Source: Chloroflexota bacterium (lineage in GTDB: Bacteria > Chloroflexota > Limnocylindria > Limnocylindrales > CSP1-4). Taken from it: DNA of 64,000 nucleotides. Positions 1 to 64,000 of the stretch are shown one piece after another (positions within the stretch are counted from its first letter, which is position 1; every line of letters starts with the position of its first letter). The translations under genes and the position numbers were made by a program. Where the stretch lies: assembly GCA_040755495.1 (NCBI GenBank), contig JBFMAT010000013.1:7968-71967 (forward strand), written 5' to 3'. The notes beneath the pieces were generated by a model. It ran no database searches. It was not told the DNA's origin and saw only the letters and a program-made list of their open reading frames with translations.

Positions 1-39
1 CAGCGTCCCCGGCGACGAGCGCCGTGCCCTGAGCCCGGG

Positions 40-474
40 TCAGCGGCGCGGCGGCTCCAGGCTGATCTCGTAGGCCGCCCGGGCGAGCATGATCGCGCCC
101 AGGGCGGTGATCCAGAACCCGTAGGCACGGTTGGGCAGCAGCCCCTCCGGCGCCTCGAGGATGCCACCGAAGGGGACCCACAGGACCACGCCCACCAGCG
201 CGACGACCGCCAGTACCCCGAACGCGAGCCCGCGATCGATGCCCACCGGCCGCTCGCCCGAGGCGTACGGCAGCGCGATCAGCGCGAGCGTGCCGAGGCC
301 GGCGAAGAACGCCAGGATCCCCGTGCCGTCGAACGCCGTCAGCGTGAGCGCCGTGAGCTGGCCCTCCTCGCCGCCGAGGCCGTACCAGGGCATGAGCGGA
401 ATCGATCCGACGAGCGCGACGATGGCGCCCAGGAGCGCGAGGCGGCGGCCGTTGCCCAGCGGATGACGGTGCAT
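40..474 (-). CDS. Hypothetical membrane protein (about 4 TM helices)
   Basis: 144 aa hydrophobic ORF whose start overlaps the hpt stop (TGATG coupling). Confidence 0.75.
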   Translation of the reverse strand: MHRHPLGNGRRLALLGAIVALVGSIPLMPWYGLGGEEGQLTALTLTAFDGTGILAFFAGLGTLALIALPYASGERPVGIDRGLAFGVLAVVALVGVVLWVPFGGILEAPEGLLPNRAYGFWITALGAIMLARAAYEISLEPPRR

Positions 475-1040
475 CAGTCCGCCGGCGTGTAGACCTCGGG
501 GCGGAGCACGCCCACGAAGCGCAGGTTCCGGTACCGCTCGCCGTAGTCCAGGCCGTAGCCGACCACGAACTGGTCCGGGATCTCGAACCCGACGTAGTCC
601 ACCGGGATGTCCACCAGCCGGCGGGCCGGCTTGTCCAGCAGCGTGCAGATCCGCAGCGAGGCCGGGTTCTTGCCGCGCAGGTAGCGGACGAGGTAGTTGA
701 GGGTCAGGCCGGTGTCGATGATGTCCTCGACGAGCAGCACGTCCTCGTCGGCGATGGACGCGGACAGGTCCTTCATGATCCGGACGAGGCCGGACGACTC
801 GGTCGCCGTCCCGCCGTAGGAGCTGACCTCCATGAGGTCGATGCGCAGCGGCAGCGGGATCTGGCGCATCAGGTCGGCCATGAACGGCAACGAGCCCTTG
901 AGGACGCTCACCAGCGTCAGGTTGCGGCCGGCGTAGTCGGCGGCGATCTGGCGGCCGAGGTCGGCCACCTTGGCGGCGATGTCCTCCTCGGTCAGCAGGA
1001 CGTCGCCGATGTCTCCCTGGAGATCGGCGGTGCGGGTCAT
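474..1040 (-). CDS. hpt: Hypoxanthine phosphoribosyltransferase
   Basis: VLKGSLPFMADL, PRPP-binding VLLVEDIIDTGLT, LLDKP and FVVGYGLDY motifs. Confidence 0.97.
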   Translation of the reverse strand: MTRTADLQGDIGDVLLTEEDIAAKVADLGRQIAADYAGRNLTLVSVLKGSLPFMADLMRQIPLPLRIDLMEVSSYGGTATESSGLVRIMKDLSASIADEDVLLVEDIIDTGLTLNYLVRYLRGKNPASLRICTLLDKPARRLVDIPVDYVGFEIPDQFVVGYGLDYGERYRNLRFVGVLRPEVYTPAD

Positions 1041-1130
1041 CTGCGGGTCGGCGCTGCCTCCTGGTCAGGCGGGTGCGGGGTTGGACCGATCATCGCGCGT
1101 CCGGCGATCCGGCGCACGGTGGCTGGGCCG

Positions 1131-1736
1131 TCAGGCGTCCGGCGGGTCGGGGGCCTCGGCCGCGAGCGCCTCGACCGCGACCGGGGCGGCATCGCCGGCT
1201 CCCCGGCGCCGGCGGCGCCCGCGGCGGCGGCCCCGGGGCGTGACGGCGGGCCCGGCGACGACGAGGTCCGACTCGAGGTCGGGCAGGTCGAGCTCGGTGA
1301 GCACGAGGCCGGGCTCGGGCTCCGCCGAGACGTCGACGGGTCGCGGCGGCGTGGCCTGGCCGGTGGTCCCGGTGAGCTCGTCCACCAGCGCCATGCGCCC
1401 GAACTTGAGCAGGAGCATCCGGAAGTCCCGGGCATAGAACAGCTTGATCCGGATGTCCGGGTACAGCTCGCGCAGGCGCCGCAGCTTGCGGTTCTTCTTG
1501 CGCACCAGCTTCTGCTTGAGCGTGGTCAGCTCGACGTACAGGTCGAGGTCCGGCAGGTAGAAGTCGGGCGCGAAGCTCTCGACGACGTCGCCGTCCAGGC
1601 TCCAGCCGATCGGGAACGTGTCGGGCTCGTACGTCCAGCGGACGTCGTAGAAGTCCAGGATCCGAGCCAGCTCCGCCTCGCTCGCGTGCGCGAACGCCGG
1701 GCGCGCCGGCGGGACGCCCGCCACGGGCTCGGTCAC
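1131..1736 (-). CDS. PD-(D/E)XK-like nuclease-fold protein with low-complexity C-terminus (201 aa)
   Basis: FAHASEAELARILDFY..W.YEP..F..FAPDFYLPDLDLYVELTT core; GTG at 1736 overlaps the upstream stop (GTGA). Confidence 0.7.
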   Translation of the reverse strand: MTEPVAGVPPARPAFAHASEAELARILDFYDVRWTYEPDTFPIGWSLDGDVVESFAPDFYLPDLDLYVELTTLKQKLVRKKNRKLRRLRELYPDIRIKLFYARDFRMLLLKFGRMALVDELTGTTGQATPPRPVDVSAEPEPGLVLTELDLPDLESDLVVAGPAVTPRGRRRGRRRRRGAGDAAPVAVEALAAEAPDPPDA

Positions 1737-2068
1737 CGGGGATCCCCCGGCCGGTCGAGCAGCGAGCGGAGGTCGCCGTGCCACCCGTCGAGGAAGCGGC
1801 GCATCGCCCGGACGTCGTCGGCGGCGATCGGGGAGGCCCCGGCGAGGCGGACGTCGGCGTTGGTGTCCAGGATCGGCTGGGGGCCGCCCGGCCCGGCCGC
1901 GCCGATCACCACGCCCATCGTCCGGCTGCCGCAGCGGGGGCAGGCGAGCTCCACGAACGCGAGGTCGCCCCGGTCGGCGAGGACCGCGATCCGGTCGCCG
2001 GGGATGGCCGCTCCGCACGAGGCGCAGCCGGCCCCGGTGAGGCGCTCCCGGAGTCCGCGATGGTCCAT
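1733..2068 (-). CDS. Small Zn-ribbon protein
   Basis: CASC...CPRC pairs; TAGACT -10 at 2078-2083 (minus strand), 9 nt before the ATG. Confidence 0.7.
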   Translation of the reverse strand: MDHRGLRERLTGAGCASCGAAIPGDRIAVLADRGDLAFVELACPRCGSRTMGVVIGAAGPGGPQPILDTNADVRLAGASPIAADDVRAMRRFLDGWHGDLRSLLDRPGDPR

Positions 2069-2129
2069 CGGCCGTGAAGTCTACCCAACGGGCGTGAACA
2101 GGGCGCGTGCCATCGGCACCGGATTCGCG

Positions 2130-2150
2130 GATACTCCCGTGGGGTATCAT
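2130..2150 (+). promoter_or_regulatory. CsoR-type operator overlapping the -10 (TATCAT) of a leaderless csoR promoter
   Basis: GATACTCCCGTGGGGTATC is a near-palindrome of the TAC-C-tract/G-tract-GTA form typical of CsoR/RcnR boxes; TATCAT at 2145-2150 is 6 nt before ATG 2157. Confidence 0.8.
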
Positions 2151-2156
2151 GACGCC

Positions 2157-2522
2157 ATGGCCGAGCCCCCCCACCGGCCGGCGTCCGACCACGGCGCCGG
2201 TCACGACACCTTCCGTCACAGCTACTCCAAGGACAAGGCGCAGCTCGTCCGGCGACTGAGCCGGATCGAGGGCCAGGTGCGCGGGATCGCGCGCATGATC
2301 GAGCGCGAGGAGTACTGCGTCGACATCCTCCAGCAGACCGCCGCCCTGCGGGCCGCGGTCGATGCCGTGTCCGTGCTGGTGCTGGAGGACCACGTCCAGG
2401 GCTGCGTCCGCACCGCCGCCGAGCACGGCGAGGCGGACAAGTACGTGGACGAGGTGATCGACGTCGTCCGCCGGACGCTGGGCCGCCCGGTCCGCACCGG
2501 GACCCGCACGCCCCAGCCGTAG
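2157..2522 (+). CDS. csoR: CsoR/RcnR family metal-sensing transcriptional repressor
   Basis: RLSRIEGQVRGIARMIEREEYCVDILQQ...DHVQGCV with the Cys-His-Cys Cu(I) ligand set. Confidence 0.92.
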   Translation: MAEPPHRPASDHGAGHDTFRHSYSKDKAQLVRRLSRIEGQVRGIARMIEREEYCVDILQQTAALRAAVDAVSVLVLEDHVQGCVRTAAEHGEADKYVDEVIDVVRRTLGRPVRTGTRTPQP

Positions 2523-2642
2523 CGCCCGGCGCCGGCCCCGTCAGCCGCCCGGTGGGTGGCGGGGACGGCACGGGAGCAAGGGCCGCGATCGTGGGGCCGA
2601 ACGGCCCGCCGCCGCGTGGCTCGCGGTGGACAGCCGGTGCCG

Positions 2643-2683
2643 TTATCCACAGGTCGACGGCCGGCCCCGCAGTTCGTGGATAA
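2643..2683. promoter_or_regulatory. Two inverted DnaA boxes
   Basis: Perfect TTATCCACA at 2643-2651; CGTGGATAA at 2675-2683 (reverse complement TTATCCACG, 1 mismatch). Confidence 0.75.
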
Positions 2684-2688
2684 GGGCC

Positions 2689-2717
2689 TTGACGCCCCCC
2701 GGGCGGCCGCCTAACGT
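2689..2717 (+). promoter_or_regulatory. Sigma70-type promoter upstream of rsmG
   Basis: TTGACG (2689-2694), 17 bp spacer, TAACGT (2712-2717). Confidence 0.7.
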
Positions 2718-2891
2718 CCGCAGTCCGCACGCAGCGTGCGCGCACCGGGCAGCGCGATTCGCGAGGGGCCACGGGGAGACCCGGGCCGGAACCGAACGGG
2801 TCGCGCAACACCGTGTCGACGGCGCCTGCGGCGAGCGAACGACGCCGGGAGCGGCTCCCGGGCGGGCCTGGCACGACCACAGGAGGGTGCC

Positions 2892-3665
2892 CTGGACCGG
2901 CCGAGAGGTCCGCTCCCGACGCGCGTCTCGGACCTCCCACCGCTTCCCGCGGCGTACGAGGCCGCCCTCGACGCGGGCCTGCGCGCCCTGGACCTCGGGC
3001 TGGAACCGGCAGCCCGCGAGGCGATCGACACCCACGCCCGATTCCTCCTCGCCTGGACCGCGGCGATCAACCTGACCGCGATCCGCGACCCGGCGGAGGT
3101 CGCGCGCCTGCACATCGTCGACAGCCTGTCCGCGGTGCCGCTCCTGCGTGGCCTGGGCGTCCGCGGGCTGCTGGACCTCGGCAGCGGCGGCGGCTACCCG
3201 GGGCTGCCGCTGGCGGCGGCCCTGCCGGCAGACCGGGCGCTGCTCGTCGACTCGGTCGCCAAGAAGGTCCGCTTCCTCGACACCGTGATCCGTGCAACCG
3301 GGCTCGCCAGTCGGGTCCACGCGGAGCCGGCGCGCGCGGAGGCGCTCGCGCGCGACCCGTCGGACCGCGAGGCCTGGCCGGCCGTCACCGCCCGGGCCGT
3401 GGCCGGTCTCGGCGAGCTGGTGGAGGTCGCCCTCCCGCTCGTCGCCCCGGGCGGCGTCCTCGTCGCCTGGAAGCGCGCGCCGCTGGACGACGAGCTGGCC
3501 GCGGCGGCGGGCGCCCTGGCCGCGCTGCGCGCGGGCGCCGTCACGGTCCGCGAGTCCGGCGTGCCGGGTCTCGAGGCCCATCGCCTGGTCGTGGTCGCCC
3601 GCGGCGGGCCCATCGACCCGCGATACCCGCGCGACCCCGCCGAGCGGCGCCGGCACCCGCTGTGA
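2892..3665 (+). CDS. rsmG: 16S rRNA m7G527 methyltransferase RsmG (GidB)
   Basis: INLTAIRD..HIVDSL, LDLGSGGGYPGLPLA, DSVAKKVRFL, RAE and VTARAVA motifs; start placed at in-frame CTG 5 nt after AGGAGG (uncertain). Confidence 0.93.
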   Translation: MDRPRGPLPTRVSDLPPLPAAYEAALDAGLRALDLGLEPAAREAIDTHARFLLAWTAAINLTAIRDPAEVARLHIVDSLSAVPLLRGLGVRGLLDLGSGGGYPGLPLAAALPADRALLVDSVAKKVRFLDTVIRATGLASRVHAEPARAEALARDPSDREAWPAVTARAVAGLGELVEVALPLVAPGGVLVAWKRAPLDDELAAAAGALAALRAGAVTVRESGVPGLEAHRLVVVARGGPIDPRYPRDPAERRRHPL

Positions 3666-3750
3666 CGCGGCCCGCGATCGATGCGCCCGGCAGCGTGCCC
3701 GGCGCGACGGATGCGCGTCGATGGGCCGCCGCTGCGCTACCCTCCCAACG

Positions 3751-4473
3751 ATGCGCGTCGCCGTGCTCTCGGACATCCACGCGAACCTCGCCGCGCTCGA
3801 CGCGGTGCTGGCCGCCGTCCCGTCGGTGGACGAGGTGTGGCAGCTGGGCGACATCGTGGGCTACGGGCCGGACCCGGACGAGGTCGTGGGCCGCCTACGC
3901 GAGATCGGCGCCCGGGGGGTCCGCGGCAACCACGACGCCGCGGCCGTCGGCGACCTCGACGTCGAGTCGTTCAACGTGGACGCCCGGCGGGCGATGGAGT
4001 GGACCCGCGCGGTCATGAGCGACGACACGAAGGCGTGGCTGCGGGCCCTGCCGGAGCGCACCGAGCAGGTGGGCCTCACGCTCGTCCACGGGAGCCCGCG
4101 CGACCCCATCTGGGAGTACGTCACGACCAGCCCCGTCGCGCGGGCCGGCATCGCCGCGCTGCCCACGCCCAGCGGCCTCAACGGCCATACCCACGTGCCC
4201 ATCGCGTACCTCGAGGAGGATGGGCGCCTCGAGACCATGAGCCCCGGCTCCGGCTCCCGGCTCGTGTACGAGGGCCGCCGGGCGCTGCTCAACCCGGGCA
4301 GCGTCGGCCAGCCACGGGACGGCATCCCGACCGCGTCCTGGCTGCTGCTCGACACGGACGCCGGGGCCGCCACGTGGCAGCGCACCGCGTACGACGTCGG
4401 ATCCGTCCAGGACCACATGGAGCGCCTCGGGCTCCCCGAGCGCCTGGTCGCGCGCCTGTCGTACGGGCTGTAG
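3751..4473 (+). CDS. Calcineurin-like metallophosphoesterase (YfcE/MJ0936-like)
   Basis: DIHAN, LGDIVGYG, RGNHD, HGSP, GHTH and NPGSVGQPRD motifs; TACCCT -10 at 3738-3743. Confidence 0.9.
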   Translation: MRVAVLSDIHANLAALDAVLAAVPSVDEVWQLGDIVGYGPDPDEVVGRLREIGARGVRGNHDAAAVGDLDVESFNVDARRAMEWTRAVMSDDTKAWLRALPERTEQVGLTLVHGSPRDPIWEYVTTSPVARAGIAALPTPSGLNGHTHVPIAYLEEDGRLETMSPGSGSRLVYEGRRALLNPGSVGQPRDGIPTASWLLLDTDAGAATWQRTAYDVGSVQDHMERLGLPERLVARLSYGL

Positions 4474-4475
4474 GG

Positions 4476-6500
4476 ATGATCGGCGGCCGCCGGCCCATCT
4501 CGGGCCGCAAACCGGGCGACAAGCGGGTCAGGGTCGAGCGCCCCCATTCGCCCTACTTCCGCTACACGGGGCCGGGCCAGCTGACGGCCAAGGCCGCCGC
4601 CAGCGCGCCGACCACGCGCTCGGGCCAGGTGTTCGCGCGGATCAAGGGGTTCTTCATCGGCCGGCCCCTCGCCAACGAGGAGGAGGCCGGCGAGCGCCTG
4701 TCCAAGAAGAAGGCGCTCGCGATCTTCAGCTCCGACGCGATCTCGTCGTCCGCCTATGCGACCGAGGAGATCATCCTCGCGTTCCTCCTGGCCGGCGTCG
4801 GCGGCGCGGCGTTCGACCTCTCGATCGAGGTCAGCATCGCGATCGCCGTCCTGCTCGCCATCGTGGCCTTCAGCTACCGCCAGGTGTGCATCGCCTATCC
4901 CAACGGCGGCGGCTCGTACTCCGTGTCCAAGGCGAACTTCGGCCGCCTGGCCTCGCTCGTGGCCGCGTCGGCGCTGATGATCGACTACACCCTCACGGTC
5001 GCCGTCTCGACGTCCTCGGCCGTGGAGCAGATCGCGTCCGCGGTCCCGGCGCTGGACCCCGTGCGGGTGCAGATCGGCGTGATCGCGATCGGGATCATCC
5101 TGGTGGGCAACCTGCGCGGCGTCCGTGAGGCCGGCAGCATCTTCGCGATCCCGACCTACCTGTTCCTGGGCAGTGCGTTCCTGATGATCGGGATGGGCGT
5201 GTTCCGGATCGTGGCCCAGGGCGACACCGGCCCGGCGCCGTCGCCGGAGGTGATCCGGGCGACCACCGAGACCGCCCAGAGCGTGGGCATCCTGATCCTG
5301 CTCCGGGCCTTTGCCTCGGGCGCGGTCGCCCTCACCGGCACGGAGGCGATCGCGACCGGCGTCCCCGCCTTCAAGCCGCCGGAGCCCAGGAACGCCGCCC
5401 GGACGCTGATGGCGATGGCCGTGATCCTGGGCGTGCTGTTCGTGGGCATCACGTTCCTCGCCGCCAACTTCCACATCCTGCCCATCGAGGAGCCCAAGCA
5501 GACGGTCATCGCCCAGATCTCGCGCCACGTGTACGGCGACACCGTCGGGTTCTACCTGTTCCAGGCGTTCACGGCGCTGTTGCTGTTCCTGGCCGCGAAC
5601 ACGTCCTTCGCGGCCTTCCCGCGACTGTCCGCGGTCCTCGCCGAGGACGGCTTCATCCCGCGCCACTTCGCGTTCCGCGGCGACCGGCTCGCGTTCTCGC
5701 AGGGGATCCTGCTGCTGGGCGCGTGCGCCGCCACGCTGGTCGTCATCGGCCGCGGCTCGACGCATGCGCTCATCCCGCTGTACGCCGTGGGCGTGTTCAT
5801 CGACTTCACGATCTCGCAGGCGGGCATGGTCCGGCACTGGCTGTCCACGAAGGAGCAGGGCTGGCGCTACCGGATCGTCATCAACGCCACCGGCTGCGTG
5901 CTGACCGCCGTGATCGCGATCGTCGTCACCTCGGTCAAGGCGCCCACCTCGCTGGTGGTGATCGTCCTGATCCCGACCCTGGTGGGCGTGATGCTGTTCG
6001 TCCGGCGCCAGTACGACGGCCAGGCCGAGGAGCTCCACGTCCGCGACGACATGGTGTTCGAGAAGGTGCGCCGCGACCAGCGGGTGGTGATCCCGGTCAA
6101 CGGAATCAACCGGTCGGTCGTCCAGGCCGTGATGTTCGGGCGCACCCTGGCGACCGACCCCTCGATGCTCCAGGCGGTGTTCGTCACCACCGACCCCGAC
6201 GAGGCGAACTCGCTGCGCGAGCGCTGGGAGCGGCAGCTGCCCGGCGTGCCGCTGGTGATCGTCGAGTCGCCGTACCGCGCGATCGTGGGGCCGATGGTCA
6301 CCTATCTCGACGTGCTGGACCGCGCCTGGCCGCCGGACCGCGAGGCGCCCACGACGATCGTGGTCCTGCCCGAGTACGTGGCCAAGCACTGGTGGGACCG
6401 CCTGCTGTACAACCAGTCCGCGAAGCGGCTCAAGGCCGCGCTGGTCGGCCGGGAGCACACCGTGATCGCCAACGTCCCGTACCGCCGCGTCTCGTCGTAG
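4476..6500 (+). CDS. APC-family KimA/YdaO-like K+ transporter
   Basis: FSSDAISSSAYATEE, YPNGGGSY, ALTGTEAI, ANTSFAAFPRL, LIPLYAVGVF; cytoplasmic tail with ESPYR and WWDRLLYNQS. Confidence 0.88.
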   Translation: MIGGRRPISGRKPGDKRVRVERPHSPYFRYTGPGQLTAKAAASAPTTRSGQVFARIKGFFIGRPLANEEEAGERLSKKKALAIFSSDAISSSAYATEEIILAFLLAGVGGAAFDLSIEVSIAIAVLLAIVAFSYRQVCIAYPNGGGSYSVSKANFGRLASLVAASALMIDYTLTVAVSTSSAVEQIASAVPALDPVRVQIGVIAIGIILVGNLRGVREAGSIFAIPTYLFLGSAFLMIGMGVFRIVAQGDTGPAPSPEVIRATTETAQSVGILILLRAFASGAVALTGTEAIATGVPAFKPPEPRNAARTLMAMAVILGVLFVGITFLAANFHILPIEEPKQTVIAQISRHVYGDTVGFYLFQAFTALLLFLAANTSFAAFPRLSAVLAEDGFIPRHFAFRGDRLAFSQGILLLGACAATLVVIGRGSTHALIPLYAVGVFIDFTISQAGMVRHWLSTKEQGWRYRIVINATGCVLTAVIAIVVTSVKAPTSLVVIVLIPTLVGVMLFVRRQYDGQAEELHVRDDMVFEKVRRDQRVVIPVNGINRSVVQAVMFGRTLATDPSMLQAVFVTTDPDEANSLRERWERQLPGVPLVIVESPYRAIVGPMVTYLDVLDRAWPPDREAPTTIVVLPEYVAKHWWDRLLYNQSAKRLKAALVGREHTVIANVPYRRVSS

Positions 6501-6631
6501 CCGCCCGGCGGTGCGGCCCCGGTGCGGTCCCGCGTGCGGGCCGGTGGTATCGTGAATCCGGCGTGACGACCGTCCCGGACGCGCGTGTCACAGCGTCCGT
6601 CGTCGCCACCATCACGGAGGCTTCAAGGCCC

Positions 6632-7090
6632 GTGGCCGATTCGTCGGCACCCCAGTTCCGACGCGCCGTCATCGCGCTGTCCGGCGGCCGCACCGACCGG
6701 TCGATCGTCGCCTTGGCGTCCGACCAGGCTCGCGCAGACCACGCGGAGCTGATCGGCGTGCACGTCGTCGAGATCGACTGGACCCTGCCGCTGGACGCGG
6801 ACGTGGCCGGCCGGTCCGAGGATGCCCAGCGGGTGCTGGACATCGCGGAGACGGCCGCCGAGGCGCACCGCTACAAGCTCGAGACCGTGCTGCTGCAGGC
6901 CCGCGACGTCGGCGCCGCCATCGTCGACGAGGCCACGGAGCGCGATGCCGACCTGATCATCTGCGGCCTCCCGTTCCGTCGGCGCTTCGGCGGCGACTTC
7001 GCGATCGGCGCCACCATCCCCTACATCCTGAAGAACGCGCCATGCGCGGTATGGGTCATCCGCGAAGCGATGCCCGAGGAGCAAGCATGA
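6632..7090 (+). CDS. Universal stress protein
   Basis: USP fold: GVHVVEI...QARDVGAAIVDEA...DLII...ILKNAPCAVWVIR; GGAGG upstream; alternative GTG at 6563 after an extended -10 TGGTATCGT. Confidence 0.85.
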   Translation: MADSSAPQFRRAVIALSGGRTDRSIVALASDQARADHAELIGVHVVEIDWTLPLDADVAGRSEDAQRVLDIAETAAEAHRYKLETVLLQARDVGAAIVDEATERDADLIICGLPFRRRFGGDFAIGATIPYILKNAPCAVWVIREAMPEEQA

Positions 7091-7584
7091 AAGCCGTGAT
7101 CGTCGGCTGCGGCCGCGTCGGCGCCGGGCTGGCCGACGAGCTGGACCGCGCCGGCTGGCAGGTCCTCATCCTGGACACCTCGACGGCGGCCTTCGACCGG
7201 CTGCCGTCCACCTTCCGGGGCACCGCGCTGCGCGGGGACGGGACCGACGAGGACACCCTGCGCCGGGCCGGCGCCGAGGACGCGGACCTGTTCCTGTCGC
7301 TGACCGAGGGCGACAACCGGAACGTGATGGCGGCGCAGCTGGCGATCGAGGCGCTCGGTGCGCGCCGGACGGTCGCCAAGATCAATGACCCGGTGCGCGC
7401 CGAGGCGTACGCCCACCTGGGGATCGCCGCGCTGTGCCGCACCAACCTGATGACCAGCGCGGTGCTCGGCCTCGTGGGGCAGGCGACGGGCGACCGCCCC
7501 GGGATCTACACGCCGGTCGTCGAGCACACGCATGTCGACGTCCCGGCATCTCCCGCGGGCGGCACGCCCTCGACGGAGGCCTGA
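7087..7584 (+). CDS. trkA: TrkA/CeoB-like RCK_N protein
   Basis: IVGCGRVG, GDGTDEDTLRRAG, TEGDNRN. Confidence 0.88.
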   Translation: MKAVIVGCGRVGAGLADELDRAGWQVLILDTSTAAFDRLPSTFRGTALRGDGTDEDTLRRAGAEDADLFLSLTEGDNRNVMAAQLAIEALGARRTVAKINDPVRAEAYAHLGIAALCRTNLMTSAVLGLVGQATGDRPGIYTPVVEHTHVDVPASPAGGTPSTEA

Positions 7585-7587
7585 GCG

Positions 7588-8256
7588 ATGTTCGTGCTGG
7601 TCGTGGGCGGCGGCAAGGTCGGCTACTACCTGACCAAGGAGCTGATCGAGTCAGGGCACGAGGTCGCCCTGATGGAGAAGGACCGCGTGCGGGCGGGCCA
7701 GATCGCGGACGAGATCGGGTCGGTCGTGATCTCGCACGACGGCTGCGAGGGCAAGTACCTCCACGAGGCCGGGGCGAACCGGGCCGACATCGTGGCGGCG
7801 GTGACCGGCGACGACGAGGACAACCTGGTCATCTGCCAGATGGCCAAGCACCACTTCGACGTTCCCCGGACGATCGCCCGGGTCAACAACCCCAAGAACG
7901 AGTCGCTGTTCCGCCACCTGGGCGTGGACGAGATCATCAGCCCGACGCGCATGATCCTGGGCTCGATCGAGCAGGACATCCCGGTCCACGAGCTGCTCCA
8001 CCTCGCGGCGCTGGGCGTGGGCGAGCTGGAGATCATCGAAGCGCGGCTGCAGCCGGGGTCGCCGGCGATCGGCCGGAGCGCGCTCGACCTGACGGTGCCG
8101 GACGGCTGCTCGCTGTTCGGCGTCATCCGCGACGGGAAGCCGACGCCGCTGAGCGCCGGCACGGTGCTCGCGGAGGGCGACAAGGTGATCGCCATCGGGC
8201 GGCCGGACTGCGAGCCCGCGCTGCGTGACCAGCTGATCGGCGAGTCCGAGGCCTAG
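7588..8256 (+). CDS. trkA: TrkA/CeoC-like RCK_N + RCK_C protein
   Basis: VVGGGKVG, VTGDDEDNL, ARVNNPKN; C-terminal RCK_C (SPAIGRS...VIRDG...GDKVI). Confidence 0.9.
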   Translation: MFVLVVGGGKVGYYLTKELIESGHEVALMEKDRVRAGQIADEIGSVVISHDGCEGKYLHEAGANRADIVAAVTGDDEDNLVICQMAKHHFDVPRTIARVNNPKNESLFRHLGVDEIISPTRMILGSIEQDIPVHELLHLAALGVGELEIIEARLQPGSPAIGRSALDLTVPDGCSLFGVIRDGKPTPLSAGTVLAEGDKVIAIGRPDCEPALRDQLIGESEA

Positions 8257-8265
8257 GCGACGCCG

Positions 8266-8285
8266 CGCCCCGGGGCGCCGGGGCG
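8266..8285 (+). terminator. GC-rich hairpin after the K+ cluster (possible terminator)
   Basis: CGCCCCGG-GGCG-CCGGGGCG perfect 8-bp stem; no U-tract. Confidence 0.35.
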
Positions 8286-8393
8286 GGCATGCGGTGCGCG
8301 AAGGGACCCCCGGGGGCCGGGTCCGGGGGTCGCGGATCCCCTTCTTCGATCCCCATTCCGCGCAGGCATTGTGCGTCGTCCAACGGAGACATC

Positions 8394-8423
8394 TTGACAA
8401 CGCCATTGTCATGGTTTTAGGCT
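8394..8423 (+). promoter_or_regulatory. Heat-shock operon promoter with an overlapping inverted repeat
   Basis: TTGACA (8394-8399), 18 bp spacer, TAGGCT (8418-8423); palindrome TGACAA-N5-TTGTCA at 8395-8411. Confidence 0.75.
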
Positions 8424-8519
8424 GTGGCATGTCCGGAAGCGCAGTGGGCGCTCCGGCCAGTATTCCACCGCAGGCCGGCGGCGTAGAACCGCCGGCGGAC
8501 CAGCAGGAGGTTCGATGCG

Positions 8520-9029
8520 ATGACGCTCGTGCGCCGCCCGTCGCCCTTCAGCGAGCTGATGACGCTCCGCCAGGCGATGGACCGCCTGTTCGACGATTCG
8601 GTCTTCAGGCCGTTCACCCCCTACAACGGCAGCGAGCTCATGCGGCTGCCGCTCAACGTCCGCGCCACCGCGGACGCGCTCGAGGTGGAGGCCGAGCTCC
8701 CGGGCCTCAAGCCCGAGGACGTGGACATCACCCTCGAGAACAACACCCTGACCATCCGCGCCGAGGACCGCACCGAGCGGACCGAGGAGCAGGGCGACTG
8801 GATCGTGCGCGAGATCGCGCGCGGCAGCGTGATGCGGACGGTGACCCTGCCGACCGGCCTCGAGGCCGACAAGGCGGAGGCCACCTTCGAGCACGGCGTG
8901 CTCAAGCTCCGGATCCCGAAGGCCGAGCAGGTCAAGCCACGCCAGATCCAGATCAAGCCCGTGACCAGCGGCGAGGCCAAGGCCGTCGGGGCCGGCACCC
9001 CCGCCGCCGGCGACAAGGTCGGGGCCTGA
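8520..9029 (+). CDS. Hsp20/alpha-crystallin small heat-shock protein
   Basis: AELPGLKPEDVDITLENNTLTI...ATFEHGVLKLRIPK; AGGAGG RBS. Confidence 0.95.
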   Translation: MTLVRRPSPFSELMTLRQAMDRLFDDSVFRPFTPYNGSELMRLPLNVRATADALEVEAELPGLKPEDVDITLENNTLTIRAEDRTERTEEQGDWIVREIARGSVMRTVTLPTGLEADKAEATFEHGVLKLRIPKAEQVKPRQIQIKPVTSGEAKAVGAGTPAAGDKVGA

Positions 9030-9034
9030 CGCAC

Positions 9035-9457
9035 ATGGCGGCTGCGCGCCGGCCGGACCGGGACCCGACCCGGCCCGTGTACGTCATCAGCGTGGCTGCG
9101 ACCCTTGTCTCGGCGCACCCGCGAACACTCCGGATCTACGAAGACGAGGGCCTGGTCTGCCCGGCGCGCACACCGACCAACATCCGCCTCTACTCGGAGG
9201 CCGACATCCGCCGGATCCTGTGGATCCGGCACCTGACGCGGGACCGCGGCGTCAACCTCGCCGGGGTCCGCACCCTGTTCGAGCTCGAGGAGCGGCTGGG
9301 CAAGCGCATCCTCGAGGCGCTGTACGACGAAGGAACACGCGAGCAGCACGGCGAGGCCGGCGCTGCCGCGGCAGGAACCAGTACCCGGACCGAATCCCGC
9401 ACCGGAACCCGAACCGACGTGCCGGACCAGCCGGCCGGCACCCCAAGGAGACCCTGA
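9035..9457 (+). CDS. hspR: MerR-family heat-shock repressor, HspR-like
   Basis: VYVISVAA...HPRTLRIYE..GLV.PAR...RLYSEADI...GVNLAGV; located among chaperone genes. Confidence 0.8.
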   Translation: MAAARRPDRDPTRPVYVISVAATLVSAHPRTLRIYEDEGLVCPARTPTNIRLYSEADIRRILWIRHLTRDRGVNLAGVRTLFELEERLGKRILEALYDEGTREQHGEAGAAAAGTSTRTESRTGTRTDVPDQPAGTPRRP

Positions 9458-11946
9458 TGGCCAAGCGACCGTCGAACCCGGAGGAGCAGCAGACCGGACC
9501 CGTGATCCGGGAGCTGCCGCTCGTTGCGCTCCGGGAGACGGTCATCTTCCCGGAGATGATCGTCCCCCTCCAGGTCGGACGCGAGAAGAGCGTCGCGGCG
9601 CTCAACGCCGCCGTCGACGGCGGCGGCCCGATCGCGCTCGTGACCCAGCGCCAGGCCGAGCAGGAGGAGATCGGCGACCCGTCCGAGCTGTACGGCATCG
9701 GCACGCTCGCCAAGATCGCCCAGGTCGTCCAGCTCCAGGACGGCACCGTGCGGGCCATCGTGCAGGGCCAGTCCCGGATCCGCGTCCACGGCTTCGCGCG
9801 CACCGCGCCGTACCTCGCGGCGCGGGTCGAGGAGCTCCACGACGAGACGCCCACGGGCGTCGAGATCCAGGCGCTCGTCCGGAGCGTCCAGGCCCAGATC
9901 GAGCAGTACGTCGCCAACGGCGCCCCGGTGCCGCCGGAGGCCGCGGTCGCGGCCCGCAACATCACCGAGCCCGGGCTGCTCGCCGACATGGTCGCCTACA
10001 GTCCCGACATGACCACCGAGCAGCGCCAGGAGCTGCTCGAGACGGCCGACGTCGAGCAGCGCCTCAAGCTCGTGTCCGCCTTCCTGGCCCGCCAGATCGA
10101 GATCCTCGAGCTCAAGGGGAAGATCCAGAGCGAGGTCAAGTCCGAGATGGACAAGACCCAGCGGGAGTACATCCTCCGCGAGCAGCTCAAGGCGATCCAG
10201 CGCGAGCTAGGCGAGGACGACCCGCAGCAGGCCGAGATCAACGAGCTGCGCGAGAAGGTCGAGTCCTCGGGGATGCCCGAGGAGGTCCGCACCCGGGCGA
10301 TCAAGGAGATCGACCGGATGAGCCGGATCCCGTCCGCCTCGCCCGAGGTCGGCGTCATCCGGACCTACGTGGACTGGCTGGTGTCGCTGCCCTGGAACGT
10401 CGCCACCGACGACCGGCTGGACATCCGGGAGGCCGCCACGATCCTCGACGAGGACCACTACGGCCTCGAGAAGATCAAGGAGCGGATCCTCGAGTACCTC
10501 GCCGTGCGGAGCCTGGCGGAGAAGATCCGCAGCCCGATCCTGCTGTTCGTGGGCCCGCCCGGCGTCGGCAAGACGAGCCTGGGCAAGAGCATCGCCCGGG
10601 CGATGGGCCGCAAGTTCGTGCGCATGAGCCTGGGCGGCATCCACGACGAGGCGGAGATCCGCGGCCACCGGCGCACGTACATCGGCGCCCTGCCCGGCCG
10701 CATCGTCCAGAACGTCAAGACCGCCGGCACCAACAACCCGGTGTTCATGCTCGACGAGGTGGACAAGATCGGCATGGACTTCCGGGGCGACCCGTCGTCC
10801 GCGCTGCTCGAGGTGCTGGACCCGGAGCAGAACTTCAGCTTCCAGGACAACTACCTCGAGGTGCCGTTCGACCTGAGCAAGGTCCTGTTCATCGCGACGG
10901 CCAACCTGCTCGACCCGATCCCGGCGCCCCTGCGCGACCGGATGGAGATGATCCAGCTGCCGGGCTACACCCAGCAAGAGAAGGTGGAGATCGCGAAGCG
11001 GTTCCTCATCCCCAAGCAGATGGAGAACCACGGCCTCAAGGCGAAGCACATCCAGATCACGGACGAATCGCTCACCGAGCTCGTCCAGGCCTACACCCAC
11101 GAGGCCGGGGTCCGGAACCTCGAGCGCGAGCTCGCCAACATCATGCGCAAGGTGGCCCGGCAGGTCGCCGAGGGCCGCAAGCGCAGGACCGTCGTCGACG
11201 TCAAGCGCCTGGTCGAGTTCCTCGGGCCGCAGCGGTTCGAGTATGGCGAGCTGGAGGCCGAGGACCAGACCGGCAGCGCGACCGGCCTCGTCGTGACCGA
11301 GGTGGGCGGTGACGTCGTCGCCGTCGAGGTCACCAAGATGGAGGGCAAGGAGGACTTCATCCTCACCGGCCAGCTGGGCGACGTGATGCGCGAGTCCGCC
11401 CGTGCCGCGCTGTCCTGGATCCGGTCGCACGCCACGGAGCTGGGCATCGAGCGCGAGGTGTTCGAGAAGAACACCCTCCACATCCACGTCCCGGCCGGGG
11501 CGATCCCCAAGGACGGCCCGTCCGCGGGCGTGACGATGGCGACGGCCATGGTGTCCGCGCTGACCGGGATCCCGGTCCGCAAGGACGTGGCCATGACCGG
11601 CGAGATCACGCTCCGCGGCCGGGTGCTCCCGATCGGCGGGCTCAAGAGCAAGATCCTCGCGGCCCACCTGTCCGGCGCGGGCATGGTGATCCTGCCCCGG
11701 AAGAACGAGAAGGACCTGCGGGACATCCCCGAGGAGATCCGCAAGCAGGTCAAGCTCGTCCTTGCCGACACGATGGCCGAGGTGCTCGAGGCGGCGCTCC
11801 GCCGCGCCCCCAAGGCGCTCAAGGCGGAGACCCCGCGGGTCGTGGAGGGCGGCGGCGAGCTGCCCAAGCCGGAGCCGCAGTCGCGGGTCCGGCGGAGCAA
11901 CTTCCCGCCCGCCGACCAGCCCCCGGTCGTCGTCAAGGGCGCCTAG
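9457..11946 (+). CDS. lon: Lon protease (endopeptidase La)
   Basis: [22 protein letters not shown], catalytic [17 protein letters not shown]. Confidence 0.97.
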
Positions 11947-11981
11947 GGGGTCGCCCTGGGACGCCCGATGCGCGTGTTGCC

Positions 11982-12058
11982 CGCTCCGGTCCTCGCTCAC
12001 GCACGTCCGAGTGCGCTCGCTCCGGTCCTCCCGGGCGCCTTCGCCTCGAACGTCCGAG
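11982..12058. repeat. Intergenic REP-like element: direct repeats flanking a hairpin
   Basis: CGCTCCGGTCCTC at 11982-11994 and 12018-12030 flanks CGCAC-gtccga-GTGCG; ACGTCCGAG occurs at 12003 and 12050. Confidence 0.5.
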
Positions 12059-12123
12059 CGGCGACACGCAGTCCGGGCTGCGCGAGGTCGGACGTCCCCG
12101 GCGCCGCCGCGGGGGTCTAGGCG

Positions 12124-13200
12124 ATGGAGTACCGGGACTACTACGAGATCCTGGGCGTGCCGAGGACCGCGTCGCAGGCCGAGATCAAGAAGGCGTTCCG
12201 CAAGCTCGCGCGCGAGCACCATCCGGACCGCAACCCGGGTGACACGAGCGCCGAGAAGCGGTTCAAGGACGTCAACGAGGCGCACGCGGTCCTCTCGGAC
12301 CCGGACAAGCGCAAGCAGTACGACGTCATGGGCGCGAACTGGGACCAGTTCCAGCGCGCCGGCAACGGCCGCGGCGGCGCGGACCCGTTCGGGCCGGGCG
12401 GCCCGTTCGCGGGCTGGGGCGGAGGCCAGGCGGGGAGCGGCGGCGCGGGCAACGTGCGCTACGAGTTCCGCACGTCGGGCGCCGACGCGGGCGGTTTCAG
12501 CGACTTCTTCCGGATGTTCTTCTCGGGGGCCGAGGCCGGTGCCGCCCCGGGAGGCGGCCGCACCACCACCGCGACCGGCCGGCGCCGGGGCGGCGGCCAG
12601 ACCTTCCAGGAGATCCTCGAGGAGATGGGCATCGACGCGGCCGGCAACCCGGTGTCCCGCGGCGGGCGGACGTCACCGGTCCCCCAGCGCCGGTCCGCGG
12701 CGGAGGCGCCCGCCGAGCTGTCGCTCGAGGAGGCGTATCACGGCACGACGCGCCTGGTGGACGTGCAGGGCAAGCGCTACGAGGTCCGGATCCCGCGGGG
12801 CGCGGACACGGGCAGCCGGATCCGCCTGTCGGGCAAGGGGCCCGACGGCTCGGACGTCGTCGTGGTGGTGCGGGTCAAGGCACACCCGGTCTACACGCGC
12901 CGGGGCGCGGACCTGGAGCGCGAGCTGCCGATCACGCTGCGCGAGGCGCTGCTGGGCGCCGAGGTGCCGATCGACACCCTCAAGGGCCGAATCCTGCTCA
13001 CGATCCCGGCCGGCACGCAGACCGGCCGGACGTTCCGCCTCACCGGACGCGGGATGCCGCGCCTCAAGGGCGAGGGCGACGGCGACCTGTACGTCAGGGT
13101 GCGGGTCGTCCTGCCGACGAAGCTGGGCGACGAGGCGACGGCCGCGGCCGTCCGGTTCCTGGACATCGCGGACCAGCCCGATCCCCGGACCACCCACTGA
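12124..13200 (+). CDS. DnaJ/CbpA-type co-chaperone (no Zn finger)
   Basis: J-domain with HPD, G/F-rich region and DnaJ C-terminal domain; no CxxCxGxG repeats. Confidence 0.93.
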
Positions 13201-13234
13201 CCGCATCCACCGAAGCCTCACGAGATCCGAACCC

Positions 13235-15991
13235 ATGCAGCTCGATCGATTCACCGAGAAGGCCCAGGAGGCCGTCATCGCCGCCCAGCAGCTCGCTGAG
13301 CGGCTGCACAGTCCCGTGCTGGACGCGGAGCACCTGCTGGCCGCCCTCGTCGAGCCGGACGACGGCATCGCCGCCGAGACGCTCCGCCGGCTGGGCGTGG
13401 ACCTCGCTGCGTTCCGGGGGGAGCTCGCCGCGCTGCTCGCGCGCCGCGCCCACATCTCCGGCGGCTCGCTGACGCTCGACGCGCGCGCCAAGCGGGTGAT
13501 CGACCGGGCACAGGACGAGGCGCGCCGCCTGGGCGACGAGTACACCTCCACCGAGCACCTGCTGCTGGGGGCCGCCGAGGCCGGCGGCGAGGGGCAGGGG
13601 CTGCTGGAGCGCCACGGGGCGGGCCGCGAGGCGATCCTGGGCGCCCTCCAGACGGTGCGCGGCGGGCAGCGGGTGACCAGCGCGAACCCCGAGGGCACGT
13701 ACCAGGCGCTCGAGAAGTACGGGCGCGACCTCACCGCGGAGGCGCGGGCCGGCAAGCTGGACCCGGTCATCGGGCGCGACGAGGAGATCCGTCGCGTGAT
13801 CCAGGTGCTCAGCCGGCGGACCAAGAACAACCCGGTCCTGATCGGGGAGCCGGGCGTGGGCAAGACGGCGATCGCGGAGGGGCTCGCCCAGCGGATCGTC
13901 CGGGGCGACGTCCCCGAGACGCTCAAGGACAAGCGGGTCATCGCGCTCGACCTGGGCGCGATCATCGCCGGCTCCAAGTTCCGCGGCGAGTTCGAGGAGC
14001 GCCTCAAGGCCGTGCTCAAGGAGATCAAGGACTCCGAGGGCCGGGTGATCCTGTTCATCGACGAGCTGCACACGGTCGTGGGGGCGGGCGCGGCCGAGGG
14101 CGCGATGGACGCGTCCAACCTGCTCAAGCCGATGCTGGCGCGCGGCGAGCTGCACACGATCGGTGCCACGACGCTGGACGAGTACCGCAAGCACATCGAG
14201 AAGGACGCGGCGCTGGAGCGGCGATTCCAGCCCGTGGTCGTGGACCAGCCAAGCGTCGAGGAGACGATCTCGATCCTGCGCGGCCTCCGCGAGCGCTACG
14301 AGGTCCACCACGGCGTGCGGATCACGGACTCCGCGCTGGTCGCCGCGGCCACGCTGTCCAACCGCTACATCACCGAGCGCTTCCTGCCCGACAAGGCGAT
14401 CGACCTCGTGGACGAGGCGGCCTCGCGGCTGCGGATGGAGATCGACTCCATGCCGATCGAGCTGGACGAGCTCGAGCGGCGGCGGATCCAGCTGGAGATC
14501 GAGCGCGAGGCGCTGCGCAAGGAGACCGACGACGCCTCCAAGGCGCGGCTCGAGGCGCTGGAGAAGGAGCTGGCCGAGATCGCGGAGCAGGCGGGCGCGA
14601 TGAAGCAGCGCTGGGAGGCCGAGAAGTCGGCGATCGCCGCGCTGCGCGCCACCAAGGCCGAGCAGGAGCAGCTCCAGGTCCGCGTCGAGCAGGCGGAGCG
14701 CGAGGCGGACTACGGCCGCGCCGCCGAGCTCAAGTACGGCAAGGCCGCCGAGCTGGCGGAGCGGATGCAGGGCCAGGAGGCGGCGCTGGCCGCGCTCCAG
14801 GGCCCGGGCTCGCTGCTCAAGGAGGAGGTCACCGCGGACGATGTCGCGGACATCGTCGCGGCCTGGACCGGCATCCCGGTCAGCCGCCTCATGGAGGGCG
14901 AGCTCGAGAAGCTCGTGCACATGGAGGAGCGGCTGCACCAGCGCGTGATCGGCCAGGACGAGGCGATCGCCGCCGTGTCCGACGCGGTTCGCCGGGCCCG
15001 AGCCGGGCTCAAGGACCCGAGGCGGCCCATCGGCTCGTTCCTGTTCCTGGGCCCGACCGGCGTGGGCAAGACCGAGCTCGCCCGGGCCCTGGCGCAGTTC
15101 CTGTTCGACGACGAGCAGGCGATGGTACGGATCGACATGAGCGAGTACATGGAGAAGTTCGCGGTCTCGCGGCTGGTCGGCGCGCCTCCGGGCTACGTGG
15201 GCTACGAGGAGGGCGGCCAGCTCACCGAGGCCGTCCGGCGCCGGCCGTACCAGGTCGTGCTGCTGGACGAGATCGAGAAGGCGCACCCCGACGTGTTCAA
15301 CGTCCTGCTCCAGGTCCTCGAGGACGGCCGCCTGACCGACTCGCAGGGCCGGACGGTGGACTTCAAGAACACCGTCGTGATCATGACCAGCAACGTGGGC
15401 AGCTCCCAGATCCAGGGCTTCGCGGGCCGGCCCGATGGCGAGGCGTACGAGGCGATGAAGCGCCAGGTCACGGACCAGCTGCGCGGGGCGTTCCGGCCCG
15501 AGTTCCTCAACCGGATCGACGAGGTGATCGTGTTCCACGCCCTCACCGACGCCGAGCTGGTCGCGATCTCGGACCTCCAGCTGGCCGACCTCCAGCGCCG
15601 GATCGCCGCCACGGACCTCGTGCTGGAGCTCACGCCCGCGGCCCGGCAGCTGATCGTGCGCGAGGGCACGGACCCCGCCTTCGGGGCGCGGCCGCTCAAG
15701 CGGACGATCCAGCGGCTGGTGGAGAACCCGTTCGCGCGGGCGCTGCTGTCGGGCACCTTCAAGGCCGGCGACACCGTCACGGCCGACGCCGACCCCGTGA
15801 CCGGCACGCTCGTGTTCTCGAGCGAGTCGAGCACGGTGGTGACGGAGACCGGGGAGCGCGACGTGCGGTCGTCCGGCGCCGCCGAGGCGACCGCGGCGGG
15901 GGCCGGTGCGGGTCGTCGCCGGTCGGCGTTCGACCTCCCGCCGCTCGAGGAGCGGAAGGGGACGGACGACGACGGCGGGCTGGTGAACTAG
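13235..15991 (+). CDS. clpB: ClpB disaggregase
   Basis: Two AAA+ modules ([16 protein letters not shown]) and a coiled-coil M domain (AAELKYG). Confidence 0.96.
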
Positions 15992-15999
15992 GCGACGCC

Positions 16000-16650
16000 G
16001 TGCGCCTCGACGAGGTCGTCCGGCGGCTGACCCCGCTGCCCGAGACCCTGCCCGAGGGGCCGGCGGCGCTGATGCCCGTCCTCGCCGAGACCGGCGGCCC
16101 GCGTCCCCGGCCACGCTGGGACGCGGCGGAGTCGTCGAGCCTGCCGGCGGCCGTCCTCGTGCTGCTGTTCCCGGACGAGGACGGCGAGGCGCGCGTCGTG
16201 CTCACCGAGCGCGCTGACCGCGGCGGCCACCACTCGGGCGAGGTGTCGTTCCCCGGCGGCCGCGCCGAGCCCGAGGACGAGGACCTGGTGGCCACCGCCT
16301 TGCGCGAGGCCGCGGAGGAGGTTGGGCTGGACGCGGAGGCGGCCGGGGTGAGCGTCCTCGGCACGCTGCCCGTGCTGTGGATCCCGGTCAGCAACTACAC
16401 CGTGACCCCGGTCGTCGCCGTGGCCCCGACGCGCCCGGCGATGACGCCGCAGCCGGCCGAGGTGGCGGCGATCCTGGAGGTGCCAGTCCAGGCCTTCCTG
16501 CCGGATGCCGAGCTGCTCCACGTCGAGCGCGAGATCCGCGGCTGGCAGGTCCGCTACGCCGCGTACCCGATCGAGGGGCTCGCGGTGTGGGGCATGACCG
16601 CGCGCGTGCTCGGCGGCCTGGGGGCCTGGCTGGACGACGCCGGCCTGTAG
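16000..16650 (+). CDS. Nudix CoA pyrophosphatase (NudL-like)
   Basis: AAVLVLL, LTER, HSGEVSFPGG, TALREAAEEVGL, VWGMTA. Confidence 0.9.
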   Translation: MRLDEVVRRLTPLPETLPEGPAALMPVLAETGGPRPRPRWDAAESSSLPAAVLVLLFPDEDGEARVVLTERADRGGHHSGEVSFPGGRAEPEDEDLVATALREAAEEVGLDAEAAGVSVLGTLPVLWIPVSNYTVTPVVAVAPTRPAMTPQPAEVAAILEVPVQAFLPDAELLHVEREIRGWQVRYAAYPIEGLAVWGMTARVLGGLGAWLDDAGL

Positions 16651-16679
16651 CGAGGGCGCACACTGCCGTGGGGTGACGC

Positions 16680-17459
16680 ATGCGGAAGGTCATCGCGATC
16701 CTGGGGGTCATCGTCGTCGCGGGTGGCTCGCTGGCCCTGGCCGTCGCGCTCGCCACCGCGGGGCCGTTCGGCTGCCCGACGGCCCTCCTCCAGGGCACGC
16801 TCGTCGAACAGGTCGGCACGCTCGCGGTCGCCTCGGTCCCGGGCGGCGGCGTCACGCGGGTCGAGTGGCCGTTCGGGTATGGCGTGGGCGACGAGGACGG
16901 CACGCTCACGCTGACCCGCGCGTTCGCGACCGTCGCCCGCGAGGGCGACCTCGTGTCGGTGGGCGGTGGCGAGGGCGGCCCCGGCTTCCGGGCCTGTGGC
17001 CCAGTCACGCTCGGGCTCCTCAGCCCCCCGGAGGAGCAGCCGTCCGGGGCCGAGCTTCGGGTCACCGGCACGGCGCTGGAACCCTGCATCCCGCCCCCGT
17101 CCGGCTGCGGCTACTGGGTGACGCTCACGTCGCCCGCCTTCGGGACGGACCGCGCACCGCTCGAGCACCGGCGGAGCTACGACAGTGCGGCGAACGGCGA
17201 CCCGGCGCCCCTGACGCTCGGCGACGGCCTGCCTGCGCGCCTGGCGCCGGGCGCCTACGACCTGGGCTTCGAGGTCGGCGAGTACTCCGACGCGGCCACG
17301 GTGGAGCCGCTCGACGACGGCACCATGGGGTACCGGCCGAGGGTGTCGCTCGCCTGCACGGCGCGGCTCCTCGTGCCGGTCGACGCGACCGCCGTGACCG
17401 TCGACGTCACGTACCGCGGCTCGCGGTGCGAGGTCGCGATCGAGGATCGGGAGCCGTGA
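16680..17459 (+). CDS. Secreted or membrane-anchored Cys-containing hypothetical protein
   Basis: N-terminal hydrophobic segment after MRK; six Cys across two apparent domains. Confidence 0.7.
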   Translation: MRKVIAILGVIVVAGGSLALAVALATAGPFGCPTALLQGTLVEQVGTLAVASVPGGGVTRVEWPFGYGVGDEDGTLTLTRAFATVAREGDLVSVGGGEGGPGFRACGPVTLGLLSPPEEQPSGAELRVTGTALEPCIPPPSGCGYWVTLTSPAFGTDRAPLEHRRSYDSAANGDPAPLTLGDGLPARLAPGAYDLGFEVGEYSDAATVEPLDDGTMGYRPRVSLACTARLLVPVDATAVTVDVTYRGSRCEVAIEDREP

Positions 17460-17505
17460 GCGTTGGGGCAGGCGGCCGGACCGGCGGCGCGTCGGGAGGG
17501 TGCGC

Positions 17506-18090
17506 CTAGAGGGGCTCGCCCTGCTCCGCCTCGGGGTCCTCGCCGCGGCGCGAGGTGTCCACAGGCCGCGGCGCCAGCCGGCCCTCACCGCGCGCGACGG
17601 GTCGCGTGCCGTACCCGGGCCCGGCGGTCGACTCCGGGACCGGCGCGGCCCCGGCGCGCGTCTCCGGGCCGGGCGCTGCCCGCACTGCCGCACCGGCCGC
17701 ACCCGCCGCGGCGGCGATCTCGCGTGCCCGCCCGTCGACGATGCCCGGAAGCCGGAGCGGCGGCTCCGGCAGCTCCACCACGATCGCGCGCATCGGCGAG
17801 CCCTCGGTCCAGGCCCCGTGGAGCACGTCGGGCGGCCACACGACCGCCTCCCCGGCGGTGACCCGGGTCCGCTCCTCGCCCACGCCGACCCAGCCGCCGC
17901 CCTCGATCACGATGAAGTAGCTCGTGTTGGGGTTCGAGTGGGGGATGATCCGCGCCCGCCGGCCGAACGCCAGCTCCGCGATGATCCCCGTGCCCCCGCT
18001 GTGGATGACCTGGCCCTCGATGCCGACCGTGCCGGGCGGCCCGTCCGGACGCCGGTGCCCGACCCCGAACCGCCGGACCTCGATCGGCAC
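17506..18090 (-). CDS. Cupin-domain protein
   Basis: PHSNPN..YFIVIEGGGWV...GEAVVWPPDVLHG. Confidence 0.75.
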   Translation of the reverse strand: MPIEVRRFGVGHRRPDGPPGTVGIEGQVIHSGGTGIIAELAFGRRARIIPHSNPNTSYFIVIEGGGWVGVGEERTRVTAGEAVVWPPDVLHGAWTEGSPMRAIVVELPEPPLRLPGIVDGRAREIAAAAGAAGAAVRAAPGPETRAGAAPVPESTAGPGYGTRPVARGEGRLAPRPVDTSRRGEDPEAEQGEPL

Positions 18091-18103
18091 GGCGACGTCC
18101 CCG

Positions 18104-18535
18104 TCAGCGGCGCCGGCGGCGGCGCGAGGACTTGGTGCGGATCGTGGACTCGGGCTTGGCGAAGCGCTCTCGCGAGTAGTAGCGCTGCTTGGCGAGCTGG
18201 CGCTCGTAGGCCCGGAAGTACGGCGGGAACCGCACGAAGCGCACCCAGATCATGAACCCGAGGCCGATCACCAGCGTGGACAGCACGATGATCCAGTCGA
18301 ACTTGAACACCGTGTACACGAGCATCAGGCTGAACACGATGACCCCGGTCCACAGGAGCCACTCGTACATCTCGAGGTACACCCGGTGGCGATGCAGCTG
18401 GCGGGTGCGGACGTTGTAGAACACGACCGTGGCGACCAGCGCGATCAGCGACGCGACCCACAGTGGGGCGAACAGGTCCGGGAAGGTGTCGCTGCTGAAC
18501 GACTCGAACAGGTATTCCCAGGGGAAGAGCTTCAC
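18104..18535 (-). CDS. Hypothetical membrane protein (3 TM, basic C-terminus)
   Basis: GTG at 18535 gives VKLFPWEYLF...; hydrophobic helices; strong coding-like codon usage. Confidence 0.75.
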   Translation of the reverse strand: MKLFPWEYLFESFSSDTFPDLFAPLWVASLIALVATVVFYNVRTRQLHRHRVYLEMYEWLLWTGVIVFSLMLVYTVFKFDWIIVLSTLVIGLGFMIWVRFVRFPPYFRAYERQLAKQRYYSRERFAKPESTIRTKSSRRRRRR

Positions 18536-18713
18536 TCGTGTCGTCTCCACGGCGGCCGGGCCGTCCGGCCGGAGGTTGGGCCGTCCGAGTATGCCACGCC
18601 CCCACGCTATACTCGCCGCCTGAACGCGCCCGCCCGAGAGCGGTCGGGGATTCGTCCCGGACCCGGTCGCCCACGGGGGCCCGGACGGATGCCCGCAGGG
18701 AGGACCCACGCAG

Positions 18714-20261
18714 GTGCGTGCGCTGCTGTCGGTCGCCAACCGCGACGGGATCTCCGGATTCGCGCGCGAGCTCGCCCGGCTGGGCTTCGAGCTGTACGCG
18801 ACCGACGGGACCCGCGAGCACCTGGCCGCGGACGGCGTCGAGGCCGCCTCGGTCAGCGACCTCACGGCCGTGCCGCCGCTGGTCGGGGGCCAGGTCCGCA
18901 CCTTCCACCCCGCGATCTACGCCGGCATCCTCGCCCGCCGGGACGTCCCGGAGCAGCTGGAGCAGCTCGCCGAGCACGGCATCGGGCTGATCGACCTCGT
19001 CGTCGTCAACGTCAAGCCGTTCGCCCCGGAGGTGGGGCGCCAGCACATCGGCATCGACGAGGCGATCGAGATGATCGACGTGGGCGGGGCCGCGCTGCTC
19101 GGCGCCGCCGCCCGCAACGCCGCCGGCGTGACGGCCGTGTGCCGGCCCGAGGGCTATGCGGTGGTGCTCGAGGAGCTGCGCACGCTCGGCCAGGTGTCCG
19201 CGGACACCCGCTACCGGCTGGCCGCCGACGCGTACAGCACGGTCGCCGCGTACTACGCCGAGATCGCGGCCTACCTCAACCAGATCGCCGGCAACGTCCA
19301 CCCGCAGCGCCTGGCCCTCGTGCTCGAGAAGGTGGCTGACCTCCCGTATGGCGAGAACCCGCACCAGCGGGCCGCGTTCTACCGCGAGACGACGCACCGC
19401 TCGGGCTCGCTCGCGGACGCCAGCCAGCTCCACGGCGCGCCGCCCACGTTCAACAACCTGCTCGACATCGATGCCGCCTGGCGGATCGCCATGGACTACA
19501 CGACGCCCACGGTCGTGATCACCAAGCACACCGACCCGGTGGGCCTCGCGACCTCGGACGAGCTGGTGGAGGCGTACCGCAAGGCGCTCGAGACGGACCC
19601 GGTCGCCTCGTTCGGCGGCATCGTAGGCGTCAACCGGGAGCTGGACGGCGCGACCGCCCGCGAGATCGCGGCCAACTCCTACGAGGCGGTCGTGGCGCCG
19701 GGGTTCTCCCAGGCGGCGCTCGGCATCCTCCAGGCGAAGCCCGGCCTCGAGCTGCTCGCCGTGCCGCCGTCCCCCACCGAGGGCATGCGCGACTACGGCA
19801 TCGCGAACCTGGACTTCAAGCGGGTCGGGGGCGGCCTGCTGGTCGAGGCGCTGGACTCGGTGGACCTCGATCGCGGCCGGCTCCAGGTCGTGACCAAGCG
19901 CCACCCGACGCTGGGCGAGCTGACCGACCTCCTGTTCGCCTGGCGCGCCGCCCGCCACGTCCGGTCGAACGCGATCGTGCTCGCGCGCAACGCCGCCACC
20001 GTGGGCATCGGGGCCGCCCAGGCGAGCCGCAACGTGTCGGTGGAGATCGCCCTCCGCCGCGCCGGGTCACGGGCGAAGCTCGCGGTCATGGCCTCGGACG
20101 CCTACTTCCCGTTCCCGGACGGCATCCAGATCGCCGCCAACGCCGGCGTCACCGCGATCATCCAGCCCGGCGGCTCGATCCGCGACGAGATGGCGATCGA
20201 GGTCGCCGACCGCCACCACCTGGCGATGGTGTTCACGGGCAAGCGCCACTTCCGCCACTGA
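18714..20261 (+). CDS. purH: Bifunctional AICAR transformylase/IMP cyclohydrolase (divergent N-terminal domain)
   Basis: YGENPHQ, TFNNLLD, KH, SFGGIV, SNAIV, ASDAYFPF, IIQPGGSIRD, RHFRH. Confidence 0.93.
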   Translation: MRALLSVANRDGISGFARELARLGFELYATDGTREHLAADGVEAASVSDLTAVPPLVGGQVRTFHPAIYAGILARRDVPEQLEQLAEHGIGLIDLVVVNVKPFAPEVGRQHIGIDEAIEMIDVGGAALLGAAARNAAGVTAVCRPEGYAVVLEELRTLGQVSADTRYRLAADAYSTVAAYYAEIAAYLNQIAGNVHPQRLALVLEKVADLPYGENPHQRAAFYRETTHRSGSLADASQLHGAPPTFNNLLDIDAAWRIAMDYTTPTVVITKHTDPVGLATSDELVEAYRKALETDPVASFGGIVGVNRELDGATAREIAANSYEAVVAPGFSQAALGILQAKPGLELLAVPPSPTEGMRDYGIANLDFKRVGGGLLVEALDSVDLDRGRLQVVTKRHPTLGELTDLLFAWRAARHVRSNAIVLARNAATVGIGAAQASRNVSVEIALRRAGSRAKLAVMASDAYFPFPDGIQIAANAGVTAIIQPGGSIRDEMAIEVADRHHLAMVFTGKRHFRH

Positions 20262-20365
20262 TGGCCGGCACGCTGATGCGGCCCGCTCACGTCGCTGCGC
20301 CTTCCGCGTTCTCGGTCGCGCCTCGCGCTCGGGCCACCTGATCGCGCCTCGGAGGTACCCACCCG

Positions 20366-21352
<987 letters not shown>

Positions 21353-21364
21353 GCCCGCGACCGG

Positions 21365-21961
21365 TCAGCCCGGTTGGCGCCACCCCGCGCCATCCCAGGA
21401 CGCGACCGGCCGGGCGGCATCGTCGCCCTCGATGGTGCGCCGGCGGGCCGCCGCGGTTGCCACGGTCTCGCCCCAGCCGGGGGGCATGAGGCCTGCCGCC
21501 AGGTCCGCCAGCGGCGCGAGCACGAACAGCCGGTCCCGGGCCTCGACGTGCGGGACGACGAGCGGCAGCGCCGCCTTGGCCGGGTCCGCGCTCCGGCCCG
21601 CCGGCGGCCGCGCGACGTCGACCCGGTGACGCCCGAACACCAGCAGGTCGAGGTCCACCTCGCGCGGGCCCCAGCGCCCGCGCGCCTGGCGCCCGAACGC
21701 CCGCTCCAGCCCCTTGAGCGCAACCAGCAGCGCCGATGCGCCGGTCGCCGCGTCCGGGCCGCGGGGCACGTCCAGGGCCACCACGGCGTTCCGGAACTCG
21801 GGCTGGTCGACGACCCCCACCGGTGCCGTGGCGTACAGCCGCGAGACGCCGCGCAGCCGAGCGCCCGGCAGCGCCGCGAGCGCGTGGACCGCCGCGGCGA
21901 GCGTGCCGGCCGCATCGCCCACGTTGGCCCCCAGCCCGATGTACGCCCGCACCCGGCCCAC
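21365..21961 (-). CDS. folK: 6-hydroxymethyl-7,8-dihydropterin pyrophosphokinase
   Basis: YIGLGANVGD, QPEFRNAV, RWGPREVDLDLL, VPH, RLFVLAPLADL. Confidence 0.93.
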   Translation of the reverse strand: MGRVRAYIGLGANVGDAAGTLAAAVHALAALPGARLRGVSRLYATAPVGVVDQPEFRNAVVALDVPRGPDAATGASALLVALKGLERAFGRQARGRWGPREVDLDLLVFGRHRVDVARPPAGRSADPAKAALPLVVPHVEARDRLFVLAPLADLAAGLMPPGWGETVATAAARRRTIEGDDAARPVASWDGAGWRQPG

Positions 21962-21997
21962 GGCCCGTCACCTCCGCGTCGGTAGACTCGGGGGCGC

Positions 21998-23119
21998 ATG
22001 ACCCCGGTCACCGTCCTCGTCCTCGCCCCCGCGATCACGTCCGATGCGGGTCCGCTCGAGCGCGTGCTCGATGCCGCCCGCACCGCGCTCGCCGAGCACC
22101 ACCGCGAGGGGTTCGCGGCCGCCGGCGCCACGACCGTGATCGTGCGACGGGAGCCGCCCGACGATACCCCATTCGGCGCCCGGCTCCGCCGCCTGGTCGG
22201 GGAGCTCCGGCCCGTCGGGCTGGTCGTGCTGGGTGCCGGCGCCATCCCCCTCGCCACGCCGGCGGACCGCCGGGCGCTGGTGGAGGCGGCCGGCTCCGCG
22301 GAGCGGCGGGCCCTCACCAACCAGCGCTACTCCGCCGACGTCATCGCGATCGCCCGGGCGGGCGAGGTTCTCCGCGACCTGCCCGACCTCCCGTCCGACA
22401 ACGCGCTCCCGCGCTGGCTGGCCGAGGCCGCGGGCGTCACGGTCCGCGACCTGGCCGCCCGCCGCCGGCTGGCGGTCGACGTGGACTCGCCGCTGGACCT
22501 GCTGCTGCTCGAGGGCGTCCGCGCGGCGCCGCGTCTGCCCCAGCCCACGGACGACGATGCCGCCCCCGTGCGCGGGCGCCTGGCCGCGCTCCGGCGGCTG
22601 GCCACCGACCCGCTCGCCGAGCTCCTGGTCGCGGGGCGGACGTCCGCCGTGGACCTCCGCTGGCTGGAGCGCGGCACCCGATCGCGGACCCGGGTCCTGG
22701 TCGAGGAGCGCGGGCTCCGGACCGCATCCGCCGCCGCCGTCCTGGGGCGTCCCAACCGCCGCCCGCCGCGGAGCCTGCTCGGCGAGCTGCTCGACCGGGA
22801 CGGGCCCGCGAGCCTCGGCCGCCTGGTGGCGGGGCTCGCGGACGGGGCGCTGGTCGACACTCGCGTCCTGCTCGCCCACCGCCTCGGCGCCGACGAGCGC
22901 GCCTGGCCCCCGGCCGAGGACCGCTTCGCGAGCGACCTCCTGCTCCCGGACGCCGTCCGCGACCCGTGGCTCCACGCGCTCACGGACGCCGCGGCCGGGG
23001 CGCCGGTCCCGGTCCTGCTCGGCGGCCACTCGCTGGTCGGCCCGGGGCTGCGCCTCGCGCTGGCGCCCGGCCCCCGCGTCGCCGTCGGCGACGGCACGGC
23101 GCCGGATCGACGCCCGTGA
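21998..23119 (+). CDS. Conserved hypothetical protein, CofC/MobA-like nucleotidyltransferase fold
   Basis: GAGAIPL, TNQRYSAD, SDN and DVDSPLDL (DxDxxxDL) motifs; TAGACT -10 at 21983-21988. Confidence 0.6.
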   Translation: MTPVTVLVLAPAITSDAGPLERVLDAARTALAEHHREGFAAAGATTVIVRREPPDDTPFGARLRRLVGELRPVGLVVLGAGAIPLATPADRRALVEAAGSAERRALTNQRYSADVIAIARAGEVLRDLPDLPSDNALPRWLAEAAGVTVRDLAARRRLAVDVDSPLDLLLLEGVRAAPRLPQPTDDDAAPVRGRLAALRRLATDPLAELLVAGRTSAVDLRWLERGTRSRTRVLVEERGLRTASAAAVLGRPNRRPPRSLLGELLDRDGPASLGRLVAGLADGALVDTRVLLAHRLGADERAWPPAEDRFASDLLLPDAVRDPWLHALTDAAAGAPVPVLLGGHSLVGPGLRLALAPGPRVAVGDGTAPDRRP

Positions 23120-24330
23120 GCGGCGACGGCCCCGGCATCGAGCCCGGCTATCGCCGCCAGCCGCTGCCGGACCCCGAGGCCGTGGGCGAGGACGAGGAGC
23201 TGGTCGCGCGGCTGCGGGAGGAGATCCGGACCGCCGGGCCGATCACCTTCGCGCGGTTCATGGACCGGGCGCTGTACGAGCCCGGGCACGGCTACTACCG
23301 ACGCGCCACCCCGGCCCCCGGCCGCGCGGGCGACTTCCTCACCGCCCCCGAGGCCCACCCCATCTTCGGCGCCGCGGTCGGCCGGCTCCTGGAGCAGGCG
23401 TGGGACGCGCTCGGCCGGCCCGACCCGTTCACGATCACGGAGCCCGGGGCCGGCGCCGGGGCGCTCGCGGCGGGCCTCCTCGGCGGCCTGCGCGACCTCG
23501 GCTCGCCGCTGCTGGCCGCGGTCCGCTACCGGCCGCTGGAGCGGGAGGCGGAGCGCCTGCGCGTCCTCCGCGAGCGCCTCGCCGCCGATGGGCTGGCCGG
23601 GCACCTCGCCCCGGACCCCGGACCGTCGGACGCGGCCGAGACCGGCGCCGTGGTGGCGAACGAGGTCCTCGACGCGCTCCCGGTCCACCGGGTCGTCGGT
23701 CGGCCGGAGGGCCTCCGCGAGCTCCTGGTGGGCCTGGACGGCGGGCGGTTCGAGTTCGTCGAGGCGCCGCCCACCACGCCGGCCCTGGCCGCCCGTCTCG
23801 CGGCGGAGGCGGTCGTCCTCGAGGACGGCCAGGTGACGGAGGTGTGCCTCGCGCTCGACGGCTGGCTCGCCGACGCCACCCGCCACCTCGCCCGGGGCGT
23901 GGTGATCCTCGTGGACTACGCGGAGGAGCCGGCCACCCTCCACTCCCCGGTGCGGCGCGACGGGACGCTGCGGGCCTTCGCCCGGCATGCCGTGGGCGGG
24001 GATCCGCTCCGCCACGTCGGCCGCCAGGACCTGACCGCGACCGTGGACCTCGCCGCGGTGCGGGCCGCGGCCGGACGCGCGGGTCTCGACGCGGTCGGCG
24101 AGACGACCCAGGCCGAGCTCCTCGCGGCGACCGGGTCGGGCGACCTGGCGGCCGGCTACCTGCGGCGGCCCGGCGCCTCGCTCGAGGACGCGCTCGCGCT
24201 CCGGTCCGCGCTGGCGCGCCTGATGGACACGCGCGGCATGGGTGGCTTCCGGGTGCTCGCGTACGGCCGCGGGCTGCCCCCGGGCACGGCGCTGCCGGGT
24301 CTCCACCGCCTCGCCCGGCCGGGCCGGTGA
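23116..24330 (+). CDS. MidA/NDUFAF7-family SAM-dependent methyltransferase
   Basis: GPITFARFMDRALY..GYY, GDFLTAPE, EPGAGAG, ANEVLDALPVH, DY, GRQDLTATVD. Confidence 0.9.
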   Translation: MSGDGPGIEPGYRRQPLPDPEAVGEDEELVARLREEIRTAGPITFARFMDRALYEPGHGYYRRATPAPGRAGDFLTAPEAHPIFGAAVGRLLEQAWDALGRPDPFTITEPGAGAGALAAGLLGGLRDLGSPLLAAVRYRPLEREAERLRVLRERLAADGLAGHLAPDPGPSDAAETGAVVANEVLDALPVHRVVGRPEGLRELLVGLDGGRFEFVEAPPTTPALAARLAAEAVVLEDGQVTEVCLALDGWLADATRHLARGVVILVDYAEEPATLHSPVRRDGTLRAFARHAVGGDPLRHVGRQDLTATVDLAAVRAAAGRAGLDAVGETTQAELLAATGSGDLAAGYLRRPGASLEDALALRSALARLMDTRGMGGFRVLAYGRGLPPGTALPGLHRLARPGR

Positions 24331-24398
24331 GGGCTCCCGGAGGCCCGCCGCCGCCCGTTCGTGGTGGCGCCGGTCAGGGTCGCCGCGCCGGCGACCGC

Positions 24399-24407
24399 TG
24401 CTAGAAT
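24399..24407 (+). promoter_or_regulatory. Extended -10 promoter of the nuo operon
   Basis: TGCTAGAAT (TGn-TAGAAT) about 110 nt before nuoA. Confidence 0.55.
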
Positions 24408-24515
24408 GCTGGAGCCGAGCCGCCCCGAGCGGCGGCGGCGGCACGCCCCAGGATCATTCACCGCGAACGGGCGCCGAGCACATCACCGTCGGCCCCGCTC
24501 GACACCGAGGATCTC

Positions 24516-24872
24516 GTGACCGGCATCTGGTACGTCGTCGGGTTCGCCTTCGCGGGCGTCTCGTTCGTCTTCCTGACGATCGGGCTGTCGTGGCTGATCA
24601 CCCATCGCACCCGGGGTGATCGCCACAAGGGCTACCCCTACGAGTCCGGGATCGACACCTACGGCGACACGCACGCCCGGTTCGGCATCTCGTTCTACAT
24701 CTACGCCCTGATGTTCGTCGCCTTCGACATCGAGGTGGTGTTCATCTACCTGTGGGCGCTGGTGTTCCGCGACCTGGCGCTGGCCGGCTTCATGAGCATG
24801 CTGGTGTTCGTGGTCATCCTCCTCGTGGGCCTCGCCTACGCCTGGCGAAAGGGGGTGCTCACGTGGAAGTGA
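24516..24872 (+). CDS. nuoA: NADH-quinone oxidoreductase subunit A
   Basis: [36 protein letters not shown]. Confidence 0.95.
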
Positions 24873-25627
24873 TCCCCGGCGGCCCGGACGAGATCCGGGA
24901 TCCCGGCGTCGGGCCGGCAGGCGGCACCGGGACGGACGACGAGGCCGGCCAGCGTCCCAGCGCACTGGTCACCGCGGCACCGCGAGACGTCGCCCAGCCG
25001 ATCGTCGTCCCCAACACCCTGTGGGCGTCGACGCGTCCCGAGGCCTACGGTGGCGGGCTGCCGACCGAGCACACGCACCTCCGCGAGCTCGAGGGCTCGC
25101 CCCTGCTGATCCGGGACGACGCTCGCTGGGGCGCGCTCGAGGTCATCCCCACCAAGGCCGACCTCGTGCTCGACCTGATCCGCATGAACAGCCTTTGGCC
25201 GCTGCTGTCGGGCCTGGCCTGCTGCGCGATCGAGATGATGTCCGCGGCGACGTCGCGCAACGACATGGACCGCTGGGGCATGTTCCCGTTCCGCGCCTCT
25301 CCCCGACAGGCGGACGTGCTGATCGTCGCCGGCACGCTGACCACCAAGATGGCCGGCCCGCTGGTCCGCCTGTGGGAGCAGATGCCGGAGCCCAAGTGGT
25401 GCGTGGCGATGGGCGACTGCACCTGCTCGGGCGGGCGCTACAAGCGCAGCTACGCCACGATCGAGGGCATCGACCGCGTGATGCCCGTGGACGTGTACGT
25501 GCCCGGCTGCCCGCCCCGGCCCGAGGGCCTGATCTACGGGATGATGAAGCTCGGCCAGCTGGTCAAGCAGCGCCGCGGCCAGTGGCCCGAGCGGACGGTT
25601 GGCCCCACCGTGCCGGAGGACGTCTAG
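24869..25627 (+). CDS. nuoB: NADH-quinone oxidoreductase subunit B
   Basis: [35 protein letters not shown] (N2 ligands); start uncertain. Confidence 0.95.
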
Positions 25628-25629
25628 GC

Positions 25630-26178
25630 ATGGACCGGAGCCTCCGCAAGCGGCTCGAGGCGCGGTTCGCTGACCGCCTGACCGGCCCGGTGCGCCAGCG
25701 CCACGACCAGACCGAGATCCGCATCCGCCCGGCGGACGTGCCCGAGGTCATGCGCGAGCTCCACGACGACCCGGCGCTCGGCTTCGAGATCCTCGCGGAC
25801 CTCGCGGGCGTGGACACGGGCACGCACATGCAAGTCGTCTACCACCTGTGGTCGGCCGGCACGCCGGACTGGCTCCGCGTGGTCGCGGACGGCATGCCCC
25901 GCGACGACCCACGCATCCCCACGCTCACCGGCCTGTGGCCGGGGGCGGAGTGGATGGAGCGCGAGACCTACGACATGTTCGGGATCATCTTCGAGGGCAA
26001 CCGTGACCTGCGGCGGATCTACATGCCGCCCGACTACACGAGCTTCCCGCTGCGCAAGGACTTCTACCTGCCGGACGACGCGGCCCGGTCCCCCGGTGGC
26101 GGCGTCCGCCACATGGAGCAGACGCACACCCCGACCCAGGCGACCCCGTCCGTGGTCCGCCGCACGGCGAAGGCGTAG
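25630..26178 (+). CDS. nuoC: NADH-quinone oxidoreductase subunit C
   Basis: AEWMERETYDMFGIIFEG..LRRI..PLRKDF. Confidence 0.93.
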   Translation: MDRSLRKRLEARFADRLTGPVRQRHDQTEIRIRPADVPEVMRELHDDPALGFEILADLAGVDTGTHMQVVYHLWSAGTPDWLRVVADGMPRDDPRIPTLTGLWPGAEWMERETYDMFGIIFEGNRDLRRIYMPPDYTSFPLRKDFYLPDDAARSPGGGVRHMEQTHTPTQATPSVVRRTAKA

Positions 26179-26180
26179 CC

Positions 26181-27416
26181 ATGACGACGACCACCCCGCA
26201 CCAGCACCCCTCCGCCGACGACCCCCGGGTGCTGCTCGACGACCAGGTCGGCGCGTTCGAGGCCGTCCCGCCGTACCCGCCGCGGACCGAGCGCGAGGCG
26301 GAGTTCTACTCGCTCGGCGACGGCGAGATGTTCCTCAACATGGGCCCCCAGCACCCGTCCACGCACGGGGTGCTGCGGGTCGTGCTCAAGATCGACGGCG
26401 AGCGGGTCGTGGACCTGGACCCGGTGCTCGGCTATCTCCACCGCGGCGTCGAGAAGCTGTGCGAGACCTCGGACTTCCACCACATCATCAGCCAGCTCGA
26501 CCCGCTCGAGTACATCAGCTCGCTGTTCATGGAGTGGGCGCCCGTGATGGCGTTCGAGCAGCTGCTGGACGTGCAGGTGCCGCGCCGGGCCGAGTACATC
26601 CGGGTGCTCACCGGCGAGCTCAACCGGGTCGCCAGCCACGCGCTGTTCCAGGGCTGGATGGCGCTGGACCTGGGCGGCCTGACCCCGATCCTGTACAGCT
26701 TCATCGAGCGCGACGAGATCGTCGAGATGCTGGCCGCGATCACCGGGCAGCGGATGCTGTTCAACTACTTCCGGGTCGGCGGCGTGAACGGCGACCTGAA
26801 CCACGAGTTCATGTCCCGCCTGGGCGACTGGATGAGCCGGGCGACCGCGCAGAACCAGGCCAACATCGAGCTGCTCAACGACAACGAGATCTTCGTCCGG
26901 CGCATGCGCGGCATCGGCCGGCTGGACCGCGAGACGGCCCTCCGGATGGGGACCACGGGCCCCAACATCCGCGCCGCGGGCGTGCCGTTCGACATCCGGC
27001 GGGCCCACCCGTACTCGGTCTACCCCGAGCTCGAGTTCGACATCCCGACCCGCGGCCATGACGGCGGTGGCGACTCGCTGGACCGCTACCTGCTCCGGCT
27101 GGACGAGGTCAAGCAGAGCCTCCGGATCATCGACCAGTGCCTCCACAACATGCCCGACGGGCCGGTCATGGCCCGCCTGCCGCGCCTGCTCCGGCCGCGT
27201 CCCGGCCGGGCGTGGGCCGCGGTCGAGGCGCCGCGCGGGCTGTTCGGCACGTACGTGATCTCGGACGGCACGGACCAGCCGTTCCGGATGAAGATCCACG
27301 ACCCCTCGTTCGTCAACCTCCAGCTGGTGGGGCTGCTGATGAAGGGCAACCTGATCGCGGACACCATGGCCGTGATGGCATCCCTCGATCCCGTCATGGG
27401 CGGCATCGACAAGTGA
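26181..27416 (+). CDS. nuoD: NADH-quinone oxidoreductase subunit D
   Basis: NMGPQHPSTHGVLR, GYLHRGVEK, ELNRVASH, EAPRG; no NiFe CxxC motifs. Confidence 0.95.
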   Translation: MTTTTPHQHPSADDPRVLLDDQVGAFEAVPPYPPRTEREAEFYSLGDGEMFLNMGPQHPSTHGVLRVVLKIDGERVVDLDPVLGYLHRGVEKLCETSDFHHIISQLDPLEYISSLFMEWAPVMAFEQLLDVQVPRRAEYIRVLTGELNRVASHALFQGWMALDLGGLTPILYSFIERDEIVEMLAAITGQRMLFNYFRVGGVNGDLNHEFMSRLGDWMSRATAQNQANIELLNDNEIFVRRMRGIGRLDRETALRMGTTGPNIRAAGVPFDIRRAHPYSVYPELEFDIPTRGHDGGGDSLDRYLLRLDEVKQSLRIIDQCLHNMPDGPVMARLPRLLRPRPGRAWAAVEAPRGLFGTYVISDGTDQPFRMKIHDPSFVNLQLVGLLMKGNLIADTMAVMASLDPVMGGIDK

Positions 27417-28765
27417 CGGCGATCGGGCGCGCCTGGGGGAACCTCACGGTCACCGGGAGGGTCCTCGTCCCGCTGCTGTTCCTGGTGCTCGTCGTCGCAC
27501 CGGTGGCGACCGTCCTGATCGCGCTGTTCGTCGGGCCGTGGGTCCTGGACGTCCTCGCCTCGAACCTGGGCATCGTCCGGTTCGTGGTCGCGATCACCGG
27601 GGTGCTGCTGTTCACGATCCCGGCCGCGTTCGTGATCATCTACATGGAGATGAAGGTCATCGCCCGGATGAACCTCCGGATCGGGCCCGACCGCGTCGGC
27701 CCGTACGGGTCCCTGATGTCCGTGGTCCACGGCCTCAAGTTCCTGTCCAAGGAGGACTTCACCCCGACGGGCGCCGACGTGCCGGTGTTCACGCTCGCCC
27801 CGGTGGCCGTGTTCCTGGCCACGGTCATGACCTTCCTGGTCGTGCCGTTCGGCCCCGGACTGGTCGGCCAGGACCTCAACATCGGCCTGCTGTACCTGTT
27901 CGCCGTCGGCGGCATGAACGTGGTCGGGCTGCTGATGGCCGGCTGGGCCAGCTTCAACAAGTACTCGCTGCTGGGTGGGCTGCGGGCCGCGGCCCAGGCG
28001 GTCAGCTACGAGATCCCGCTGACCCTCTCGGTCGTGGGCCTCGTGCTCCTGGCCGGCACGCTGAGCGTGTACCAGATCGGCGCGGCCCAGGCGGGCTGGT
28101 TCACGGACTGGTTCGTGTTCCGCCAGCCGCTGGGCGCCCTGATCTTCTTCATCGCCGGCACGGCGGAGGCCAACCGCTCGCCGCTGGACATGACCGAGGC
28201 GGACCAGGAGATCGTGGCGGGCTTCGCCACCGAGTACTCCGGGATGCGGTTCGCGTTCTTCTTCTTCGCCGAGTACGTGAACGTGTTCGTGATGTCGGCG
28301 CTCATCGTCACGCTGTTCTTCGGCGCCTGGAACGCCCCGTTCCCGTTCCCGGACGTCGCGCTGGCGCTGGACCCGGGCTCGCTGGGGATCGGGCTCGTGA
28401 TCCTGCTCGCGGCGGCGCCGGTGGCCCTGACCCTGCTGTTCGCGGCGCCGTTCTACCTCGCCCGCAGCTCGACGCCCGCCTGGCAGGCGCTGCTGCTCGG
28501 CTTCATCACGTTCAACGTGGTGGCGGTCGGCGGCCTGCTGGGTGCCGCCTACCTCGGGCTCGACTGGTTCGCCGGCCTCGCCTGGTTCATGGTCAAGACG
28601 TTCATCTTCGTGTTCGTCTTCGTGTGGATGCGGGGCACCTTCCCGCGGGTGCGCATCGACCAGCTGATGGGCTTCGCGTGGAAGTGGCTGCTGCCGGCGT
28701 CGCTGCTCAACCTGTTCGTGACCGCGGCGGCAATCCTCGTCGTCGATGCGCTGAAGGCCGGGTGA
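27413..28765 (+). CDS. nuoH: NADH-quinone oxidoreductase subunit H (450 aa, extra TM segments)
   Basis: RIGPDRVGPYG, KEDFTP, NKYSLLGGLRAAAQAVSYE, EYSGMRF, RGTFPRVRIDQLM. Confidence 0.93.
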   Translation: MTAIGRAWGNLTVTGRVLVPLLFLVLVVAPVATVLIALFVGPWVLDVLASNLGIVRFVVAITGVLLFTIPAAFVIIYMEMKVIARMNLRIGPDRVGPYGSLMSVVHGLKFLSKEDFTPTGADVPVFTLAPVAVFLATVMTFLVVPFGPGLVGQDLNIGLLYLFAVGGMNVVGLLMAGWASFNKYSLLGGLRAAAQAVSYEIPLTLSVVGLVLLAGTLSVYQIGAAQAGWFTDWFVFRQPLGALIFFIAGTAEANRSPLDMTEADQEIVAGFATEYSGMRFAFFFFAEYVNVFVMSALIVTLFFGAWNAPFPFPDVALALDPGSLGIGLVILLAAAPVALTLLFAAPFYLARSSTPAWQALLLGFITFNVVAVGGLLGAAYLGLDWFAGLAWFMVKTFIFVFVFVWMRGTFPRVRIDQLMGFAWKWLLPASLLNLFVTAAAILVVDALKAG

Positions 28766-28769
28766 CCCG

Positions 28770-29432
28770 ATGAGCACGATCCCCGGGATGGGCATGGTCC
28801 GCGGCATGGGCCTCACCCTGCGCCGCTTCTTCGCGCCCAAGGCCACGATCCAGTGGCCCGAGGTGCACGCGGACGTCGCGCCCAAGTTCCGCGGCCGCCT
28901 CCAGCTGCTGTACGACGAGTACGGCACGCTCAAGTGCGAGACCTGCTTCCAGTGCGCCCAGGCCTGCCCGATCGAGTGCATCGACATGGGCGGCATCGAC
29001 ACCAAGGGCCGCTTCCACGTCCACTGGGGCCCGCCCGAGACGTACGGCGAGCGGCGCGAGGAGTCGGCGCTCCGGCGCTCCGGGCGCCCGGTCGCGGACC
29101 ACGGCTACACGCGCTTCGAGGGCATCGACCTCGGCCCGCTGGACGCGATCCTCGATGCCCACGACTACGACCCCGGGGACATGCTCGCGATCCTCGAGGA
29201 GGCCCAGGCCGAGTACGGCTACCTGCCCGTGGCCGCGCTCCGGCACATCTCGCGGGTGACCGGCGCCTGGTACGCGATGATCTACGGCACCGCCACGTAC
29301 TACCGGCACCTCCGCTTCGAGCCGCCGGCCGTCACCGACACGCCACCGGCCGGCACGGCGCAACGCGGCATCGAGGACGGGTACCGGTCGGCGCTGGACG
29401 CCGCCCTGGGCCTCGGCGGGCGGCCGAGCTGA
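28770..29432 (+). CDS. Fusion of the NuoI N-terminal half with the NuoE N-terminal helical domain
   Basis: ATIQWPE..KFRGR..CETCFQCAQACPIECI (one ferredoxin motif), then LAILEEAQAEYGYLP..IYGTATYY; no NuoE 2Fe-2S Cys. Confidence 0.88.
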   Translation: MSTIPGMGMVRGMGLTLRRFFAPKATIQWPEVHADVAPKFRGRLQLLYDEYGTLKCETCFQCAQACPIECIDMGGIDTKGRFHVHWGPPETYGERREESALRRSGRPVADHGYTRFEGIDLGPLDAILDAHDYDPGDMLAILEEAQAEYGYLPVAALRHISRVTGAWYAMIYGTATYYRHLRFEPPAVTDTPPAGTAQRGIEDGYRSALDAALGLGGRPS

Positions 29433-30772
29433 TGGCCACCTTCCTCGCCACCCCGCGCCAGTGGCCCCGGGTGCTGACCGGGCGCGTTGACGCGCTCGCG
29501 GCCAACCCCGCGGACCTGGACGCCGCCGTGCGCGCCGGCGCCTTCGAGGGCCTGCGCAAGGCGGTTCGCGACCTGGGCGCCACCGGCACGATCGCGACGC
29601 TCGCGGCCTCCGGCCTCCGCGGCCGGGGCGGTGCCGGCATGCCCACCGGCCAGAAGTGGCGCGCCGCGTCCGCCCAGCCGGCAGACCAGCGCTACGTGGT
29701 GGGCAACGGCTACGGCGCCGACCCGGCGGTCCACACGGACCACGCGTTGCTGTCCTCGGACCCGTACGCCGTGATCGAGGGCCTTGTCATCGCCGCCTTC
29801 GCGACCGGCGCCACGCGGGCGATCCTTGCGGTCCGCGCGGACGATCCCGCGCTGGTCACGATGCTCGAGGGCGCCGTCCTCGCGGCCGAGGAGGCGGGCT
29901 TCGCCGGCGAGGACGTGCTGGGCACGGGCCACGCGGTGGAGGTCACCGTGCGGCCGGTCCAGGGCGCCTACATGCTGGGCGAGGAGACCGTGCTGCTCAA
30001 GGCCCTCGAGGGCCGGCGCGGCCAGCCCGAGCAGGTGCCGCCTTACCCCACCGAGCGCGGCCTGTTCGACCGGCCCACCGTCGTCAACAGCATCCACACG
30101 CTGGCCGCCGTCCCCTGGATCTGCCGCGAGGGCGGGGCGGCGTACGCGGCGATCGGCGCCAAGGGGAGCCCGGGGACGGCCCTCGTCCAGCTGCGCGGCC
30201 CGGCCGGCGGTGGCATCGCGGAGGTCCCGCTGGGCACGCCGCTGCGCGACCTCGTCAAGCTCGCGGGCGGCACCGGCCCGCGCCCGCTCAAGGCGCTGCT
30301 CGTGGGCGGCCCGACCGGCGGCCTGCTCCCCGCGGAGCTCCTGGACACGCCCTACGAGTTCGACGCGCTGCGCGCGGCCGGCGCACACCTCGGCTCCGGG
30401 TCCGTGGTGATCGCGGACGACCGGACCTGCGTGGTGGACCTGGCGCGTCTGCTGACCCGCTTCTCGGCCGACAACGCGTGCGGCAAGTCCATCCCCTGCC
30501 GGATCGGGCTGCGCCGGCTGTCCGAGATCGGCGACCGGATCGCCGGCGGGCGCCCGAAGCCCACCGACGCCACTCTCCTCGGCGACCTCGCCCACGACAT
30601 CGTGGCCAGCGGCCTGTGCGACCACGAGCGCCTGGCCACCCTGCCGTTCACCAGCGGGATGCGATACTTCCGCTCCGAGATCGACGACCACATCCTCCGC
30701 TCCACCTGCCCCGCCGGCGTCTGCCAGCCGATCGCGGTGGCGGCGGGCGCGGCCCACCGGGACCACGCTTGA
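29432..30772 (+). CDS. Degenerate NuoF/HydB-like subunit
   Basis: SGLRGRGGAG.PTG.KW, GEET, GGPTGG, C-terminal CPAGVC; several flavin/NAD-site and N3 residues are altered. Confidence 0.85.
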   Translation: MATFLATPRQWPRVLTGRVDALAANPADLDAAVRAGAFEGLRKAVRDLGATGTIATLAASGLRGRGGAGMPTGQKWRAASAQPADQRYVVGNGYGADPAVHTDHALLSSDPYAVIEGLVIAAFATGATRAILAVRADDPALVTMLEGAVLAAEEAGFAGEDVLGTGHAVEVTVRPVQGAYMLGEETVLLKALEGRRGQPEQVPPYPTERGLFDRPTVVNSIHTLAAVPWICREGGAAYAAIGAKGSPGTALVQLRGPAGGGIAEVPLGTPLRDLVKLAGGTGPRPLKALLVGGPTGGLLPAELLDTPYEFDALRAAGAHLGSGSVVIADDRTCVVDLARLLTRFSADNACGKSIPCRIGLRRLSEIGDRIAGGRPKPTDATLLGDLAHDIVASGLCDHERLATLPFTSGMRYFRSEIDDHILRSTCPAGVCQPIAVAAGAAHRDHA

Positions 30773-33432
30773 TGGCCGACCTGATCACGCGCCCCGACCC
30801 CACGCTCGAGCGACCGCGCGAGGTCCGCCCGGACGCCCCGATGGTGTACGACACCGTCACGCCCCGGGAGGACTCGCTCGCCGAGCGGCTGATCACCACC
30901 CAGTCCCCGCAGCGGCCGCAGAGCACGCCGCGGATCCGGATCGAGGTGGACGGCCGGGTCGTCGAAGGGTTCGAGGGCCAGACGATCCTCGAGGTCTGCC
31001 GGGACAACGGGATCGAGATCCCCACCCTGTGCTACGAGCCCAAGCTGCCGGGCTTCGGCGCCTGCCGGATGTGCGTGGTCGAGGTCGAGGGCGAGGAGAC
31101 GCCGCCGATCTCCTGCTCGCGCGCGGCCGAGGCCGGGATGGTCGTCCAGACCCAGACCGAGGAGCTGCGCCGCCTCCGCCGGACGAACCTGGAGCTGATC
31201 TTCTCCGACCACAACGCCTACTGCCTGCCGCCGTGCCAGAACAAGTGCCCCAGCCACATCGACATCCCGGGCTTCCTGCGGGCCAACGCCGAGGCGAGCT
31301 GGCGGGAGAGCGCGCGGATCTTCAAGCGCACGATCCCGTTCCCGTCCATCCTCGGCCGGGTGTGCCCCGCCCCGTGCGAGGAGCACTGCCGGCGCGACGA
31401 GGTGGACGAGGCGATCGCGATCCGCGACAGCCACCGCTACGCCGGCGACCAGGTGCTGCGGGCGATGCTGGACGAGGGCGTGGACCCGCCGCTGCCGTTC
31501 GAGCGCCAGGCACCGACCGGCCGCCGCGCGGCGGTGATCGGCTCCGGGCCCGCCGGCATGGCCGCCGCCTACTACCTGCTGCTCAACGGCCACGAGGTGA
31601 CCGTGTTCGAGCGCGACCCCGCCCCGGGCGGCATGCTCCGATACGGCATCCCGCAGTACCGGCTGCCGAAGGTCGAGGTCCTCGAGGCCGAGTACGAGGC
31701 CGTCTGGCGCCTGGGCGCGAAGCTCCAGTGCAACATGGAGCTGGGCAAGGACTTCACGCTCGACGACCTGCAGAACCAGGGCTTCGACGCGGTGGTCGTG
31801 GCCATCGGCTGCTACGACACCAACAAGCTGGGCATCCCCAACGAGGACGCGGACGGCGTCATCGACGGCCTCGAGTACCTGCGCACGGCCACCCTGGGCC
31901 TGCCGTACCCGGGCCACGAGGGGACCCGGGCGGTCGTGATCGGCGGCGGGTTCACGGCCATGGACTGCGTCCGGACCTCGGTCCGCCAGGGTGCCGGCGA
32001 GGTCACGCTGGTCTACCGCCGCGACATGAAGGACATGCCGGCGGCGAGCGAGGTGCACGAGGCGATCGAGGAGGGCGTCACCACGATCTTCCAGGCCGGC
32101 CCGACCCGCGTGATCACGGATGAGCGCACCGGCAAGGTCACCGGCGTCGAGTTCATCCGGATGCAGCTCGGCGAGCCGGACGCGTCCGGCCGGCGCCGCC
32201 CGGAGCCCGCCCCCGGCACCGAGTTCACGATCGACTGCGACCGCGTGCTGCTGGCGATCGGCCAGGGTCCCGACCTGCGCTGGATCGGCCCGGGCTCCGA
32301 GGGCCCACTGGCCACCAGGCAGCGCCGCCTGGGCGCCGACGCCGTGACGTTCGAGACGGCCCGTCCCGGCGTGTTCGGCACCGGCGACGTCCGGATCGGC
32401 GCCGCGACCGTCGTCCAGGCCATCGCGGAGGGCCGGCGGGCCGCATACGCGGTGGACGCCTACCTGCGGGGCCAGGACCTGGCCGCGATCCGGACCCGGC
32501 AGACGCTGGCGGAGCCGCAGCCCGAGTTCCTCTCGATCGTCCCGTTCACCGGCGAGGTCAAGGAGCCGCGCTACCGGCTCAAGGCGCTGGAGGCCGAGGC
32601 CCGCAACCGCAGCTACATCGAGTACGAGATCCCGTACACCGGGGAGGAGGCCGTGGCGGAGTCCACCCGCTGCCTGCAGTGCACCTGCGAGGCGATCGGG
32701 TTCTGCGACCTGCGCCGGCTGGGCATCGAGTACGGCACCACGCTGCGCACCCTGGAGCCCGCCTTCCACCAGGGCGCCGGCTACCGGAGCGTGACCGAGA
32801 ACCGGTTCACCGGCATCAACCACGACTACCTCCGCGATGACAGCCACGCGTTCATCCTGCGCGAGCCGTCCCGGTGCATCGACTGCGGCCGGTGCGCGAA
32901 CGTGTGCGCCGAGGTGGTGGGCGCCGCCTGCTACGACTTCATGCGGATCGGCTTCGACACGCTGGTGACGACGCCGCTGGACATGAGCCTCAACGACACG
33001 CCCTGCGTGTCCTGCGGGCGGTGCGCGGAGACCTGCCCCACCGGCGCGCTGATGCCCAAGCCCAGGATCCTCCAGAAGTACGAGGTCGACGAGAGCCGCT
33101 GCATCCTGTGCGGCATCTGCGTCGACGCCTGTCCATACGACGCCGTCCGCGACAGCGACCAGTTCGAGCTCAGCCACACGTCCCGCGAGGAGCCGATGAT
33201 CGACCTCCTCGCGCTGGCCTCGATCGAGCGCGAGACGGAGATGAGCTACATCCGCAAGGAGCGGGACTGGGCGGATCGCGCCCGGGCCGAGGGCAGGCTC
33301 CTCGACCCGGCGCGGAACCTCCCGGTGCTCCCCGCCTCGCTCGTGAGCGGCCATGGGAACGGCTCGGGGAACGGGCACCCAGCGCGCCAACTGGGGTCCG
33401 GGACCGGGTCGGGACACGCCCAGGACCACTGA
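30772..33432 (+). CDS. NuoG N-terminal Fe-S domains + GltD-like FAD/NAD(P)H domain + NuoI C-terminal half (886 aa)
   Basis: 2Fe-2S IPTLC..GACRMC..SC; PPCQNKCP, GRVCPAPCE, GSGPAG, GGGFTAMD, VYRR; CIDCGRCANVC and CVSCGRCAETCP; terminal YEVDESRCILCGICVDACPYDAV..FEL. Confidence 0.9.
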   Translation: MADLITRPDPTLERPREVRPDAPMVYDTVTPREDSLAERLITTQSPQRPQSTPRIRIEVDGRVVEGFEGQTILEVCRDNGIEIPTLCYEPKLPGFGACRMCVVEVEGEETPPISCSRAAEAGMVVQTQTEELRRLRRTNLELIFSDHNAYCLPPCQNKCPSHIDIPGFLRANAEASWRESARIFKRTIPFPSILGRVCPAPCEEHCRRDEVDEAIAIRDSHRYAGDQVLRAMLDEGVDPPLPFERQAPTGRRAAVIGSGPAGMAAAYYLLLNGHEVTVFERDPAPGGMLRYGIPQYRLPKVEVLEAEYEAVWRLGAKLQCNMELGKDFTLDDLQNQGFDAVVVAIGCYDTNKLGIPNEDADGVIDGLEYLRTATLGLPYPGHEGTRAVVIGGGFTAMDCVRTSVRQGAGEVTLVYRRDMKDMPAASEVHEAIEEGVTTIFQAGPTRVITDERTGKVTGVEFIRMQLGEPDASGRRRPEPAPGTEFTIDCDRVLLAIGQGPDLRWIGPGSEGPLATRQRRLGADAVTFETARPGVFGTGDVRIGAATVVQAIAEGRRAAYAVDAYLRGQDLAAIRTRQTLAEPQPEFLSIVPFTGEVKEPRYRLKALEAEARNRSYIEYEIPYTGEEAVAESTRCLQCTCEAIGFCDLRRLGIEYGTTLRTLEPAFHQGAGYRSVTENRFTGINHDYLRDDSHAFILREPSRCIDCGRCANVCAEVVGAACYDFMRIGFDTLVTTPLDMSLNDTPCVSCGRCAETCPTGALMPKPRILQKYEVDESRCILCGICVDACPYDAVRDSDQFELSHTSREEPMIDLLALASIERETEMSYIRKERDWADRARAEGRLLDPARNLPVLPASLVSGHGNGSGNGHPARQLGSGTGSGHAQDH

Positions 33433-33441
33433 GAGGGACGT

Positions 33442-34005
33442 GTGACGCTGCCTGAGACGATCCCGCTGCTCGGGATCGGGTGGGACGACCTGCTGTTCCT
33501 GGCGCTGACCGGGGTGATGCTCGGCTCCGCCCTGCTCGTGGTCACGATGCGCGACATCATCCGGTGCGGCCTGGCGATGATCGTCAGCTTCGGCGCCCTC
33601 GCCGGGCTGTACGTCCTCGCCGGGGCGCCGTTCGTCGCCGGCGCCCAGGTCCTGGTGTACATCGGCGCGATCAGCGTCCTGATCCTGTTCGCGATCATGC
33701 TCACCCAGACCAAGGATGCGCCCGGCGCCCTCGTGTTCCAGACCCAGGCGATCCCGGCCGCGATCGCCGCGCTGGTCATGGCGCTGATCCTGGCGATCAC
33801 GGTCGTGGCCACGGACTGGAGCGCCGTCGCGGACCGCATGTGGACGTTCACCGGCAAGGCGCCGGCCGGCCGGGACGAGCTCGGCGTCGCCGAATCGCTG
33901 TTCCAGGACTACGTGCTGCCGTTCGAGGTCGTGTCCGTGCTGCTGCTGGCCGCGGTGGTCGGCGGCGTGTTCATCGCCAAGCGCGAGCGGCGGGGGGACG
34001 CCTGA
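33442..34005 (+). CDS. nuoJ: NADH-quinone oxidoreductase subunit J
   Basis: QVLVYIGAISVLILFAIML, YVLPFEVVSVLLLAA. Confidence 0.94.
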   Translation: MTLPETIPLLGIGWDDLLFLALTGVMLGSALLVVTMRDIIRCGLAMIVSFGALAGLYVLAGAPFVAGAQVLVYIGAISVLILFAIMLTQTKDAPGALVFQTQAIPAAIAALVMALILAITVVATDWSAVADRMWTFTGKAPAGRDELGVAESLFQDYVLPFEVVSVLLLAAVVGGVFIAKRERRGDA

Positions 34006-34337
34006 TGCTCGCCTTCCTGGACGGGATCTCGCGGTCGCTGGACGCCTACCTCGTCATCGCGGGGATCATGTTCGCCGTCGGCTCGTTCGGCTTCCTGGCC
34101 CGCCGCAACGCGATCAGCATGCTGATGTCGATCGAGCTCATGCTCAACGCCGTCAACCTCGCGATCATCGGGTTCGGGGCGTTCATCCCCGCGCTCCACC
34201 CCGACGCGTCGGTGATCGCGCTGATCGTGATGGCCGCCGCCGCCGCCGAGGCGACGATCGGCCTCGCGATCGTGATCGCCATCTTCCGCAACCGGAAGAC
34301 GCCGCTCGTCGACGAGTACGACGCGATGCGGCAGTAG
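34005..34337 (+). CDS. nuoK: NADH-quinone oxidoreductase subunit K
   Basis: RRNAISMLMSIELMLNAVN, AAAEATIGLAI. Confidence 0.95.
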   Translation: MLAFLDGISRSLDAYLVIAGIMFAVGSFGFLARRNAISMLMSIELMLNAVNLAIIGFGAFIPALHPDASVIALIVMAAAAAEATIGLAIVIAIFRNRKTPLVDEYDAMRQ

Positions 34338-34349
34338 GGCGGGCGGACG

Positions 34350-36437
34350 ATGCATCTCCTGCCGATCACGCTCCTCGCCGCCGCGGAGGGCTCGGAGGCC
34401 GTCGCCGCGGATCCCGGCATCTACGCGACGCTGATCCCGCTGATCATCGCGCTGCCGCTGGCGGGCTTCGTGTTCACGACCTTCTTCGGGCGGCGGCTGC
34501 AGGCCTCGTTCGGGAGGAACGTGGCCGCCGCGGTCCCGCTGGGCGTGGTAATCGCGTCGTGGGTCGTGGCGATGGTCGTGGTCTCGGCGGTGCTCCAGCA
34601 CCAGGGACCGTTCCCGGAGCACGGCCCCGGCCTGGACCTCACGCTGTGGACCTGGATCCCGGCCGGCGTCGACCCGGCCACCGGGCGCGAGCTCACCGTC
34701 GACTTCGGGTTCCACGTGGACGCCCTCACCGCGGTGCTCCTGATCGTGGTCACGACGATCGGCCTGCTCGTCCACCTGTACTCGGTCGGGTACATGGCCC
34801 ACGACCCGGGCACCTGGCGGTTCTTCGCCTACCTCAACCTGTTCATGGTCTCGATGCTCCTGCTCGTGCTGGCCGGCAACTGGCTGCTGGTGTTCGCGGG
34901 CTGGGAGCTGGTCGGCCTGTCGTCCTACTCGCTGATCGGGTTCTGGTACCAGAAACGGTCGGCGGCGCTGGCCGCCAAGAAGGCGTTCATCGTCAACCGC
35001 GTGGGCGACGTGGGGTTCGCGCTCGGGATCATGGCCATCTGGGTCAACACCGGGACGCTGGACATCCAGGCCTCACTGGCCAGGCTGATCGAGACGCCGG
35101 CCGCGGAGCTCACGGTCCCGCTGTGGATCGTCGCGCTGCTGGTGTTCGCGGGCGCGATGGGCAAGAGTGCCCAGTTCCCGCTCCACGTCTGGCTGCCGGA
35201 CGCGATGGAGGGCCCCACCCCGGTGTCCGCCCTGATCCACGCGGCCACGATGGTCAACGCGGGCGTCTACCTCGTCGCCCGGGCCAACCCGCTGTTCGCG
35301 CACGCGCAGGACGCGATGGTCGTGGTGGCGGCGATCGGCATCTTCACCGCCATCCTGGCCGCCTCGATCGCCTTCACCCAGACCGACATCAAGCGCGTGC
35401 TCGCCTACTCCACGCTGTCGCAGCTGGGCTACATGTTCGCCGCCCTGGGCGTGGGCGCCTTCATCGCGGCGATCTTCCACCTCATGACCCACGGCTTCTT
35501 CAAGGGCCTGCTGTTCCTCGGGTCCGGCTCGGTGATCCACGCCGTCCACGAGGAGCAGGACATGAACCGGATGGGCGCGCTGTGGCGGAAGATCCCGATC
35601 ACCCACTGGACGATGCTGGTGGGCACGATCGCGATCGCCGGCATCCCGCCCCTGGCGGGCTTCTTCTCCAAGGACGAGATCCTGGGCGAGGCATTCAAGT
35701 TCGGGTTCACCTGGGTGTGGGCGATCGGCCTCCTGGTCGCCGCGATGACGGCGTTCTACATGTGGCGCCTGATGGGCAAGACGTTCTACGGCGAGTCGCG
35801 CGTGGACCCGCACGTGGAGCCGAAGGTCCACGAGTCCGCCTGGACGATGACGGTGCCCCTGGTCCTGCTGGCGATCCCGTCGGCGCTGCTGGGCCTCGCG
35901 CTCACGTGGGGGGGCCCGCCGCTCAACCCCGAGGGGACCGGGCTGCTCAAGGGCTGGCTGGAGCCGGTGTTCGAGGAGGCGGAGCTGTACCTCCACGGCG
36001 AGGCGCACGCCTACGAGCTGTTCGGCATCGACGGCATCCTGATCCTGGCCAGCGTGGCCGTGGCGACCCTCGGCCTCGTCGCCGGCATCGCGCTGTTCGG
36101 GTTCTTCCGGGCGCGCGGCCTGCGGGCCACCGCCGACCGGATCGCCGGCGGCACCCGGGTCACCCGGTTCCTGTACCGGGCCTCGCTCAACAAGTGGTGG
36201 TTCGACGAGCTCAACGACCTGCTGTTCATCCGCATCGGCGGGCGCGTCGCGGCCTTCCTGTGGTGGTTCGACCGGACGATCGTGGACGGCACCGTCAACG
36301 GCGTCGGCGCCCTCACCCGGGACGCGGGCGGCGGGCTGCGCCGGATCCAGACGGGCCGGGTCCAGAACTACGCGCTGGGCATCGCGATCGGGCTGATCGT
36401 CATGGCCGGCTCCTTCCTCGTGATCGTGAGCCGCTGA
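34350..36437 (+). CDS. nuoL: NADH-quinone oxidoreductase subunit L
   Basis: GWELVGL, KAFIVNRVGD, GKSAQFPLHVWLPDAMEGPTPVSALIHAATMV, IQTGRVQNY. Confidence 0.96.
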   Translation: MHLLPITLLAAAEGSEAVAADPGIYATLIPLIIALPLAGFVFTTFFGRRLQASFGRNVAAAVPLGVVIASWVVAMVVVSAVLQHQGPFPEHGPGLDLTLWTWIPAGVDPATGRELTVDFGFHVDALTAVLLIVVTTIGLLVHLYSVGYMAHDPGTWRFFAYLNLFMVSMLLLVLAGNWLLVFAGWELVGLSSYSLIGFWYQKRSAALAAKKAFIVNRVGDVGFALGIMAIWVNTGTLDIQASLARLIETPAAELTVPLWIVALLVFAGAMGKSAQFPLHVWLPDAMEGPTPVSALIHAATMVNAGVYLVARANPLFAHAQDAMVVVAAIGIFTAILAASIAFTQTDIKRVLAYSTLSQLGYMFAALGVGAFIAAIFHLMTHGFFKGLLFLGSGSVIHAVHEEQDMNRMGALWRKIPITHWTMLVGTIAIAGIPPLAGFFSKDEILGEAFKFGFTWVWAIGLLVAAMTAFYMWRLMGKTFYGESRVDPHVEPKVHESAWTMTVPLVLLAIPSALLGLALTWGGPPLNPEGTGLLKGWLEPVFEEAELYLHGEAHAYELFGIDGILILASVAVATLGLVAGIALFGFFRARGLRATADRIAGGTRVTRFLYRASLNKWWFDELNDLLFIRIGGRVAAFLWWFDRTIVDGTVNGVGALTRDAGGGLRRIQTGRVQNYALGIAIGLIVMAGSFLVIVSR

Positions 36438-37984
36438 TGAACGTCGACCAGATCCCGATCGTGTCGCTGATCGTGTTCCTGCCCCTGCTGGGCGCGCTGG
36501 TCGTGGCGTTCCTGCCCGGCAGGCGCACGGACCTCATCCGCTGGACGGCGCTGGGCTTCGCGCTCGCGGCGTGGGTCGTGTCGCTGATCCTGCTGGTGGG
36601 CTTCCCGCCCGGCCGGCCGGGGTTCGAGTACACCCAGGCGATCGACTGGATCCCGCTGTTCGGCATCCAGTACAAGGTCGGGGTGGACGGGCTGTCGATG
36701 GCGATGGTCGTGCTGACCACGACGCTGACCTGGATCAGCATCCTCGCCTCGTTCCGGCCGATCCAGAACCGGGTCAAGGAGTACATGGTCTCGTTCCTCG
36801 TGCTCGAGGTCGGGATGATCGGGGTGTTCGTGGCCCTGGACCTGTTCCTGTTCTACGTGTTCTGGGAGCTGGTCCTCGTCCCGATGTACCTGATCATCGG
36901 CGTGTGGGGCGGCGCGAACCGCATCTACGCCACGATCAAGTTCGTCCTGTACACGCTGGTCGGCTCACTGCTGATGCTGGTCGCGATCCTGGCCACCGCG
37001 TTCACGTACCAGGCGGCGACCGGCTCGTGGGCGGGCGCCTTCGACCTCGAGGTCCTGAGCGCGCACGCGGCGACCGGCGCCTTCGATCCCACGTTCCAGT
37101 TCCTCGCCTTCGGCGCGTTCTTCCTCGCGTTCGCGATCAAGGTTCCGATGTTCCCGTTCCACACCTGGCTCCCCGACGCCCACGTCGAGGCCCCCACCGC
37201 CGGCTCGGTGATCCTGGCCGGCGTCCTGCTCAAGCTGGGCGGCTACGGGTTCATCCGGTTCGCGCTGCCGCTGTTCCCGGACGCGGCGCACACGTGGGCG
37301 CCCGCGATCATCGTGCTGTCGCTGATCGCGATCATCTACGGCGCGGTCGTGGCGCTCGTCCAGCCGGACCTCAAGAAGCTGGTCGCGTACTCCTCGGTCA
37401 GCCACATGGGCTTCGTGACCCTGGGCATCTTCGTGTTCCAGCCCCAGGCCCTCCAGGGCGCCATCCTGCAGATGGTCAACCACGGCCTGATCACCGGCGC
37501 CCTGTTCCTGCTGGTGGGGGTGATCTACGAGCGGACCCACGACCGGACGATCGCCAAGATGGGCGGGCTGGGGGCGAAGGTCCCGGTCTACGCCGCGTTC
37601 TTCGGGTTCTTCGTGTTCGCGTCGGTCGGCCTGCCGGGCCTGTCCGGGTTCGTGGGCGAGTTCCTCACGCTGATCGGCACGTTCGCCGTCCAGCCGTGGG
37701 CGGCCGTGGTGGCGACGTTCGTGATGATCCTCGCCGCCGGGTACCTGCTGTGGATGTTCCAGCGGGTGGCGTTCGGCGAGGTGTCGGACTTCCTCAAGGG
37801 CCTCGGCGGGCACCTGACCGACATGCGCCCCGTGGAGGTGTTCACGCTGGTGCCGCTGGGCGCGCTGGTCGTCGTGTTCGGCCTGTTCCCCGGCCTGATC
37901 CTCAACCTCGTGGGCGGGTCCGTCACCCACACCCTGGACGCGGTCCTGCGGGGCGCGCCCGTCGCCCTCGGGCTGTGGCGGTAG
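36437..37984 (+). CDS. nuoM: NADH-quinone oxidoreductase subunit M
   Basis: FYVFWE, AIKVPMFPFHTWLPDAHVEAPT, KKLVAYSSVSHMG. Confidence 0.96.
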   Translation: MNVDQIPIVSLIVFLPLLGALVVAFLPGRRTDLIRWTALGFALAAWVVSLILLVGFPPGRPGFEYTQAIDWIPLFGIQYKVGVDGLSMAMVVLTTTLTWISILASFRPIQNRVKEYMVSFLVLEVGMIGVFVALDLFLFYVFWELVLVPMYLIIGVWGGANRIYATIKFVLYTLVGSLLMLVAILATAFTYQAATGSWAGAFDLEVLSAHAATGAFDPTFQFLAFGAFFLAFAIKVPMFPFHTWLPDAHVEAPTAGSVILAGVLLKLGGYGFIRFALPLFPDAAHTWAPAIIVLSLIAIIYGAVVALVQPDLKKLVAYSSVSHMGFVTLGIFVFQPQALQGAILQMVNHGLITGALFLLVGVIYERTHDRTIAKMGGLGAKVPVYAAFFGFFVFASVGLPGLSGFVGEFLTLIGTFAVQPWAAVVATFVMILAAGYLLWMFQRVAFGEVSDFLKGLGGHLTDMRPVEVFTLVPLGALVVVFGLFPGLILNLVGGSVTHTLDAVLRGAPVALGLWR

Positions 37985-37994
37985 GAGGCTGAGC

Positions 37995-39473
37995 GTGGGC
38001 TACGAAGACATCGTCACCCTCGCCCCCTTCATCGCGACGATCCTGGTCGCGGCGGCGATCCTGTTCGTGGACTTCGTCGCGCCCGGGCGCAAGGTCCCGG
38101 CGCTGGCGGTCACGTTCGGTGGCCTCGCGCTGGTGGCGGTCCTCGTCGTGCTCACCGGCCAGAGCGCGGTCACCGGCCGCGACGAGGTCACGGCGTTCCA
38201 GGGCGCCTACGTCGTCGATCGGCTGACGACGTTCCTGGACCTGCTGTTCGTCTCGATCGCCGCCCTCACGATCGCGTTCGCCCCGGACTACCTCGAGGAG
38301 CGGGAGCTGCCGGTGGCGGAGTTCGCCGCCGTGCTCGTGTTCGCGATCTCGGGCGCGATGCTGATCTCCGCGTCCGCGGACCTGCTGGTCCTGTTCCTGG
38401 GCCTGGAGCTGATGGTCCTGCCCGGCTACGTGCTCGCGGGCTACCACAAGTCGGACGGGTACAGCACCGAGGGCGCGATCAAGTACTTCCTGCTGGGCTC
38501 GTTCTCGAGCGCGATCTTCCTGTTCGGCCTCGCGTTCGTGTGGGGCCTCACGGGCACCACCAGCATCGCCGGGGTCGCCGGGGTGCTGGGCCAGGTCGCG
38601 GACGGGCGGCCGCTGTCGCCCGGCCTGGGCATGGGGCTCGCGTTCCTGACCACGGGCGTGGCGTTCAAGATCGCCGCCGTCCCGTTCCACTACTGGACGC
38701 CCGACGCGTACCAGGGCTCGCCCACCCCGGTCACCGGCTACCTGTCGGTGGGCCCCAAGGTGGGGGCGTTCGCGCTGATCATCCGGCTGTTCGCGGAGGC
38801 CCTCGGGCCGCTGGCCGCGGACTGGAACGTCGTGGTCATGGTCCTCGCCGCCACGACGATGACGCTGGGCAACCTGGTCGCCCTCACACAGGACAACGTC
38901 AAGCGGATGCTGGCCTACTCGTCGATCGCGCACACCGGCTACATGCTGGTGGGCTTCGCGGCCTGGGCGGCGGGGCAGCCGTCCGGCCTGGAAGGGCTGC
39001 TGTACTACGGCGCGGCGTACGCGTTCATGAACCTGGGTGCGTTCGCCGTCATCGCCGCGCTCCAGAAGCGCCTCGGCGTGACCAGCAACCTGTCCACGTT
39101 CGCGGGCCTCATCCGGCGCGAGCCGGCGCTGGCGATCCTGATGACGCTGTTCCTGCTGTCGCTCACCGGGATCCCGCCCACGGCCGGCTTCTTCGGCAAG
39201 TTCTACGTGATCCTCGCGGCCGTCCAGGCCGGCGGCTGGCTCGCCGTGCTGGCCGTGCTCGCCGTGCTCAACGCCGCGGCCGCCGCGTTCTACTACCTGC
39301 GGGTCGTGGTCTACATGTTCATGCGCGACCCGACGACCGAGATCCCCTCGCTCACCCACGGTCGCCTGGTGTGGGCAGGCCTCGCGGTGGCGACGGTGCT
39401 CACGATCGTGCTCGGGCTGTTCCCGGGCGCGATGCTCGAGATCGTGGGCGGCGCCGCAAAGGCGATCGGCTAG
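37995..39473 (+). CDS. nuoN: NADH-quinone oxidoreductase subunit N
   Basis: EGAIKYFLLG, FKIAAVPFHYWTPDAYQG, KRMLAYSSIAH, GIPPTAGFFGK; AGGAGG RBS. Confidence 0.96.
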   Translation: MGYEDIVTLAPFIATILVAAAILFVDFVAPGRKVPALAVTFGGLALVAVLVVLTGQSAVTGRDEVTAFQGAYVVDRLTTFLDLLFVSIAALTIAFAPDYLEERELPVAEFAAVLVFAISGAMLISASADLLVLFLGLELMVLPGYVLAGYHKSDGYSTEGAIKYFLLGSFSSAIFLFGLAFVWGLTGTTSIAGVAGVLGQVADGRPLSPGLGMGLAFLTTGVAFKIAAVPFHYWTPDAYQGSPTPVTGYLSVGPKVGAFALIIRLFAEALGPLAADWNVVVMVLAATTMTLGNLVALTQDNVKRMLAYSSIAHTGYMLVGFAAWAAGQPSGLEGLLYYGAAYAFMNLGAFAVIAALQKRLGVTSNLSTFAGLIRREPALAILMTLFLLSLTGIPPTAGFFGKFYVILAAVQAGGWLAVLAVLAVLNAAAAAFYYLRVVVYMFMRDPTTEIPSLTHGRLVWAGLAVATVLTIVLGLFPGAMLEIVGGAAKAIG

Positions 39474-39532
39474 CGCCGCCGCAACGCCGCAGCGGCGATC
39501 GGCGAGCCCTCCCCACCCGCCGCCCCGCCGGG

Positions 39533-40246
39533 CTAGGGCGTCACCTCCACGCCCGGCAGGATCGTCCGGAGGCCCGCGGCCATCACGTCCGGCCCGATGC
39601 CGCCCAGGGCGCCGTCCCGCACCACGCCCTCGGCGTCCACCCAGAAGTGCACGGGCAGCGCGAGGGCGCCCCACGCCGACTGCGCCGCACCGTCCGTGTC
39701 CAGGCCCACGGGGAACGTGACGCCGAGGGCGCGCATGAACGCGTCCACGGCGGCCTCGTCCTCGCGGATGTCCACGGCGATCACGACCAGCCCGGTGTCC
39801 TCGTAGCGGGTCGCGAAGCCGGTCATGGCCGGCAGCTCGTCACGGCAGGGCAGGCACCAGGTGGCCATGAAGTTGACCCACACCGGCGCACCGCGGAGCG
39901 CGGCCAGGTCGATCTCGCCGCCACCCACGCGGGGCACGCGCAGGCTCGGCGCCGGCTCGCCCACGCCGAACCCGGTCTCGGGCGCGATCGACGGCGAGGG
40001 CGACGCGGCGGGTGAGGCCGGGCCGGGCGACGCCGGCGAGGGTGCGACGGAGGGCTCGGCGGAGCCGGTGGGCGAGGGCGCCACGGACGACGGCGCTGCC
40101 GACGGCGACGGCGAGGCCGTCGCGGGCGGGTCCGAGGCGCCCGGGACGACCGGTGCCGGCGCCAGGAGCAGGATCCCGCCGAGCACGAGCCCGCCGACGA
40201 CGATGCCCGTGACGAGGCCTGTCGCGATCGCCGTCTTCCCGCCCAT
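39533..40246 (-). CDS. Membrane-anchored TlpA/ResA-family thiol-disulfide oxidoreductase
   Basis: TM anchor, Pro/Ser linker, VNFMATWCLPCRDE; TACGCT -10 at 40254-40259. Confidence 0.88.
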   Translation of the reverse strand: MGGKTAIATGLVTGIVVGGLVLGGILLLAPAPVVPGASDPPATASPSPSAAPSSVAPSPTGSAEPSVAPSPASPGPASPAASPSPSIAPETGFGVGEPAPSLRVPRVGGGEIDLAALRGAPVWVNFMATWCLPCRDELPAMTGFATRYEDTGLVVIAVDIREDEAAVDAFMRALGVTFPVGLDTDGAAQSAWGALALPVHFWVDAEGVVRDGALGGIGPDVMAAGLRTILPGVEVTP

Positions 40247-40315
40247 CGGCGCGAGCGTACCAGTACCAACCGGTCGGGGGCAGGTCGCGCCGGCGTCCTC
40301 TAGGATTCCGGGGCC

Positions 40316-41068
40316 ATGGTCCCCGTCCTCGTCGCCGTCCGCACGCGCCTGGTCCCGGCGCTGGTCACCGCGCTGGGCGTGGTGCTGGTCACCGCGGGCC
40401 TCACGTCCTACGCGGACCCCACGACCGCGGGTGCCTTCGTGGACGGCCCGCCGACCATCGAGGTGCTGTCACCGACGCCGTCCGCCTCGCCGACGGCCTC
40501 GCCGGACGTCTCGGCATCGGCGCCCGCCTCGGCGCTACCCAGCCCGACCGCCTCGCCGACCGCGGTCCCCGGCGAGCGCGTGGTCGCGACGCGGGTCGTC
40601 GTCCCCGCGCTGGACATCGACCTGCCCGTGGTCAAGGGCAACGACGGCTACCCCCTGTGCAACGTCGCGATGTACCTGCACAGCGACCCGTCGGCGGCGC
40701 TGGACCTGTTCGGCCAGCCGGGCGAGGGCCGCGCGACGTACCTGTATGCCCACGCCCGCGACGGCATGTTCGGACCGATCTACGAGCTGGCGATCCAGAA
40801 GAAGCAGGGCCGCAAGATGCTGGGCATGATCGTGCAGGTCTACACCAGCGACGACCGGCTGCACCTGTACGAGATCCGCGAGGTCCGGCTCCACCAGACC
40901 AGCCTCGACGACGTGATCGCGGCCACCGAGGAGCAGCTCTGGCTGCAGACTTCCGAGGGACCCAAGGGCACCCGCGGCAAGACGCAGCTGATCGCATTCC
41001 CGATCTCGGTCGGGGACGCCGACCCCGCCGACGCCCGCCCGAAGCCCAGGCCCGTCGCCTGCGGGTAG
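40316..41068 (+). CDS. Sortase-like protein with Ser at the catalytic Cys position
   Basis: TM anchor, Pro/Ser linker, VVPALDIDLPV, YLYAHARDGMF, LWLQTSEG. Confidence 0.7.
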   Translation: MVPVLVAVRTRLVPALVTALGVVLVTAGLTSYADPTTAGAFVDGPPTIEVLSPTPSASPTASPDVSASAPASALPSPTASPTAVPGERVVATRVVVPALDIDLPVVKGNDGYPLCNVAMYLHSDPSAALDLFGQPGEGRATYLYAHARDGMFGPIYELAIQKKQGRKMLGMIVQVYTSDDRLHLYEIREVRLHQTSLDDVIAATEEQLWLQTSEGPKGTRGKTQLIAFPISVGDADPADARPKPRPVACG

Positions 41069-41088
41069 TCACCCGGCGGGACGGCGCG

Positions 41089-42144
41089 TCAGATCCAGTC
41101 GATCCGGCGCAGGAACACCGCGGTCAGGGCCGCCAGCACGCCGATCGCGCCGGTGATCAGCCAGAACCCGGGGGCCTCCCCGGCGGCGATCGCGGCCCCC
41201 GCCTCGCTCATGCCGAAGATTCCGGCCAGGGCCCCCATGCCGGCCAGGATCACCGTGACGCCGGTCAGGCGCTTCATGATCGCGGACAGGTTGTTGTTGA
41301 CCGTCGACAGGTAGACCTCGAGGGTGCCCGCCACGAGCTCCCGGTCGTTGTCCAGCTCGTCCGTGACCCGGATCAGGTGGTCGTACACGTCGCGGAAGTA
41401 GAGCACGTGCTCGGGCGCGATCAGGTCCAGGTCCCGGTTCGTCAGCTGGTTGAAGATCTCGCGCGCCGGGGTGATCGCCCGGCGCAGCCCGACCAGCTCG
41501 CGCTTGAGCGTGAACAGCCGCTCCAGGGTCCAGGTCGTGGGCTTGCGGATCACGTCGTCCTGGAGCGTGTCGAGCTCGTCCCCGATCGCGTCCAGCACCG
41601 GGAAGTAGCCGTCCACGATACCGTCGGTGATCGCGTACAGCAGGAAGTCCACGCCCCGCTTGAGCAGGTGGCCGCCGTCGCCCCGCAGCTGCGGCAGGGA
41701 GAATGGATCCCAGCCCGGGTCGTGGACCGTCAACAGCAGGTCCCGGTCCAGGACGATGTCCACCTCGGTCTCGGTGAGCTCGCCGCCGTAGGCAATCGAA
41801 AAGATCACGATGTGGATCGCGCCCTCGATCTCCTCGTACTTCGCGCGCTGGTTGCGCTCCGCGATGTCCTCGGTGATGAGCGGGTGGAGCCGGACGAGGT
41901 CGGCGAGCTCCGCGATGTCCGCGTGCTCGGGGGCGGTGACGTCCACCCACACCCGGGTCGTGGGATCGGCCAGGGCAGGCTCGAGCGCCTCGCGACCGTC
42001 CAGGCGCAGCACCCCGCCCTTCGACCACGCGAGCGCCCGGACGCGCGGCCACGGGTCCGCTGCCTCCGCCGGGTTCGCGCCCGCCCCGGCGTCGCGGGCT
42101 CGCTCAGCCGGCCGCTCCGGGCTCGGGATGCCGTCGGGGTCCAT
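41089..42144 (-). CDS. corA: CorA-family divalent cation transporter
   Basis: LHPLITEDI..QRAKYE, YFRDVYDHL, MKRLT; GIFGMS in place of GMN; start could be 42174. Confidence 0.88.
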   Translation of the reverse strand: MDPDGIPSPERPAERARDAGAGANPAEAADPWPRVRALAWSKGGVLRLDGREALEPALADPTTRVWVDVTAPEHADIAELADLVRLHPLITEDIAERNQRAKYEEIEGAIHIVIFSIAYGGELTETEVDIVLDRDLLLTVHDPGWDPFSLPQLRGDGGHLLKRGVDFLLYAITDGIVDGYFPVLDAIGDELDTLQDDVIRKPTTWTLERLFTLKRELVGLRRAITPAREIFNQLTNRDLDLIAPEHVLYFRDVYDHLIRVTDELDNDRELVAGTLEVYLSTVNNNLSAIMKRLTGVTVILAGMGALAGIFGMSEAGAAIAAGEAPGFWLITGAIGVLAALTAVFLRRIDWI

Positions 42145-43777
42145 CGGGATCGGGCTCTCCGCTGCGGGGTGCATCCGCCTCGCCGCCCGGGAGCATACGC
42201 CGCCGGCGGCGGTCCAGGACGAGCGATGGCGGGATCGCGACCGCCGTCACGACCGCCGCGACGAGGAAGATGCCGACCATGATCCGCGCCGCCTCGGACG
42301 CCGCCCACCCCTCGAGCGCCTCGACGACCAGGCCGTCCTCCAGCGGTCGGTCGCGGAGCGACGCCGGGATGAACTCCAGGTAGGCGTCGGAGGTGGCATA
42401 GACCTGGTCGTACAGCCGGTCGATGGTGGTCGAGCCATAGGCCGTGAGGATCGCGAGGCCGACCGCCATGCCCACCATCCGGGCGACCGTCACGGTCGAC
42501 GACGCGATGCCGTAGGCCTCGCGCGCGACGGCCTCCACCGCGGCCGTGGAGCGCGGCGTGACCGTGAGCCCGAAGCCGGCCCCGAACAGGGCGAGCGCGC
42601 CGGCCGCGGCCTCGATCGTGGTGTCGGCGGTCCAGCCCGCCATCAGGACGAGCCCCGCGATCGAGGCGGCCAGCCCGAGCAGCGTCACCAGCCGCAGCGA
42701 GAGCACGCGGACCGCGAACCCCGAGAGGAGCGCCCCCGCCGCCGTCGCCGCCCCCAGCGCGCCGAGCGCGAGGCGCTGCTCGTCCGGCCCGCCGTACAGG
42801 ACGCGGTCCACGAACACGGCCCCGCCCACGATCGCGGTCGCGAACCCGTAGCCCGTCAGGGCGGACACGAGGGCGGCCGCCGCGAACGGGGCGTGGCGGA
42901 ACAGGCGCGGATCGAGGAACGGGTCCCCAACCCGGAGCCCGCGCGCCAGCGCCACGGGCCCCGCGACGGCGGCCAGGCCGGCCAGGACGAGCGACACCGT
43001 GACGGGGTCGAACGCCTCGCCCGCACCGCCATCGGCGCGGCTGCCGAGCAGGGTGAGCGCGCCCAGGGCCCCGACCAGGAACGCGGAGAACAGGAGCGCC
43101 CCCGCCACGTCCACGCGCCCGGCCCGGCGCGGCGTGTCCCAGCCGCTGCTGGCCGCCCACGCGATCGCCAGCGCGGCGATGCCGACCGGGACGTTGACGT
43201 AGAACACCCAGCGCCAGGCCGGCGCGAAGGCGTCGTGGACGGGGCCCGACACGTACCCCAGCCGCGACAGCGCGGCGTCCGGGTGGAACGCGTCGAGGAT
43301 CGCCGCGCCCAGGAACGGCCCGGCCGCCATGCCCAGGAACGTCAGCGCGCCCACGACGCCCAGCGCCCGCGGACGGTCGAGGCCCGTGAACAGGTGCGAC
43401 GCCGCCGACGTGGCGACGGGCACCAGCGCCCCGCCGCCGGCGGCCTGGACGAGGCGCGCCGCCACCAGCTCCTCCAGCGACTGCGCCCGGCCCGCCAGCG
43501 CGGACCCGATGGTGAACAGCACGAGCGCCACGAGGAACAGCCGCCGGTTGCCCCACAGGTCCGCCAGGCGGCCCGCCAGGGGCATCGTGACCACGTACAG
43601 CAGCAGGTAGCCGTTGATGACCCACGACGCCTCGCGGAGGCGCGTCCAGTCGGCGAGATCCGTGACGATGGCGGGCAGCGCGACGGCCGTGATCATCAGC
43701 TCGAGGCCGGCCAGGAACACGCCGGCCCCCAGCACGGCGAGGAGCACGAGCGCGTCGCGTCGCGAGAGCCGGTCCAC
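42104..43777 (-). CDS. MFS drug/H+ antiporter (DHA2-like, 14 TM)
   Basis: AVALPAI, WVINGYLL, GRLADLWGNRRLF, WRWVFYVNVPVG; TACACT -10 6 nt before GTG 43777. Confidence 0.9.
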   Translation of the reverse strand: MDRLSRRDALVLLAVLGAGVFLAGLELMITAVALPAIVTDLADWTRLREASWVINGYLLLYVVTMPLAGRLADLWGNRRLFLVALVLFTIGSALAGRAQSLEELVAARLVQAAGGGALVPVATSAASHLFTGLDRPRALGVVGALTFLGMAAGPFLGAAILDAFHPDAALSRLGYVSGPVHDAFAPAWRWVFYVNVPVGIAALAIAWAASSGWDTPRRAGRVDVAGALLFSAFLVGALGALTLLGSRADGGAGEAFDPVTVSLVLAGLAAVAGPVALARGLRVGDPFLDPRLFRHAPFAAAALVSALTGYGFATAIVGGAVFVDRVLYGGPDEQRLALGALGAATAAGALLSGFAVRVLSLRLVTLLGLAASIAGLVLMAGWTADTTIEAAAGALALFGAGFGLTVTPRSTAAVEAVAREAYGIASSTVTVARMVGMAVGLAILTAYGSTTIDRLYDQVYATSDAYLEFIPASLRDRPLEDGLVVEALEGWAASEAARIMVGIFLVAAVVTAVAIPPSLVLDRRRRRMLPGGEADAPRSGEPDPDGPRRHPEPGAAG

Positions 43778-43840
43778 GCGGCGAGTGTAGGGCGTTGCTG
43801 GCGCCGGACGGGACGACTCCTCGGGCCGGCGACGCGGGGC

Positions 43841-43899
43841 TTGACACGGCACGCGGACCTCAATAGCATCAACGGCCGTTGATATAAACCGCCGTTGAT
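43841..43899 (+). promoter_or_regulatory. Sigma70 promoter with a tandem palindromic operator
   Basis: TTGACA (43841), 17 bp spacer, TAGCAT (43864); perfect palindrome ATCAACGGCCGTTGAT (43868-43883) followed directly by ATAAACCGCCGTTGAT (43884-43899). Confidence 0.8.
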
Positions 43900-43945
43900 C
43901 CGACGGCGCCGGCCTTCCCCGGACCACAGGGGTCGTCAACCGCCC

Positions 43946-44317
43946 GTGTCCCCGTCACCCGCCCGCATCCGCAGCACCATCGCGTCCGCGCTGGACCAGC
44001 CGGACGACCTGCGCGAGCTGCGGCTGTTCCACAAGACCCTCGCCGACGTGAACCGCCTGCGCATCGTGCGCCGGCTCGCGGACGGCCCGGCGACGGTGAC
44101 GGAGCTCATCGAGCACGTCGGCCTGTCCCAGCCGCTCGTCTCGTGGCACCTGGGCAAGCTTCGCGAGGTGGGCCTCGTGACGGCGCGCCGCAACGGCCGC
44201 GAGACGGTCCACACGATCGAGCCCGAGGCCTTCGCCCGGTTCGCCGATCGCCAGGCCGAGGTGCTCGGCTTCGGCGGGGCCGCCGGCACCGGGCCCGCGC
44301 GGCAGGCCGCCTCGTGA
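43946..44317 (+). CDS. ArsR/SmtB-family transcriptional regulator
   Basis: KTLADVNRLRIV..ATVTEL..LSQPLVSWHL..L..VGLV..RRNGRE; start uncertain (43895 or 43946). Confidence 0.88.
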   Translation: MSPSPARIRSTIASALDQPDDLRELRLFHKTLADVNRLRIVRRLADGPATVTELIEHVGLSQPLVSWHLGKLREVGLVTARRNGRETVHTIEPEAFARFADRQAEVLGFGGAAGTGPARQAAS

Positions 44318-45024
44318 CCGGCTCGCTCGTCTCCCCGGAGGCCCGGGCGCGGGTCCGCGGCCTGATCACGCCGATCGCGGTCGCGCTCGGCCGGCTCGGC
44401 CTGACGCCCAACGCCCTCACGCTGGTCGGCTTCGGCGTCGCCTGCGTCGCGGCGGCCGCCGCGGCCGCGCAGGCGTGGCTCCTGGCCGGGCTGCTCGTGG
44501 TCTTCGGCGGCGTGTTCGACCTGTTCGACGGCGCGCTGGCCCGCGCCACCAACCGCGTGTCGAGCCTCGGGGCGTTCATGGACTCCGTGTTCGACCGGTG
44601 GGGCGAGGGGGTTGTGTACGTCGGCGTCGTCGTCGGCTGCCTGGCGGCGGACTTCGCGCTCGGGGCGTTCCTCGCCGCGGCGGCGATGGCCTCGGCGTTC
44701 ATGGTCAGCTACACGCGGGCCAAGGCCGAGAGCCTGGGCTTCACCGCGGGCACCGGCATGGCCAACGTGGGCCTCGCGCCGCGCGAGGTCCGGATCGCGA
44801 TCCTCACCGTGGGGCTCGTCCTGACGGGCATCCAGGGGACGGCGAACCCGCTGCTCGTCTACGAGAGCTACACGCTCCCGGGCGGCATCGACGTGGTCCT
44901 GCCGTGGGCCGGTGAGGTCTGGCTGTCCTGGAGCCTCGCCGCGATCGCCGTCCTCGCGGCCGTCACCACCATCCAGCGAATCGTCCATACCATCAACCAG
45001 GCATCGAAGCAGGAGCAGGGGTAA
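44314..45024 (+). CDS. CDP-alcohol phosphatidyltransferase, phosphatidylinositol(-phosphate) synthase-like
   Basis: TPNALT, DLFDGALAR...GAFMDSVFDR, VSYTRAKAESLG; adjacent to ino1. Confidence 0.88.
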   Translation: MTGSLVSPEARARVRGLITPIAVALGRLGLTPNALTLVGFGVACVAAAAAAAQAWLLAGLLVVFGGVFDLFDGALARATNRVSSLGAFMDSVFDRWGEGVVYVGVVVGCLAADFALGAFLAAAAMASAFMVSYTRAKAESLGFTAGTGMANVGLAPREVRIAILTVGLVLTGIQGTANPLLVYESYTLPGGIDVVLPWAGEVWLSWSLAAIAVLAAVTTIQRIVHTINQASKQEQG

Positions 45025-45033
45025 CCGGAGCCC

Positions 45034-46245
45034 ATGGAGCAGGAGCAGCAGGTGAGCAACAACGGCAGCGCGCCGAAGCAGCGCGGCAAGAAGATCCGCG
45101 TCGCGATCGTCGGCGTCGGCAACTGCGCGAGCAGCCTCGTGCAGGGCCGCTACTACTACGAGAACGCCAAGCCGGGCGACTTCGTGCCGGGGCTGATGCA
45201 CGTCCAGCTGGGCGACTACCACATCAGCGACGTCGAGTTCGTGGCCGCCTTCGACATCGACAAGCAGAAGGTCGGCAAGGACCTGTCCGAGGCGATCTTC
45301 TCGGGCCTCAACAACACCTACAAGTTCATGGACGTGCCGCACCTGGGCGTCAACGTGGACCGCGGGATGACCCACGACGGCCTGGGCAAGTACCTGTCCC
45401 AGGTGATCGAGAAGGCCCCCGGCCCCACGGCGGACGTGGTGGGCATCCTCAAGGAGCGCGAGGTCGACCTCGTGGTGTCCTACCTCCCCGTCGGGAGCGA
45501 GGAAGCCACCAAGTGGTACGTCGAGCAGGCGCTCCAGGCGGGCGTCGGCTTCATCAACGCCATCCCGGTGTTCATCGGTCGCGAGCCCTACTGGCAGCGC
45601 CGGTTCGCCGAGAAGGGCCTGCCGGTCATCGGCGACGACATCAAGAGCCAGGTCGGCGCGACGATCACCCACCGCGTCCTCACCCGCCTGTTCATGGACC
45701 GCGGCGTGCGCATCGACCGCACGTACCAGCTGAACTTCGGCGGCAACACGGACTTCCTGAACATGCTCGAGCGCGAGCGCCTCGAGTCCAAGAAGATCTC
45801 CAAGACCAACGCCGTGACCTCGATGCTCGACTACGACATCGAGCCCGACAACATCCACGTCGGCCCCTCGGACTACGTGCCGTGGCTCAAGGACCGCAAG
45901 TGGTGCCACATCCGGATCGAGGGCACGACGTTCGGCGACGTGCCGCTCAACGCCGAGCTCAAGCTCGAGGTCTGGGACAGCCCCAACAGCGCCGGCGTGA
46001 TCATCGACGCGATCCGCTGCCTGCGCATCGGGCTCGACCGCGGCCTCAAGGGCACGCTCGTGGCTCCCTCGTCCTACTTCATGAAGTCGCCGCCCATCCA
46101 GATCCACGACGACATCGCGTTCAACCGCGTCGAGGCGTTCATCCGGGGCGACGACAACGAGACGCTCGTGGGCACCGAGGAGTCGAAGAAGGACTCGAAG
46201 GCGCTGGCGGGCCAGGCGAAGGCGAAGGCCGCCGCCGCGAAGTGA
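45034..46245 (+). CDS. ino1: myo-inositol-1-phosphate synthase
   Basis: [59 protein letters not shown]. Confidence 0.96.
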
Positions 46246-47309
46246 CCCGGCGCGACCGCAGGCTCGAGGCGCCCCACCGGCGCCTCGACTCCACCCCGCC
46301 GCGCGTCGTCGAGCGCGCGGCGGTGTTCGGCTACCGTGGCGCGTCCGCCGTGCTGTCGCACGTGCCGCCGCGCCTGTCCCGGGCCGTGATCGGGACGGCC
46401 GCCCAGGGCAGCTACCTCGCCTGGCCGGCGAAGCGTCGGAACTCCAACGTCAACTTCAGCCGCGTGCTCGGGCTGCCACACGACCACCCCGCCGTCCGGA
46501 GCCTCGCCCTCCGCGCCTACCGCGAGTACGCGACCTACATGGTCGAGCTCATGCGGCTGCCCTCGCGGTCGCCGGAGGAGCTCGCCGACAGCGTCGAGGG
46601 CGACGGCATCGACCGCCTCGCCGCGGCGTGGAGCGAGTCCGGGCGGCCGATGATCGTGGTCGCCGGACACGTGGGCAACAACGAGGCGATCGCCGCCGCG
46701 ATCGCCCACCGCGGCTACCCCGCCAACGTGGTCGCCGACGACTCATCGTTCCCCGAGCTGTTCGAGCTGCTCCGCCGGCAGCGCGAGTCGTGGGGCGTGC
46801 ACGTGATCCCGTGGCGCAACCTGCGCGAGCTGTTCACCGTGTTGCGGCGCAAGGAGATCCTCGCGCTGCTGATCGACTGGGGATACCGGCCGGACGGCAT
46901 CCCGGTGCGCCTGTTCGACCACTGGACGACGCTCCCGGCGGGACCCGCCACGCTGGCGGCCAAGACGGGCGCGCTAATCGCCCCGCTCGCGATCCGGCGC
47001 ACGGCGCACGGCCGGTTCCGGATCGAGCTCCACGACCCGTTCGACGTGCCGTCATCGGACCCGGCGACGCTCCAGCGCGCGACCCAGCGGGTCGCCGACG
47101 CGCTGCAGAGCACGGTCGCCGCGGCGCCCGAGCAGTGGTACAGCTTCAAGCCGATGTGGCCCCACGATCCCGAGGAGGCCCGTGACCTCGAGGACCGGGC
47201 GCGGCGCATGCTCGACGGCGGTGCCGTGCGGGAGACGGACCTCGCCGAGGCGGCGGTCGCGGCGACGGGCCCCGCCGGAACGGACCTCGCGGGGGCAGGC
47301 GACTCGTGA
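46242..47309 (+). CDS. Lipid acyltransferase (PatA/LpxL-like)
   Basis: H-x4-E motif [25 protein letters not shown]. Confidence 0.85.
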
Positions 47310-48343
47310 CGGGTGTGGCCGCGCCGGAGCCCGTGCCGGGCGGGGCCGGATCCTCGCCCCCGACCCGGATCGGCCTGCGCACGCGGCTGCTGCTCGCCGG
47401 CGCGACGCTGCTCGCCCGCCTCCCGGAGGCGCCGCTCGTCGCCGCCGCCGATTCGATCGGCGAGCTGTGGTACCGGCTGGCGCCCGCCCGCGCGGCCCAG
47501 GCGCGGGCGAACCTCGGCCGGGTCTGCGCCGACCTCGCGGCCAACGGGCGCGGCACCGCGCTCGCCCGTCGGGCGGCCACGGATCCCGGGGCGCTGGAGC
47601 GGATGATCCGGGCGTCGTTCCGGCACGCCGTGCGCTACTACCTCGAGGTCGCGAGGACCGGCGGCTACGACATCGAGACCGCGCTCGCCCGCATCGACGT
47701 CGAGACCCCTGACGAGGTTCGCGAGGCGCTGGAGAGCGGCCGGCCGGTGATCATCGTCGGGATGCACTTCGGCGCCATCGAGCTGCCGGTGGTCGAGGTC
47801 TCGCACCTCGTCGGCCATCGCGTGACCGCCCCCATGGAGACCGTGGCGGACCCCGGGCTGCAGCGCTGGTTCATCGAATCCCGGGGCCGGGTGGGCGTCA
47901 ACATCGTCCCGCTGGCCGACGCGCGGCGCGTCCTGCTGCGCAGGCTGCGGAGCGGCGAGTCGGTGGGGCTGGTGGCGGACCGCGACATCACGGGCAGCGG
48001 CATCGCGGTCCCGTTCTTCGGCCATCCGGCGCCCATGCCCGCCGGGCCCGCGCTGCTCGCGATCGAGACCGGCGTCCCGGTCTACGCCGGTGCCGCGCGC
48101 CGGACGAAGGGCCGCCGCTACGCCGGGCGGCTGATCCTCGTCCCGGCACCGCCGGCCGGGTCGCGCCGGGAGCGGATGGTTGCGCTCACCGCGGCGATCG
48201 CCCAGGCGTTCGAGTCGCTGATCGCGGACGCGCCGGAGCAGTGGTGGGGCGCGTTCCACCCGATCTGGCCGGACCTCGTGGTGGGCAGGACGGAGACCGG
48301 CCGCGGCGCCGAGCGCGCGGCACCCGCGGAGGACCCGTCGTGA
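47306..48343 (+). CDS. Second lipid acyltransferase (PatA/LpxL-like)
   Basis: MHFGAIE, GLVADRD, PFFG..MPAGPALLA, PEQWW. Confidence 0.85.
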   Translation: MTGVAAPEPVPGGAGSSPPTRIGLRTRLLLAGATLLARLPEAPLVAAADSIGELWYRLAPARAAQARANLGRVCADLAANGRGTALARRAATDPGALERMIRASFRHAVRYYLEVARTGGYDIETALARIDVETPDEVREALESGRPVIIVGMHFGAIELPVVEVSHLVGHRVTAPMETVADPGLQRWFIESRGRVGVNIVPLADARRVLLRRLRSGESVGLVADRDITGSGIAVPFFGHPAPMPAGPALLAIETGVPVYAGAARRTKGRRYAGRLILVPAPPAGSRRERMVALTAAIAQAFESLIADAPEQWWGAFHPIWPDLVVGRTETGRGAERAAPAEDPS

Positions 48344-48377
48344 GCGGCGATCCCGTCGTGAGCGGCGATCCCGTCGT
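48334..48377 (+). repeat. 18-bp tandem duplication spanning the acyltransferase stop / PHP start
   Basis: CCCGTCGTGAGCGGCGAT x2 plus a partial copy; encodes VSGDPV twice. Confidence 0.85.
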
Positions 48378-49257
48378 CCGTCTCGGCCGCGCCGACCTCC
48401 ACGTCCACACCCTTGCCTCGGACGGGACGTCGTCGGTGGAGGAGATCCTGGCCCACGTCGAGGCGACCGGGTTCCTGGACGTCATCGCGATCGCCGACCA
48501 CGAGCGGATCGACGCCGCGCTTGCCGCCCGGCACATGGCGGCCGACCGCGGCCTCGCGCTCGCGGTCGTCGTCGGGGAGGAGATCACGACCCGCGGCGGG
48601 CACCTCCTCGGGCTGTTCCTGGAGCGCCCGGTGCCCGCGCTCCGCGGGTTGCGCTGGTCGATCGAGGCGATCCACGACCAGGGTGGCCTCGCGATCCCGG
48701 CCCACCCGCTGGTGCCCTACCCACTGTGCGCCCAGGGCTTCGCGCTCCGGAGGCTGCTGGCGAGCGACGCGCCGGCCGCGCGGCCCGACGCCATCGAGAC
48801 CTTCAACCCGACCGCCCTCGGGCGGTACTGGCACGGCAAGGTCGTGGCCTTCGCCGCCGAGCACGGCCTCGGGCAGGTCGGCAACAGCGACGCCCACGCG
48901 GCGACGCAGGTCGGCACCGGCTGGACGTCGTTCCCGGGCCGGACGCCGGACGACGTGCGGGCCGCGATCCTGGCCGGCACGAGCCGCCACCACGGCGCGT
49001 TCCACGGGACCGTGGGCCAGCTGGGCACGTTCGGCAGGCAGCTGCGCAAGTACGGGCGGGACGCCCGGGCCGAGGTCGGCGGGCGGATCCGCCGCGATGG
49101 CACGGGCCGCGACCACGGCTATCCCGGCGGGCAGCTGCGGCCGCCGCGTTACCAGCCCCGGCCGGGCGACGGGCCCGAGCGGTCGGGAGACGCCGAGCCG
49201 CGCGACGCCGAGCCGCGCGGCCAGCCCGAACCGGATCGCGCCGCCGGGCGAGAATAG
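48340..49257 (+). CDS. PHP-domain metal-dependent phosphoesterase
   Basis: DLHVHT..SDG, IADH, GEEITT..GH, AHP, IETFN, GNSDAH. Confidence 0.9.
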   Translation: MSGDPVVSGDPVVRLGRADLHVHTLASDGTSSVEEILAHVEATGFLDVIAIADHERIDAALAARHMAADRGLALAVVVGEEITTRGGHLLGLFLERPVPALRGLRWSIEAIHDQGGLAIPAHPLVPYPLCAQGFALRRLLASDAPAARPDAIETFNPTALGRYWHGKVVAFAAEHGLGQVGNSDAHAATQVGTGWTSFPGRTPDDVRAAILAGTSRHHGAFHGTVGQLGTFGRQLRKYGRDARAEVGGRIRRDGTGRDHGYPGGQLRPPRYQPRPGDGPERSGDAEPRDAEPRGQPEPDRAAGRE

Positions 49258-49261
49258 GGCC

Positions 49262-50557
49262 GTGAAGATCGGCCTCGTCTCGCCCTACGTCTACCCGCTG
49301 CCGGGCGGCGTGACGCAGCACGTCCGATACCTGTACGAGAACCTGCGCCAGCGCGGCCACGACGTCCGGATCCTGACCTCGTCGCACGGCCTCCAGCGGG
49401 CGTCCGAGGGCGACGTGATCCGCCTGGGCAAGGGGTTCTCGATGCCGGCCAACGGGTCGGTGGGCACGGTCACCGTGTCGTTCCGCTACATCTCCCAGGT
49501 CCGGGCGGTCCTCGAGCGGGAGCGGTTCGACGTCCTCCACTTCCACGAGCCGTTCGTGCCGTTCCTGTCGCTCGTGCTGCTGCGCGAGTCGCAAAGCGTC
49601 AACGTGGCCACGTTCCACGCGTACGGCGGCTGGTCGCCGGCCTACGAGTTCGGCAGCCGGGCGCTGGGCTCGTACGCCGAGCGGCTGCACGGCCGGATCG
49701 CGGTCTCGGCGGCGGCCCGCCACTTCATCGACCGCTACTTCCCGGGCGACTACAAGGTCATCCCCAACGGCGTCGACGTGGACCGGTTCCGACGTGCGGT
49801 CCCGATCGCGCGCTGGCAGGACGGCACGCGGAACATCCTGTTCGTCGGGCGGTTCGAGCCGCGCAAGGGGGTGCTGGACCTGCTCAAGGCCTACCGCATC
49901 CTGCGCAAGACCGGCTGCGACTGCCGACTGCTGCTGGTGGGCGGCGGTCCCCAGGAGCGCGAGGCGCGCCGCTACGTGGCCACCCGCCGGCTGCGCGGCG
50001 TGGAGTTCCTGGGCCGGGTCTCGGACGACGAGAAGGCGCAGCTGTTCCGGACGGCGGACGTCTTCGTCTCGCCCGCGACCGGTCGCGAGTCGTTCGGCAT
50101 CGTGCTGCTCGAGGCGATGGCCGCCGGGGCGCCGATCGTCGCGTCCGACATCCACGGCTACAAGGGCGTGGTCCGCCGCGGCCGCGAGGGGCTGCTGGTG
50201 GCGCCCCGCGAGCCGAAGCAGGTCGCCGCGTCGGTGGCCAGGCTGCTGCGCGACCCGGAGCTCGCGCAGGGGATGTCCGAGGCGGGCATGCGCCGCGCCG
50301 AGGAGTTCAGCTGGCCGCGCGTGACCGCGAAGGTCGACGACTACTACGGCTTCGTCATCCGGCGCCTCGCGGCGGCGGGCGCGCTGCCGCCGCACTTCAG
50401 CGCCGAGGTCCCGGCGCCCGCGCGGCCCACCCCGGCCGCACTGGACACGCTCGACGGGGCCGGCGGCGGTGCGTCCCCCGCGTCGGGCGACGGCGACCCC
50501 GACGCCGCCTCCGCCGCGGACCGGGTCGCCCCGGCCCCGGGCGGCGTCGCCTCCTGA
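49262..50557 (+). CDS. GT4 glycosyltransferase, PimA-like mannosyltransferase
   Basis: KIGLVSPY..PGGVTQH, NGS, HFHEP, ATFH, IPNGVD, EPRKG, ESFGIVLLEAMAAG. Confidence 0.88.
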   Translation: MKIGLVSPYVYPLPGGVTQHVRYLYENLRQRGHDVRILTSSHGLQRASEGDVIRLGKGFSMPANGSVGTVTVSFRYISQVRAVLERERFDVLHFHEPFVPFLSLVLLRESQSVNVATFHAYGGWSPAYEFGSRALGSYAERLHGRIAVSAAARHFIDRYFPGDYKVIPNGVDVDRFRRAVPIARWQDGTRNILFVGRFEPRKGVLDLLKAYRILRKTGCDCRLLLVGGGPQEREARRYVATRRLRGVEFLGRVSDDEKAQLFRTADVFVSPATGRESFGIVLLEAMAAGAPIVASDIHGYKGVVRRGREGLLVAPREPKQVAASVARLLRDPELAQGMSEAGMRRAEEFSWPRVTAKVDDYYGFVIRRLAAAGALPPHFSAEVPAPARPTPAALDTLDGAGGGASPASGDGDPDAASAADRVAPAPGGVAS

Positions 50558-50567
50558 ACCGTCGCGG

Positions 50568-53500
50568 TCAGGCGGCGCCGGACTCGGTCGCCGGACCATC
50601 CGCCGCGTCGTCCGCGGGGCCCGGGCCCAGCGAGGCGCGCCACACCCACGCGGAGTAGGCGACCACCGCCGACGCGACCACCAGGAACAGCATCAGGACC
50701 GCGAACCGGGCATCCGCGAACGAGATCGCGCCGCTCCGGTCGATCGTGTTCACGGAGAACTGGAACGGATACAGGTAGGTGGGCAGCAGGCCCTGGTAGG
50801 CGTTGACCAGCGTCGAGGGCAGCGGCAGGGCGGCGATGTTGGGGTACAGGATCAGGAACCAGATCCCGGCCCCCGTGACCAGCCCGACGACGAACCGCCT
50901 CGCGTCGCGGGCGGTGGCGACCTGGAGCGCGACCAGCCCGAGCGGCAGCGCCACGACGAGGGCGATCAGCTCGGGGACGATCCCCGGCATGCTGAACAGG
51001 GGCTCCTCGGCGGGCAGCATCCGCGACCCGGCGAGCAGCACGCCGCCGGCGAGCGCCGTGGCGGCGATCCAGCCCAGGTCGCGCAGCTCCAGCGGCCGCC
51101 CGTCGTCGCGCGGCCGGCCCAGGGCGACCAGCTGCCGGACGAGGACGACCATCGTCACGACCCCCACGGCCACCATCGCGGCCGCGGACGGGGTGACGAC
51201 GAGGCTGCCGGCCGTCGACACGACGCAGGCCGCCGAGTCCTTGTTGACCGCCTGCACGTTGGCCAGGGTGCACAGCGGCATCCGCAGCAGCCACAGGATC
51301 ACGGGGCCCATCAGGGCGACCGCGGCGGCGCAGCGCACCAGCAGCCACGTCCGGCGCGAGGCCCCGTGCCAGACCTCGGCCACGAGATAGGCGAGGGCCA
51401 TGACCACGAACGGCAGGCTCGTGTAGTAGTGGTACTGGAACGCCGCCCGATCGATCCGGGCCCACGAGATCCACTGGGCGAGGAACCCGATCAGGATCAG
51501 CGCCAGCGCGAGGCTCCGGCGGCGGAACGCCTGGTACGCGACGAACACCATCGCGGGCACGCCCAGCCACCAGATGACCACGTTGCCGGCGTCGTAGATC
51601 GCGGCCGCCGTCGAGCCGGCGAAGCCGCCCTGGTAGAACCACACGGGTTTGAGGTTCAGCGGCCACGCCCACCACGGCGAGCTCGCGGCGTGGGCCTCGG
51701 ACAGGTTGTTGTGGTAGCGGTACATGTCGCCGACGAGCGTGAGCAGCGTCTGGCCCGTGTGGTCCGGGGGCCAGCCCTCCCAGAGCTGGTGGTTCTCGAT
51801 CAGGGCCCACGGGACGTACGAGATCACGTACACGACGACCGGGATCGCGACCAGCGAGGCGAGGAGCCAGGCGACCGGCAGGCCGAGGCCGGTCCCGAGT
51901 CGCAGCCAGCCCTCCGCCGGCGGCGAGGCGGGCGGGATCCCGTACCGCGCGTCGCCCGGCTCCGGGTCGCGGGCGAGCGGCCCGATGCCCAGCCGGCCGG
52001 CAGCGACGAACGCCGCGTACACCCCGAGGCTGGCGACGACGAGCGCGAAGGAGGCAGTCAGGGGCGTGATCCTGACCGGGCCGAGGACGAGCTCCATGTC
52101 GGTCCGGCCGAGCGCGACCGACCCCAGGAACACGAGGATCCCGAGGGCCGCCGGGGCCGCGACGGCGAACCACATCTCCTCGGCCGACCACGCCACCGGG
52201 TGGTACACGGCCACGACGACCGCGCCCATGGTCAGCGCGATCATGATCATCGCGAACACGAGGTTGCCGCTGCCCCCGCTGCCCGCGGGGACGGCCAGCG
52301 CCATCCACCCCAGCACCCCGGTGAGGCCGATCAGCGCGGCGACGAGGACCAGCCTCCCGAGCGCGGAGCGGACCAGCACCAGGATGCCGAGCGCGCCGAT
52401 CGCGTAGGCGGCGACCCACTTGGAGGCCAGGGCGAGGCCCAGCAGCAGCCCCACGACCGGCATCAGGGTCCAGAACGCCCAGCGGCGCCGCGGCTCGAGC
52501 CACAGCCACGCGAACAGCGCGTAGGCGGCGAGGATGAACACGCCCGTGTACACGTCGTTCATCGCGATCCGGCTCTGGACGAAGAACATCCCGTCCAGCA
52601 GCACGAACAGGCCGGCCAGGACGGCCACCTCTCGGCGCCGGAACAGCACGCGGGTCAGCAGGTACACGAGGGCGGCCATCAGCGCGCCCAGGAGCACCCC
52701 CGGCAGGCGCCAGGCGAACGGGTAGTGCCCGACGTCGAGCGAGGCCGTCGCGCCGTCGGCGGCGAAGGCGAGCAGCTCGCCCCGGCCGCCGGTCGGGTAG
52801 GCCTCCTCGTGGTCGAGGACCATGGCCACCGGCACGAACGGCAACCGGTGGTCGGCGAACACGCTCCGGCCGTGGGGCTCGATGACGTACACCGTGGTCC
52901 CCGTGCCGTCGGGTGTCTCGCCCAGCACCTCGACCAGCTCCGCCGCCTCATCGAACACGATCCGGCTGCCCGCGCCCGGCAGCTCGATGGTGGCGATCCG
53001 GCCCGGCCCCTCCTTGGCCTTCTCGCCGGAGACCGCGACGATCGAGACCTCGGGCACGCCGGTCGTGTCGTTCGTGCTCGTCGCCCACAGCTGCGTGCCC
53101 TCGTCCACGCCGCTCACGAGGGTGAGCGAGGTCGTCCCGCCGAGGACCGGCGCCGTCGCCGTGCGCGTGCCGTCCCCGGCGAGGAAGGCCACGCCGTCCG
53201 ACCCGGCGACCGCGAGCTGGGCCACCGTGTCGATCAGGACGCCCGGCAGCCGGCCGCCGTCGATCGCGTCCTGCAGGGCCGTGCGCACGTCCGCGGTGAG
53301 CTCGCCGTCGACGACCACGAGCTCCGCGTCCGGGTCCGCGAGGTCCGCCGCGTACGAGGCCGCGTCGCCGCCCAGGATCGCCGCCAGCTCGTCGGCCACC
53401 GCGGCGGGGTCCGTGACCTCGACCGGGTGGGCGACGATCGCGTCGCCGGTGCCGGCGTCGAGCAGGTCGGCCGCGCCGGCCACCGTGGCCCGCCCGGTCT

Positions 53501-55913
53501 CCTCGCCCAGCCCGACGTCCACGACGGCGACCACGTCGCCCGGCAGCAGGGCCGCCACCCGCTGGCCGCCGTCGAACGCGGCCAGCCGGGCGATGGGGCC
53601 GTCGAGCGTCGTGAGCGGGAACGGGTCGACCGGCGGCTCCGTGGGGCTCGCACCGCGCAGGACGTCCAGCGACAGCGCATCGAGGACCAGGATCTCGCCC
53701 CCGTCCGTCCCGACCAGCAGCTGGTCGCCGTCGCGGGCGAAGGCCACCGCCGACGCGCCGGGGATCGCCCAGCGAGCCGCCAGGTCGCGGGTCTCGAGGT
53801 CGTAGCCGATGAGCTCCTCGCCGGTGACGACCCAGACGCGGTCGCCGCCCCGGGCGCCGGGAGCCTCGGCGTTCTCGCGGCGTGGCTCGATGGTCGCGTC
53901 GCGCACCGGCACGCCGAGGTCGCTCGTCGCCCGCACGTCGTGGCCGGCGAACAGGACGATGCCGCCGGCCATCGCGTACTTCGCGAGGTGAGGGTGCGTC
54001 CACTCGTAGATGTTGTGCGAGATCCCGTAGCGCCAGGCCTGGAGGAACTCGGTGGCGGTCCGGGCGTGGTAGACCTCGTCGAAGTGCATCCGGGCGGGCT
54101 CGGCCAGGCGGAAGGTCCGCAGTCCAAGCGCGGCGACCACGATCACCAGCACCAGGAACAGGTCCATGCGGTCGAGCCGGCCGCGCCCCTCGCGCGCCAG
54201 CTCGTGCGAGCGGTCGGGGCGGGTCGGTGTCTCGGACAGGCGGGCGCGCAGCCAGCCCAGGGGCCCCAGCTCCGAGAGCGACGGCCGCTCGAACCAAGCC
54301 GGGACGCGACGGGGACGGGCGCCCGCCCCCCCGGGCGCCGGCGGACCGGGGATCGGGTCCGGCAGCGAGAGCGCGGCGGAGGCTGGTACCGGCGCCGGCG
54401 GCGCCGCGGGGGGCGCGAGCGCCGGGACGACCGTCCGGCCGCCCGGCTCCGCGTCGTCGGTGCGGGCGGCCTCCAGCTCCGCCGCCAGGGCGCGGCGCGC
54501 GCCGGGCCGCAGCTGCGCGAGGCCCCACGCCAGGACCAGCGTGTGGAGCACGGCGACGATCGCCACGCCGGTCCATGACCGGATCGCCGGCCCGATGCCC
54601 AGCCAGTCGGACACGCTCGGATTGCCCGGATAGAGCGTCGTGAGCACGACGTACATGTTGAGGAACGTCGCGGTCCCGGCCACGAGGTAGGCGACCCGCC
54701 AGCGCCACGAGCACGCGAACAGGATCCCGGCCAGCCCGAACAGCGGGAACAGGTACCGCTCGTGGACCCGGGTCGGGACGGCGAAGAAGGCGAGCGCCAG
54801 CACGGCCGTGCCCACCAGGATCGTCAGCCGGTCCGGGCGGCGCGCCACGAGCAGCGACGTCACGACCATGACCGCCAGGAGCAGCACCGCGCCCACGGCC
54901 GCGGCCGGCAGCGGCCCGATCGCGGCCCACGCGGCTGCGTCGGGGATCGGCGCGTCGGCGATCCACTGGCCGTTCGAGGCGAGGCTCTGGCCGTTGACCT
55001 CGAACAGCGCCCACGCGTTGTAGGCGTTGACGGTCACGAACGAGTAGGTCGCGGCCGTGCTCAGGATCAGGCGCACGAGCGACGAGTCCACGAACGGCGC
55101 GGCGGTGGACAACGAGACCACGGCCAGGCCGAACGGGAGCGACATCGCGACCGCCGTCAGGAACCCCGCCGCCCCGGTGGTGAGGATCCGGACCGGGCCC
55201 GTCGTGCGGCGCTCCCAGTCCGTTCCGCTCGGCGCCGGGGCCGGCTCGTCCCCCCAGCCGCCAGACGGCCACAGCGATCGCCGGATCACGACCAGGGCCA
55301 CGATCGGCACCAGGATCGCGAGCTGCGGCTTGACCAGCGCGGCGACCACGGCCAGGATCGCGGCCCGCTCGCCCCGCCCCGTCCACAGCTCCCGGATGGC
55401 CAGCAGCAGGAACACCGTCCCGAACGAGTCCACCTGGCCCCAGATGACCGAGTCGAACCACGTGATCGGGTTCGCGATGACCACGGCGCCCGCGATCGTC
55501 GCCCGGCGCTCGCTGGCCCCGAGGTCCAGCGCCATCCGGTACACGACGAGGCCCAGCGCGACATCGGTGATGATCGCGGGCAGCTTGATCAGGTCGCCGA
55601 CCCCGCCGACGAGCTGGCCGACGATGCCCACCAGCCACAGCACGTACAGGTAGCCGGGGGTGTAGTCGGCGAAGAAGTCGCGCTCGTAGAAGCCGAACGG
55701 CCCGTTGCGCGCCAGCTCCTCGGCCCAGTAGCGGAACAGCGCGAGGTCCGACTCGAACCCCGAGCCGCGGAGTCCTTCGACGCCATATGCCATGATCAGC
55801 CGGAAGACCAGCCCGATCGCGATCGCGATCAGGATCGGCCGGCCGATGCCTCGCCGAGGGGCGGGGGCCGCCGTCATGTCCCGGCCGGGCGCACCCGAAC
55901 CCGAACCGGTCAC
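50568..55913 (-). CDS. Giant tandem GT-C fusion: GT-C domain + PMT-family mannosyltransferase with a large insertion (about 1781 aa)
   Basis: N-terminal DYTPGY, WGQVDS, KPQ, HERY; then FDEVYH, EWTHPHLAK, AWR, SRIAMND, ASKW, SSPWWAWP; AGGAGG 7 nt before GTG 55913; TATACT at 55950-55955. Confidence 0.85.
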   Translation of the reverse strand: MTGSGSGAPGRDMTAAPAPRRGIGRPILIAIAIGLVFRLIMAYGVEGLRGSGFESDLALFRYWAEELARNGPFGFYERDFFADYTPGYLYVLWLVGIVGQLVGGVGDLIKLPAIITDVALGLVVYRMALDLGASERRATIAGAVVIANPITWFDSVIWGQVDSFGTVFLLLAIRELWTGRGERAAILAVVAALVKPQLAILVPIVALVVIRRSLWPSGGWGDEPAPAPSGTDWERRTTGPVRILTTGAAGFLTAVAMSLPFGLAVVSLSTAAPFVDSSLVRLILSTAATYSFVTVNAYNAWALFEVNGQSLASNGQWIADAPIPDAAAWAAIGPLPAAAVGAVLLLAVMVVTSLLVARRPDRLTILVGTAVLALAFFAVPTRVHERYLFPLFGLAGILFACSWRWRVAYLVAGTATFLNMYVVLTTLYPGNPSVSDWLGIGPAIRSWTGVAIVAVLHTLVLAWGLAQLRPGARRALAAELEAARTDDAEPGGRTVVPALAPPAAPPAPVPASAALSLPDPIPGPPAPGGAGARPRRVPAWFERPSLSELGPLGWLRARLSETPTRPDRSHELAREGRGRLDRMDLFLVLVIVVAALGLRTFRLAEPARMHFDEVYHARTATEFLQAWRYGISHNIYEWTHPHLAKYAMAGGIVLFAGHDVRATSDLGVPVRDATIEPRRENAEAPGARGGDRVWVVTGEELIGYDLETRDLAARWAIPGASAVAFARDGDQLLVGTDGGEILVLDALSLDVLRGASPTEPPVDPFPLTTLDGPIARLAAFDGGQRVAALLPGDVVAVVDVGLGEETGRATVAGAADLLDAGTGDAIVAHPVEVTDPAAVADELAAILGGDAASYAADLADPDAELVVVDGELTADVRTALQDAIDGGRLPGVLIDTVAQLAVAGSDGVAFLAGDGTRTATAPVLGGTTSLTLVSGVDEGTQLWATSTNDTTGVPEVSIVAVSGEKAKEGPGRIATIELPGAGSRIVFDEAAELVEVLGETPDGTGTTVYVIEPHGRSVFADHRLPFVPVAMVLDHEEAYPTGGRGELLAFAADGATASLDVGHYPFAWRLPGVLLGALMAALVYLLTRVLFRRREVAVLAGLFVLLDGMFFVQSRIAMNDVYTGVFILAAYALFAWLWLEPRRRWAFWTLMPVVGLLLGLALASKWVAAYAIGALGILVLVRSALGRLVLVAALIGLTGVLGWMALAVPAGSGGSGNLVFAMIMIALTMGAVVVAVYHPVAWSAEEMWFAVAAPAALGILVFLGSVALGRTDMELVLGPVRITPLTASFALVVASLGVYAAFVAAGRLGIGPLARDPEPGDARYGIPPASPPAEGWLRLGTGLGLPVAWLLASLVAIPVVVYVISYVPWALIENHQLWEGWPPDHTGQTLLTLVGDMYRYHNNLSEAHAASSPWWAWPLNLKPVWFYQGGFAGSTAAAIYDAGNVVIWWLGVPAMVFVAYQAFRRRSLALALILIGFLAQWISWARIDRAAFQYHYYTSLPFVVMALAYLVAEVWHGASRRTWLLVRCAAAVALMGPVILWLLRMPLCTLANVQAVNKDSAACVVSTAGSLVVTPSAAAMVAVGVVTMVVLVRQLVALGRPRDDGRPLELRDLGWIAATALAGGVLLAGSRMLPAEEPLFSMPGIVPELIALVVALPLGLVALQVATARDARRFVVGLVTGAGIWFLILYPNIAALPLPSTLVNAYQGLLPTYLYPFQFSVNTIDRSGAISFADARFAVLMLFLVVASAVVAYSAWVWRASLGPGPADDAADGPATESGAA

Positions 55914-55940
55914 GGGGGACCCTCCTACGCAGCGTTGAAG

Positions 55941-57404
55941 GTGGAGCGGAGTATAGCCGAGGGTCGCCCCGCGACCCCGTCCCAGCCCGTCGCCCGATGG
56001 AGCCCGTCGACGATCATCGTCGGGCTCCTGCTGGCGGCTGCCGCCCTGGTGCTGTACGCCGTGTCCAACCCCGTCCACTACAACCAGTACACGCACTTCG
56101 TGTGGCAGGCCGACGCCTTCCTCCACGGCCGGGCGTGGTTCCCGCACCCGATCGCCGACGGGTCGACGCTGCCCGCGAACTGGTGGTTCCAGGACGTCTA
56201 CCCGCTCACCGACGCCGCCGGCAACCCGGACGGCCGCGTGCTGCTCCCCTTCCCGCCCCTGCCCGCGATCGTCCTGCTCCCGTTCGTGGCCGTGTTCGGC
56301 CTGTTCACCGACCAGGAGGCGGTCGGCATGCTTCTCGCCGCCCTCGGCGTCGCCATCGCGTACTGGATGCTGGGCCGTCTCCCGGTCCGGGCCAGCGTCC
56401 GGATCCTGACCACGCTGGTGTTCGCGACGGGGACCGTGTGGTGGTGGGCGGCGGCCGTGTCCAGCACCTGGTACTTCGCCCACCTGGTGGCCGTGGACAT
56501 CGCGCTGCTCGCCGTGGGGGTGTCCCTCGGGGCGGACCGCCGCGCGGCGGTCGAGGACCTCGGCGAGGAGGTGGACCGCGCGGCGGAGGACGGGGGTGGC
56601 CCGTGGGCGGCGATCTGGCCGCTCGACCGCTCGCAGGTCGTGGCGGGGTTCCTGCTGGGCGTGGCCGCGACGGCGCGCCTGCCGCTCGTGTTCGCGGCGC
56701 CCTGGCTGATGCTCGTCGGCGGCGGGGGCTCGCGTCTCCGACGGACGGTGTCGGCGGGCGTGGGTGGCGTCGTGCCCGTGGCCGCGCTGCTCCTGTACAC
56801 CTTCGCGACCACGGGCTCGGTGCTCCACCCGGGGTACGACTACCAGTACCGCCTCGAGGCCTCCGGCTACCCGACCCTGGGCTACAACCCGGAGTGGTCG
56901 GTCGAGGACCCGCGCTACGTGCCGCAGAACCTGGGCATCATGTTCGGCGCGCTGCCGCTCGTGGCGCCGGACATCAAGCCCGACACGCTGGGGTTCGCCG
57001 AGCCGGAGCCCCTGTGCACGGCCCCGGACGCCCGGCGCGGGCTGTTCGACCCGGACTGCCCCCTGGTGATGCCGGTCGACATCGGGACCAGCATCCTGCT
57101 CAGCGCCCCGGGGCTGCTGCTGGCGCTGTTCGCGTTCGGCCGGCGGCCGGTCGTCCGGCTCGCGCTGGGTGGCGGCCTGTCGGTGATCGCGATCGCGCTG
57201 TTCAACCTGTCCCACTTCAGCCAGGGCTGGGTGCAGTGGGGCTACCGGTTCTCGCTGGACTTCATCCCGTTCCTCCTGCCGCTGATCGCCATCGGGGCGG
57301 CGCGCGCGGACGGGCGGCCACGCGCGGTGGCGGTCGCGCTGGTGATCGCCGGGGCGCTGGTGAACCTGTGGGGCGTGACCTGGGGCCAGCTCCTTGGCTG
57401 GTAG
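55941..57404 (+). CDS. Polytopic GT-C-like membrane glycosyltransferase
   Basis: QADAFLHG, PFPPLPA, WYFAH, GWVQWGYRFSLDF; many TM segments; start codon uncertain. Confidence 0.7.
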   Translation: MERSIAEGRPATPSQPVARWSPSTIIVGLLLAAAALVLYAVSNPVHYNQYTHFVWQADAFLHGRAWFPHPIADGSTLPANWWFQDVYPLTDAAGNPDGRVLLPFPPLPAIVLLPFVAVFGLFTDQEAVGMLLAALGVAIAYWMLGRLPVRASVRILTTLVFATGTVWWWAAAVSSTWYFAHLVAVDIALLAVGVSLGADRRAAVEDLGEEVDRAAEDGGGPWAAIWPLDRSQVVAGFLLGVAATARLPLVFAAPWLMLVGGGGSRLRRTVSAGVGGVVPVAALLLYTFATTGSVLHPGYDYQYRLEASGYPTLGYNPEWSVEDPRYVPQNLGIMFGALPLVAPDIKPDTLGFAEPEPLCTAPDARRGLFDPDCPLVMPVDIGTSILLSAPGLLLALFAFGRRPVVRLALGGGLSVIAIALFNLSHFSQGWVQWGYRFSLDFIPFLLPLIAIGAARADGRPRAVAVALVIAGALVNLWGVTWGQLLGW

Positions 57405-59055
57405 CGGCCCCGGCGCCCGGCTCCGGGCCGCCGATCCAGCCGCGGCGGCGGCGCTCCTGGCCGGGCTGGGGGCGCTGGCCGTCATCCGCACCACGATGCT
57501 GCCCACGGTCGGATCGTGGGACACCGCCGAGGCGCAGGTCGTGCTGCCGGTCCTGGGCACGATGCACCCCACGGGGTTCCCGGCCTACGTGGTCCTCGGC
57601 TGGCTGGCCTCGATCGTCCTGGCGCCGCTCGGCACGCCGGCGTTCCTGATGAACCTGCTGTCGGCGCTGCTGGTGGCGCTCGCCGTCGGGGCCACGGTGC
57701 TCGTCACTCGCCGCCTGGGCACGCCGCTGCCGCTCGCCATTGGCGTGGCGGCCGGCTTCGCGCTGACGCCGGTCGTGTGGTCCATCGGCAACGCCGCCGA
57801 CGCGCACGCGCTCCACCTGGCGCTGGTCGTGCTGCTGGTGCTGCTGCTCCTCCGCTGGGAGCGGCTCGTCGACCGGCGGGACGCGCTGCCCGGCGACCCG
57901 GCGGTCTCGCGGGCCGCCGACCGGGCGATCGTCCTCGCCGCGGGCGTGTTCGGCGTGGCGGTCGCCAACCACGCGCTGTCGCTGCTGCTCGTGCCGGCGA
58001 TCGGGCTGTACGTCCTGGCCGTCGAGCCGCGCGTCCTCCGCCGGCCGAGGCTGGTGCTCGCGGCGCTCGGCGCGTGTCTCGGGGTGGCCGCGCTGCTCTA
58101 CCTCCAGCTACCGCTGCGGGCCGGGCCGTTCCGGGCGCCGCTCGTGTACGGCCGGCCGGACACCTGGACGGGGTTCTGGGATATCGTGCTCGCCCGCCAG
58201 TTCCAGGGCGACGTCGTGAGCCCCTGGGCGGACCCGGCGGGCAAGGTCCGTTCCCTGGTGGGGCTCGCGCAGGACCAGCTCGGGCCGCTGGTCGCGCTGC
58301 TGCCCGCGGGCCTCCTGGTCACCGCCGCGCGCTTCCCGCGCTACGCCCTGCTGTCCGGCGTCGCCACGGGGGTCACCGTGCTGTTCGCCAGCTCCTACGT
58401 CAATGCCCGGATCGACCGCTACTACCTGGGCCCGGTGTTCTTCTCCTGGACCTGGCTGGCGGTGCTCGGTGCCGTGGTGGTGGACGCGTTCACGGGCCGC
58501 CGGCGCGGGGCGGTGGCCGGGGCGCCGGCCGGGGCGAACACGCGCGACGTCGTGGACTCGAGCGACGCGGCCGCGGGGCCGGAGGAGGAGCTGCCCGTCG
58601 ACGTCCCCGCCTGGCGCACGCCGGCGGTCGTGGTGTCGGTCGCGCTCGCCGTCGCGCTGCTGGTGCCCACCGCGACCGTCCTCGCCGAGCGGTGGCGCTC
58701 CGTCGACCGCTCGCGCGACACCTGGGTGGAGGCCTGGCTGGACCAGGCGCTCGAGGCCATGGAGCCCGACGCGGTCGTGGTCTCGTGGTGGTCCTACTCC
58801 ACGCCGCTGTGGTACGCCCAGCTGGTGGAGGGCCGGCGGACCGACGTGTTCATCGTGGACGACCGGACGCGCCTCGACCTCGAGCTGGGCGAGCTCGAGG
58901 ACGTGATCGACGCCTACCTCGGTACGCGGCCCGTGTACCTGATGCGGCTGACCGAGGGCGAGATCGACGACCTGCGCGACGACTACGTGATCGTCCGCGC
59001 CGGCGGCCCGGGTAACCTGTTCCGCGTGACCGGCCGACAGGAGACCGCCTCGTGA
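57394..59055 (+). CDS. DUF2723/TMEM260-like GT-C protein
   Basis: WDTAEAQ..LGTMHPTGFPAY, NH, YLQLPLR, PDTW, TPLWYAQLVEGRRTDV. Confidence 0.8.
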   Translation: MAGSGPGARLRAADPAAAAALLAGLGALAVIRTTMLPTVGSWDTAEAQVVLPVLGTMHPTGFPAYVVLGWLASIVLAPLGTPAFLMNLLSALLVALAVGATVLVTRRLGTPLPLAIGVAAGFALTPVVWSIGNAADAHALHLALVVLLVLLLLRWERLVDRRDALPGDPAVSRAADRAIVLAAGVFGVAVANHALSLLLVPAIGLYVLAVEPRVLRRPRLVLAALGACLGVAALLYLQLPLRAGPFRAPLVYGRPDTWTGFWDIVLARQFQGDVVSPWADPAGKVRSLVGLAQDQLGPLVALLPAGLLVTAARFPRYALLSGVATGVTVLFASSYVNARIDRYYLGPVFFSWTWLAVLGAVVVDAFTGRRRGAVAGAPAGANTRDVVDSSDAAAGPEEELPVDVPAWRTPAVVVSVALAVALLVPTATVLAERWRSVDRSRDTWVEAWLDQALEAMEPDAVVVSWWSYSTPLWYAQLVEGRRTDVFIVDDRTRLDLELGELEDVIDAYLGTRPVYLMRLTEGEIDDLRDDYVIVRAGGPGNLFRVTGRQETAS

Positions 59056-59840
59056 CCACCGCCGCCCCCGCGGAGGGCGACGCGCCCGCGCGGGTCTCGC
59101 GCCTCTCGTACTTCTTCCCGGCCCACAACGAGGAGGCGAACCTCGAGGGCCTGGTCGCGGAGGCGCTCGAGACGCTCCCCTCGCTGGCCGACACGTTCGA
59201 GATCATCGCCGTGAACGACGGCTCGCGCGACCGCACCGCGGAGATCGCGGACCGGCTGGCGGCCGCGAACCCGGACGTCGTGCGCGTCGTGCACCACCCG
59301 GTCAACCGCGGCTATGGCGGCGCCCTGCGCTCGGGCTTCGAGGCGTCGCGCTACGAGCTCCTCGCGTACACGGACGGCGACCGCCAGTTCAGGATCGCGG
59401 ACCTCGGGCGCCTGACGGCCCGCCTGCAGGCCCCCGACCGCCCGGACGTCGTGGTGGGCTACCGCATCAAGCGCGCCGACCCGCTGATCCGGATCGTGTA
59501 CGCGCAGACCTACAAGCTCGCCAACCGGCTCCTGTTCGGCCTCCGCGTGCGGGACGTGGACTGCGCGGCCAAGCTGTTCCGCCGCGAGGCGCTGCTCGAC
59601 GTGCGGGTGGAGTCGGGCGGGGCGTTCTTCTCCGCGGAGCTGCTGATCAAGGTCCGCAACCAGGGCCGGTCCGTCGTCGAGGTGGGCGTGCCCCACTACC
59701 CGCGGACGGCCGGGTCGCCCACGGGCGCTAAGCCGTCGGTCATCTGGCGGGCGGTGAAGGACTTCTGGGGCCTGCGCCTGCGGCTGTGGGCCAACCGCGA
59801 GCGGGCCCTGCGACGGGGCCGGCCGATCCTGGGCGCCTGA
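59052..59840 (+). CDS. GT2 polyprenol-phosphate glycosyltransferase (DPM1/Ppm1-like)
   Basis: PAHNEE, VNDGSRD, NRGYGGAL, TDGDRQF, RDVDCAAKLFRR. Confidence 0.88.
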   Translation: MTTAAPAEGDAPARVSRLSYFFPAHNEEANLEGLVAEALETLPSLADTFEIIAVNDGSRDRTAEIADRLAAANPDVVRVVHHPVNRGYGGALRSGFEASRYELLAYTDGDRQFRIADLGRLTARLQAPDRPDVVVGYRIKRADPLIRIVYAQTYKLANRLLFGLRVRDVDCAAKLFRREALLDVRVESGGAFFSAELLIKVRNQGRSVVEVGVPHYPRTAGSPTGAKPSVIWRAVKDFWGLRLRLWANRERALRRGRPILGA

Positions 59841-59900
59841 GCCGATCCTGGGCGCCTGAGCCGATCCTGGGCGCCTGAGCCGATCCTGGGCGGCGCCTGA
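59822..59900 (+). repeat. 19-bp tandem repeat, 4 copies (VNTR-like)
   Basis: GCCGATCCTGGGCGCCTGA x3 exact, then a 4th copy with a 3-nt insertion; the first copy contains the GT2 stop codon. Confidence 0.95.
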
Positions 59901-59919
59901 CGAGCCACGGGAGGCCCGC

Positions 59920-60516
59920 TCAGCTGGAGGAGCCCGCCCCTCCGCGTTGGTCGCCCTCGAGGTCCAGCGAGTTGACGAACTCCCGGAACACGTCCAGGCG
60001 CGCAGCGTCGATGTGCTCGCCGGTCGCCTCCAGCGCGGTGCCGGTGAGCGCGGCCGGGCGGCCCCCGGCCTCGCCCTCCTCGACGTCCGCGGCGGCGTCC
60101 GGCCCGAGCGCCGCCCGGTCCAGCACGTCCTCGGCGGCGAAGATCGGCGCGCCGAGGCGGACGGCCAGCGCGATCGCGTCGGACGGCCGGGCGTCGATCT
60201 CGTGCCTGGCGTCCGGCAGGACCAGCACGAGGCGCGCGTGGAACGTCTCGTCGGCCAGCGAGGAGATCAGGACGCGGTCCACGCGCGCCCCCAGCTCCCC
60301 GAGCACGGTCGCGAACAGGTCGTGCGTGAGCGGGCGCTCGGGGGCGAGGCCCTGGAGCCGCATCGCGATGGCGCTCGCCTCCCAGGGGCCGATCCAGATC
60401 GGCAGGTAGCGGTCCCGGTCGGACTGCTTGAGGATCACCACGTGACGGCTGGAGAGCATGTGGACGCGGACGCTCTCGACGACCATCTCGATCTCGTTGC
60501 GCGGCTCGTCGGCCAT
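59920..60516 (-). CDS. Bifunctional nuclease family protein (DUF151)
   Basis: LPIWIGPWEA, RPLTHDL, DARPSDAIALA. Confidence 0.92.
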   Translation of the reverse strand: MADEPRNEIEMVVESVRVHMLSSRHVVILKQSDRDRYLPIWIGPWEASAIAMRLQGLAPERPLTHDLFATVLGELGARVDRVLISSLADETFHARLVLVLPDARHEIDARPSDAIALAVRLGAPIFAAEDVLDRAALGPDAAADVEEGEAGGRPAALTGTALEATGEHIDAARLDVFREFVNSLDLEGDQRGGAGSSS

Positions 60517-60561
60517 GACCGGATTATCCCACCTGGGCCGGGAGGCGGCCCGGACGACCCT

Positions 60562-61263
60562 TCAGCGCGTCCAGGCCCGGGCCCGCATGCGGAACGGGAG
60601 CGCCAGCAGCGCGCCCATCACGAAGCCGCCGATGTGGGCGAAGAAGGCCACCCCGCCCTCGACGCCCGTGGCCGCGCCGAGCGATCCCAGCCCGTCGATC
60701 ACCTGGAGCACGAACCAGAACCCCAGCACGATCACCGCCGGCACCGCGATCAGCTGGTAGAAGAAGCCGAGGAACACGAGCGACTGGATGCGGGCGCCGG
60801 GGTACAGCACGAGGTACGCCCCCAGCGTCGCCGAGATCGCCCCCGACGCGCCGATCATCGGGATGTCGGAGGCCGGGTCGATCAGCACCTGGCCGGCAAC
60901 CGCCGCCACCCCACCGAGCAGGTAGAAGCCCAGGTACAGCGGGCGGCCCATCAGGTCCTCGACGTTGTTGCCGAAGATCCACAGGTACAGCATGTTGCCC
61001 AGCAGGTGCAGCCAGCCGGCGTGCAGGAACATGCTGGTGAACACGTCGAGGACCGGGTCCGACAGCCAGTCGCCGCGGCCGACCGCGGCGGACAGCTGGG
61101 CGGGCACGGTGCCGTGCTCCAGGATGAAGGCGTTGAGCGCCTCGTCGCCGCCCTGCACCAGGAGCCCCAGCTGCCACGCGAACGCGATGCCGCACGCGGC
61201 GATCAGCGCCAGCGTGACGACCGGCGTGCGGCGGGTCGGGTTGGCGTCGCGGAGCGGGATCAC
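60562..61263 (-). CDS. Rhomboid intramembrane serine protease
   Basis: IPLRDANP, SMFLHAGWLHLLGNM, GASG, AHIGGF. Confidence 0.92.
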   Translation of the reverse strand: MIPLRDANPTRRTPVVTLALIAACGIAFAWQLGLLVQGGDEALNAFILEHGTVPAQLSAAVGRGDWLSDPVLDVFTSMFLHAGWLHLLGNMLYLWIFGNNVEDLMGRPLYLGFYLLGGVAAVAGQVLIDPASDIPMIGASGAISATLGAYLVLYPGARIQSLVFLGFFYQLIAVPAVIVLGFWFVLQVIDGLGSLGAATGVEGGVAFFAHIGGFVMGALLALPFRMRARAWTR

Positions 61264-61279
61264 CGGCAGTCGGCCGTGA

Positions 61280-63571
61280 TCACGGCTTGGGGGTCTTGCG
61301 CGGCTTCTTGGTGGGGGTCGGGGCCGGGGTGGCCTCGGGCGAGGCGGAGGCCGAGGCGGAGGGCGACGGGGCGGGCTCATCGGGCACGGCCTCGAGGCTC
61401 GCGCTGTGGAGGCCGTTGGCCGAGATCCACCACAGGGTCGGGGCCGTGGTCGCGTCGGTCGCGGGCAGGACGACGAGATCGCGGAGGTTGCGCCACGCCT
61501 CGTCACCGCCAGCAAGGCGGTACTGGGCCACGAAGTCGCCGTTCGCCTTGCTGAACGCCACGACCCGCTGGTTGGCCGAGTCGTAGGCATACAGCGGGCC
61601 GTCGCGCCGGCTGGGCGAGCCGTCCGGCTTGTCGGGCGAGGACAGGAGCACGTAGTTCGACTCGGGGCGCAGGAGCGTGTCCCCGGGCGGCGACGCCTGC
61701 CAGCCGGAGGCGGGGATCACGCGCCCGACCGCGCCGTCCTCGGCCACGAAGATGTCGCCGTCGATCAGCAGGTCCGTGATCCCGTCCACGGGACGGTCGG
61801 TCGGCAGGCGGCGGGTGGGGTTGACCGGGTAGCCGGAGCCGTCGTTGGCCGGGTCCAGGACCATGATGTTCTGCTCGGACGGGTCCACGATGTACAGCTT
61901 GTAGAACGCCGCGTCGAAGTTGGCCACGAAGGTGGCGATCGCGCGGATGTCGTTGCCCCAGGAGGCCGACTCCTTGACCGGGATGCGGACCAGGGTGCCC
62001 CTGCCGTTGGCGTTGGCCGGCCGCCACCGCCAGAGCACGTTCTTGGCGTCGAGGATCAGGACGTCCGGGCCGCCGGTCGCGATGAACTTGGGGTCCGCGA
62101 CCCGCGTCCCGGATGCCTTCTGGCCGGACCGCGCCACGGGCGAGGCGGTCCGCTTCGCGCGGTCGATCCGCCACACGGTCTTGGTCCCGGCGTCGAGCAC
62201 GTAGGGTGCGCCATCGGAGCCGCGGACGACGCCGGTCAGCGAGACGTCGCCGGCGTCGGCGGGGAACGTGAACAGCGTCGTGGTGCGGATCGGCACCACG
62301 CCGTACAGGCGGTCGAGCCCGGCCAGGGTCTGCTTGCGCACGGGCTCGATCAGGCGGGCCGGATAGCCGGACCCCTCGGCCGTGTCGAGCTCGCGGTACG
62401 CCGTCTGGAGCAGCTCCAGGGCGCGGCGGGGGTCGTCCTCGATGAGGTCGATGCCGGGCCCGGTGACCTGGGCCAGCGCCGCCTCGGCGGCCTCGAACGC
62501 CCGCTGGGCGACGGTGATCGACTTCACGGCCTCGCCCGGCTGCCGCTGCCCGCCGAACGCGTACACCCCGAGGCCCAGGGTGGCCGCCACGGCCACGAAC
62601 GCCAGCAGCGCCACCGCGGCCCGCCGCTGGGTCTCGATGCGGCTGGTCGCGCCGGTCACCCGGCGGACGCCGGGCCGGCGCCGCGGCAGCAGGTCCTGGA
62701 GCCGCCACACGGCGCGCTGGAAGCCGTTCCCGGCCGCGCTCCGCGCCCGGGTGGCGCCCGCGCCCAGGGCCGCCGCTCCGGCCGTCACGGAGTCCGCCAG
62801 CGGGATCGGGGAGCGGTCCGGGGCGCCGGCCAGGGGCTCGGCGGGCCGGACGGGGACCAGCGACTTCGCCTTGTAGGTCGCGCCGACCTCCGTGGCCTCG
62901 AACGCCAGCGCGCCGTCGCTGCCCTTGCCGTCGGCGGCGACGAACCGGGCGTGGAGGTGCTCCACGGCGGACTGCGGGTGGAGCGTGACCAGCGCGTCCT
63001 TGAGCGCGTCGGTGCCGATCCGGGCGACCACGTTCGCGGACACGAGGCACAGCGAGTCCCCGACCGACAGCTCGCCGCGCCAGACCTCCGGCTCCAGCCC
63101 CTCGGCCGGCATGCCGCGCTCGCGGTGCGGGTCGGGGAGCGTGGACAGCCGGGCCTGGCGGATGAGGTAGGCCTCGGCCGGCCCGACCGTCGCCACGTAC
63201 AGCTCGCGGCCCCGGACGACGGCCACGGCGACCCCGATCGGGCCGGCTCCGTCCGCCTGGTGCCCCACGCCGTACCGGTCGCGCTGGTGGGCGAGCCGCT
63301 TGTTGGCGACGCCCAACGCCTTGATCAGGCACTGGCGGATGCCGGCCGACTCGTCGTAGTAGTACTCGTTGCGGATGGTGTCGGCGACGACGCGGGTGGC
63401 CTCCCGCGCGCGGCTGCCGGGGTACCGCGACGTCACCAGGAGGTACAGGTGGCCCTTGGTCCGGGCGACCGACCCGACCGACGGCTCCACCACGACGACC
63501 GTGTCGGGCGAATCGGCGAGCCGATCCTGCTCCGTGACGGCGCCGAGCTTCAGCTGGAGGCGGACGGCCAA
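61280..63571 (-). CDS. Membrane protein: degenerate PP2C-like N-domain, one TM, extracellular beta-rich (propeller-like) domain
   Basis: ANKRL..VAVAVVRGRELYVATVGP..AYLIR..LSVGDSLCLVS; TM after QRR; repeated YVLD/ILD/YIVD/YAYD strands; TATAAT at 63658-63663 (minus). Confidence 0.7.
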   Translation of the reverse strand: MAVRLQLKLGAVTEQDRLADSPDTVVVVEPSVGSVARTKGHLYLLVTSRYPGSRAREATRVVADTIRNEYYYDESAGIRQCLIKALGVANKRLAHQRDRYGVGHQADGAGPIGVAVAVVRGRELYVATVGPAEAYLIRQARLSTLPDPHRERGMPAEGLEPEVWRGELSVGDSLCLVSANVVARIGTDALKDALVTLHPQSAVEHLHARFVAADGKGSDGALAFEATEVGATYKAKSLVPVRPAEPLAGAPDRSPIPLADSVTAGAAALGAGATRARSAAGNGFQRAVWRLQDLLPRRRPGVRRVTGATSRIETQRRAAVALLAFVAVAATLGLGVYAFGGQRQPGEAVKSITVAQRAFEAAEAALAQVTGPGIDLIEDDPRRALELLQTAYRELDTAEGSGYPARLIEPVRKQTLAGLDRLYGVVPIRTTTLFTFPADAGDVSLTGVVRGSDGAPYVLDAGTKTVWRIDRAKRTASPVARSGQKASGTRVADPKFIATGGPDVLILDAKNVLWRWRPANANGRGTLVRIPVKESASWGNDIRAIATFVANFDAAFYKLYIVDPSEQNIMVLDPANDGSGYPVNPTRRLPTDRPVDGITDLLIDGDIFVAEDGAVGRVIPASGWQASPPGDTLLRPESNYVLLSSPDKPDGSPSRRDGPLYAYDSANQRVVAFSKANGDFVAQYRLAGGDEAWRNLRDLVVLPATDATTAPTLWWISANGLHSASLEAVPDEPAPSPSASASASPEATPAPTPTKKPRKTPKP

Positions 63572-63658
63572 GGTGGGACCCCCATGACAACGATGACGAC
63601 GCGAGCCGGGGTCATCGGGTGACGCGGCGGAACGCGCCCGTCGGCAGCGGGAGTCGGA

Positions 63659-64000
63659 TTATACGCGTGGTCGGCCCCGGTCCCCCGGCTCGCCCCCCCG
63701 TCCCTCCCGATCGCCGGAGCCCCGGTCGCCGGCCAGCCGGAGGTGCCGCACCCGGGCGCCGCCCGGCGCGGCGCCGAAGGCCTCGAGCAGCTCCAGGGCG
63801 CGCATCCGCAGCTCCGCCGCCACGATGGGCTCGTCCACCGCCACGACGATCGCGTCCGGCTCGACGCGGACCAGCCGGCACGCTCCCGCCGCGGGCGGCA
63901 CCCGCTCCGCGACCAGGGCGTCCCAGGTGGCGATCGCCCGGGCGAGGCGAAGCTCGTCCTCCAGTCCCAGCCGCCGGGCGGCCTCGGGCAGCAGGTCGCC
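63659..64000 (-). CDS. DciA/DUF721-like protein (5' truncated by the window edge)
   Basis: Frame is open to the window end: GDLLPEAARRLGLEDELRLARAIATWDALV...IVVAVDEPIVAAELRM. Confidence 0.6.
   Translation of the reverse strand, partial: GDLLPEAARRLGLEDELRLARAIATWDALVAERVPPAAGACRLVRVEPDAIVVAVDEPIVAAELRMRALELLEAFGAAPGGARVRHLRLAGDRGSGDREGRGGEPGDRGRPRV

Follow-up and report, generated by a model that had tools for sequence, protein, structure and literature searches.

The locus described here raises the question of what has become of NuoI in a complex I operon that has no intact gene for it. Canonical NuoI/Nqo9/TYKY (NDUFS8; PDB 8qby_I, 2fug_9) is one polypeptide with an N-terminal helix, an FRGR motif, and two CxxCxxCxxxCP motifs, and it is presumed to house clusters N6a and N6b on the path from the input chain to N2. 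In the window, i.e., the whole 64,000-nucleotide stretch of Chloroflexota DNA that was analyzed, the same elements appear at the same operon place, between nuoH and nuoJ, but on two polypeptides, each half joined to a subunit of the input module. The original prediction had proposed this split and the lack of an intact nuoI in the operon, and both are borne out by the profile and PDB matches given below.

Organization of the operon

The open reading frames and the collinear orthologues of relatives give the operon order nuoA-B-C-D-H, three genes, and then nuoJ-K-L-M-N. The genes and the domains of the three central products are as follows.

24516..24872, + strand: nuoA, hydrophobic ORF of 118 aa; tblastn orthologues head the same operon in relatives
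24863..25627, + strand: nuoB (N2 subunit); PF01058, 95 bits; CC..C..C ligand pattern GLACCAIEM / GDCTCSGG / PGCPPRP in the translation
25630..26178, + strand: nuoC; translation and collinear orthologues
26181..27416, + strand: nuoD, without NiFe cysteines; PF00346, 275.6 bits
27413..28765, + strand: nuoH (start approximate); hydrophobic frame ending at 28765
28770..29432, + strand: fusion gene 1, P0001, 220 aa; NuoI N-half, linker, and NuoE-like helical domain
28770..29015, + strand: NuoI N-half, P0001 residues 1-82; TIGR01971
29118..29327, + strand: NuoE/NfnC/StnA-like N-terminal helical domain, P0001 residues 117-186; PF01257 and 9bov_C
29432..30772, + strand: NuoF/NfnB-like FMN/NADH subunit P0002, about 446-447 aa, core only; PF01512 and PF10589
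30772..33432, + strand: fusion gene 2, P0003, 886 aa from ATG; NfnA/StnC-like subunit and NuoI C-half
30931..31158, + strand: [2Fe-2S] Fer2_4 domain, NuoG/HydA N-terminal type; PF13510, E 4.8e-22
31222..32478, + strand: GltD/NfnB-like domain, 2x[4Fe-4S] (Fer4_20) with FAD and NAD(P)H Rossmann folds; PF14691 and PF07992
32854..33051, + strand: HydA/NuoG-type 2x[4Fe-4S] ferredoxin domain, residues 696-761; PF22117
33064..33219, + strand: NuoI C-half, P0003 residues 766-817; TIGR01971
33442..34005, + strand: nuoJ; translation and relatives' loci
34005..34337, + strand: nuoK; translation and orthologues
34350..36437, + strand: nuoL; translation and orthologues
36437..37984, + strand: nuoM; open frame and orthologues
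37995..39473, + strand: nuoN; translation and orthologues

The membrane- and quinone-module genes of complex I (nuoA, B, C, D, H, J, K, L, M, and N) lie together in one operon. NuoB has the Cys pattern that we take to be the four ligands of cluster N2, and NuoD has no NiFe cysteines, as expected of complex I (translations; PF01058 and PF00346). Only two PF00346 loci occur in the genome, nuoD being one. The start of nuoB is unsettled between the GTG at 24863 and a position at about 24842. The three ORFs between nuoH and nuoJ are all open, and adjacent ones share TGATG stop/start overlaps (29430-29434 and 30770-30774); the ORF coordinates, operon order, and overlaps first reported for the locus are exact to the base.

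The two halves of NuoI

The NuoI profile TIGR01971, of 121 positions, matches P0001 at residues 12-75 (model positions 1-63) and P0003 at residues 766-811 (model positions 71-116), so that each supplies a stretch of the model that the other lacks, with no overlap. P0001 residues 8-73 match PDB chains of NuoI/TYKY (E 7e-11), and P0003 residues 768-817 match residues 93-142 of 8qby_I (E 8e-12). These alignments, with that of PF01257 on P0001, agree with the earlier description of P0001 as the N-half of NuoI running into a NuoE helical domain and of P0003 as ending in the rest of NuoI. The coding separation between the halves is ~4.1 kb, three domains' worth of other protein. The halves score 46.8 and 47.4 bits, well short of the 113.05 cut-off, and neither qualifies as a single-polypeptide NuoI.

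The first cysteine motif of P0001 (motif 1) is C56-x2-C59-x2-C62-x3-C66-P67, encoded at 28935-28970; it is the only one in that protein and is unpaired in its own chain. P0003 has three motifs, of which A (32875-32907) and B (33004-33039) form the paired ferredoxin domain known from NfnA, StnC, and HydA, and so motif C (C778-x2-C781-x2-C784-x3-C788-P789, at 33100-33135, with the FEL motif after it) is left unpaired within its chain. In NuoI each cluster is held by three Cys of one motif and a fourth of the other. The two halves would then re-form the NuoI fold, with N6a and N6b each ligated three Cys to one across two chains, and on both sides a covalent link would in consequence join the input module to the quinone module. 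The bit scores of both halves sit far under the family cut-off, a point against the explanation that we favor.

An intact nuoI elsewhere, with a product that co-purifies with the complex, was among the things that the original prediction said would speak against it. A profile search of the organism's own genome, a 112-contig draft, yielded none at or above the TIGR01971 cut-off, and neither did any of five relatives, among them a single-contig 3.62-Mb assembly and a 1.4-Mb genome. The best match in the own genome scores 50.6 bits (contig 24, positions 1874-2155; model positions 9-116) and is a HycF-like gene in a group-4 hydrogenase-like cluster, lying between genes for a NiFe-type large subunit, which has Cys motifs, and for a small subunit. 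A full-length counterpart of it was absent from the four relatives G006, G028, G086, and G353.

Identity of the inserted cassette

The three central genes had been read as nuoE-F-G. That reading did not hold: all three proteins are closest to NfnABC/StnABC (Bfu type), with their best solved relatives found among the chains of a shared set of PDB entries, and gene 3 has a GltD-like FAD/NADPH domain. Judged by these matches, the cassette is a reduced Nfn/Stn-type module.

In P0001, the match to the NuoE profile PF01257 is confined to the helical part, residues 125-186 (model positions 2-63 of 145), and 9bov_C is matched at residues 19-88 (E 5e-11). By Pfam and translation, the NuoE-like part is devoid of Cys and of a thioredoxin-like [2Fe-2S] domain, all five Cys of P0001 lying within residues 56-70; it lacks both the N1a cluster of a canonical N-module and the C1 [2Fe-2S] cluster of the B1-FMN-C1 site. 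Two or three of the four C1 Cys are kept in relatives.

The Pfam content of P0002 is Complex1_51K, SLBB, and NADH_4Fe-4S only. It scores 318 bits as NuoF, short of the equivalog cut-off of 558, and its best PDB match is 9bov_B (residues 112-526 of 584, 344 bits) versus about 236-250 bits for canonical NuoF. The extra N- and C-terminal cluster/Zn domains of the B subunit (B2-B5) are absent from P0002 in the 9bov_B alignment and by Pfam. The FMN loop GLRGRGGAG, K76, N93, and the GEE motif are invariant in the alignment, and the canonical ESEPGT-type stretch appears, by eye, to be altered. In the N3-type motif (ACGKSIPC), Ser stands in place of the second Cys; the position is Ser or Thr in 77/77 close relatives and Ala in the most distant locus compared (L020). 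With this Cys lost, the NADH branch may be altered or weak.

Gene 3 was considered as NuoG and rejected, as P0003 is NuoG-like only in part: TIGR01973 covers residues 58-156, without the molybdopterin-like domain of canonical NuoG, and the protein consists of the Fer2_4, GltD-like, and 2x[4Fe-4S] domains and the NuoI C-half. A NuoG/HydA-type N-terminus with an inserted GltD-like FAD/NADPH domain is the build of the A subunit of Bfu/Nfn/Stn enzymes, and the best PDB matches of P0003 are 9bov_A (542 bits), 8oh5_C (StnC, 476 bits), and 9n5u_A (473 bits). The ferredoxin domain aligns with 9bov_A residues 589-700; there, at about residue 700 of 1178, the alignment ends and the NuoI C-half follows, so that it takes the position of the Fdh-like C-terminal domain of StnC/NfnA, which is absent from P0003. 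Invariant residues include C88, C99, C102, and C116 of Fer2_4, the GltD Rossmann motifs with Y416-R417-R418, and C703/706/709/713 and C746/749/752/756-P757 of motifs A and B. P0003 residues 56-715 also match PRK12814 (NF009454, "putative NADPH-dependent glutamate synthase small subunit," a 657-position model) at positions 4-630, with 550 bits against a cut-off of 916; those proteins share the Fer2, GltD, and ferredoxin domains but are free-standing, whereas P0003 has the NuoI C-half in addition. The GltD-like domain would give the enzyme a second nucleotide site.

Conservation of the split

The same split arrangement was found in hundreds of related Chloroflexota. The full-length fusion is present in 23/24 genomes of the same genus and 15/16 of a second genus, and at the class level in 23/23, 4/4, 16/16, and 2/2 genomes of four families, so that it spans the whole class (called Limnocylindrales in the sources). 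It also occurs in at least 15 genomes, among the matches listed, of at least three further Chloroflexota families. Among 80 related loci, those long enough to show the arrangement carry the NuoI C-half in 68/69 cases and have NuoJ downstream in 68/69, and NuoH lies upstream in 75/76, ending within 200 nt of the fusion gene; such recurrence is far beyond chance. The order H-IE-F-G/IC-J is identical at three loci (L019, L020, and L027), and at one other (L088) the operon is interrupted after gene 2. Three Dehalococcoides-like genomes have NuoI-N and NuoE-like matches at separate loci, unfused.

All eight NuoI Cys and both Pro are invariant across the aligned relatives: those of motif 1 in 11/11 sequences, at identities down to 26%, and those of motif C, with F799 and E800, in 10/10. 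Omega is 0-0.28 for the NuoI N-half, 0-0.34 for the P0001 linker, and 0.10-0.20 for the NuoI C-half against L019 and L027. Against L020 it is 0.38-0.93 over all segments (0.60 for the C-half), values which we read as dS saturation and do not count as support. Both NuoI halves are under purifying selection. DNA contigs from two other studies span the H|IE, NuoI-N/NuoE linker, IE|F, F|G, and IC|J junctions, which recur in a single-contig assembly and dozens of independent assemblies; contigs from RNA libraries cover the genes but are no proof of transcription. The expectations of a maintained system, of the same two fusions in synteny among relatives, and of junctions free of chimerism have all been confirmed by these data.

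Comparison with known enzymes

NfnABC (C. saccharolyticus, PDB 9BOV/9BP5) and StnABC (S. ovata, PDB 8OH5) share with the cassette a NuoE-like subunit, a NuoF-like subunit, and a NuoG N-terminus with GltD-like FAD/NADPH domain. The present cassette lacks their C1 [2Fe-2S] domain, B-subunit N- and C-terminal domains, and A-subunit Fdh-like domain, and it is not of their soluble type, being joined at both ends to NuoI halves within a nuo operon. Passages on StnC describe FAD and NADPH and a "non-functional" C1/C2 branch toward the Fdh-like domain (PMC10482914), and passages on NfnA describe an A4/A5 "overflow" branch and a bifurcation site at B1-FMN-C1 (PMC11829005).

Operons of 11-subunit complex I/NDH-1 type without nuoEFG share the order A-B-C-D-H-(I)-J-K-L-M-N, with no E-F-G between D and H; they either have no NAD(P)H module or have ferredoxin-binding subunits in its stead, whereas here such a module is built into subunit I. 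Moparthi and Hagerhall are said to have described such operons in 2011. Passages of Degli Esposti 2015 (PMC4758237) treat them as well, together with Mbx-like operons of Thermotoga and proteobacteria in which a gltD-related flavoprotein replaces the NuoI homologue. The latter resemble the present locus in placing a GltD-like NAD(P)H flavoprotein where a complex I-like enzyme would have NuoI, but in them NuoI is reported to be substituted, whereas here both halves are retained, fused around the module. Schut et al. 2022 (PMC9304861), in the passages concerned, predict Nuo-Bfu and Mbh-Bfu complexes, which are likewise complex I-type membrane enzymes with a Bfu-like ABC input set mid-operon and, in Mbh-Bfu, an extra flavin site on one subunit. 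They differ in that BfuB/BfuC have all their clusters; the main text of that paper reports no split NuoI, and the word NuoI occurs there 0 times. No description of a split-NuoI complex I with an Nfn/Stn-type head was found in the literature searched, in keeping with the original prediction, which knew of none.

Proposed mechanism and alternative explanations

We consider it probable that the locus encodes a working proton-pumping complex I of unusual build, with an NfnABC/StnABC-type cassette inside nuoI, a two-chain NuoI, dual NADH/NADPH input, and no bifurcation. An operon of the 11-gene type, A-B-C-D-H-I-J-K-L-M-N, would have acquired a three-gene NAD(P)H dehydrogenase cassette within nuoI, and the gene order is compatible with this; an insertion into nuoI had been foreseen, although of nuoE-F-G, which the cassette is not. 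The N-half, with its membrane-side helix, FRGR, and first Cys motif, heads the protein whose NuoE-like helical domain would hold the flavoprotein, and the C-half forms the tail of the NfnA/StnC-like subunit. The identity of the cassette, with its GltD-like site of predicted NADPH specificity, makes dual input the likely biochemistry: NADH electrons would enter at the FMN of gene 2 and NADPH electrons at the FAD of gene 3, meet in the Fe-S chain of gene 3, and leave by its 2x[4Fe-4S] ferredoxin domain, a branch that leads nowhere in Stn/Nfn, toward N6a/N6b, N2 in NuoB, and quinone. Both nucleotides would thus feed quinone, and bifurcation is not expected, given that the cassette lacks what defines the Bfu bifurcation site.

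The same architecture could instead work, as did its Nfn/Stn ancestors, as a coupled three-way redox device in which the rebuilt NuoI stands for ferredoxin and bifurcation, confurcation, or driven transhydrogenation couples NADPH/NADH exchange to quinone reduction or the proton gradient. The kinship of all three proteins with bifurcating NfnABC/StnABC and the retention of two conserved flavin sites favor this, as does the role of NuoI as the entry place of ferredoxin-type electrons in 11-subunit complexes. The Nuo-Bfu prediction in passages of PMC9304861 points the same way. We nonetheless think it unlikely, since C1 is missing, with no Cys in P0001 past residue 70, P0002 lacks the terminal cluster/Zn domains, B1/N3 is short of one ligand, and quinone as a sink makes bifurcation unnecessary. 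A single catalytic nucleotide site, either the GltD-like FAD (an NADPH:quinone oxidoreductase with a structural NuoF-like subunit) or the reverse, seems to us improbable: the replaced N3-type Cys, the changed ESEPGT-type stretch, and the stepwise loss of the NuoE-like cluster fit it, but both sites keep their invariant motifs, both domains are under purifying selection where measured, and where the split-NuoI enzyme is the class's only complex I, NADH, unless an NDH-2 takes it, needs some oxidizer.

Other explanations deny the two-chain NuoI itself. Motifs B and C of P0003 could form an in-chain 2x[4Fe-4S] ferredoxin as in polyferredoxins, with motif 1 pairing with motif A or binding nothing; the 21 residues between B and C are typical of clostridial-type ferredoxins, and the best raw PDB matches of the C-terminal 210 aa are the polyferredoxins MvhB and FwdF, which align B and C together. 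This would, however, break the A-B pair conserved in NfnA, StnC, and HydA, all of which lack motif C, deprive the N-half of its ancestral partner, and leave aside that the surroundings of motif C resemble NuoI past the Cys motif, FEL included, and that motifs A, B, C, and 1 are jointly invariant; we regard it as quite unlikely. It is harder still to credit that the halves are relics and that a separate ferredoxin-like protein provides N6a/N6b. The contig 24 HycF-like protein, which spans most of the NuoI model, might be that protein, but its gene sits amid NiFe-type subunit genes, four relatives have no such full-length match, and purifying selection acts on the halves, whose Cys are invariant. 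The draft state of the genome would admit an assembly or gene-calling artefact, a reading that we rule out, its probability being negligible given the junctions recurring in independent assemblies and contigs.

Implications

A core Fe-S subunit of complex I that exists as two halves, each fused to part of an unusual NADH/NADPH-oxidizing head, is, by the literature searched, a new arrangement of complex I. Since PntB is also encoded in the genome, NADH/NADPH balance does not need the split-NuoI complex. We tentatively raise the further possibility of a heterodimeric 2x[4Fe-4S] ferredoxin fold, with N6a and N6b each ligated by two polypeptides, in a proton-pumping complex I with a three-port Y-junction head (NADH/FMN, NADPH/FAD, and quinone). 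If this is true, the head would become docked on the membrane arm through the assembly of the clusters that the two chains share, and the enzyme could respire on either nucleotide or, if run backwards or sideways, exchange NADH and NADPH under the governance of the quinone pool or the proton gradient.

Operon organization and the two halves of NuoI

The complex I genes of the window form a single operon on the plus strand, with a G+C content of about 69-72%, in which three genes separate nuoH from nuoJ.

Genes of the nuo operon in the window
24516-24872, + strand, nuoA
about 24863-25627, + strand, nuoB
25630-26178, + strand, nuoC
26181-27416, + strand, nuoD
about 27413-28765, + strand, nuoH
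28770-29432, + strand, gene 1 (protein P0001)
29432-30772, + strand, gene 2 (protein P0002)
30772-33432, + strand, gene 3 (protein P0003)
33442-34005, + strand, nuoJ
34005-34337, + strand, nuoK
34350-36437, + strand, nuoL
36437-37984, + strand, nuoM
37995-39473, + strand, nuoN

TGATG stop/start overlaps join the three middle genes, as originally predicted. Residues 12-75 of the 220-aa P0001 correspond to positions 1-63 of the 121-position NuoI family model TIGR01971 (46.8 bits), and the N-terminal half of solved NuoI/TYKY chains matches residues 8-73 (E about 7e-11). The protein has one CxxCxxCxxxCP motif, motif 1 (C56-P67, nt 28935-28970), and no cysteine past residue 70; a lookup in the ESM Atlas returned no P0001 model. 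The complementary part of NuoI is found at the end of P0003, where residues 766-811 (numbered as printed, one higher than the count from the ATG) correspond to TIGR01971 positions 71-116 (47.4 bits) and the C-half aligns to residues 93-142 of 8qby_I (E 8e-12). These complementary family-model and PDB matches uphold the original prediction of a split NuoI with fused halves; its description of the intervening genes as an E-F-G cassette gives way to that of a reduced Nfn/Stn-type cassette with a second flavin site.

A MAFFT alignment places both ETYGERREESALR, the stretch that follows motif 1 (29031-29075; Y92 and R95 invariant), and KYEVDESR, with which the C-half begins (33076-33102), on the strand preceding motif 2 of canonical NuoI. 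A short duplication at the split point is thereby hinted at but unproven; the HMM alignments of the two halves abut at positions 63-72 without overlap.

Directly 5' of nuoA, inside ORF 21736-24330 (+), lies a match to PF02636 (Methyltransf_28; about 23377-24330, 158 bits), the only part with a family match in a region (22000-24400) of 79-81% G+C, compared to 69-72% in the operon, that has very long open frames on both strands. A second PF02636 gene (L021:14831-15919, 187 bits) is located two genes 3' of the cassette in a distant family. PF02636 includes NDUFAF7/MidA, a methyltransferase that takes part in mitochondrial complex I assembly, and the linkage of this family to a bacterial nuo operon may be noteworthy. 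Directly 3' of nuoN are genes for an AhpC/TSA-type peroxiredoxin (39533-40246, - strand) and a sortase-domain protein (40316-41068, + strand).

Domains and nearest solved relatives of the cassette proteins

Beyond the NuoI part, P0001 residues 117-186 match the N-terminal helical part of the NuoE family only (PF01257 positions 2-63 of 145), and the same residues match the 9bov_C, StnA, NfnC, and HydC chains. P0002 is a core NuoF-type subunit (PF01512 and PF10589 in Pfam). Among solved structures it comes closest to the B subunits of NfnABC, StnABC, and HydABC, with 344 bits for 9bov_B compared to about 236-250 bits for canonical NuoF chains. Since its alignment covers residues 112-526 of the 584 in 9bov_B, P0002 is missing the extensions found at both ends of those B subunits. 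Its motif for the N3/B1 cluster reads ACGKSIPC (about 30479-30499), with the second Cys replaced by Ser. Among 77 close relatives (loci L039-L118), this position is Ser in 37 and Thr in 40; L020 has Ala there, and other families' split-type enzymes and canonical NuoF have Cys. The N3/B1-type cluster of the close relatives may have three Cys ligands or mixed ligands. The fourth Cys is followed by a conserved C-(D/E/Q)-H-E, where other families' split-type enzymes have C-G-F/Y-G and canonical NuoF has C-P-L-G.

P0003 is composed of three domains preceding the NuoI C-half, which itself carries a further Cys motif, motif C.

Domains of P0003
residues 55-130, Fer2_4 [2Fe-2S] domain
residues 152-570, GltD-like Fer4_20 and FAD/NAD(P)H domain
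residues 696-761, HydA/NuoG-type 2x[4Fe-4S] domain with motifs A and B

Residues 56-789 align to 9bov_A (NfnA of C. saccharolyticus) with 542 bits, to StnC (8oh5_C) with 476, and to NfnA of 9n5u with 473; NfnABC and StnABC are both bifurcating transhydrogenases of the Bfu type. Whereas NfnA and StnC continue at the C terminus into an Fdh-like domain, P0003 has the NuoI C-half in that place. The enzyme is still a complex I, although it lacks both the single-NuoI feature and the canonical N-module features of that family, as well as three of the four Bfu features tested.

Conservation, selection, and support for the junctions

A homologue search with P0001 gave 2950 matches, the best 120 of which are all 213-232 aa long and 80-94% identical, and are named at source, where a name is given, as "NAD(P)H-dependent oxidoreductase subunit E" of Candidatus Limnocylindrales or Chloroflexota. 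For P0003, a search with its C-terminal 198 aa gave 1196 matches, with names including "FAD-dependent oxidoreductase" and "formate dehydrogenase major subunit." The full-length fusion is present in 23 of the 24 other genomes of the genus, the sole miss being 72% complete, and a second genus, with genome sizes of 1.0-1.4 Mb, has it in 15 of 16 genomes. Among 401 Chloroflexota genomes, the class's four families have matches that extend over both parts in 23/23, 4/4, 16/16, and 2/2 genomes, and three other families have them in at least 15 genomes, at 27-33% identity. Matches of any kind occur in 341 of the 401; only this tally includes G078, G212, G184, G310, G380, and G266, and the claims about fusion, synteny, and conservation rest on other genomes.

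Scanning one genome for each species gave at least 586 relatives, the best 80 of which all come from assemblies of the Limnocylindrales or Chloroflexota type, along with a few bins under other labels. Among these best 80, motif 1 is kept in every locus, nuoH lies directly upstream of gene 1 in 75 of 76, gene 3 includes the NuoI C-half in 68 of the 69 loci that are long enough, and nuoJ follows downstream in 68 of 69. The exception, L088, has an operon broken after the NuoF-like gene 2; by eye, unrelated IscA-like, ThyX-like, and 2-oxoglutarate dehydrogenase-like genes lie 3' of the break, and the rest of the operon was not found. Two loci with frame breaks in several nuo genes look like cases of assembly indels.

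Alignments of gene 1 (11 sequences, down to 26% identity) and gene 3 (10 sequences, down to 44%) show no loss of any Cys or Pro from motifs 1, A, B, and C; R41-G42, Y92, R95, and F799-E800 are kept as well. Pairwise dN/dS between the window and ten loci of the genus is 0-0.28 for the NuoI N-half, 0-0.34 for the linker, 0.11-0.66 for the NuoE-like domain, and 0.27-1.13 for the C-terminal tail of gene 1; for the NuoI C-half it is 0.20 against L027 and 0.10 against L019. The values for N-half and C-half indicate purifying selection. Against the distant L020, all segments give 0.38-0.93, which we take as saturation and not as support.

Contigs of two other DNA studies bridge five places, namely nuoH to gene 1, the NuoI-N/NuoE linker, gene 1 to gene 2, gene 2 to gene 3, and gene 3 to nuoJ, which speaks against an assembly chimera. 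Contigs of two RNA libraries cover the same places, which is no proof of transcription. The sequencing runs share at most 0.40 of sampled words with the window and therefore come from relatives, not from its strain. The join of the ferredoxin domain to the NuoI C-half (about 33052-33064) is supported by assemblies, with no spanning contig among the matches listed; places for which no contig is listed count as no evidence.

Other NuoI-like proteins in the genomes

The genome that contains the window (3.74 Mb, 112 contigs, 95.7% complete) has no NuoI match over the TIGR01971 cut-off in its 112 contigs. The best match (C24:1874-2155, 50.6 bits) is flanked by genes for a NiFe-type large subunit, with its Cys motifs, and for a small subunit, and represents the ferredoxin component of a hydrogenase-like cluster of group 4. 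This NiFe hydrogenase-like cluster, near the start of contig 24 (L001), encodes a large subunit with N- and C-terminal Cys pairs, a 114-aa HycF/NuoI-like 2x[4Fe-4S] protein, and a NuoB-like small subunit. In five relatives from the four families of the class, including a single-contig 3.62-Mb assembly and a 1.4-Mb genome, no match exceeds the cut-off (0/5) and both NuoI halves are among the best matches (5/5); in G019 the HycF-like match scores highest, as in the window's own genome. An intact nuoI elsewhere was thus found neither in this genome nor in the five relatives.

Contig 26 of the window's own genome (L038, - strand, about 6098-11953) has a second NuoE and NuoF pair in one open frame (PF01257 and PF01512), adjoined by a Fer2_4/Fer4/Molybdop_Fe4S4 frame. 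A Molybdopterin and Molydop_binding frame precedes them instead of following them, so that the gene order of this Fdh-like set is unusual.

Locus layouts in the wider family

With gene 1 written as IE and gene 3 as G/IC, the fourth family of the class (L021/L030, G353) has two loci, B-D-IE-F-G/IC and A-C-H-J-K-L-M-N, and nuoD and nuoH are each present once in G353. The split-type genes of the three other families (L023, L029, L123, L033; G396) lie at three loci, B-IE-F-G/IC, A-C-D-H, and J-K-L-M-N, and a canonical 14-gene nuo operon with intact nuoI co-exists with them. Because of these layouts and the co-existing canonical operon, the split-NuoI enzyme is a distinct type of complex I: the sole type found in the Limnocylindrales-type class and a second type elsewhere. 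Identities of NuoA, NuoB, NuoC, NuoD, and NuoH of the window to the G396 copies are mixed; NuoD is 44% identical to the second-system copy versus 36% to the canonical one, and NuoH 37% versus 43-53%.

Three other candidate forms were rejected. A tail-less complex I was suggested in other families by the A-C-D-H locus of G396, which is followed by unrelated genes; since a second nuoJ is present in 5/5 such genomes, and in G396 heads the J-K-L-M-N locus, the second complex is dispersed, not truncated. A tri-fusion of NuoI-N, NuoE, and NuoF, suggested by representatives of 610-750 aa and frames of about 700 aa, was dismissed when three such proteins proved to be frame-shifted gene calls; the IE ORF stops after 217-277 aa in the four genomes checked. 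The Dehalococcoides-type Mbh-Bfu is not the same system, since its NuoI-N and NuoE-like matches are at different loci in three genomes of family f20.

Origin of the cassette

The backbone of the window's operon, in which D is followed by H without an intervening E-F-G, has the order A-B-C-D-H-(I)-J-K-L-M-N of 11-gene operons (PMC4758237). The same Nfn/Stn entries supply the best solved relatives of all three cassette proteins, and the simplest reading would be that an Nfn/Stn-type cassette was inserted into nuoI with both joints in frame, after which the NuoE-like cluster was lost. The NuoE-like [2Fe-2S] domain retains 3/4 Cys in the 277-aa IE form of L122 and 2/4 Cys in the 273- and 282-aa forms of L019:9483-10304 and L020:9666-10514, and it is deleted in the window's genus (cf. 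29328-29432) and absent from other families. These relatives show a stepwise loss of the cluster.

Proposed working of the enzyme

In a 2x[4Fe-4S] ferredoxin fold, three Cys of a CxxCxxCxxxCP motif bind one cluster and its fourth Cys binds the second cluster. NfnA, StnC, and HydA align with paired motifs equivalent to A and B of P0003 and have no motif C. Because A and B correspond to that pair, motif C is without a partner in P0003. Motif 1 likewise has none within P0001, and only its pairing with motif C would keep every ancestral partnership, rebuilding NuoI across two chains. An unlikely rival arrangement pairs motifs B and C within the P0003 chain, which would take B from its counterpart in the alignments. 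A second, very unlikely rival holds the NuoI halves to be a relic, against which stand their low dN/dS values and the retention of every motif Cys and Pro. The third, an artefact, is contradicted by the five bridged places and by the recurrence of the fusion across genomes. We favour the two-chain NuoI. The N-domain of NuoE contacts NuoF in complex I structures, and the NuoE-like helical domain of P0001 would hold the NuoF-like subunit.

In StnC, electrons run from NADPH/FAD through C7-C6-C5-C4-C3 to FMN, and C1/C2 towards the Fdh-like domain form a "non-functional" branch (PMC10482914); NfnA has a path A7-A6-A3-A2-A1 with "overflow" to A4/A5 and a minimal bifurcation site B1-FMN-C1 (PMC11829005). 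Because the NuoI C-half replaces the Fdh-like domain, the former dead-end branch could become the exit to N6a/N6b, N2, and quinone. Unlike NfnABC and StnABC, the window's enzyme has no C1 cluster and no extra B-subunit domains, and its second B1/N3 Cys is replaced. Since these parts of the bifurcation machinery are gone, we favour a non-bifurcating enzyme in which NADH would be oxidised at FMN and NADPH at FAD. Less likely alternatives are coupled or bifurcating operation, as in the Nfn/Stn relatives, against which the missing parts speak, and a single active nucleotide site. The idea that the enzyme is the cell's sole transhydrogenase fails because PntB is present in the genome.

Implications

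To our knowledge, all complex I enzymes and related hydrogenases described to date have NuoI/TYKY as one polypeptide. We found no description of a split NuoI in the literature searched, which covered neither supplements nor subscription journals. The accessible parts of surveys of unusual complex I and Bfu gene clusters (PMC4758237, PMC9304861) do not include one, and their supplementary gene-cluster figures might show such operons.

The carriers are hundreds of uncultured species, named at source as Limnocylindrales or Chloroflexota. Pipelines that count 14 complex I subunits would score them as deficient in nuoI and nuoG, and the fusion proteins have generic database names, such as "NAD(P)H-dependent oxidoreductase subunit E," "FAD-dependent oxidoreductase," or "formate dehydrogenase major subunit." If the halves pair as proposed, the lineage-wide split would mean that two chains can together make up the N6a/N6b domain, providing a natural test case for Fe-S domain assembly across subunits. 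It would also be a new mode of joining the input module and the quinone module, which would be covalently stitched together on both sides. The cassette also indicates that this respiratory enzyme has an additional flavin site of the NADPH type, which bears on the long-standing question of how complex I gained its electron-input modules.

What the first reader, a model, noticed from the sequence alone, without database searches (positions are those of the whole stretch)
30772..33432. GltD-type flavoprotein inserted into NuoG: probable NADPH (not NADH) entry point to complex I
Seen: a NuoG/HydA-like 2Fe-2S domain and the His of the N5 site (LELIFSDHNAYC) are followed by a full GltD-like module (PPCQNKCP, GRVCPAPCEEHC, GSGPAG, GGGFTAMD, VYRR). 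After it come the remaining N5-type Cys (CLQCTC..CDL) and a 2[4Fe-4S] domain. There is no molybdopterin-like C-terminal domain. Established: this insertion resembles StnC of Sporomusa and the large subunit of Thermococcus NfnABC/Nso, and YRR after the second Rossmann fold is typical of NADPH-using GltD enzymes. Inference: the enzyme is a proton-pumping NADPH:quinone oxidoreductase, or makes NADPH by reverse electron transport.
Basis: partly seen in the sequence, partly recalled or inferred. Interest (0 to 1): 0.85.

Follow-up and report, generated by a model that had tools for sequence, protein, structure and literature searches.

The report
Complex I with NADPH module, split NuoI
This gene encodes an NADPH-type flavoprotein borrowed from soluble transhydrogenases that is built into a respiratory complex I whose iron-sulfur subunit NuoI is cut in two around it, so these common soil bacteria may feed NADPH as well as NADH into their proton pump.

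Summary
Its best solved relatives are NfnA (9bov_A, E 2e-161) and StnC (8oh5_C, E 2e-141), and it has no molybdopterin-like domain.

The last Cys motif of this protein is the C-terminal half of NuoI. The N-terminal half is fused to a cluster-less NuoE remnant two genes upstream. The gene order is nuoA-B-C-D-H-[NuoI-N::NuoE']-[NuoF-like]-[this protein::NuoI-C]-J-K-L-M-N. So a Stn/Nfn-type three-gene cassette sits inside nuoI of an 11-subunit-type operon. This genome has no intact NuoI.

The layout occurs in 146 of 151 sampled genomes of the class (Candidatus Limnocylindria). It also occurs in Ktedonobacteria, including cultured Thermogemmatispora carboxidivorans, beside a canonical complex I.

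"NADPH entry" is plausible: the FAD, GGGxTxxD and YRR motifs are conserved as in the NADPH-binding StnC and NfnA. "Not NADH" is not supported, because an FMN-type NuoF-like subunit is retained, although it is the faster-evolving part. The parts needed for bifurcation are missing.

I found no paper describing this design. The same design was noted before by this scan on other genomes.

The parts
24516..24872 (+). nuoA (118 aa)
   Evidence: NCBIfam NuoA models, best 98 bits, below the cut-offs. Frame supported by third-position GC.
24863..25627 (+). nuoB. The start is uncertain (GTG at 24863 or 24869). About 90 aa precede the NuoB domain.
   Evidence: NF005012 213.7 bits against a cut-off of 116. 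Candidate starts.
25630..26178 (+). nuoC (182 aa)
   Evidence: TIGR01961 109 bits against a cut-off of 122. ATG start.
26181..27416 (+). nuoD (411 aa)
   Evidence: NF004739 406.8 bits against a cut-off of 360. Pfam Complex1_49kDa. It is the only complex-I-type NuoD in the genome.
27413..28765 (+). nuoH. The start is uncertain (27413, 27485 or 27503). It sits directly after nuoD, as in 11-subunit-type operons.
   Evidence: NF004741 313.8 bits against a cut-off of 305. Candidate starts.
28770..29432 (+). IN_E (P0002, 220 aa): NuoI N-terminal half fused to a NuoE N-terminal helical domain that binds no cluster
   Evidence: TIGR01971 positions 1-63 of 121 match residues 12-75, and Pfam 2Fe-2S_thioredx positions 2-63 of 145 match residues 125-186. 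PDB: residues 12-78 match NuoI/TYKY and 122-191 match NfnC (9bov_C 19-88). No Cys follows the ECI of the first motif.
28770..29009 (+). NuoI N-half (residues 1-80) with the first CxxCxxCxxxCP motif (CETCFQCAQACP)
   Evidence: C56, C59, C62, C66 and P67 are invariant in 15 diverse sequences.
29133..29342 (+). NuoE' helical domain (residues 122-191). The thioredoxin-like [2Fe-2S] domain is absent.
   Evidence: The AF2 model gives pLDDT 85-97 for blocks 121-160. Remnants of the lost domain survive in relatives.
29432..30772 (+). NuoF-like / BfuB-core subunit (446 aa), FMN type. It lacks the N- and C-terminal Fe-S domains of BfuB.
   Evidence: TIGR01959 316.7 bits against a cut-off of 558.65. Best PDB hits are 9bov_B 9.7e-102, NfnB 6e-101, HydB and 8oh5_B, matching their residues about 113-527 of 584. 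Canonical NuoF scores 5e-73 or weaker.
30772..33432 (+). Gx (P0001, 886 aa), the finding: a BfuA/StnC-type subunit with the NuoI C-half at its end
30931..31158 (+). [2Fe-2S] HydA/NuoG-type domain (residues 54-129)
   Evidence: Pfam Fer2_4, E 4.7e-22. C87, C98, C101 and C115 are invariant.
31210..32481 (+). GltD-type module (residues 147-570): Cys/His cluster motifs, FAD GSGPAG, and NAD(P)H GGGFTAMD...VYRR
   Evidence: Pfam Fer4_20 and Pyr_redox_2. TIGR01318 319.5 bits, below the cut-off. The motifs are invariant in 15 sequences. YRR is present in 78 of the 81 Gx sequences that matched the pattern; 89 were examined.
32671..33051 (+). CLQCTC..C motif and HydA/NuoG-type 2[4Fe-4S] domain (residues 634-760)
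   Evidence: Pfam Fer4_Nqo3 at 695-760. Collinear with 9bov_A 570-680.
33064..33219 (+). NuoI C-half (residues 765-816): CILCGICVDACP...FEL
   Evidence: TIGR01971 positions 71-116. PDB: matches NuoI 8qby_I 93-142 and TYKY 152-200. C777, C780, C783, C787, P788, F798 and E799 are invariant.
33442..34005 (+). nuoJ
   Evidence: NuoJ models, 115 bits, below the cut-offs.
34005..34337 (+). nuoK
   Evidence: NF004320 93.9 bits against a cut-off of 57. Start.
34350..36437 (+). nuoL
   Evidence: Pfam Proton_antipo_M, Proton_antipo_N and Proton_antipo_C.
36437..37984 (+). nuoM
   Evidence: TIGR01972 599.5 bits against a cut-off of 263.8. Start.
37995..39473 (+). nuoN
   Evidence: Pfam Proton_antipo_M.

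Best explanation
Gx takes the NuoG place in a rebuilt complex I. A three-gene cassette of the Stn/NfnABC (Bfu) type (NuoE-like, NuoF-like, StnC/NfnA-like) lies inside the nuoI gene of an 11-subunit-type operon. As a result, the two halves of the 2x[4Fe-4S] subunit NuoI are fused to the first and the last cassette protein.

Shown here:
- the gene order and the complementary NuoI halves;
- the absence of any intact NuoI in this genome;
- conservation of all cofactor motifs;
- wide occurrence of the layout.

Inferred:
- The two halves reassemble into one NuoI fold carrying N6a and N6b, which tethers the input module to NuoB/D.
- NADPH gives a hydride to FAD in the GltD-type module of Gx.
- Electrons pass through its two [4Fe-4S] clusters into the NuoG-type chain, then through the 2[4Fe-4S] domain into the reassembled NuoI, on to N2 in NuoB and to menaquinone, driving the NuoL/M/N pumps.
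- The NuoF-like FMN subunit joins the same chain as in Stn. It probably gives a second, NADH-type site; I put this at about even odds, because this subunit evolves faster and in most lineages has lost one N3 cysteine.
- Electron bifurcation is lost, because the BfuC [2Fe-2S] cluster and the BfuB ferredoxin-type exit domain are absent.
For: Gene order and tight spacing with overlapping stop and start codons.

Complementary NuoI halves:
- TIGR01971 positions 1-63 lie in IN_E and 71-116 in Gx.
- Against NuoI 8qby_I, IN_E covers residues 17-81 and Gx covers 93-142.

No intact NuoI in a 95.7% complete genome: the best other match is 50.6 bits against a cut-off of 113 and lies in a hydrogenase-like cluster. 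There is one complex-I NuoD.

The cassette is of Bfu type:
- Gx against 9bov_A scores 2e-161 and against 8oh5_C 2e-141.
- The F-like subunit matches 9bov_B at 1e-101, against 5e-73 or weaker for canonical NuoF.
- NuoE' matches 9bov_C.

NADPH-type site:
- GGGxTAMD...YRR aligns with the same residues of 9bov_A and 8oh5_C.
- StnC holds FAD and NADPH, and its FAD is non-bifurcating and feeds a linear cluster chain (PMC10482914, passages).

Conservation:
- The fusion is found in 146 of 151 class genomes.
- All ligand, FAD and NADPH motifs are invariant in 15 sequences spanning Limnocylindria and Ktedonobacteria.

Complementary loci elsewhere:
- In G004, one locus holds C-H-J-K-L-M-N without nuoI and another holds B-D-IN_E-F-Gx.
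- That genome has one NuoD and one NuoH.

Loss of bifurcation parts:
- There is no Cys for the C1 cluster, and the F-like subunit ends before the B3/B4 domain.
- The minimal bifurcating site is B1-FMN-C1 with its exit through B3/B4 (PMC11829005, passages).

Predicted pairing of the halves gives only weak support:
- The score is 0.32 and the best of 3 controls is 0.00.
- That mark was reached by 58 of 80 solved complexes and 2 of 110 mismatched pairs.
- At 0.60 or under it was reached by only 7 of the 80 solved complexes and by both mismatches.
- The runs agree in at least 82% of contacts, and the partner's pLDDT is at least 51.
- The pass may reflect likeness to solved NuoI.

The NuoI N-half alone is not predicted to fold (pLDDT below 50 for residues 22-115), while NuoE' is confident.
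Against: No biochemical datum exists; cofactor content and substrate are inferred from motifs.

Weak structural support:
- The Gx C-terminal Fe-S region, including the NuoI half, is modelled with low confidence (pLDDT below 50 for residues 575-831).
- The pairing test is only a weak pass.

Signs that the F-like subunit is under weaker constraint:
- It is among the least conserved subunits. Against the window it is 45% identical in family f4 and 34-37% in f3, compared with 59% and 46-47% for Gx and 56% and 44% for NuoD.
- 81 of the 90 sequences that matched the pattern (93 examined) have Thr, Ser or Ala in place of the second N3 cysteine.
- The NADE-type motif reads NGYGADP.
- The window's copy has Val where most have Arg or Lys before PPYP.
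Together these argue for a weakened FMN/NADH site, and so against dual input.

PntB is present, so the cell already has a way to link the NADH and NADPH pools.

YRR as a mark of NADPH preference is taken from relatives, not tested.
Confidence: 0.5

Rival explanations
1. NADPH-only complex I. FAD in Gx is the sole entry point. The NuoF-like and NuoE' proteins are structural remnants that only hold the module together; FMN and N3 are lost or inactive.
For: - The second N3 Cys is replaced by Thr, Ser or Ala in 81 of 90 matched sequences.
- The N1a/C1 cluster and, in this genus, the whole thioredoxin-like domain are lost.
- The F-like subunit and IN_E are the least conserved subunits.
- The NADE-type motif is changed to NGYGADP, and the window has Val at the Lys/Arg position.
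Against: - An RGRGGxG FMN loop is found in 63 of 93 sequences by a strict pattern; the rest failed the pattern or are cut, and I did not inspect them. It is present in all 10 aligned sequences.
- GEET or GEES is present in 89 of 93.
- The full CxxCxxC motif is kept in family f3 and in Ktedonobacteria.
- The gene is kept, at about 440 aa, in every locus inspected.
Confidence: 0.25
2. NADH is the respiratory donor through the F-like FMN. The GltD module works mainly as an outlet: the complex reduces NADP+ from NADH (a built-in transhydrogenase) or by pmf-driven reverse flow from quinol.
For: - In Stn and Nfn the same chain links FAD/NADPH and FMN/NAD reversibly (PMC10482914 and PMC11829005, passages).
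- Both flavin sites are conserved.
Against: - PntB is present in the genome.
- Without bifurcation parts, an uncoupled link between NADH and NADPH would tend to equalise the two pools.
- The F-like site looks weakened in most lineages.
- Limnocylindria have no other complex I, so forward respiration must run through this enzyme.
Confidence: 0.12
3. The GltD-type site does not use NADPH. It prefers NADH or serves another redox partner, so the enzyme is an ordinary NADH:quinone oxidoreductase of unusual build.
For: Specificity was inferred only from motif likeness. All GltD-family model scores lie below their cut-offs.
Against: GGGxTxxD...YRR is aligned and identical in type to StnC and NfnA, and NADPH is seen bound in StnC (PMC10482914). 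YRR is present in 78 of 81 matched sequences.
Confidence: 0.08
4. The cassette encodes a soluble Nfn/Stn-like enzyme that merely lies in the nuo operon and does not dock on the membrane arm.
For: In family f3 and in Ktedonobacteria the cassette lies apart from the membrane-subunit genes.
Against: - The NuoI halves travel with the cassette, and the remaining nuo loci lack nuoI.
- NuoB, and in f3 also NuoD, is encoded with the cassette.
- The tetramerising Fdh-like domain of StnC and NfnA is missing (PMC10482914).
- The bifurcation parts are missing.
Confidence: 0.03

Closest known systems
StnABC of Sporomusa ovata (PDB 8OH5) and NfnABC of Caldicellulosiruptor saccharolyticus (9BOV) and an archaeal NfnABC (9N5U): soluble electron-bifurcating Bfu-family transhydrogenases
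   Same: - Three collinear subunits.
- The large subunit has a [2Fe-2S] N-terminus, a GltD-type FAD/NADPH module inserted at the same place, and NuoG/HydA-type clusters (E 2e-161, 2e-141 and 2e-140).
- The B subunit core has the FMN loop.
- The C subunit has the helical domain.
   Different: - There is no Fdh/molybdopterin-like C-terminal domain.
- The [2Fe-2S] cluster of the C subunit is missing.
- The N-terminal and C-terminal Fe-S/Zn domains of the B subunit are missing.
- Both ends are fused to halves of NuoI.
- The genes lie inside a nuo operon.
- It is therefore presumably membrane-bound, quinone-reducing and non-bifurcating.
Canonical 14-subunit complex I (NuoA-N; T. thermophilus Nqo1-15, E. 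coli Nuo), with N-module NuoEFG and subunit NuoI (TYKY, Nqo9)
   Same: - The same Q-module and membrane subunits, several of them over the NCBIfam cut-offs.
- A flavoprotein and Fe-S input module that ends at the NuoI clusters.
   Different: - The cassette lies inside nuoI, not between nuoD and nuoH.
- NuoI is split over two polypeptides.
- The NuoG place is taken by an FAD/NADPH-bearing protein.
- N1a is absent, and N7 and the Mo-like domain are absent.
- The F-like subunit is closer to BfuB than to NuoF.
11-subunit complex I relatives with other input modules (cyanobacterial NDH-1, archaeal Fpo with FpoF); Moparthi and Hagerhall 2011, PMC3144371 (passages)
   Same: The backbone order is A-B-C-D-H-I-J-K-L-M-N, with an add-on donor module docking near NuoI.
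   Different: Here the add-on is covalently joined to both halves of NuoI and carries two flavin sites.
mbx-like operons in which a GltD-related flavoprotein takes the place of NuoI (Degli Esposti 2015, PMC4758237, passage)
   Same: A GltD-type NAD(P)H flavoprotein attached to a complex-I-like membrane enzyme.
   Different: Those operons replace NuoI in hydrogenase/Mbx-type complexes. Here both NuoI motifs are kept, but split, and a whole Bfu cassette is present.
Engineered E. coli complex I that oxidises NADPH (Morina et al. 2011; I saw only the title, in the reference list of PMC6560083; details are recalled)
   Same: The idea of an energy-converting NADPH:quinone oxidoreductase.
   Different: That enzyme is a point mutant of the NuoF NADH site. 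This one is a natural enzyme with a separate FAD/NADPH module.

Membership tests
BfuA / StnC / NfnA (large subunit of Stn / Nfn-Bfu) | Collinear [2Fe-2S] domain, inserted GltD-type FAD/NADPH module with two [4Fe-4S] clusters, and NuoG/HydA-type cluster motifs | tested here: met
   phmmer against 9bov_A covers residues 55-788 at E 2.4e-161, with all Cys/His motifs aligned. Pfam domains.
BfuA / StnC / NfnA (large subunit of Stn / Nfn-Bfu) | C-terminal Fdh/molybdopterin-like domain (about 480 aa) that mediates the tetramer | tested here: not met
   No molybdopterin Pfam hit. The match ends near residue 700 of 1178 in 9bov_A. The role of the domain is taken from PMC10482914.
Bfu electron-bifurcating enzymes (BfuABC) | Flavobicluster B1-FMN-C1 ([2Fe-2S] in the C subunit) and the low-potential exit B3/B4 in the C-terminal domain of the B subunit | tested here: not met
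   IN_E has no Cys beyond the NuoI motif region. The F-like subunit matches only residues about 113-527 of 584 in BfuB. The definition is from PMC11829005.
NCBIfam PRK12814 (putative NADPH-dependent glutamate synthase small subunit, long form) | Score over the curated cut-off | tested here: not met
   550.2 bits against a cut-off of 916, covering residues 55-714.
NuoG (TIGR01973) | Score over the cut-off, and a molybdopterin-like C-terminal domain | tested here: not met
   85.6 bits against a cut-off of 470; only residues 57-155 match.
NuoG (functional slot) | Encoded directly after the NuoF-type gene in a nuo operon, and carrying N1b-type and ferredoxin-type clusters | tested here: met
   Gene order. 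Fer2_4 and Fer4_Nqo3 domains.
NuoI / TYKY (TIGR01971) | Both CxxCxxCxxxCP motifs on one polypeptide, scoring over the cut-off | tested here: not met
   The halves score 46.8-47.4 bits or 47.3 and 43.7 bits against a cut-off of 113. Positions 1-63 lie on IN_E and 71-116 on Gx.
NuoI / TYKY (TIGR01971) | The two halves assemble into one 2x[4Fe-4S] fold next to NuoB | tested here: inconclusive
   The pairing prediction gives weak support: 0.32 against 0.00 for the best control. The single-chain models of both halves have low confidence.
Respiratory complex I (Nuo) | Q-module and membrane core subunits A, B, C, D, H, J, K, L, M and N in one operon | tested here: met
   All are found. B, D, H, K and M score over their NCBIfam cut-offs. 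Pfam.
Respiratory complex I (Nuo) | NAD(P)H:quinone oxidoreductase activity coupled to proton pumping | not testable with these tools
   This needs membranes or purified enzyme.
GltD (glutamate synthase small subunit) | Score over the TIGR01317 or TIGR01318 cut-off, and a stand-alone protein of about 470 aa | tested here: not met
   319.5 bits against 483, and 230.7 against 447.7. The module is embedded at residues 152-568.

The most novel reading that the evidence does not exclude
The 11-subunit complex I backbone gained an electron-input module a second, independent time. A soluble Stn/Nfn-type transhydrogenase cassette was inserted into nuoI and stripped of its bifurcation parts. This produced a natural two-flavin proton pump that takes electrons from both NADPH and NADH, and may exchange them. 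It is the only complex I of an abundant soil and freshwater class, and a second isoenzyme in cultured Ktedonobacteria.
Probability: 0.4. Interest if true: 0.9.

Novelty: new variant of a known kind. Interest (0 to 1): 0.8.

Why it matters
Complex I is textbook NADH-specific, and its NuoEFG input module is thought to have been acquired once.

This design would be new in three ways:
- It would be a natural NADPH-accepting complex I.
- Its core Fe-S subunit is assembled from two polypeptides.
- Its input module came from bifurcating transhydrogenases and was inserted at a different place in the operon.

The finding bears on how modular redox enzymes evolve, and on how NADPH is balanced in Limnocylindria, which are common in soil. 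It also bears on the donor question for 11-subunit complex I.

The same cassette occurs in cultured Thermogemmatispora and other Ktedonobacteria, so the claim can be tested at the bench.

Tried and rejected
1. AF2 model of Gx from a 15-row alignment. Only residues about 51-570 are confident. The Fe-S C-terminus, including the NuoI half, has pLDDT below 50, so I ran no fold search on it and draw no geometry from it.

2. Expression.
- The look-up of sequencing runs gave 24 runs from 15 studies, with only 0.05-0.12 of the words each.
- I laid four soil metatranscriptome runs from four studies. Respectively 430, 327, 535 and 447 short contigs lie on the stretch, of which 53, 47, 86 and 87 are at least 99% alike.
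- These are contigs, most come from relatives, DNA carry-over was not excluded, and the cap left no call for a silent control stretch. This is a hint of transcription at best, not evidence.

3. Wider taxonomy.
- The profile search of 1.84 billion representatives found 8905 proteins at E up to 1e-3 and 72 at E up to 1e-30.
- Name look-up of 10 both-halves hits returned only 'ferredoxin', 'NuoE' or a Chloroflexota label.
- I therefore could not test the claim of earlier notes that Thermoleophilia also carry the design.

5. Literature. Searches found no description of this design. Morina 2011 (PMC3186356) is not held. Supplements are closed, so operon figures in the supplements of PMC4758237 and PMC3144371 could not be checked.

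6. I considered a misassembly or frameshift as the cause of the split nuoI. I rejected it because the same layout is present in 146 of 151 class genomes and in closed genomes.

Full report
**Observation.** The window has 73% G+C. Positions 30772-33432 (+) form one open frame of 886 codons. Its third-position GC is 0.9-1.0, and its ATG overlaps the stop of the preceding gene.

Pfam finds Fer2_4 (54-129), Fer4_20 (151-228), Pyr_redox_2 (253-554) and Fer4_Nqo3 (695-760), plus further Fer4 motifs up to residue 792. It finds no molybdopterin domain.

Among solved structures, the best matches are:
- 9bov_A, E 2.4e-161 over residues 55-788;
- 8oh5_C, E 1.7e-141;
- 9n5u_A (NfnA), E 2.2e-140.

8OH5 is StnABC of Sporomusa ovata (PMC10482914, passages). 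The code 9BOV stands in the paper on Caldicellulosiruptor saccharolyticus NfnABC (PMC11829005).

**Context.** The gene lies in a tightly packed nuo operon on the + strand. The order is nuoA, B, C, D, H, then a 220-aa protein (IN_E), a NuoF-like protein, the finding (Gx), then nuoJ, K, L, M, N. NuoB, D, H, K and M score over their NCBIfam cut-offs. There is no separate nuoI.

The two NuoI halves are complementary:
- IN_E matches the NuoI model TIGR01971 at positions 1-63, followed by the first 63 positions of the NuoE (2Fe-2S_thioredx) model.
- Gx residues 765-810 match TIGR01971 positions 71-116.
- Against solved NuoI of Paracoccus (8qby_I), IN_E covers residues 17-81 and the Gx tail covers 93-142.

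So NuoI is encoded as two halves, one CxxCxxCxxxCP motif each. One is fused to the first and the other to the last protein of an E'-F-G* cassette.

Without the cassette the order is A-B-C-D-H-I-J-K-L-M-N. This is the order of 11-subunit complex I (type described in PMC3144371, passages). Canonical operons hold nuoEFG between nuoD and nuoH instead.

**The rest of this genome.** The assembly has 3.74 Mb in 112 contigs and is 95.7% complete.
- It has no NuoI match over the cut-off. The best other match (50.6 bits against 113) lies in a group-4-hydrogenase-like cluster at the start of contig C24.
- It has one complex-I NuoD.
- A second NuoF-like gene is a NuoE-NuoF fusion beside a formate-dehydrogenase-like gene.
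- PntB is present.

**Origin of the cassette.**
- The F-like protein is closest to the B subunits of Bfu enzymes: 9bov_B 9.7e-102, NfnB 6e-101, HydB 3.5e-98 and 8oh5_B 4.9e-98. Canonical NuoF scores 4.8e-73 or weaker. It matches only the core of the Bfu B subunits (residues about 113-527 of 584) and lacks their terminal Fe-S/Zn domains.
- The NuoE' part is closest to 9bov_C residues 19-88, the helical domain.
- IN_E has no cysteines for a [2Fe-2S] cluster. Some relatives keep a remnant of the thioredoxin-like domain with two to three Cys. This genus has lost the domain altogether.

According to PMC11829005 (passages), the minimal bifurcating site of Bfu enzymes is B1-FMN-C1, with a low-potential exit through B3/B4. 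C1, B3 and B4 are all absent here, so I infer that bifurcation is lost.

**Cofactor sites.** I aligned 15 Gx sequences spanning four Limnocylindria families and Ktedonobacteria. The following are invariant:
- the [2Fe-2S] cysteines;
- SDHxAYCxPPCQxxCP;
- CPxPCxxxCRR;
- the FAD-binding motif GxGPxG (GSGPAG here; its fifth position, Ala, is conserved in at least 90% of the rows rather than in all);
- GGGxTxxD and YRR;
- RCLQCxC;
- both ferredoxin-type motifs;
- the NuoI-type CIxCGxCxxxCP...FE.

The GGGxTAMD...YRR stretch aligns with identical residues in 9bov_A and 8oh5_C. StnC binds FAD and NADPH, and its FAD is non-bifurcating. It feeds a linear chain FAD-C7-C6-C5-C4-C3-B1-FMN, while clusters C1 and C2 form an unused side branch (PMC10482914). 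I infer that in Gx the corresponding branch is the live path to NuoI.

I examined 93 F-like sequences, 89 Gx sequences and 90 IN_E sequences. In the F-like subunit:
- GEET or GEES is present in 89 of 93.
- The residue before PPYP is Arg in 63, Lys in 7 and another residue in 6. Seventeen sequences did not fit the pattern.
- The N3 motif is CGK[T/S/A]xPC in 81 and a full CxxCxxC in 9. The latter are Ktedonobacteria and family f3. Three sequences did not match.

The F-like subunit is also less conserved than Gx or NuoD:
- in f4, 45% identity to the window against 59% for Gx and 56% for NuoD;
- in f3, 34-37% against 46-47% and 44%.

So the FMN site is kept but looks to be under weaker constraint.

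**Distribution.** Source names place the organism in Chloroflexota, Candidatus Limnocylindria.
- The IN_E fusion was found in 146 of 151 sampled genomes of the class. Among genomes at least 90% complete it was found in 109 of 111. Six of the 151 genomes are unpublished (G087, G096, G123, G091, G067, G112), and the tally includes them.
- Families f1, f2 and f4 keep the window's gene order. Family f4 has a PAS gene and a metallo-beta-lactamase-fold gene between Gx and nuoJ.
- Family f3 has B-D-IN_E-F-Gx at one locus and C-H-J-K-L-M-N, without nuoI, at another. It has one NuoD and one NuoH per genome.
- In a sample of 301 genomes of the phylum, at least 32 of the 268 outside the class have a match spanning both halves, among the 150 rows listed. 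Five unpublished genomes are in that sample, but none is among the 32.
- Six of these loci show B-IN_E-F-Gx or A-B-C-D-H-IN_E-F-Gx.

By exact look-up, the proteins belong to Thermogemmatispora carboxidivorans (WP_052888283.1 and WP_052888281.1), or cluster at 90% identity with proteins of other Thermogemmatispora species, Reticulibacter, Dictyobacter and uncultured Ktedonobacterales. The three closed Ktedonobacteria genomes (G251, G275, G299) also have a canonical intact NuoI and a second NuoD-NuoH pair. In G251 that second locus reads A-C-D-H, without nuoB or nuoI. So the cassette with nuoB supplies exactly what that locus lacks.

**Tests of the split.**
- A pairing prediction of IN_E 1-100 with Gx 758-835 and two [4Fe-4S] clusters gave weak support. 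The score was 0.32 and the best of 3 controls 0.00. This mark was reached by 58 of 80 solved complexes and 2 of 110 mismatched pairs. At 0.60 or under it was reached by only 7 of the 80 and by both mismatches. The runs agree in at least 82% of contacts, and the partner's pLDDT is at least 51. Likeness to solved NuoI may explain the pass.
- Alone, the NuoI N-half is not predicted to fold (pLDDT below 50 for residues 22-115), while the NuoE' helices are confident.
- The Gx model is confident only for residues about 51-570.

**Reading.**
- Shown: the architecture, the complementarity of the halves, the conservation and the distribution.
- Inferred: the two halves rebuild NuoI and tether a two-flavin, non-bifurcating input module to NuoB/D.
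- Inferred: NADPH enters at FAD of Gx, and NADH may enter at FMN of the F-like subunit.

'Not NADH' is not shown.

**Prior knowledge.** I found no paper on this design. Supplements were closed, so operon figures there could not be checked.

This scan had noted the same design on other genomes: 34 notes in at least 27 genomes. I formed my reading before seeing them. None of them mentioned Ktedonobacteria.

Metatranscriptome contigs lie on the genes, but without a control stretch. I count that as a hint only.

Noticed in passing
G000 contig C24, L017:24-2772 (+): At the start of a contig lies a group-4-hydrogenase-like cluster. It has a fused NuoC/NuoD-type large subunit with a NiFeSe_Hases hit, followed by an open frame holding a NuoI/HycF-like dicluster stretch and a NuoB-type small subunit.
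   Followed up: partly
G000 contig C26, L018:8100-12248 (-): A NuoE-NuoF fusion protein lies beside a formate-dehydrogenase-like protein (Fer2_4, Fer4_Nqo3, Molybdop_Fe4S4). This looks like an NAD-linked formate dehydrogenase. It is the only other NuoF-type gene in the genome.
   Followed up: partly
L032:14297-15543 (+), family f4 of the class: In family f4 a PAS-domain gene and a metallo-beta-lactamase-fold gene sit between Gx and nuoJ, inside the operon.
   Followed up: no
window 24863-25140, 26181-26320, 27413-27570: NuoB (about 90 aa), NuoD (about 48 aa) and NuoH (about 50-100 aa, depending on the start) carry N-terminal stretches ahead of the parts that match the family models. They may be adaptors for the unusual peripheral arm.
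   Followed up: no
window 33220-33429 (Gx residues 817-886) and 30772-30930 (residues 1-53): Gx has a variable N-terminal leader. It also has a C-terminal tail with a predicted long helix (812-839) and a Gly/Asn/His-rich end (GHGNGSGNGH). The tail is absent in families f3 and f4.
   Followed up: no
L039:9803-10360 (G074): The IN_E homologue of this closed-looking genome diverges after about residue 166 and ends early (186 aa). This may be a frameshift or a sequencing error.
   Followed up: no
G000:C43:16232-17635 (-): PntB (proton-translocating transhydrogenase beta subunit) is present at 568 bits.
   Followed up: partly
window 50568-57584 (-): A very long open frame of about 2339 codons with high third-position GC. 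I did not examine it.
   Followed up: no
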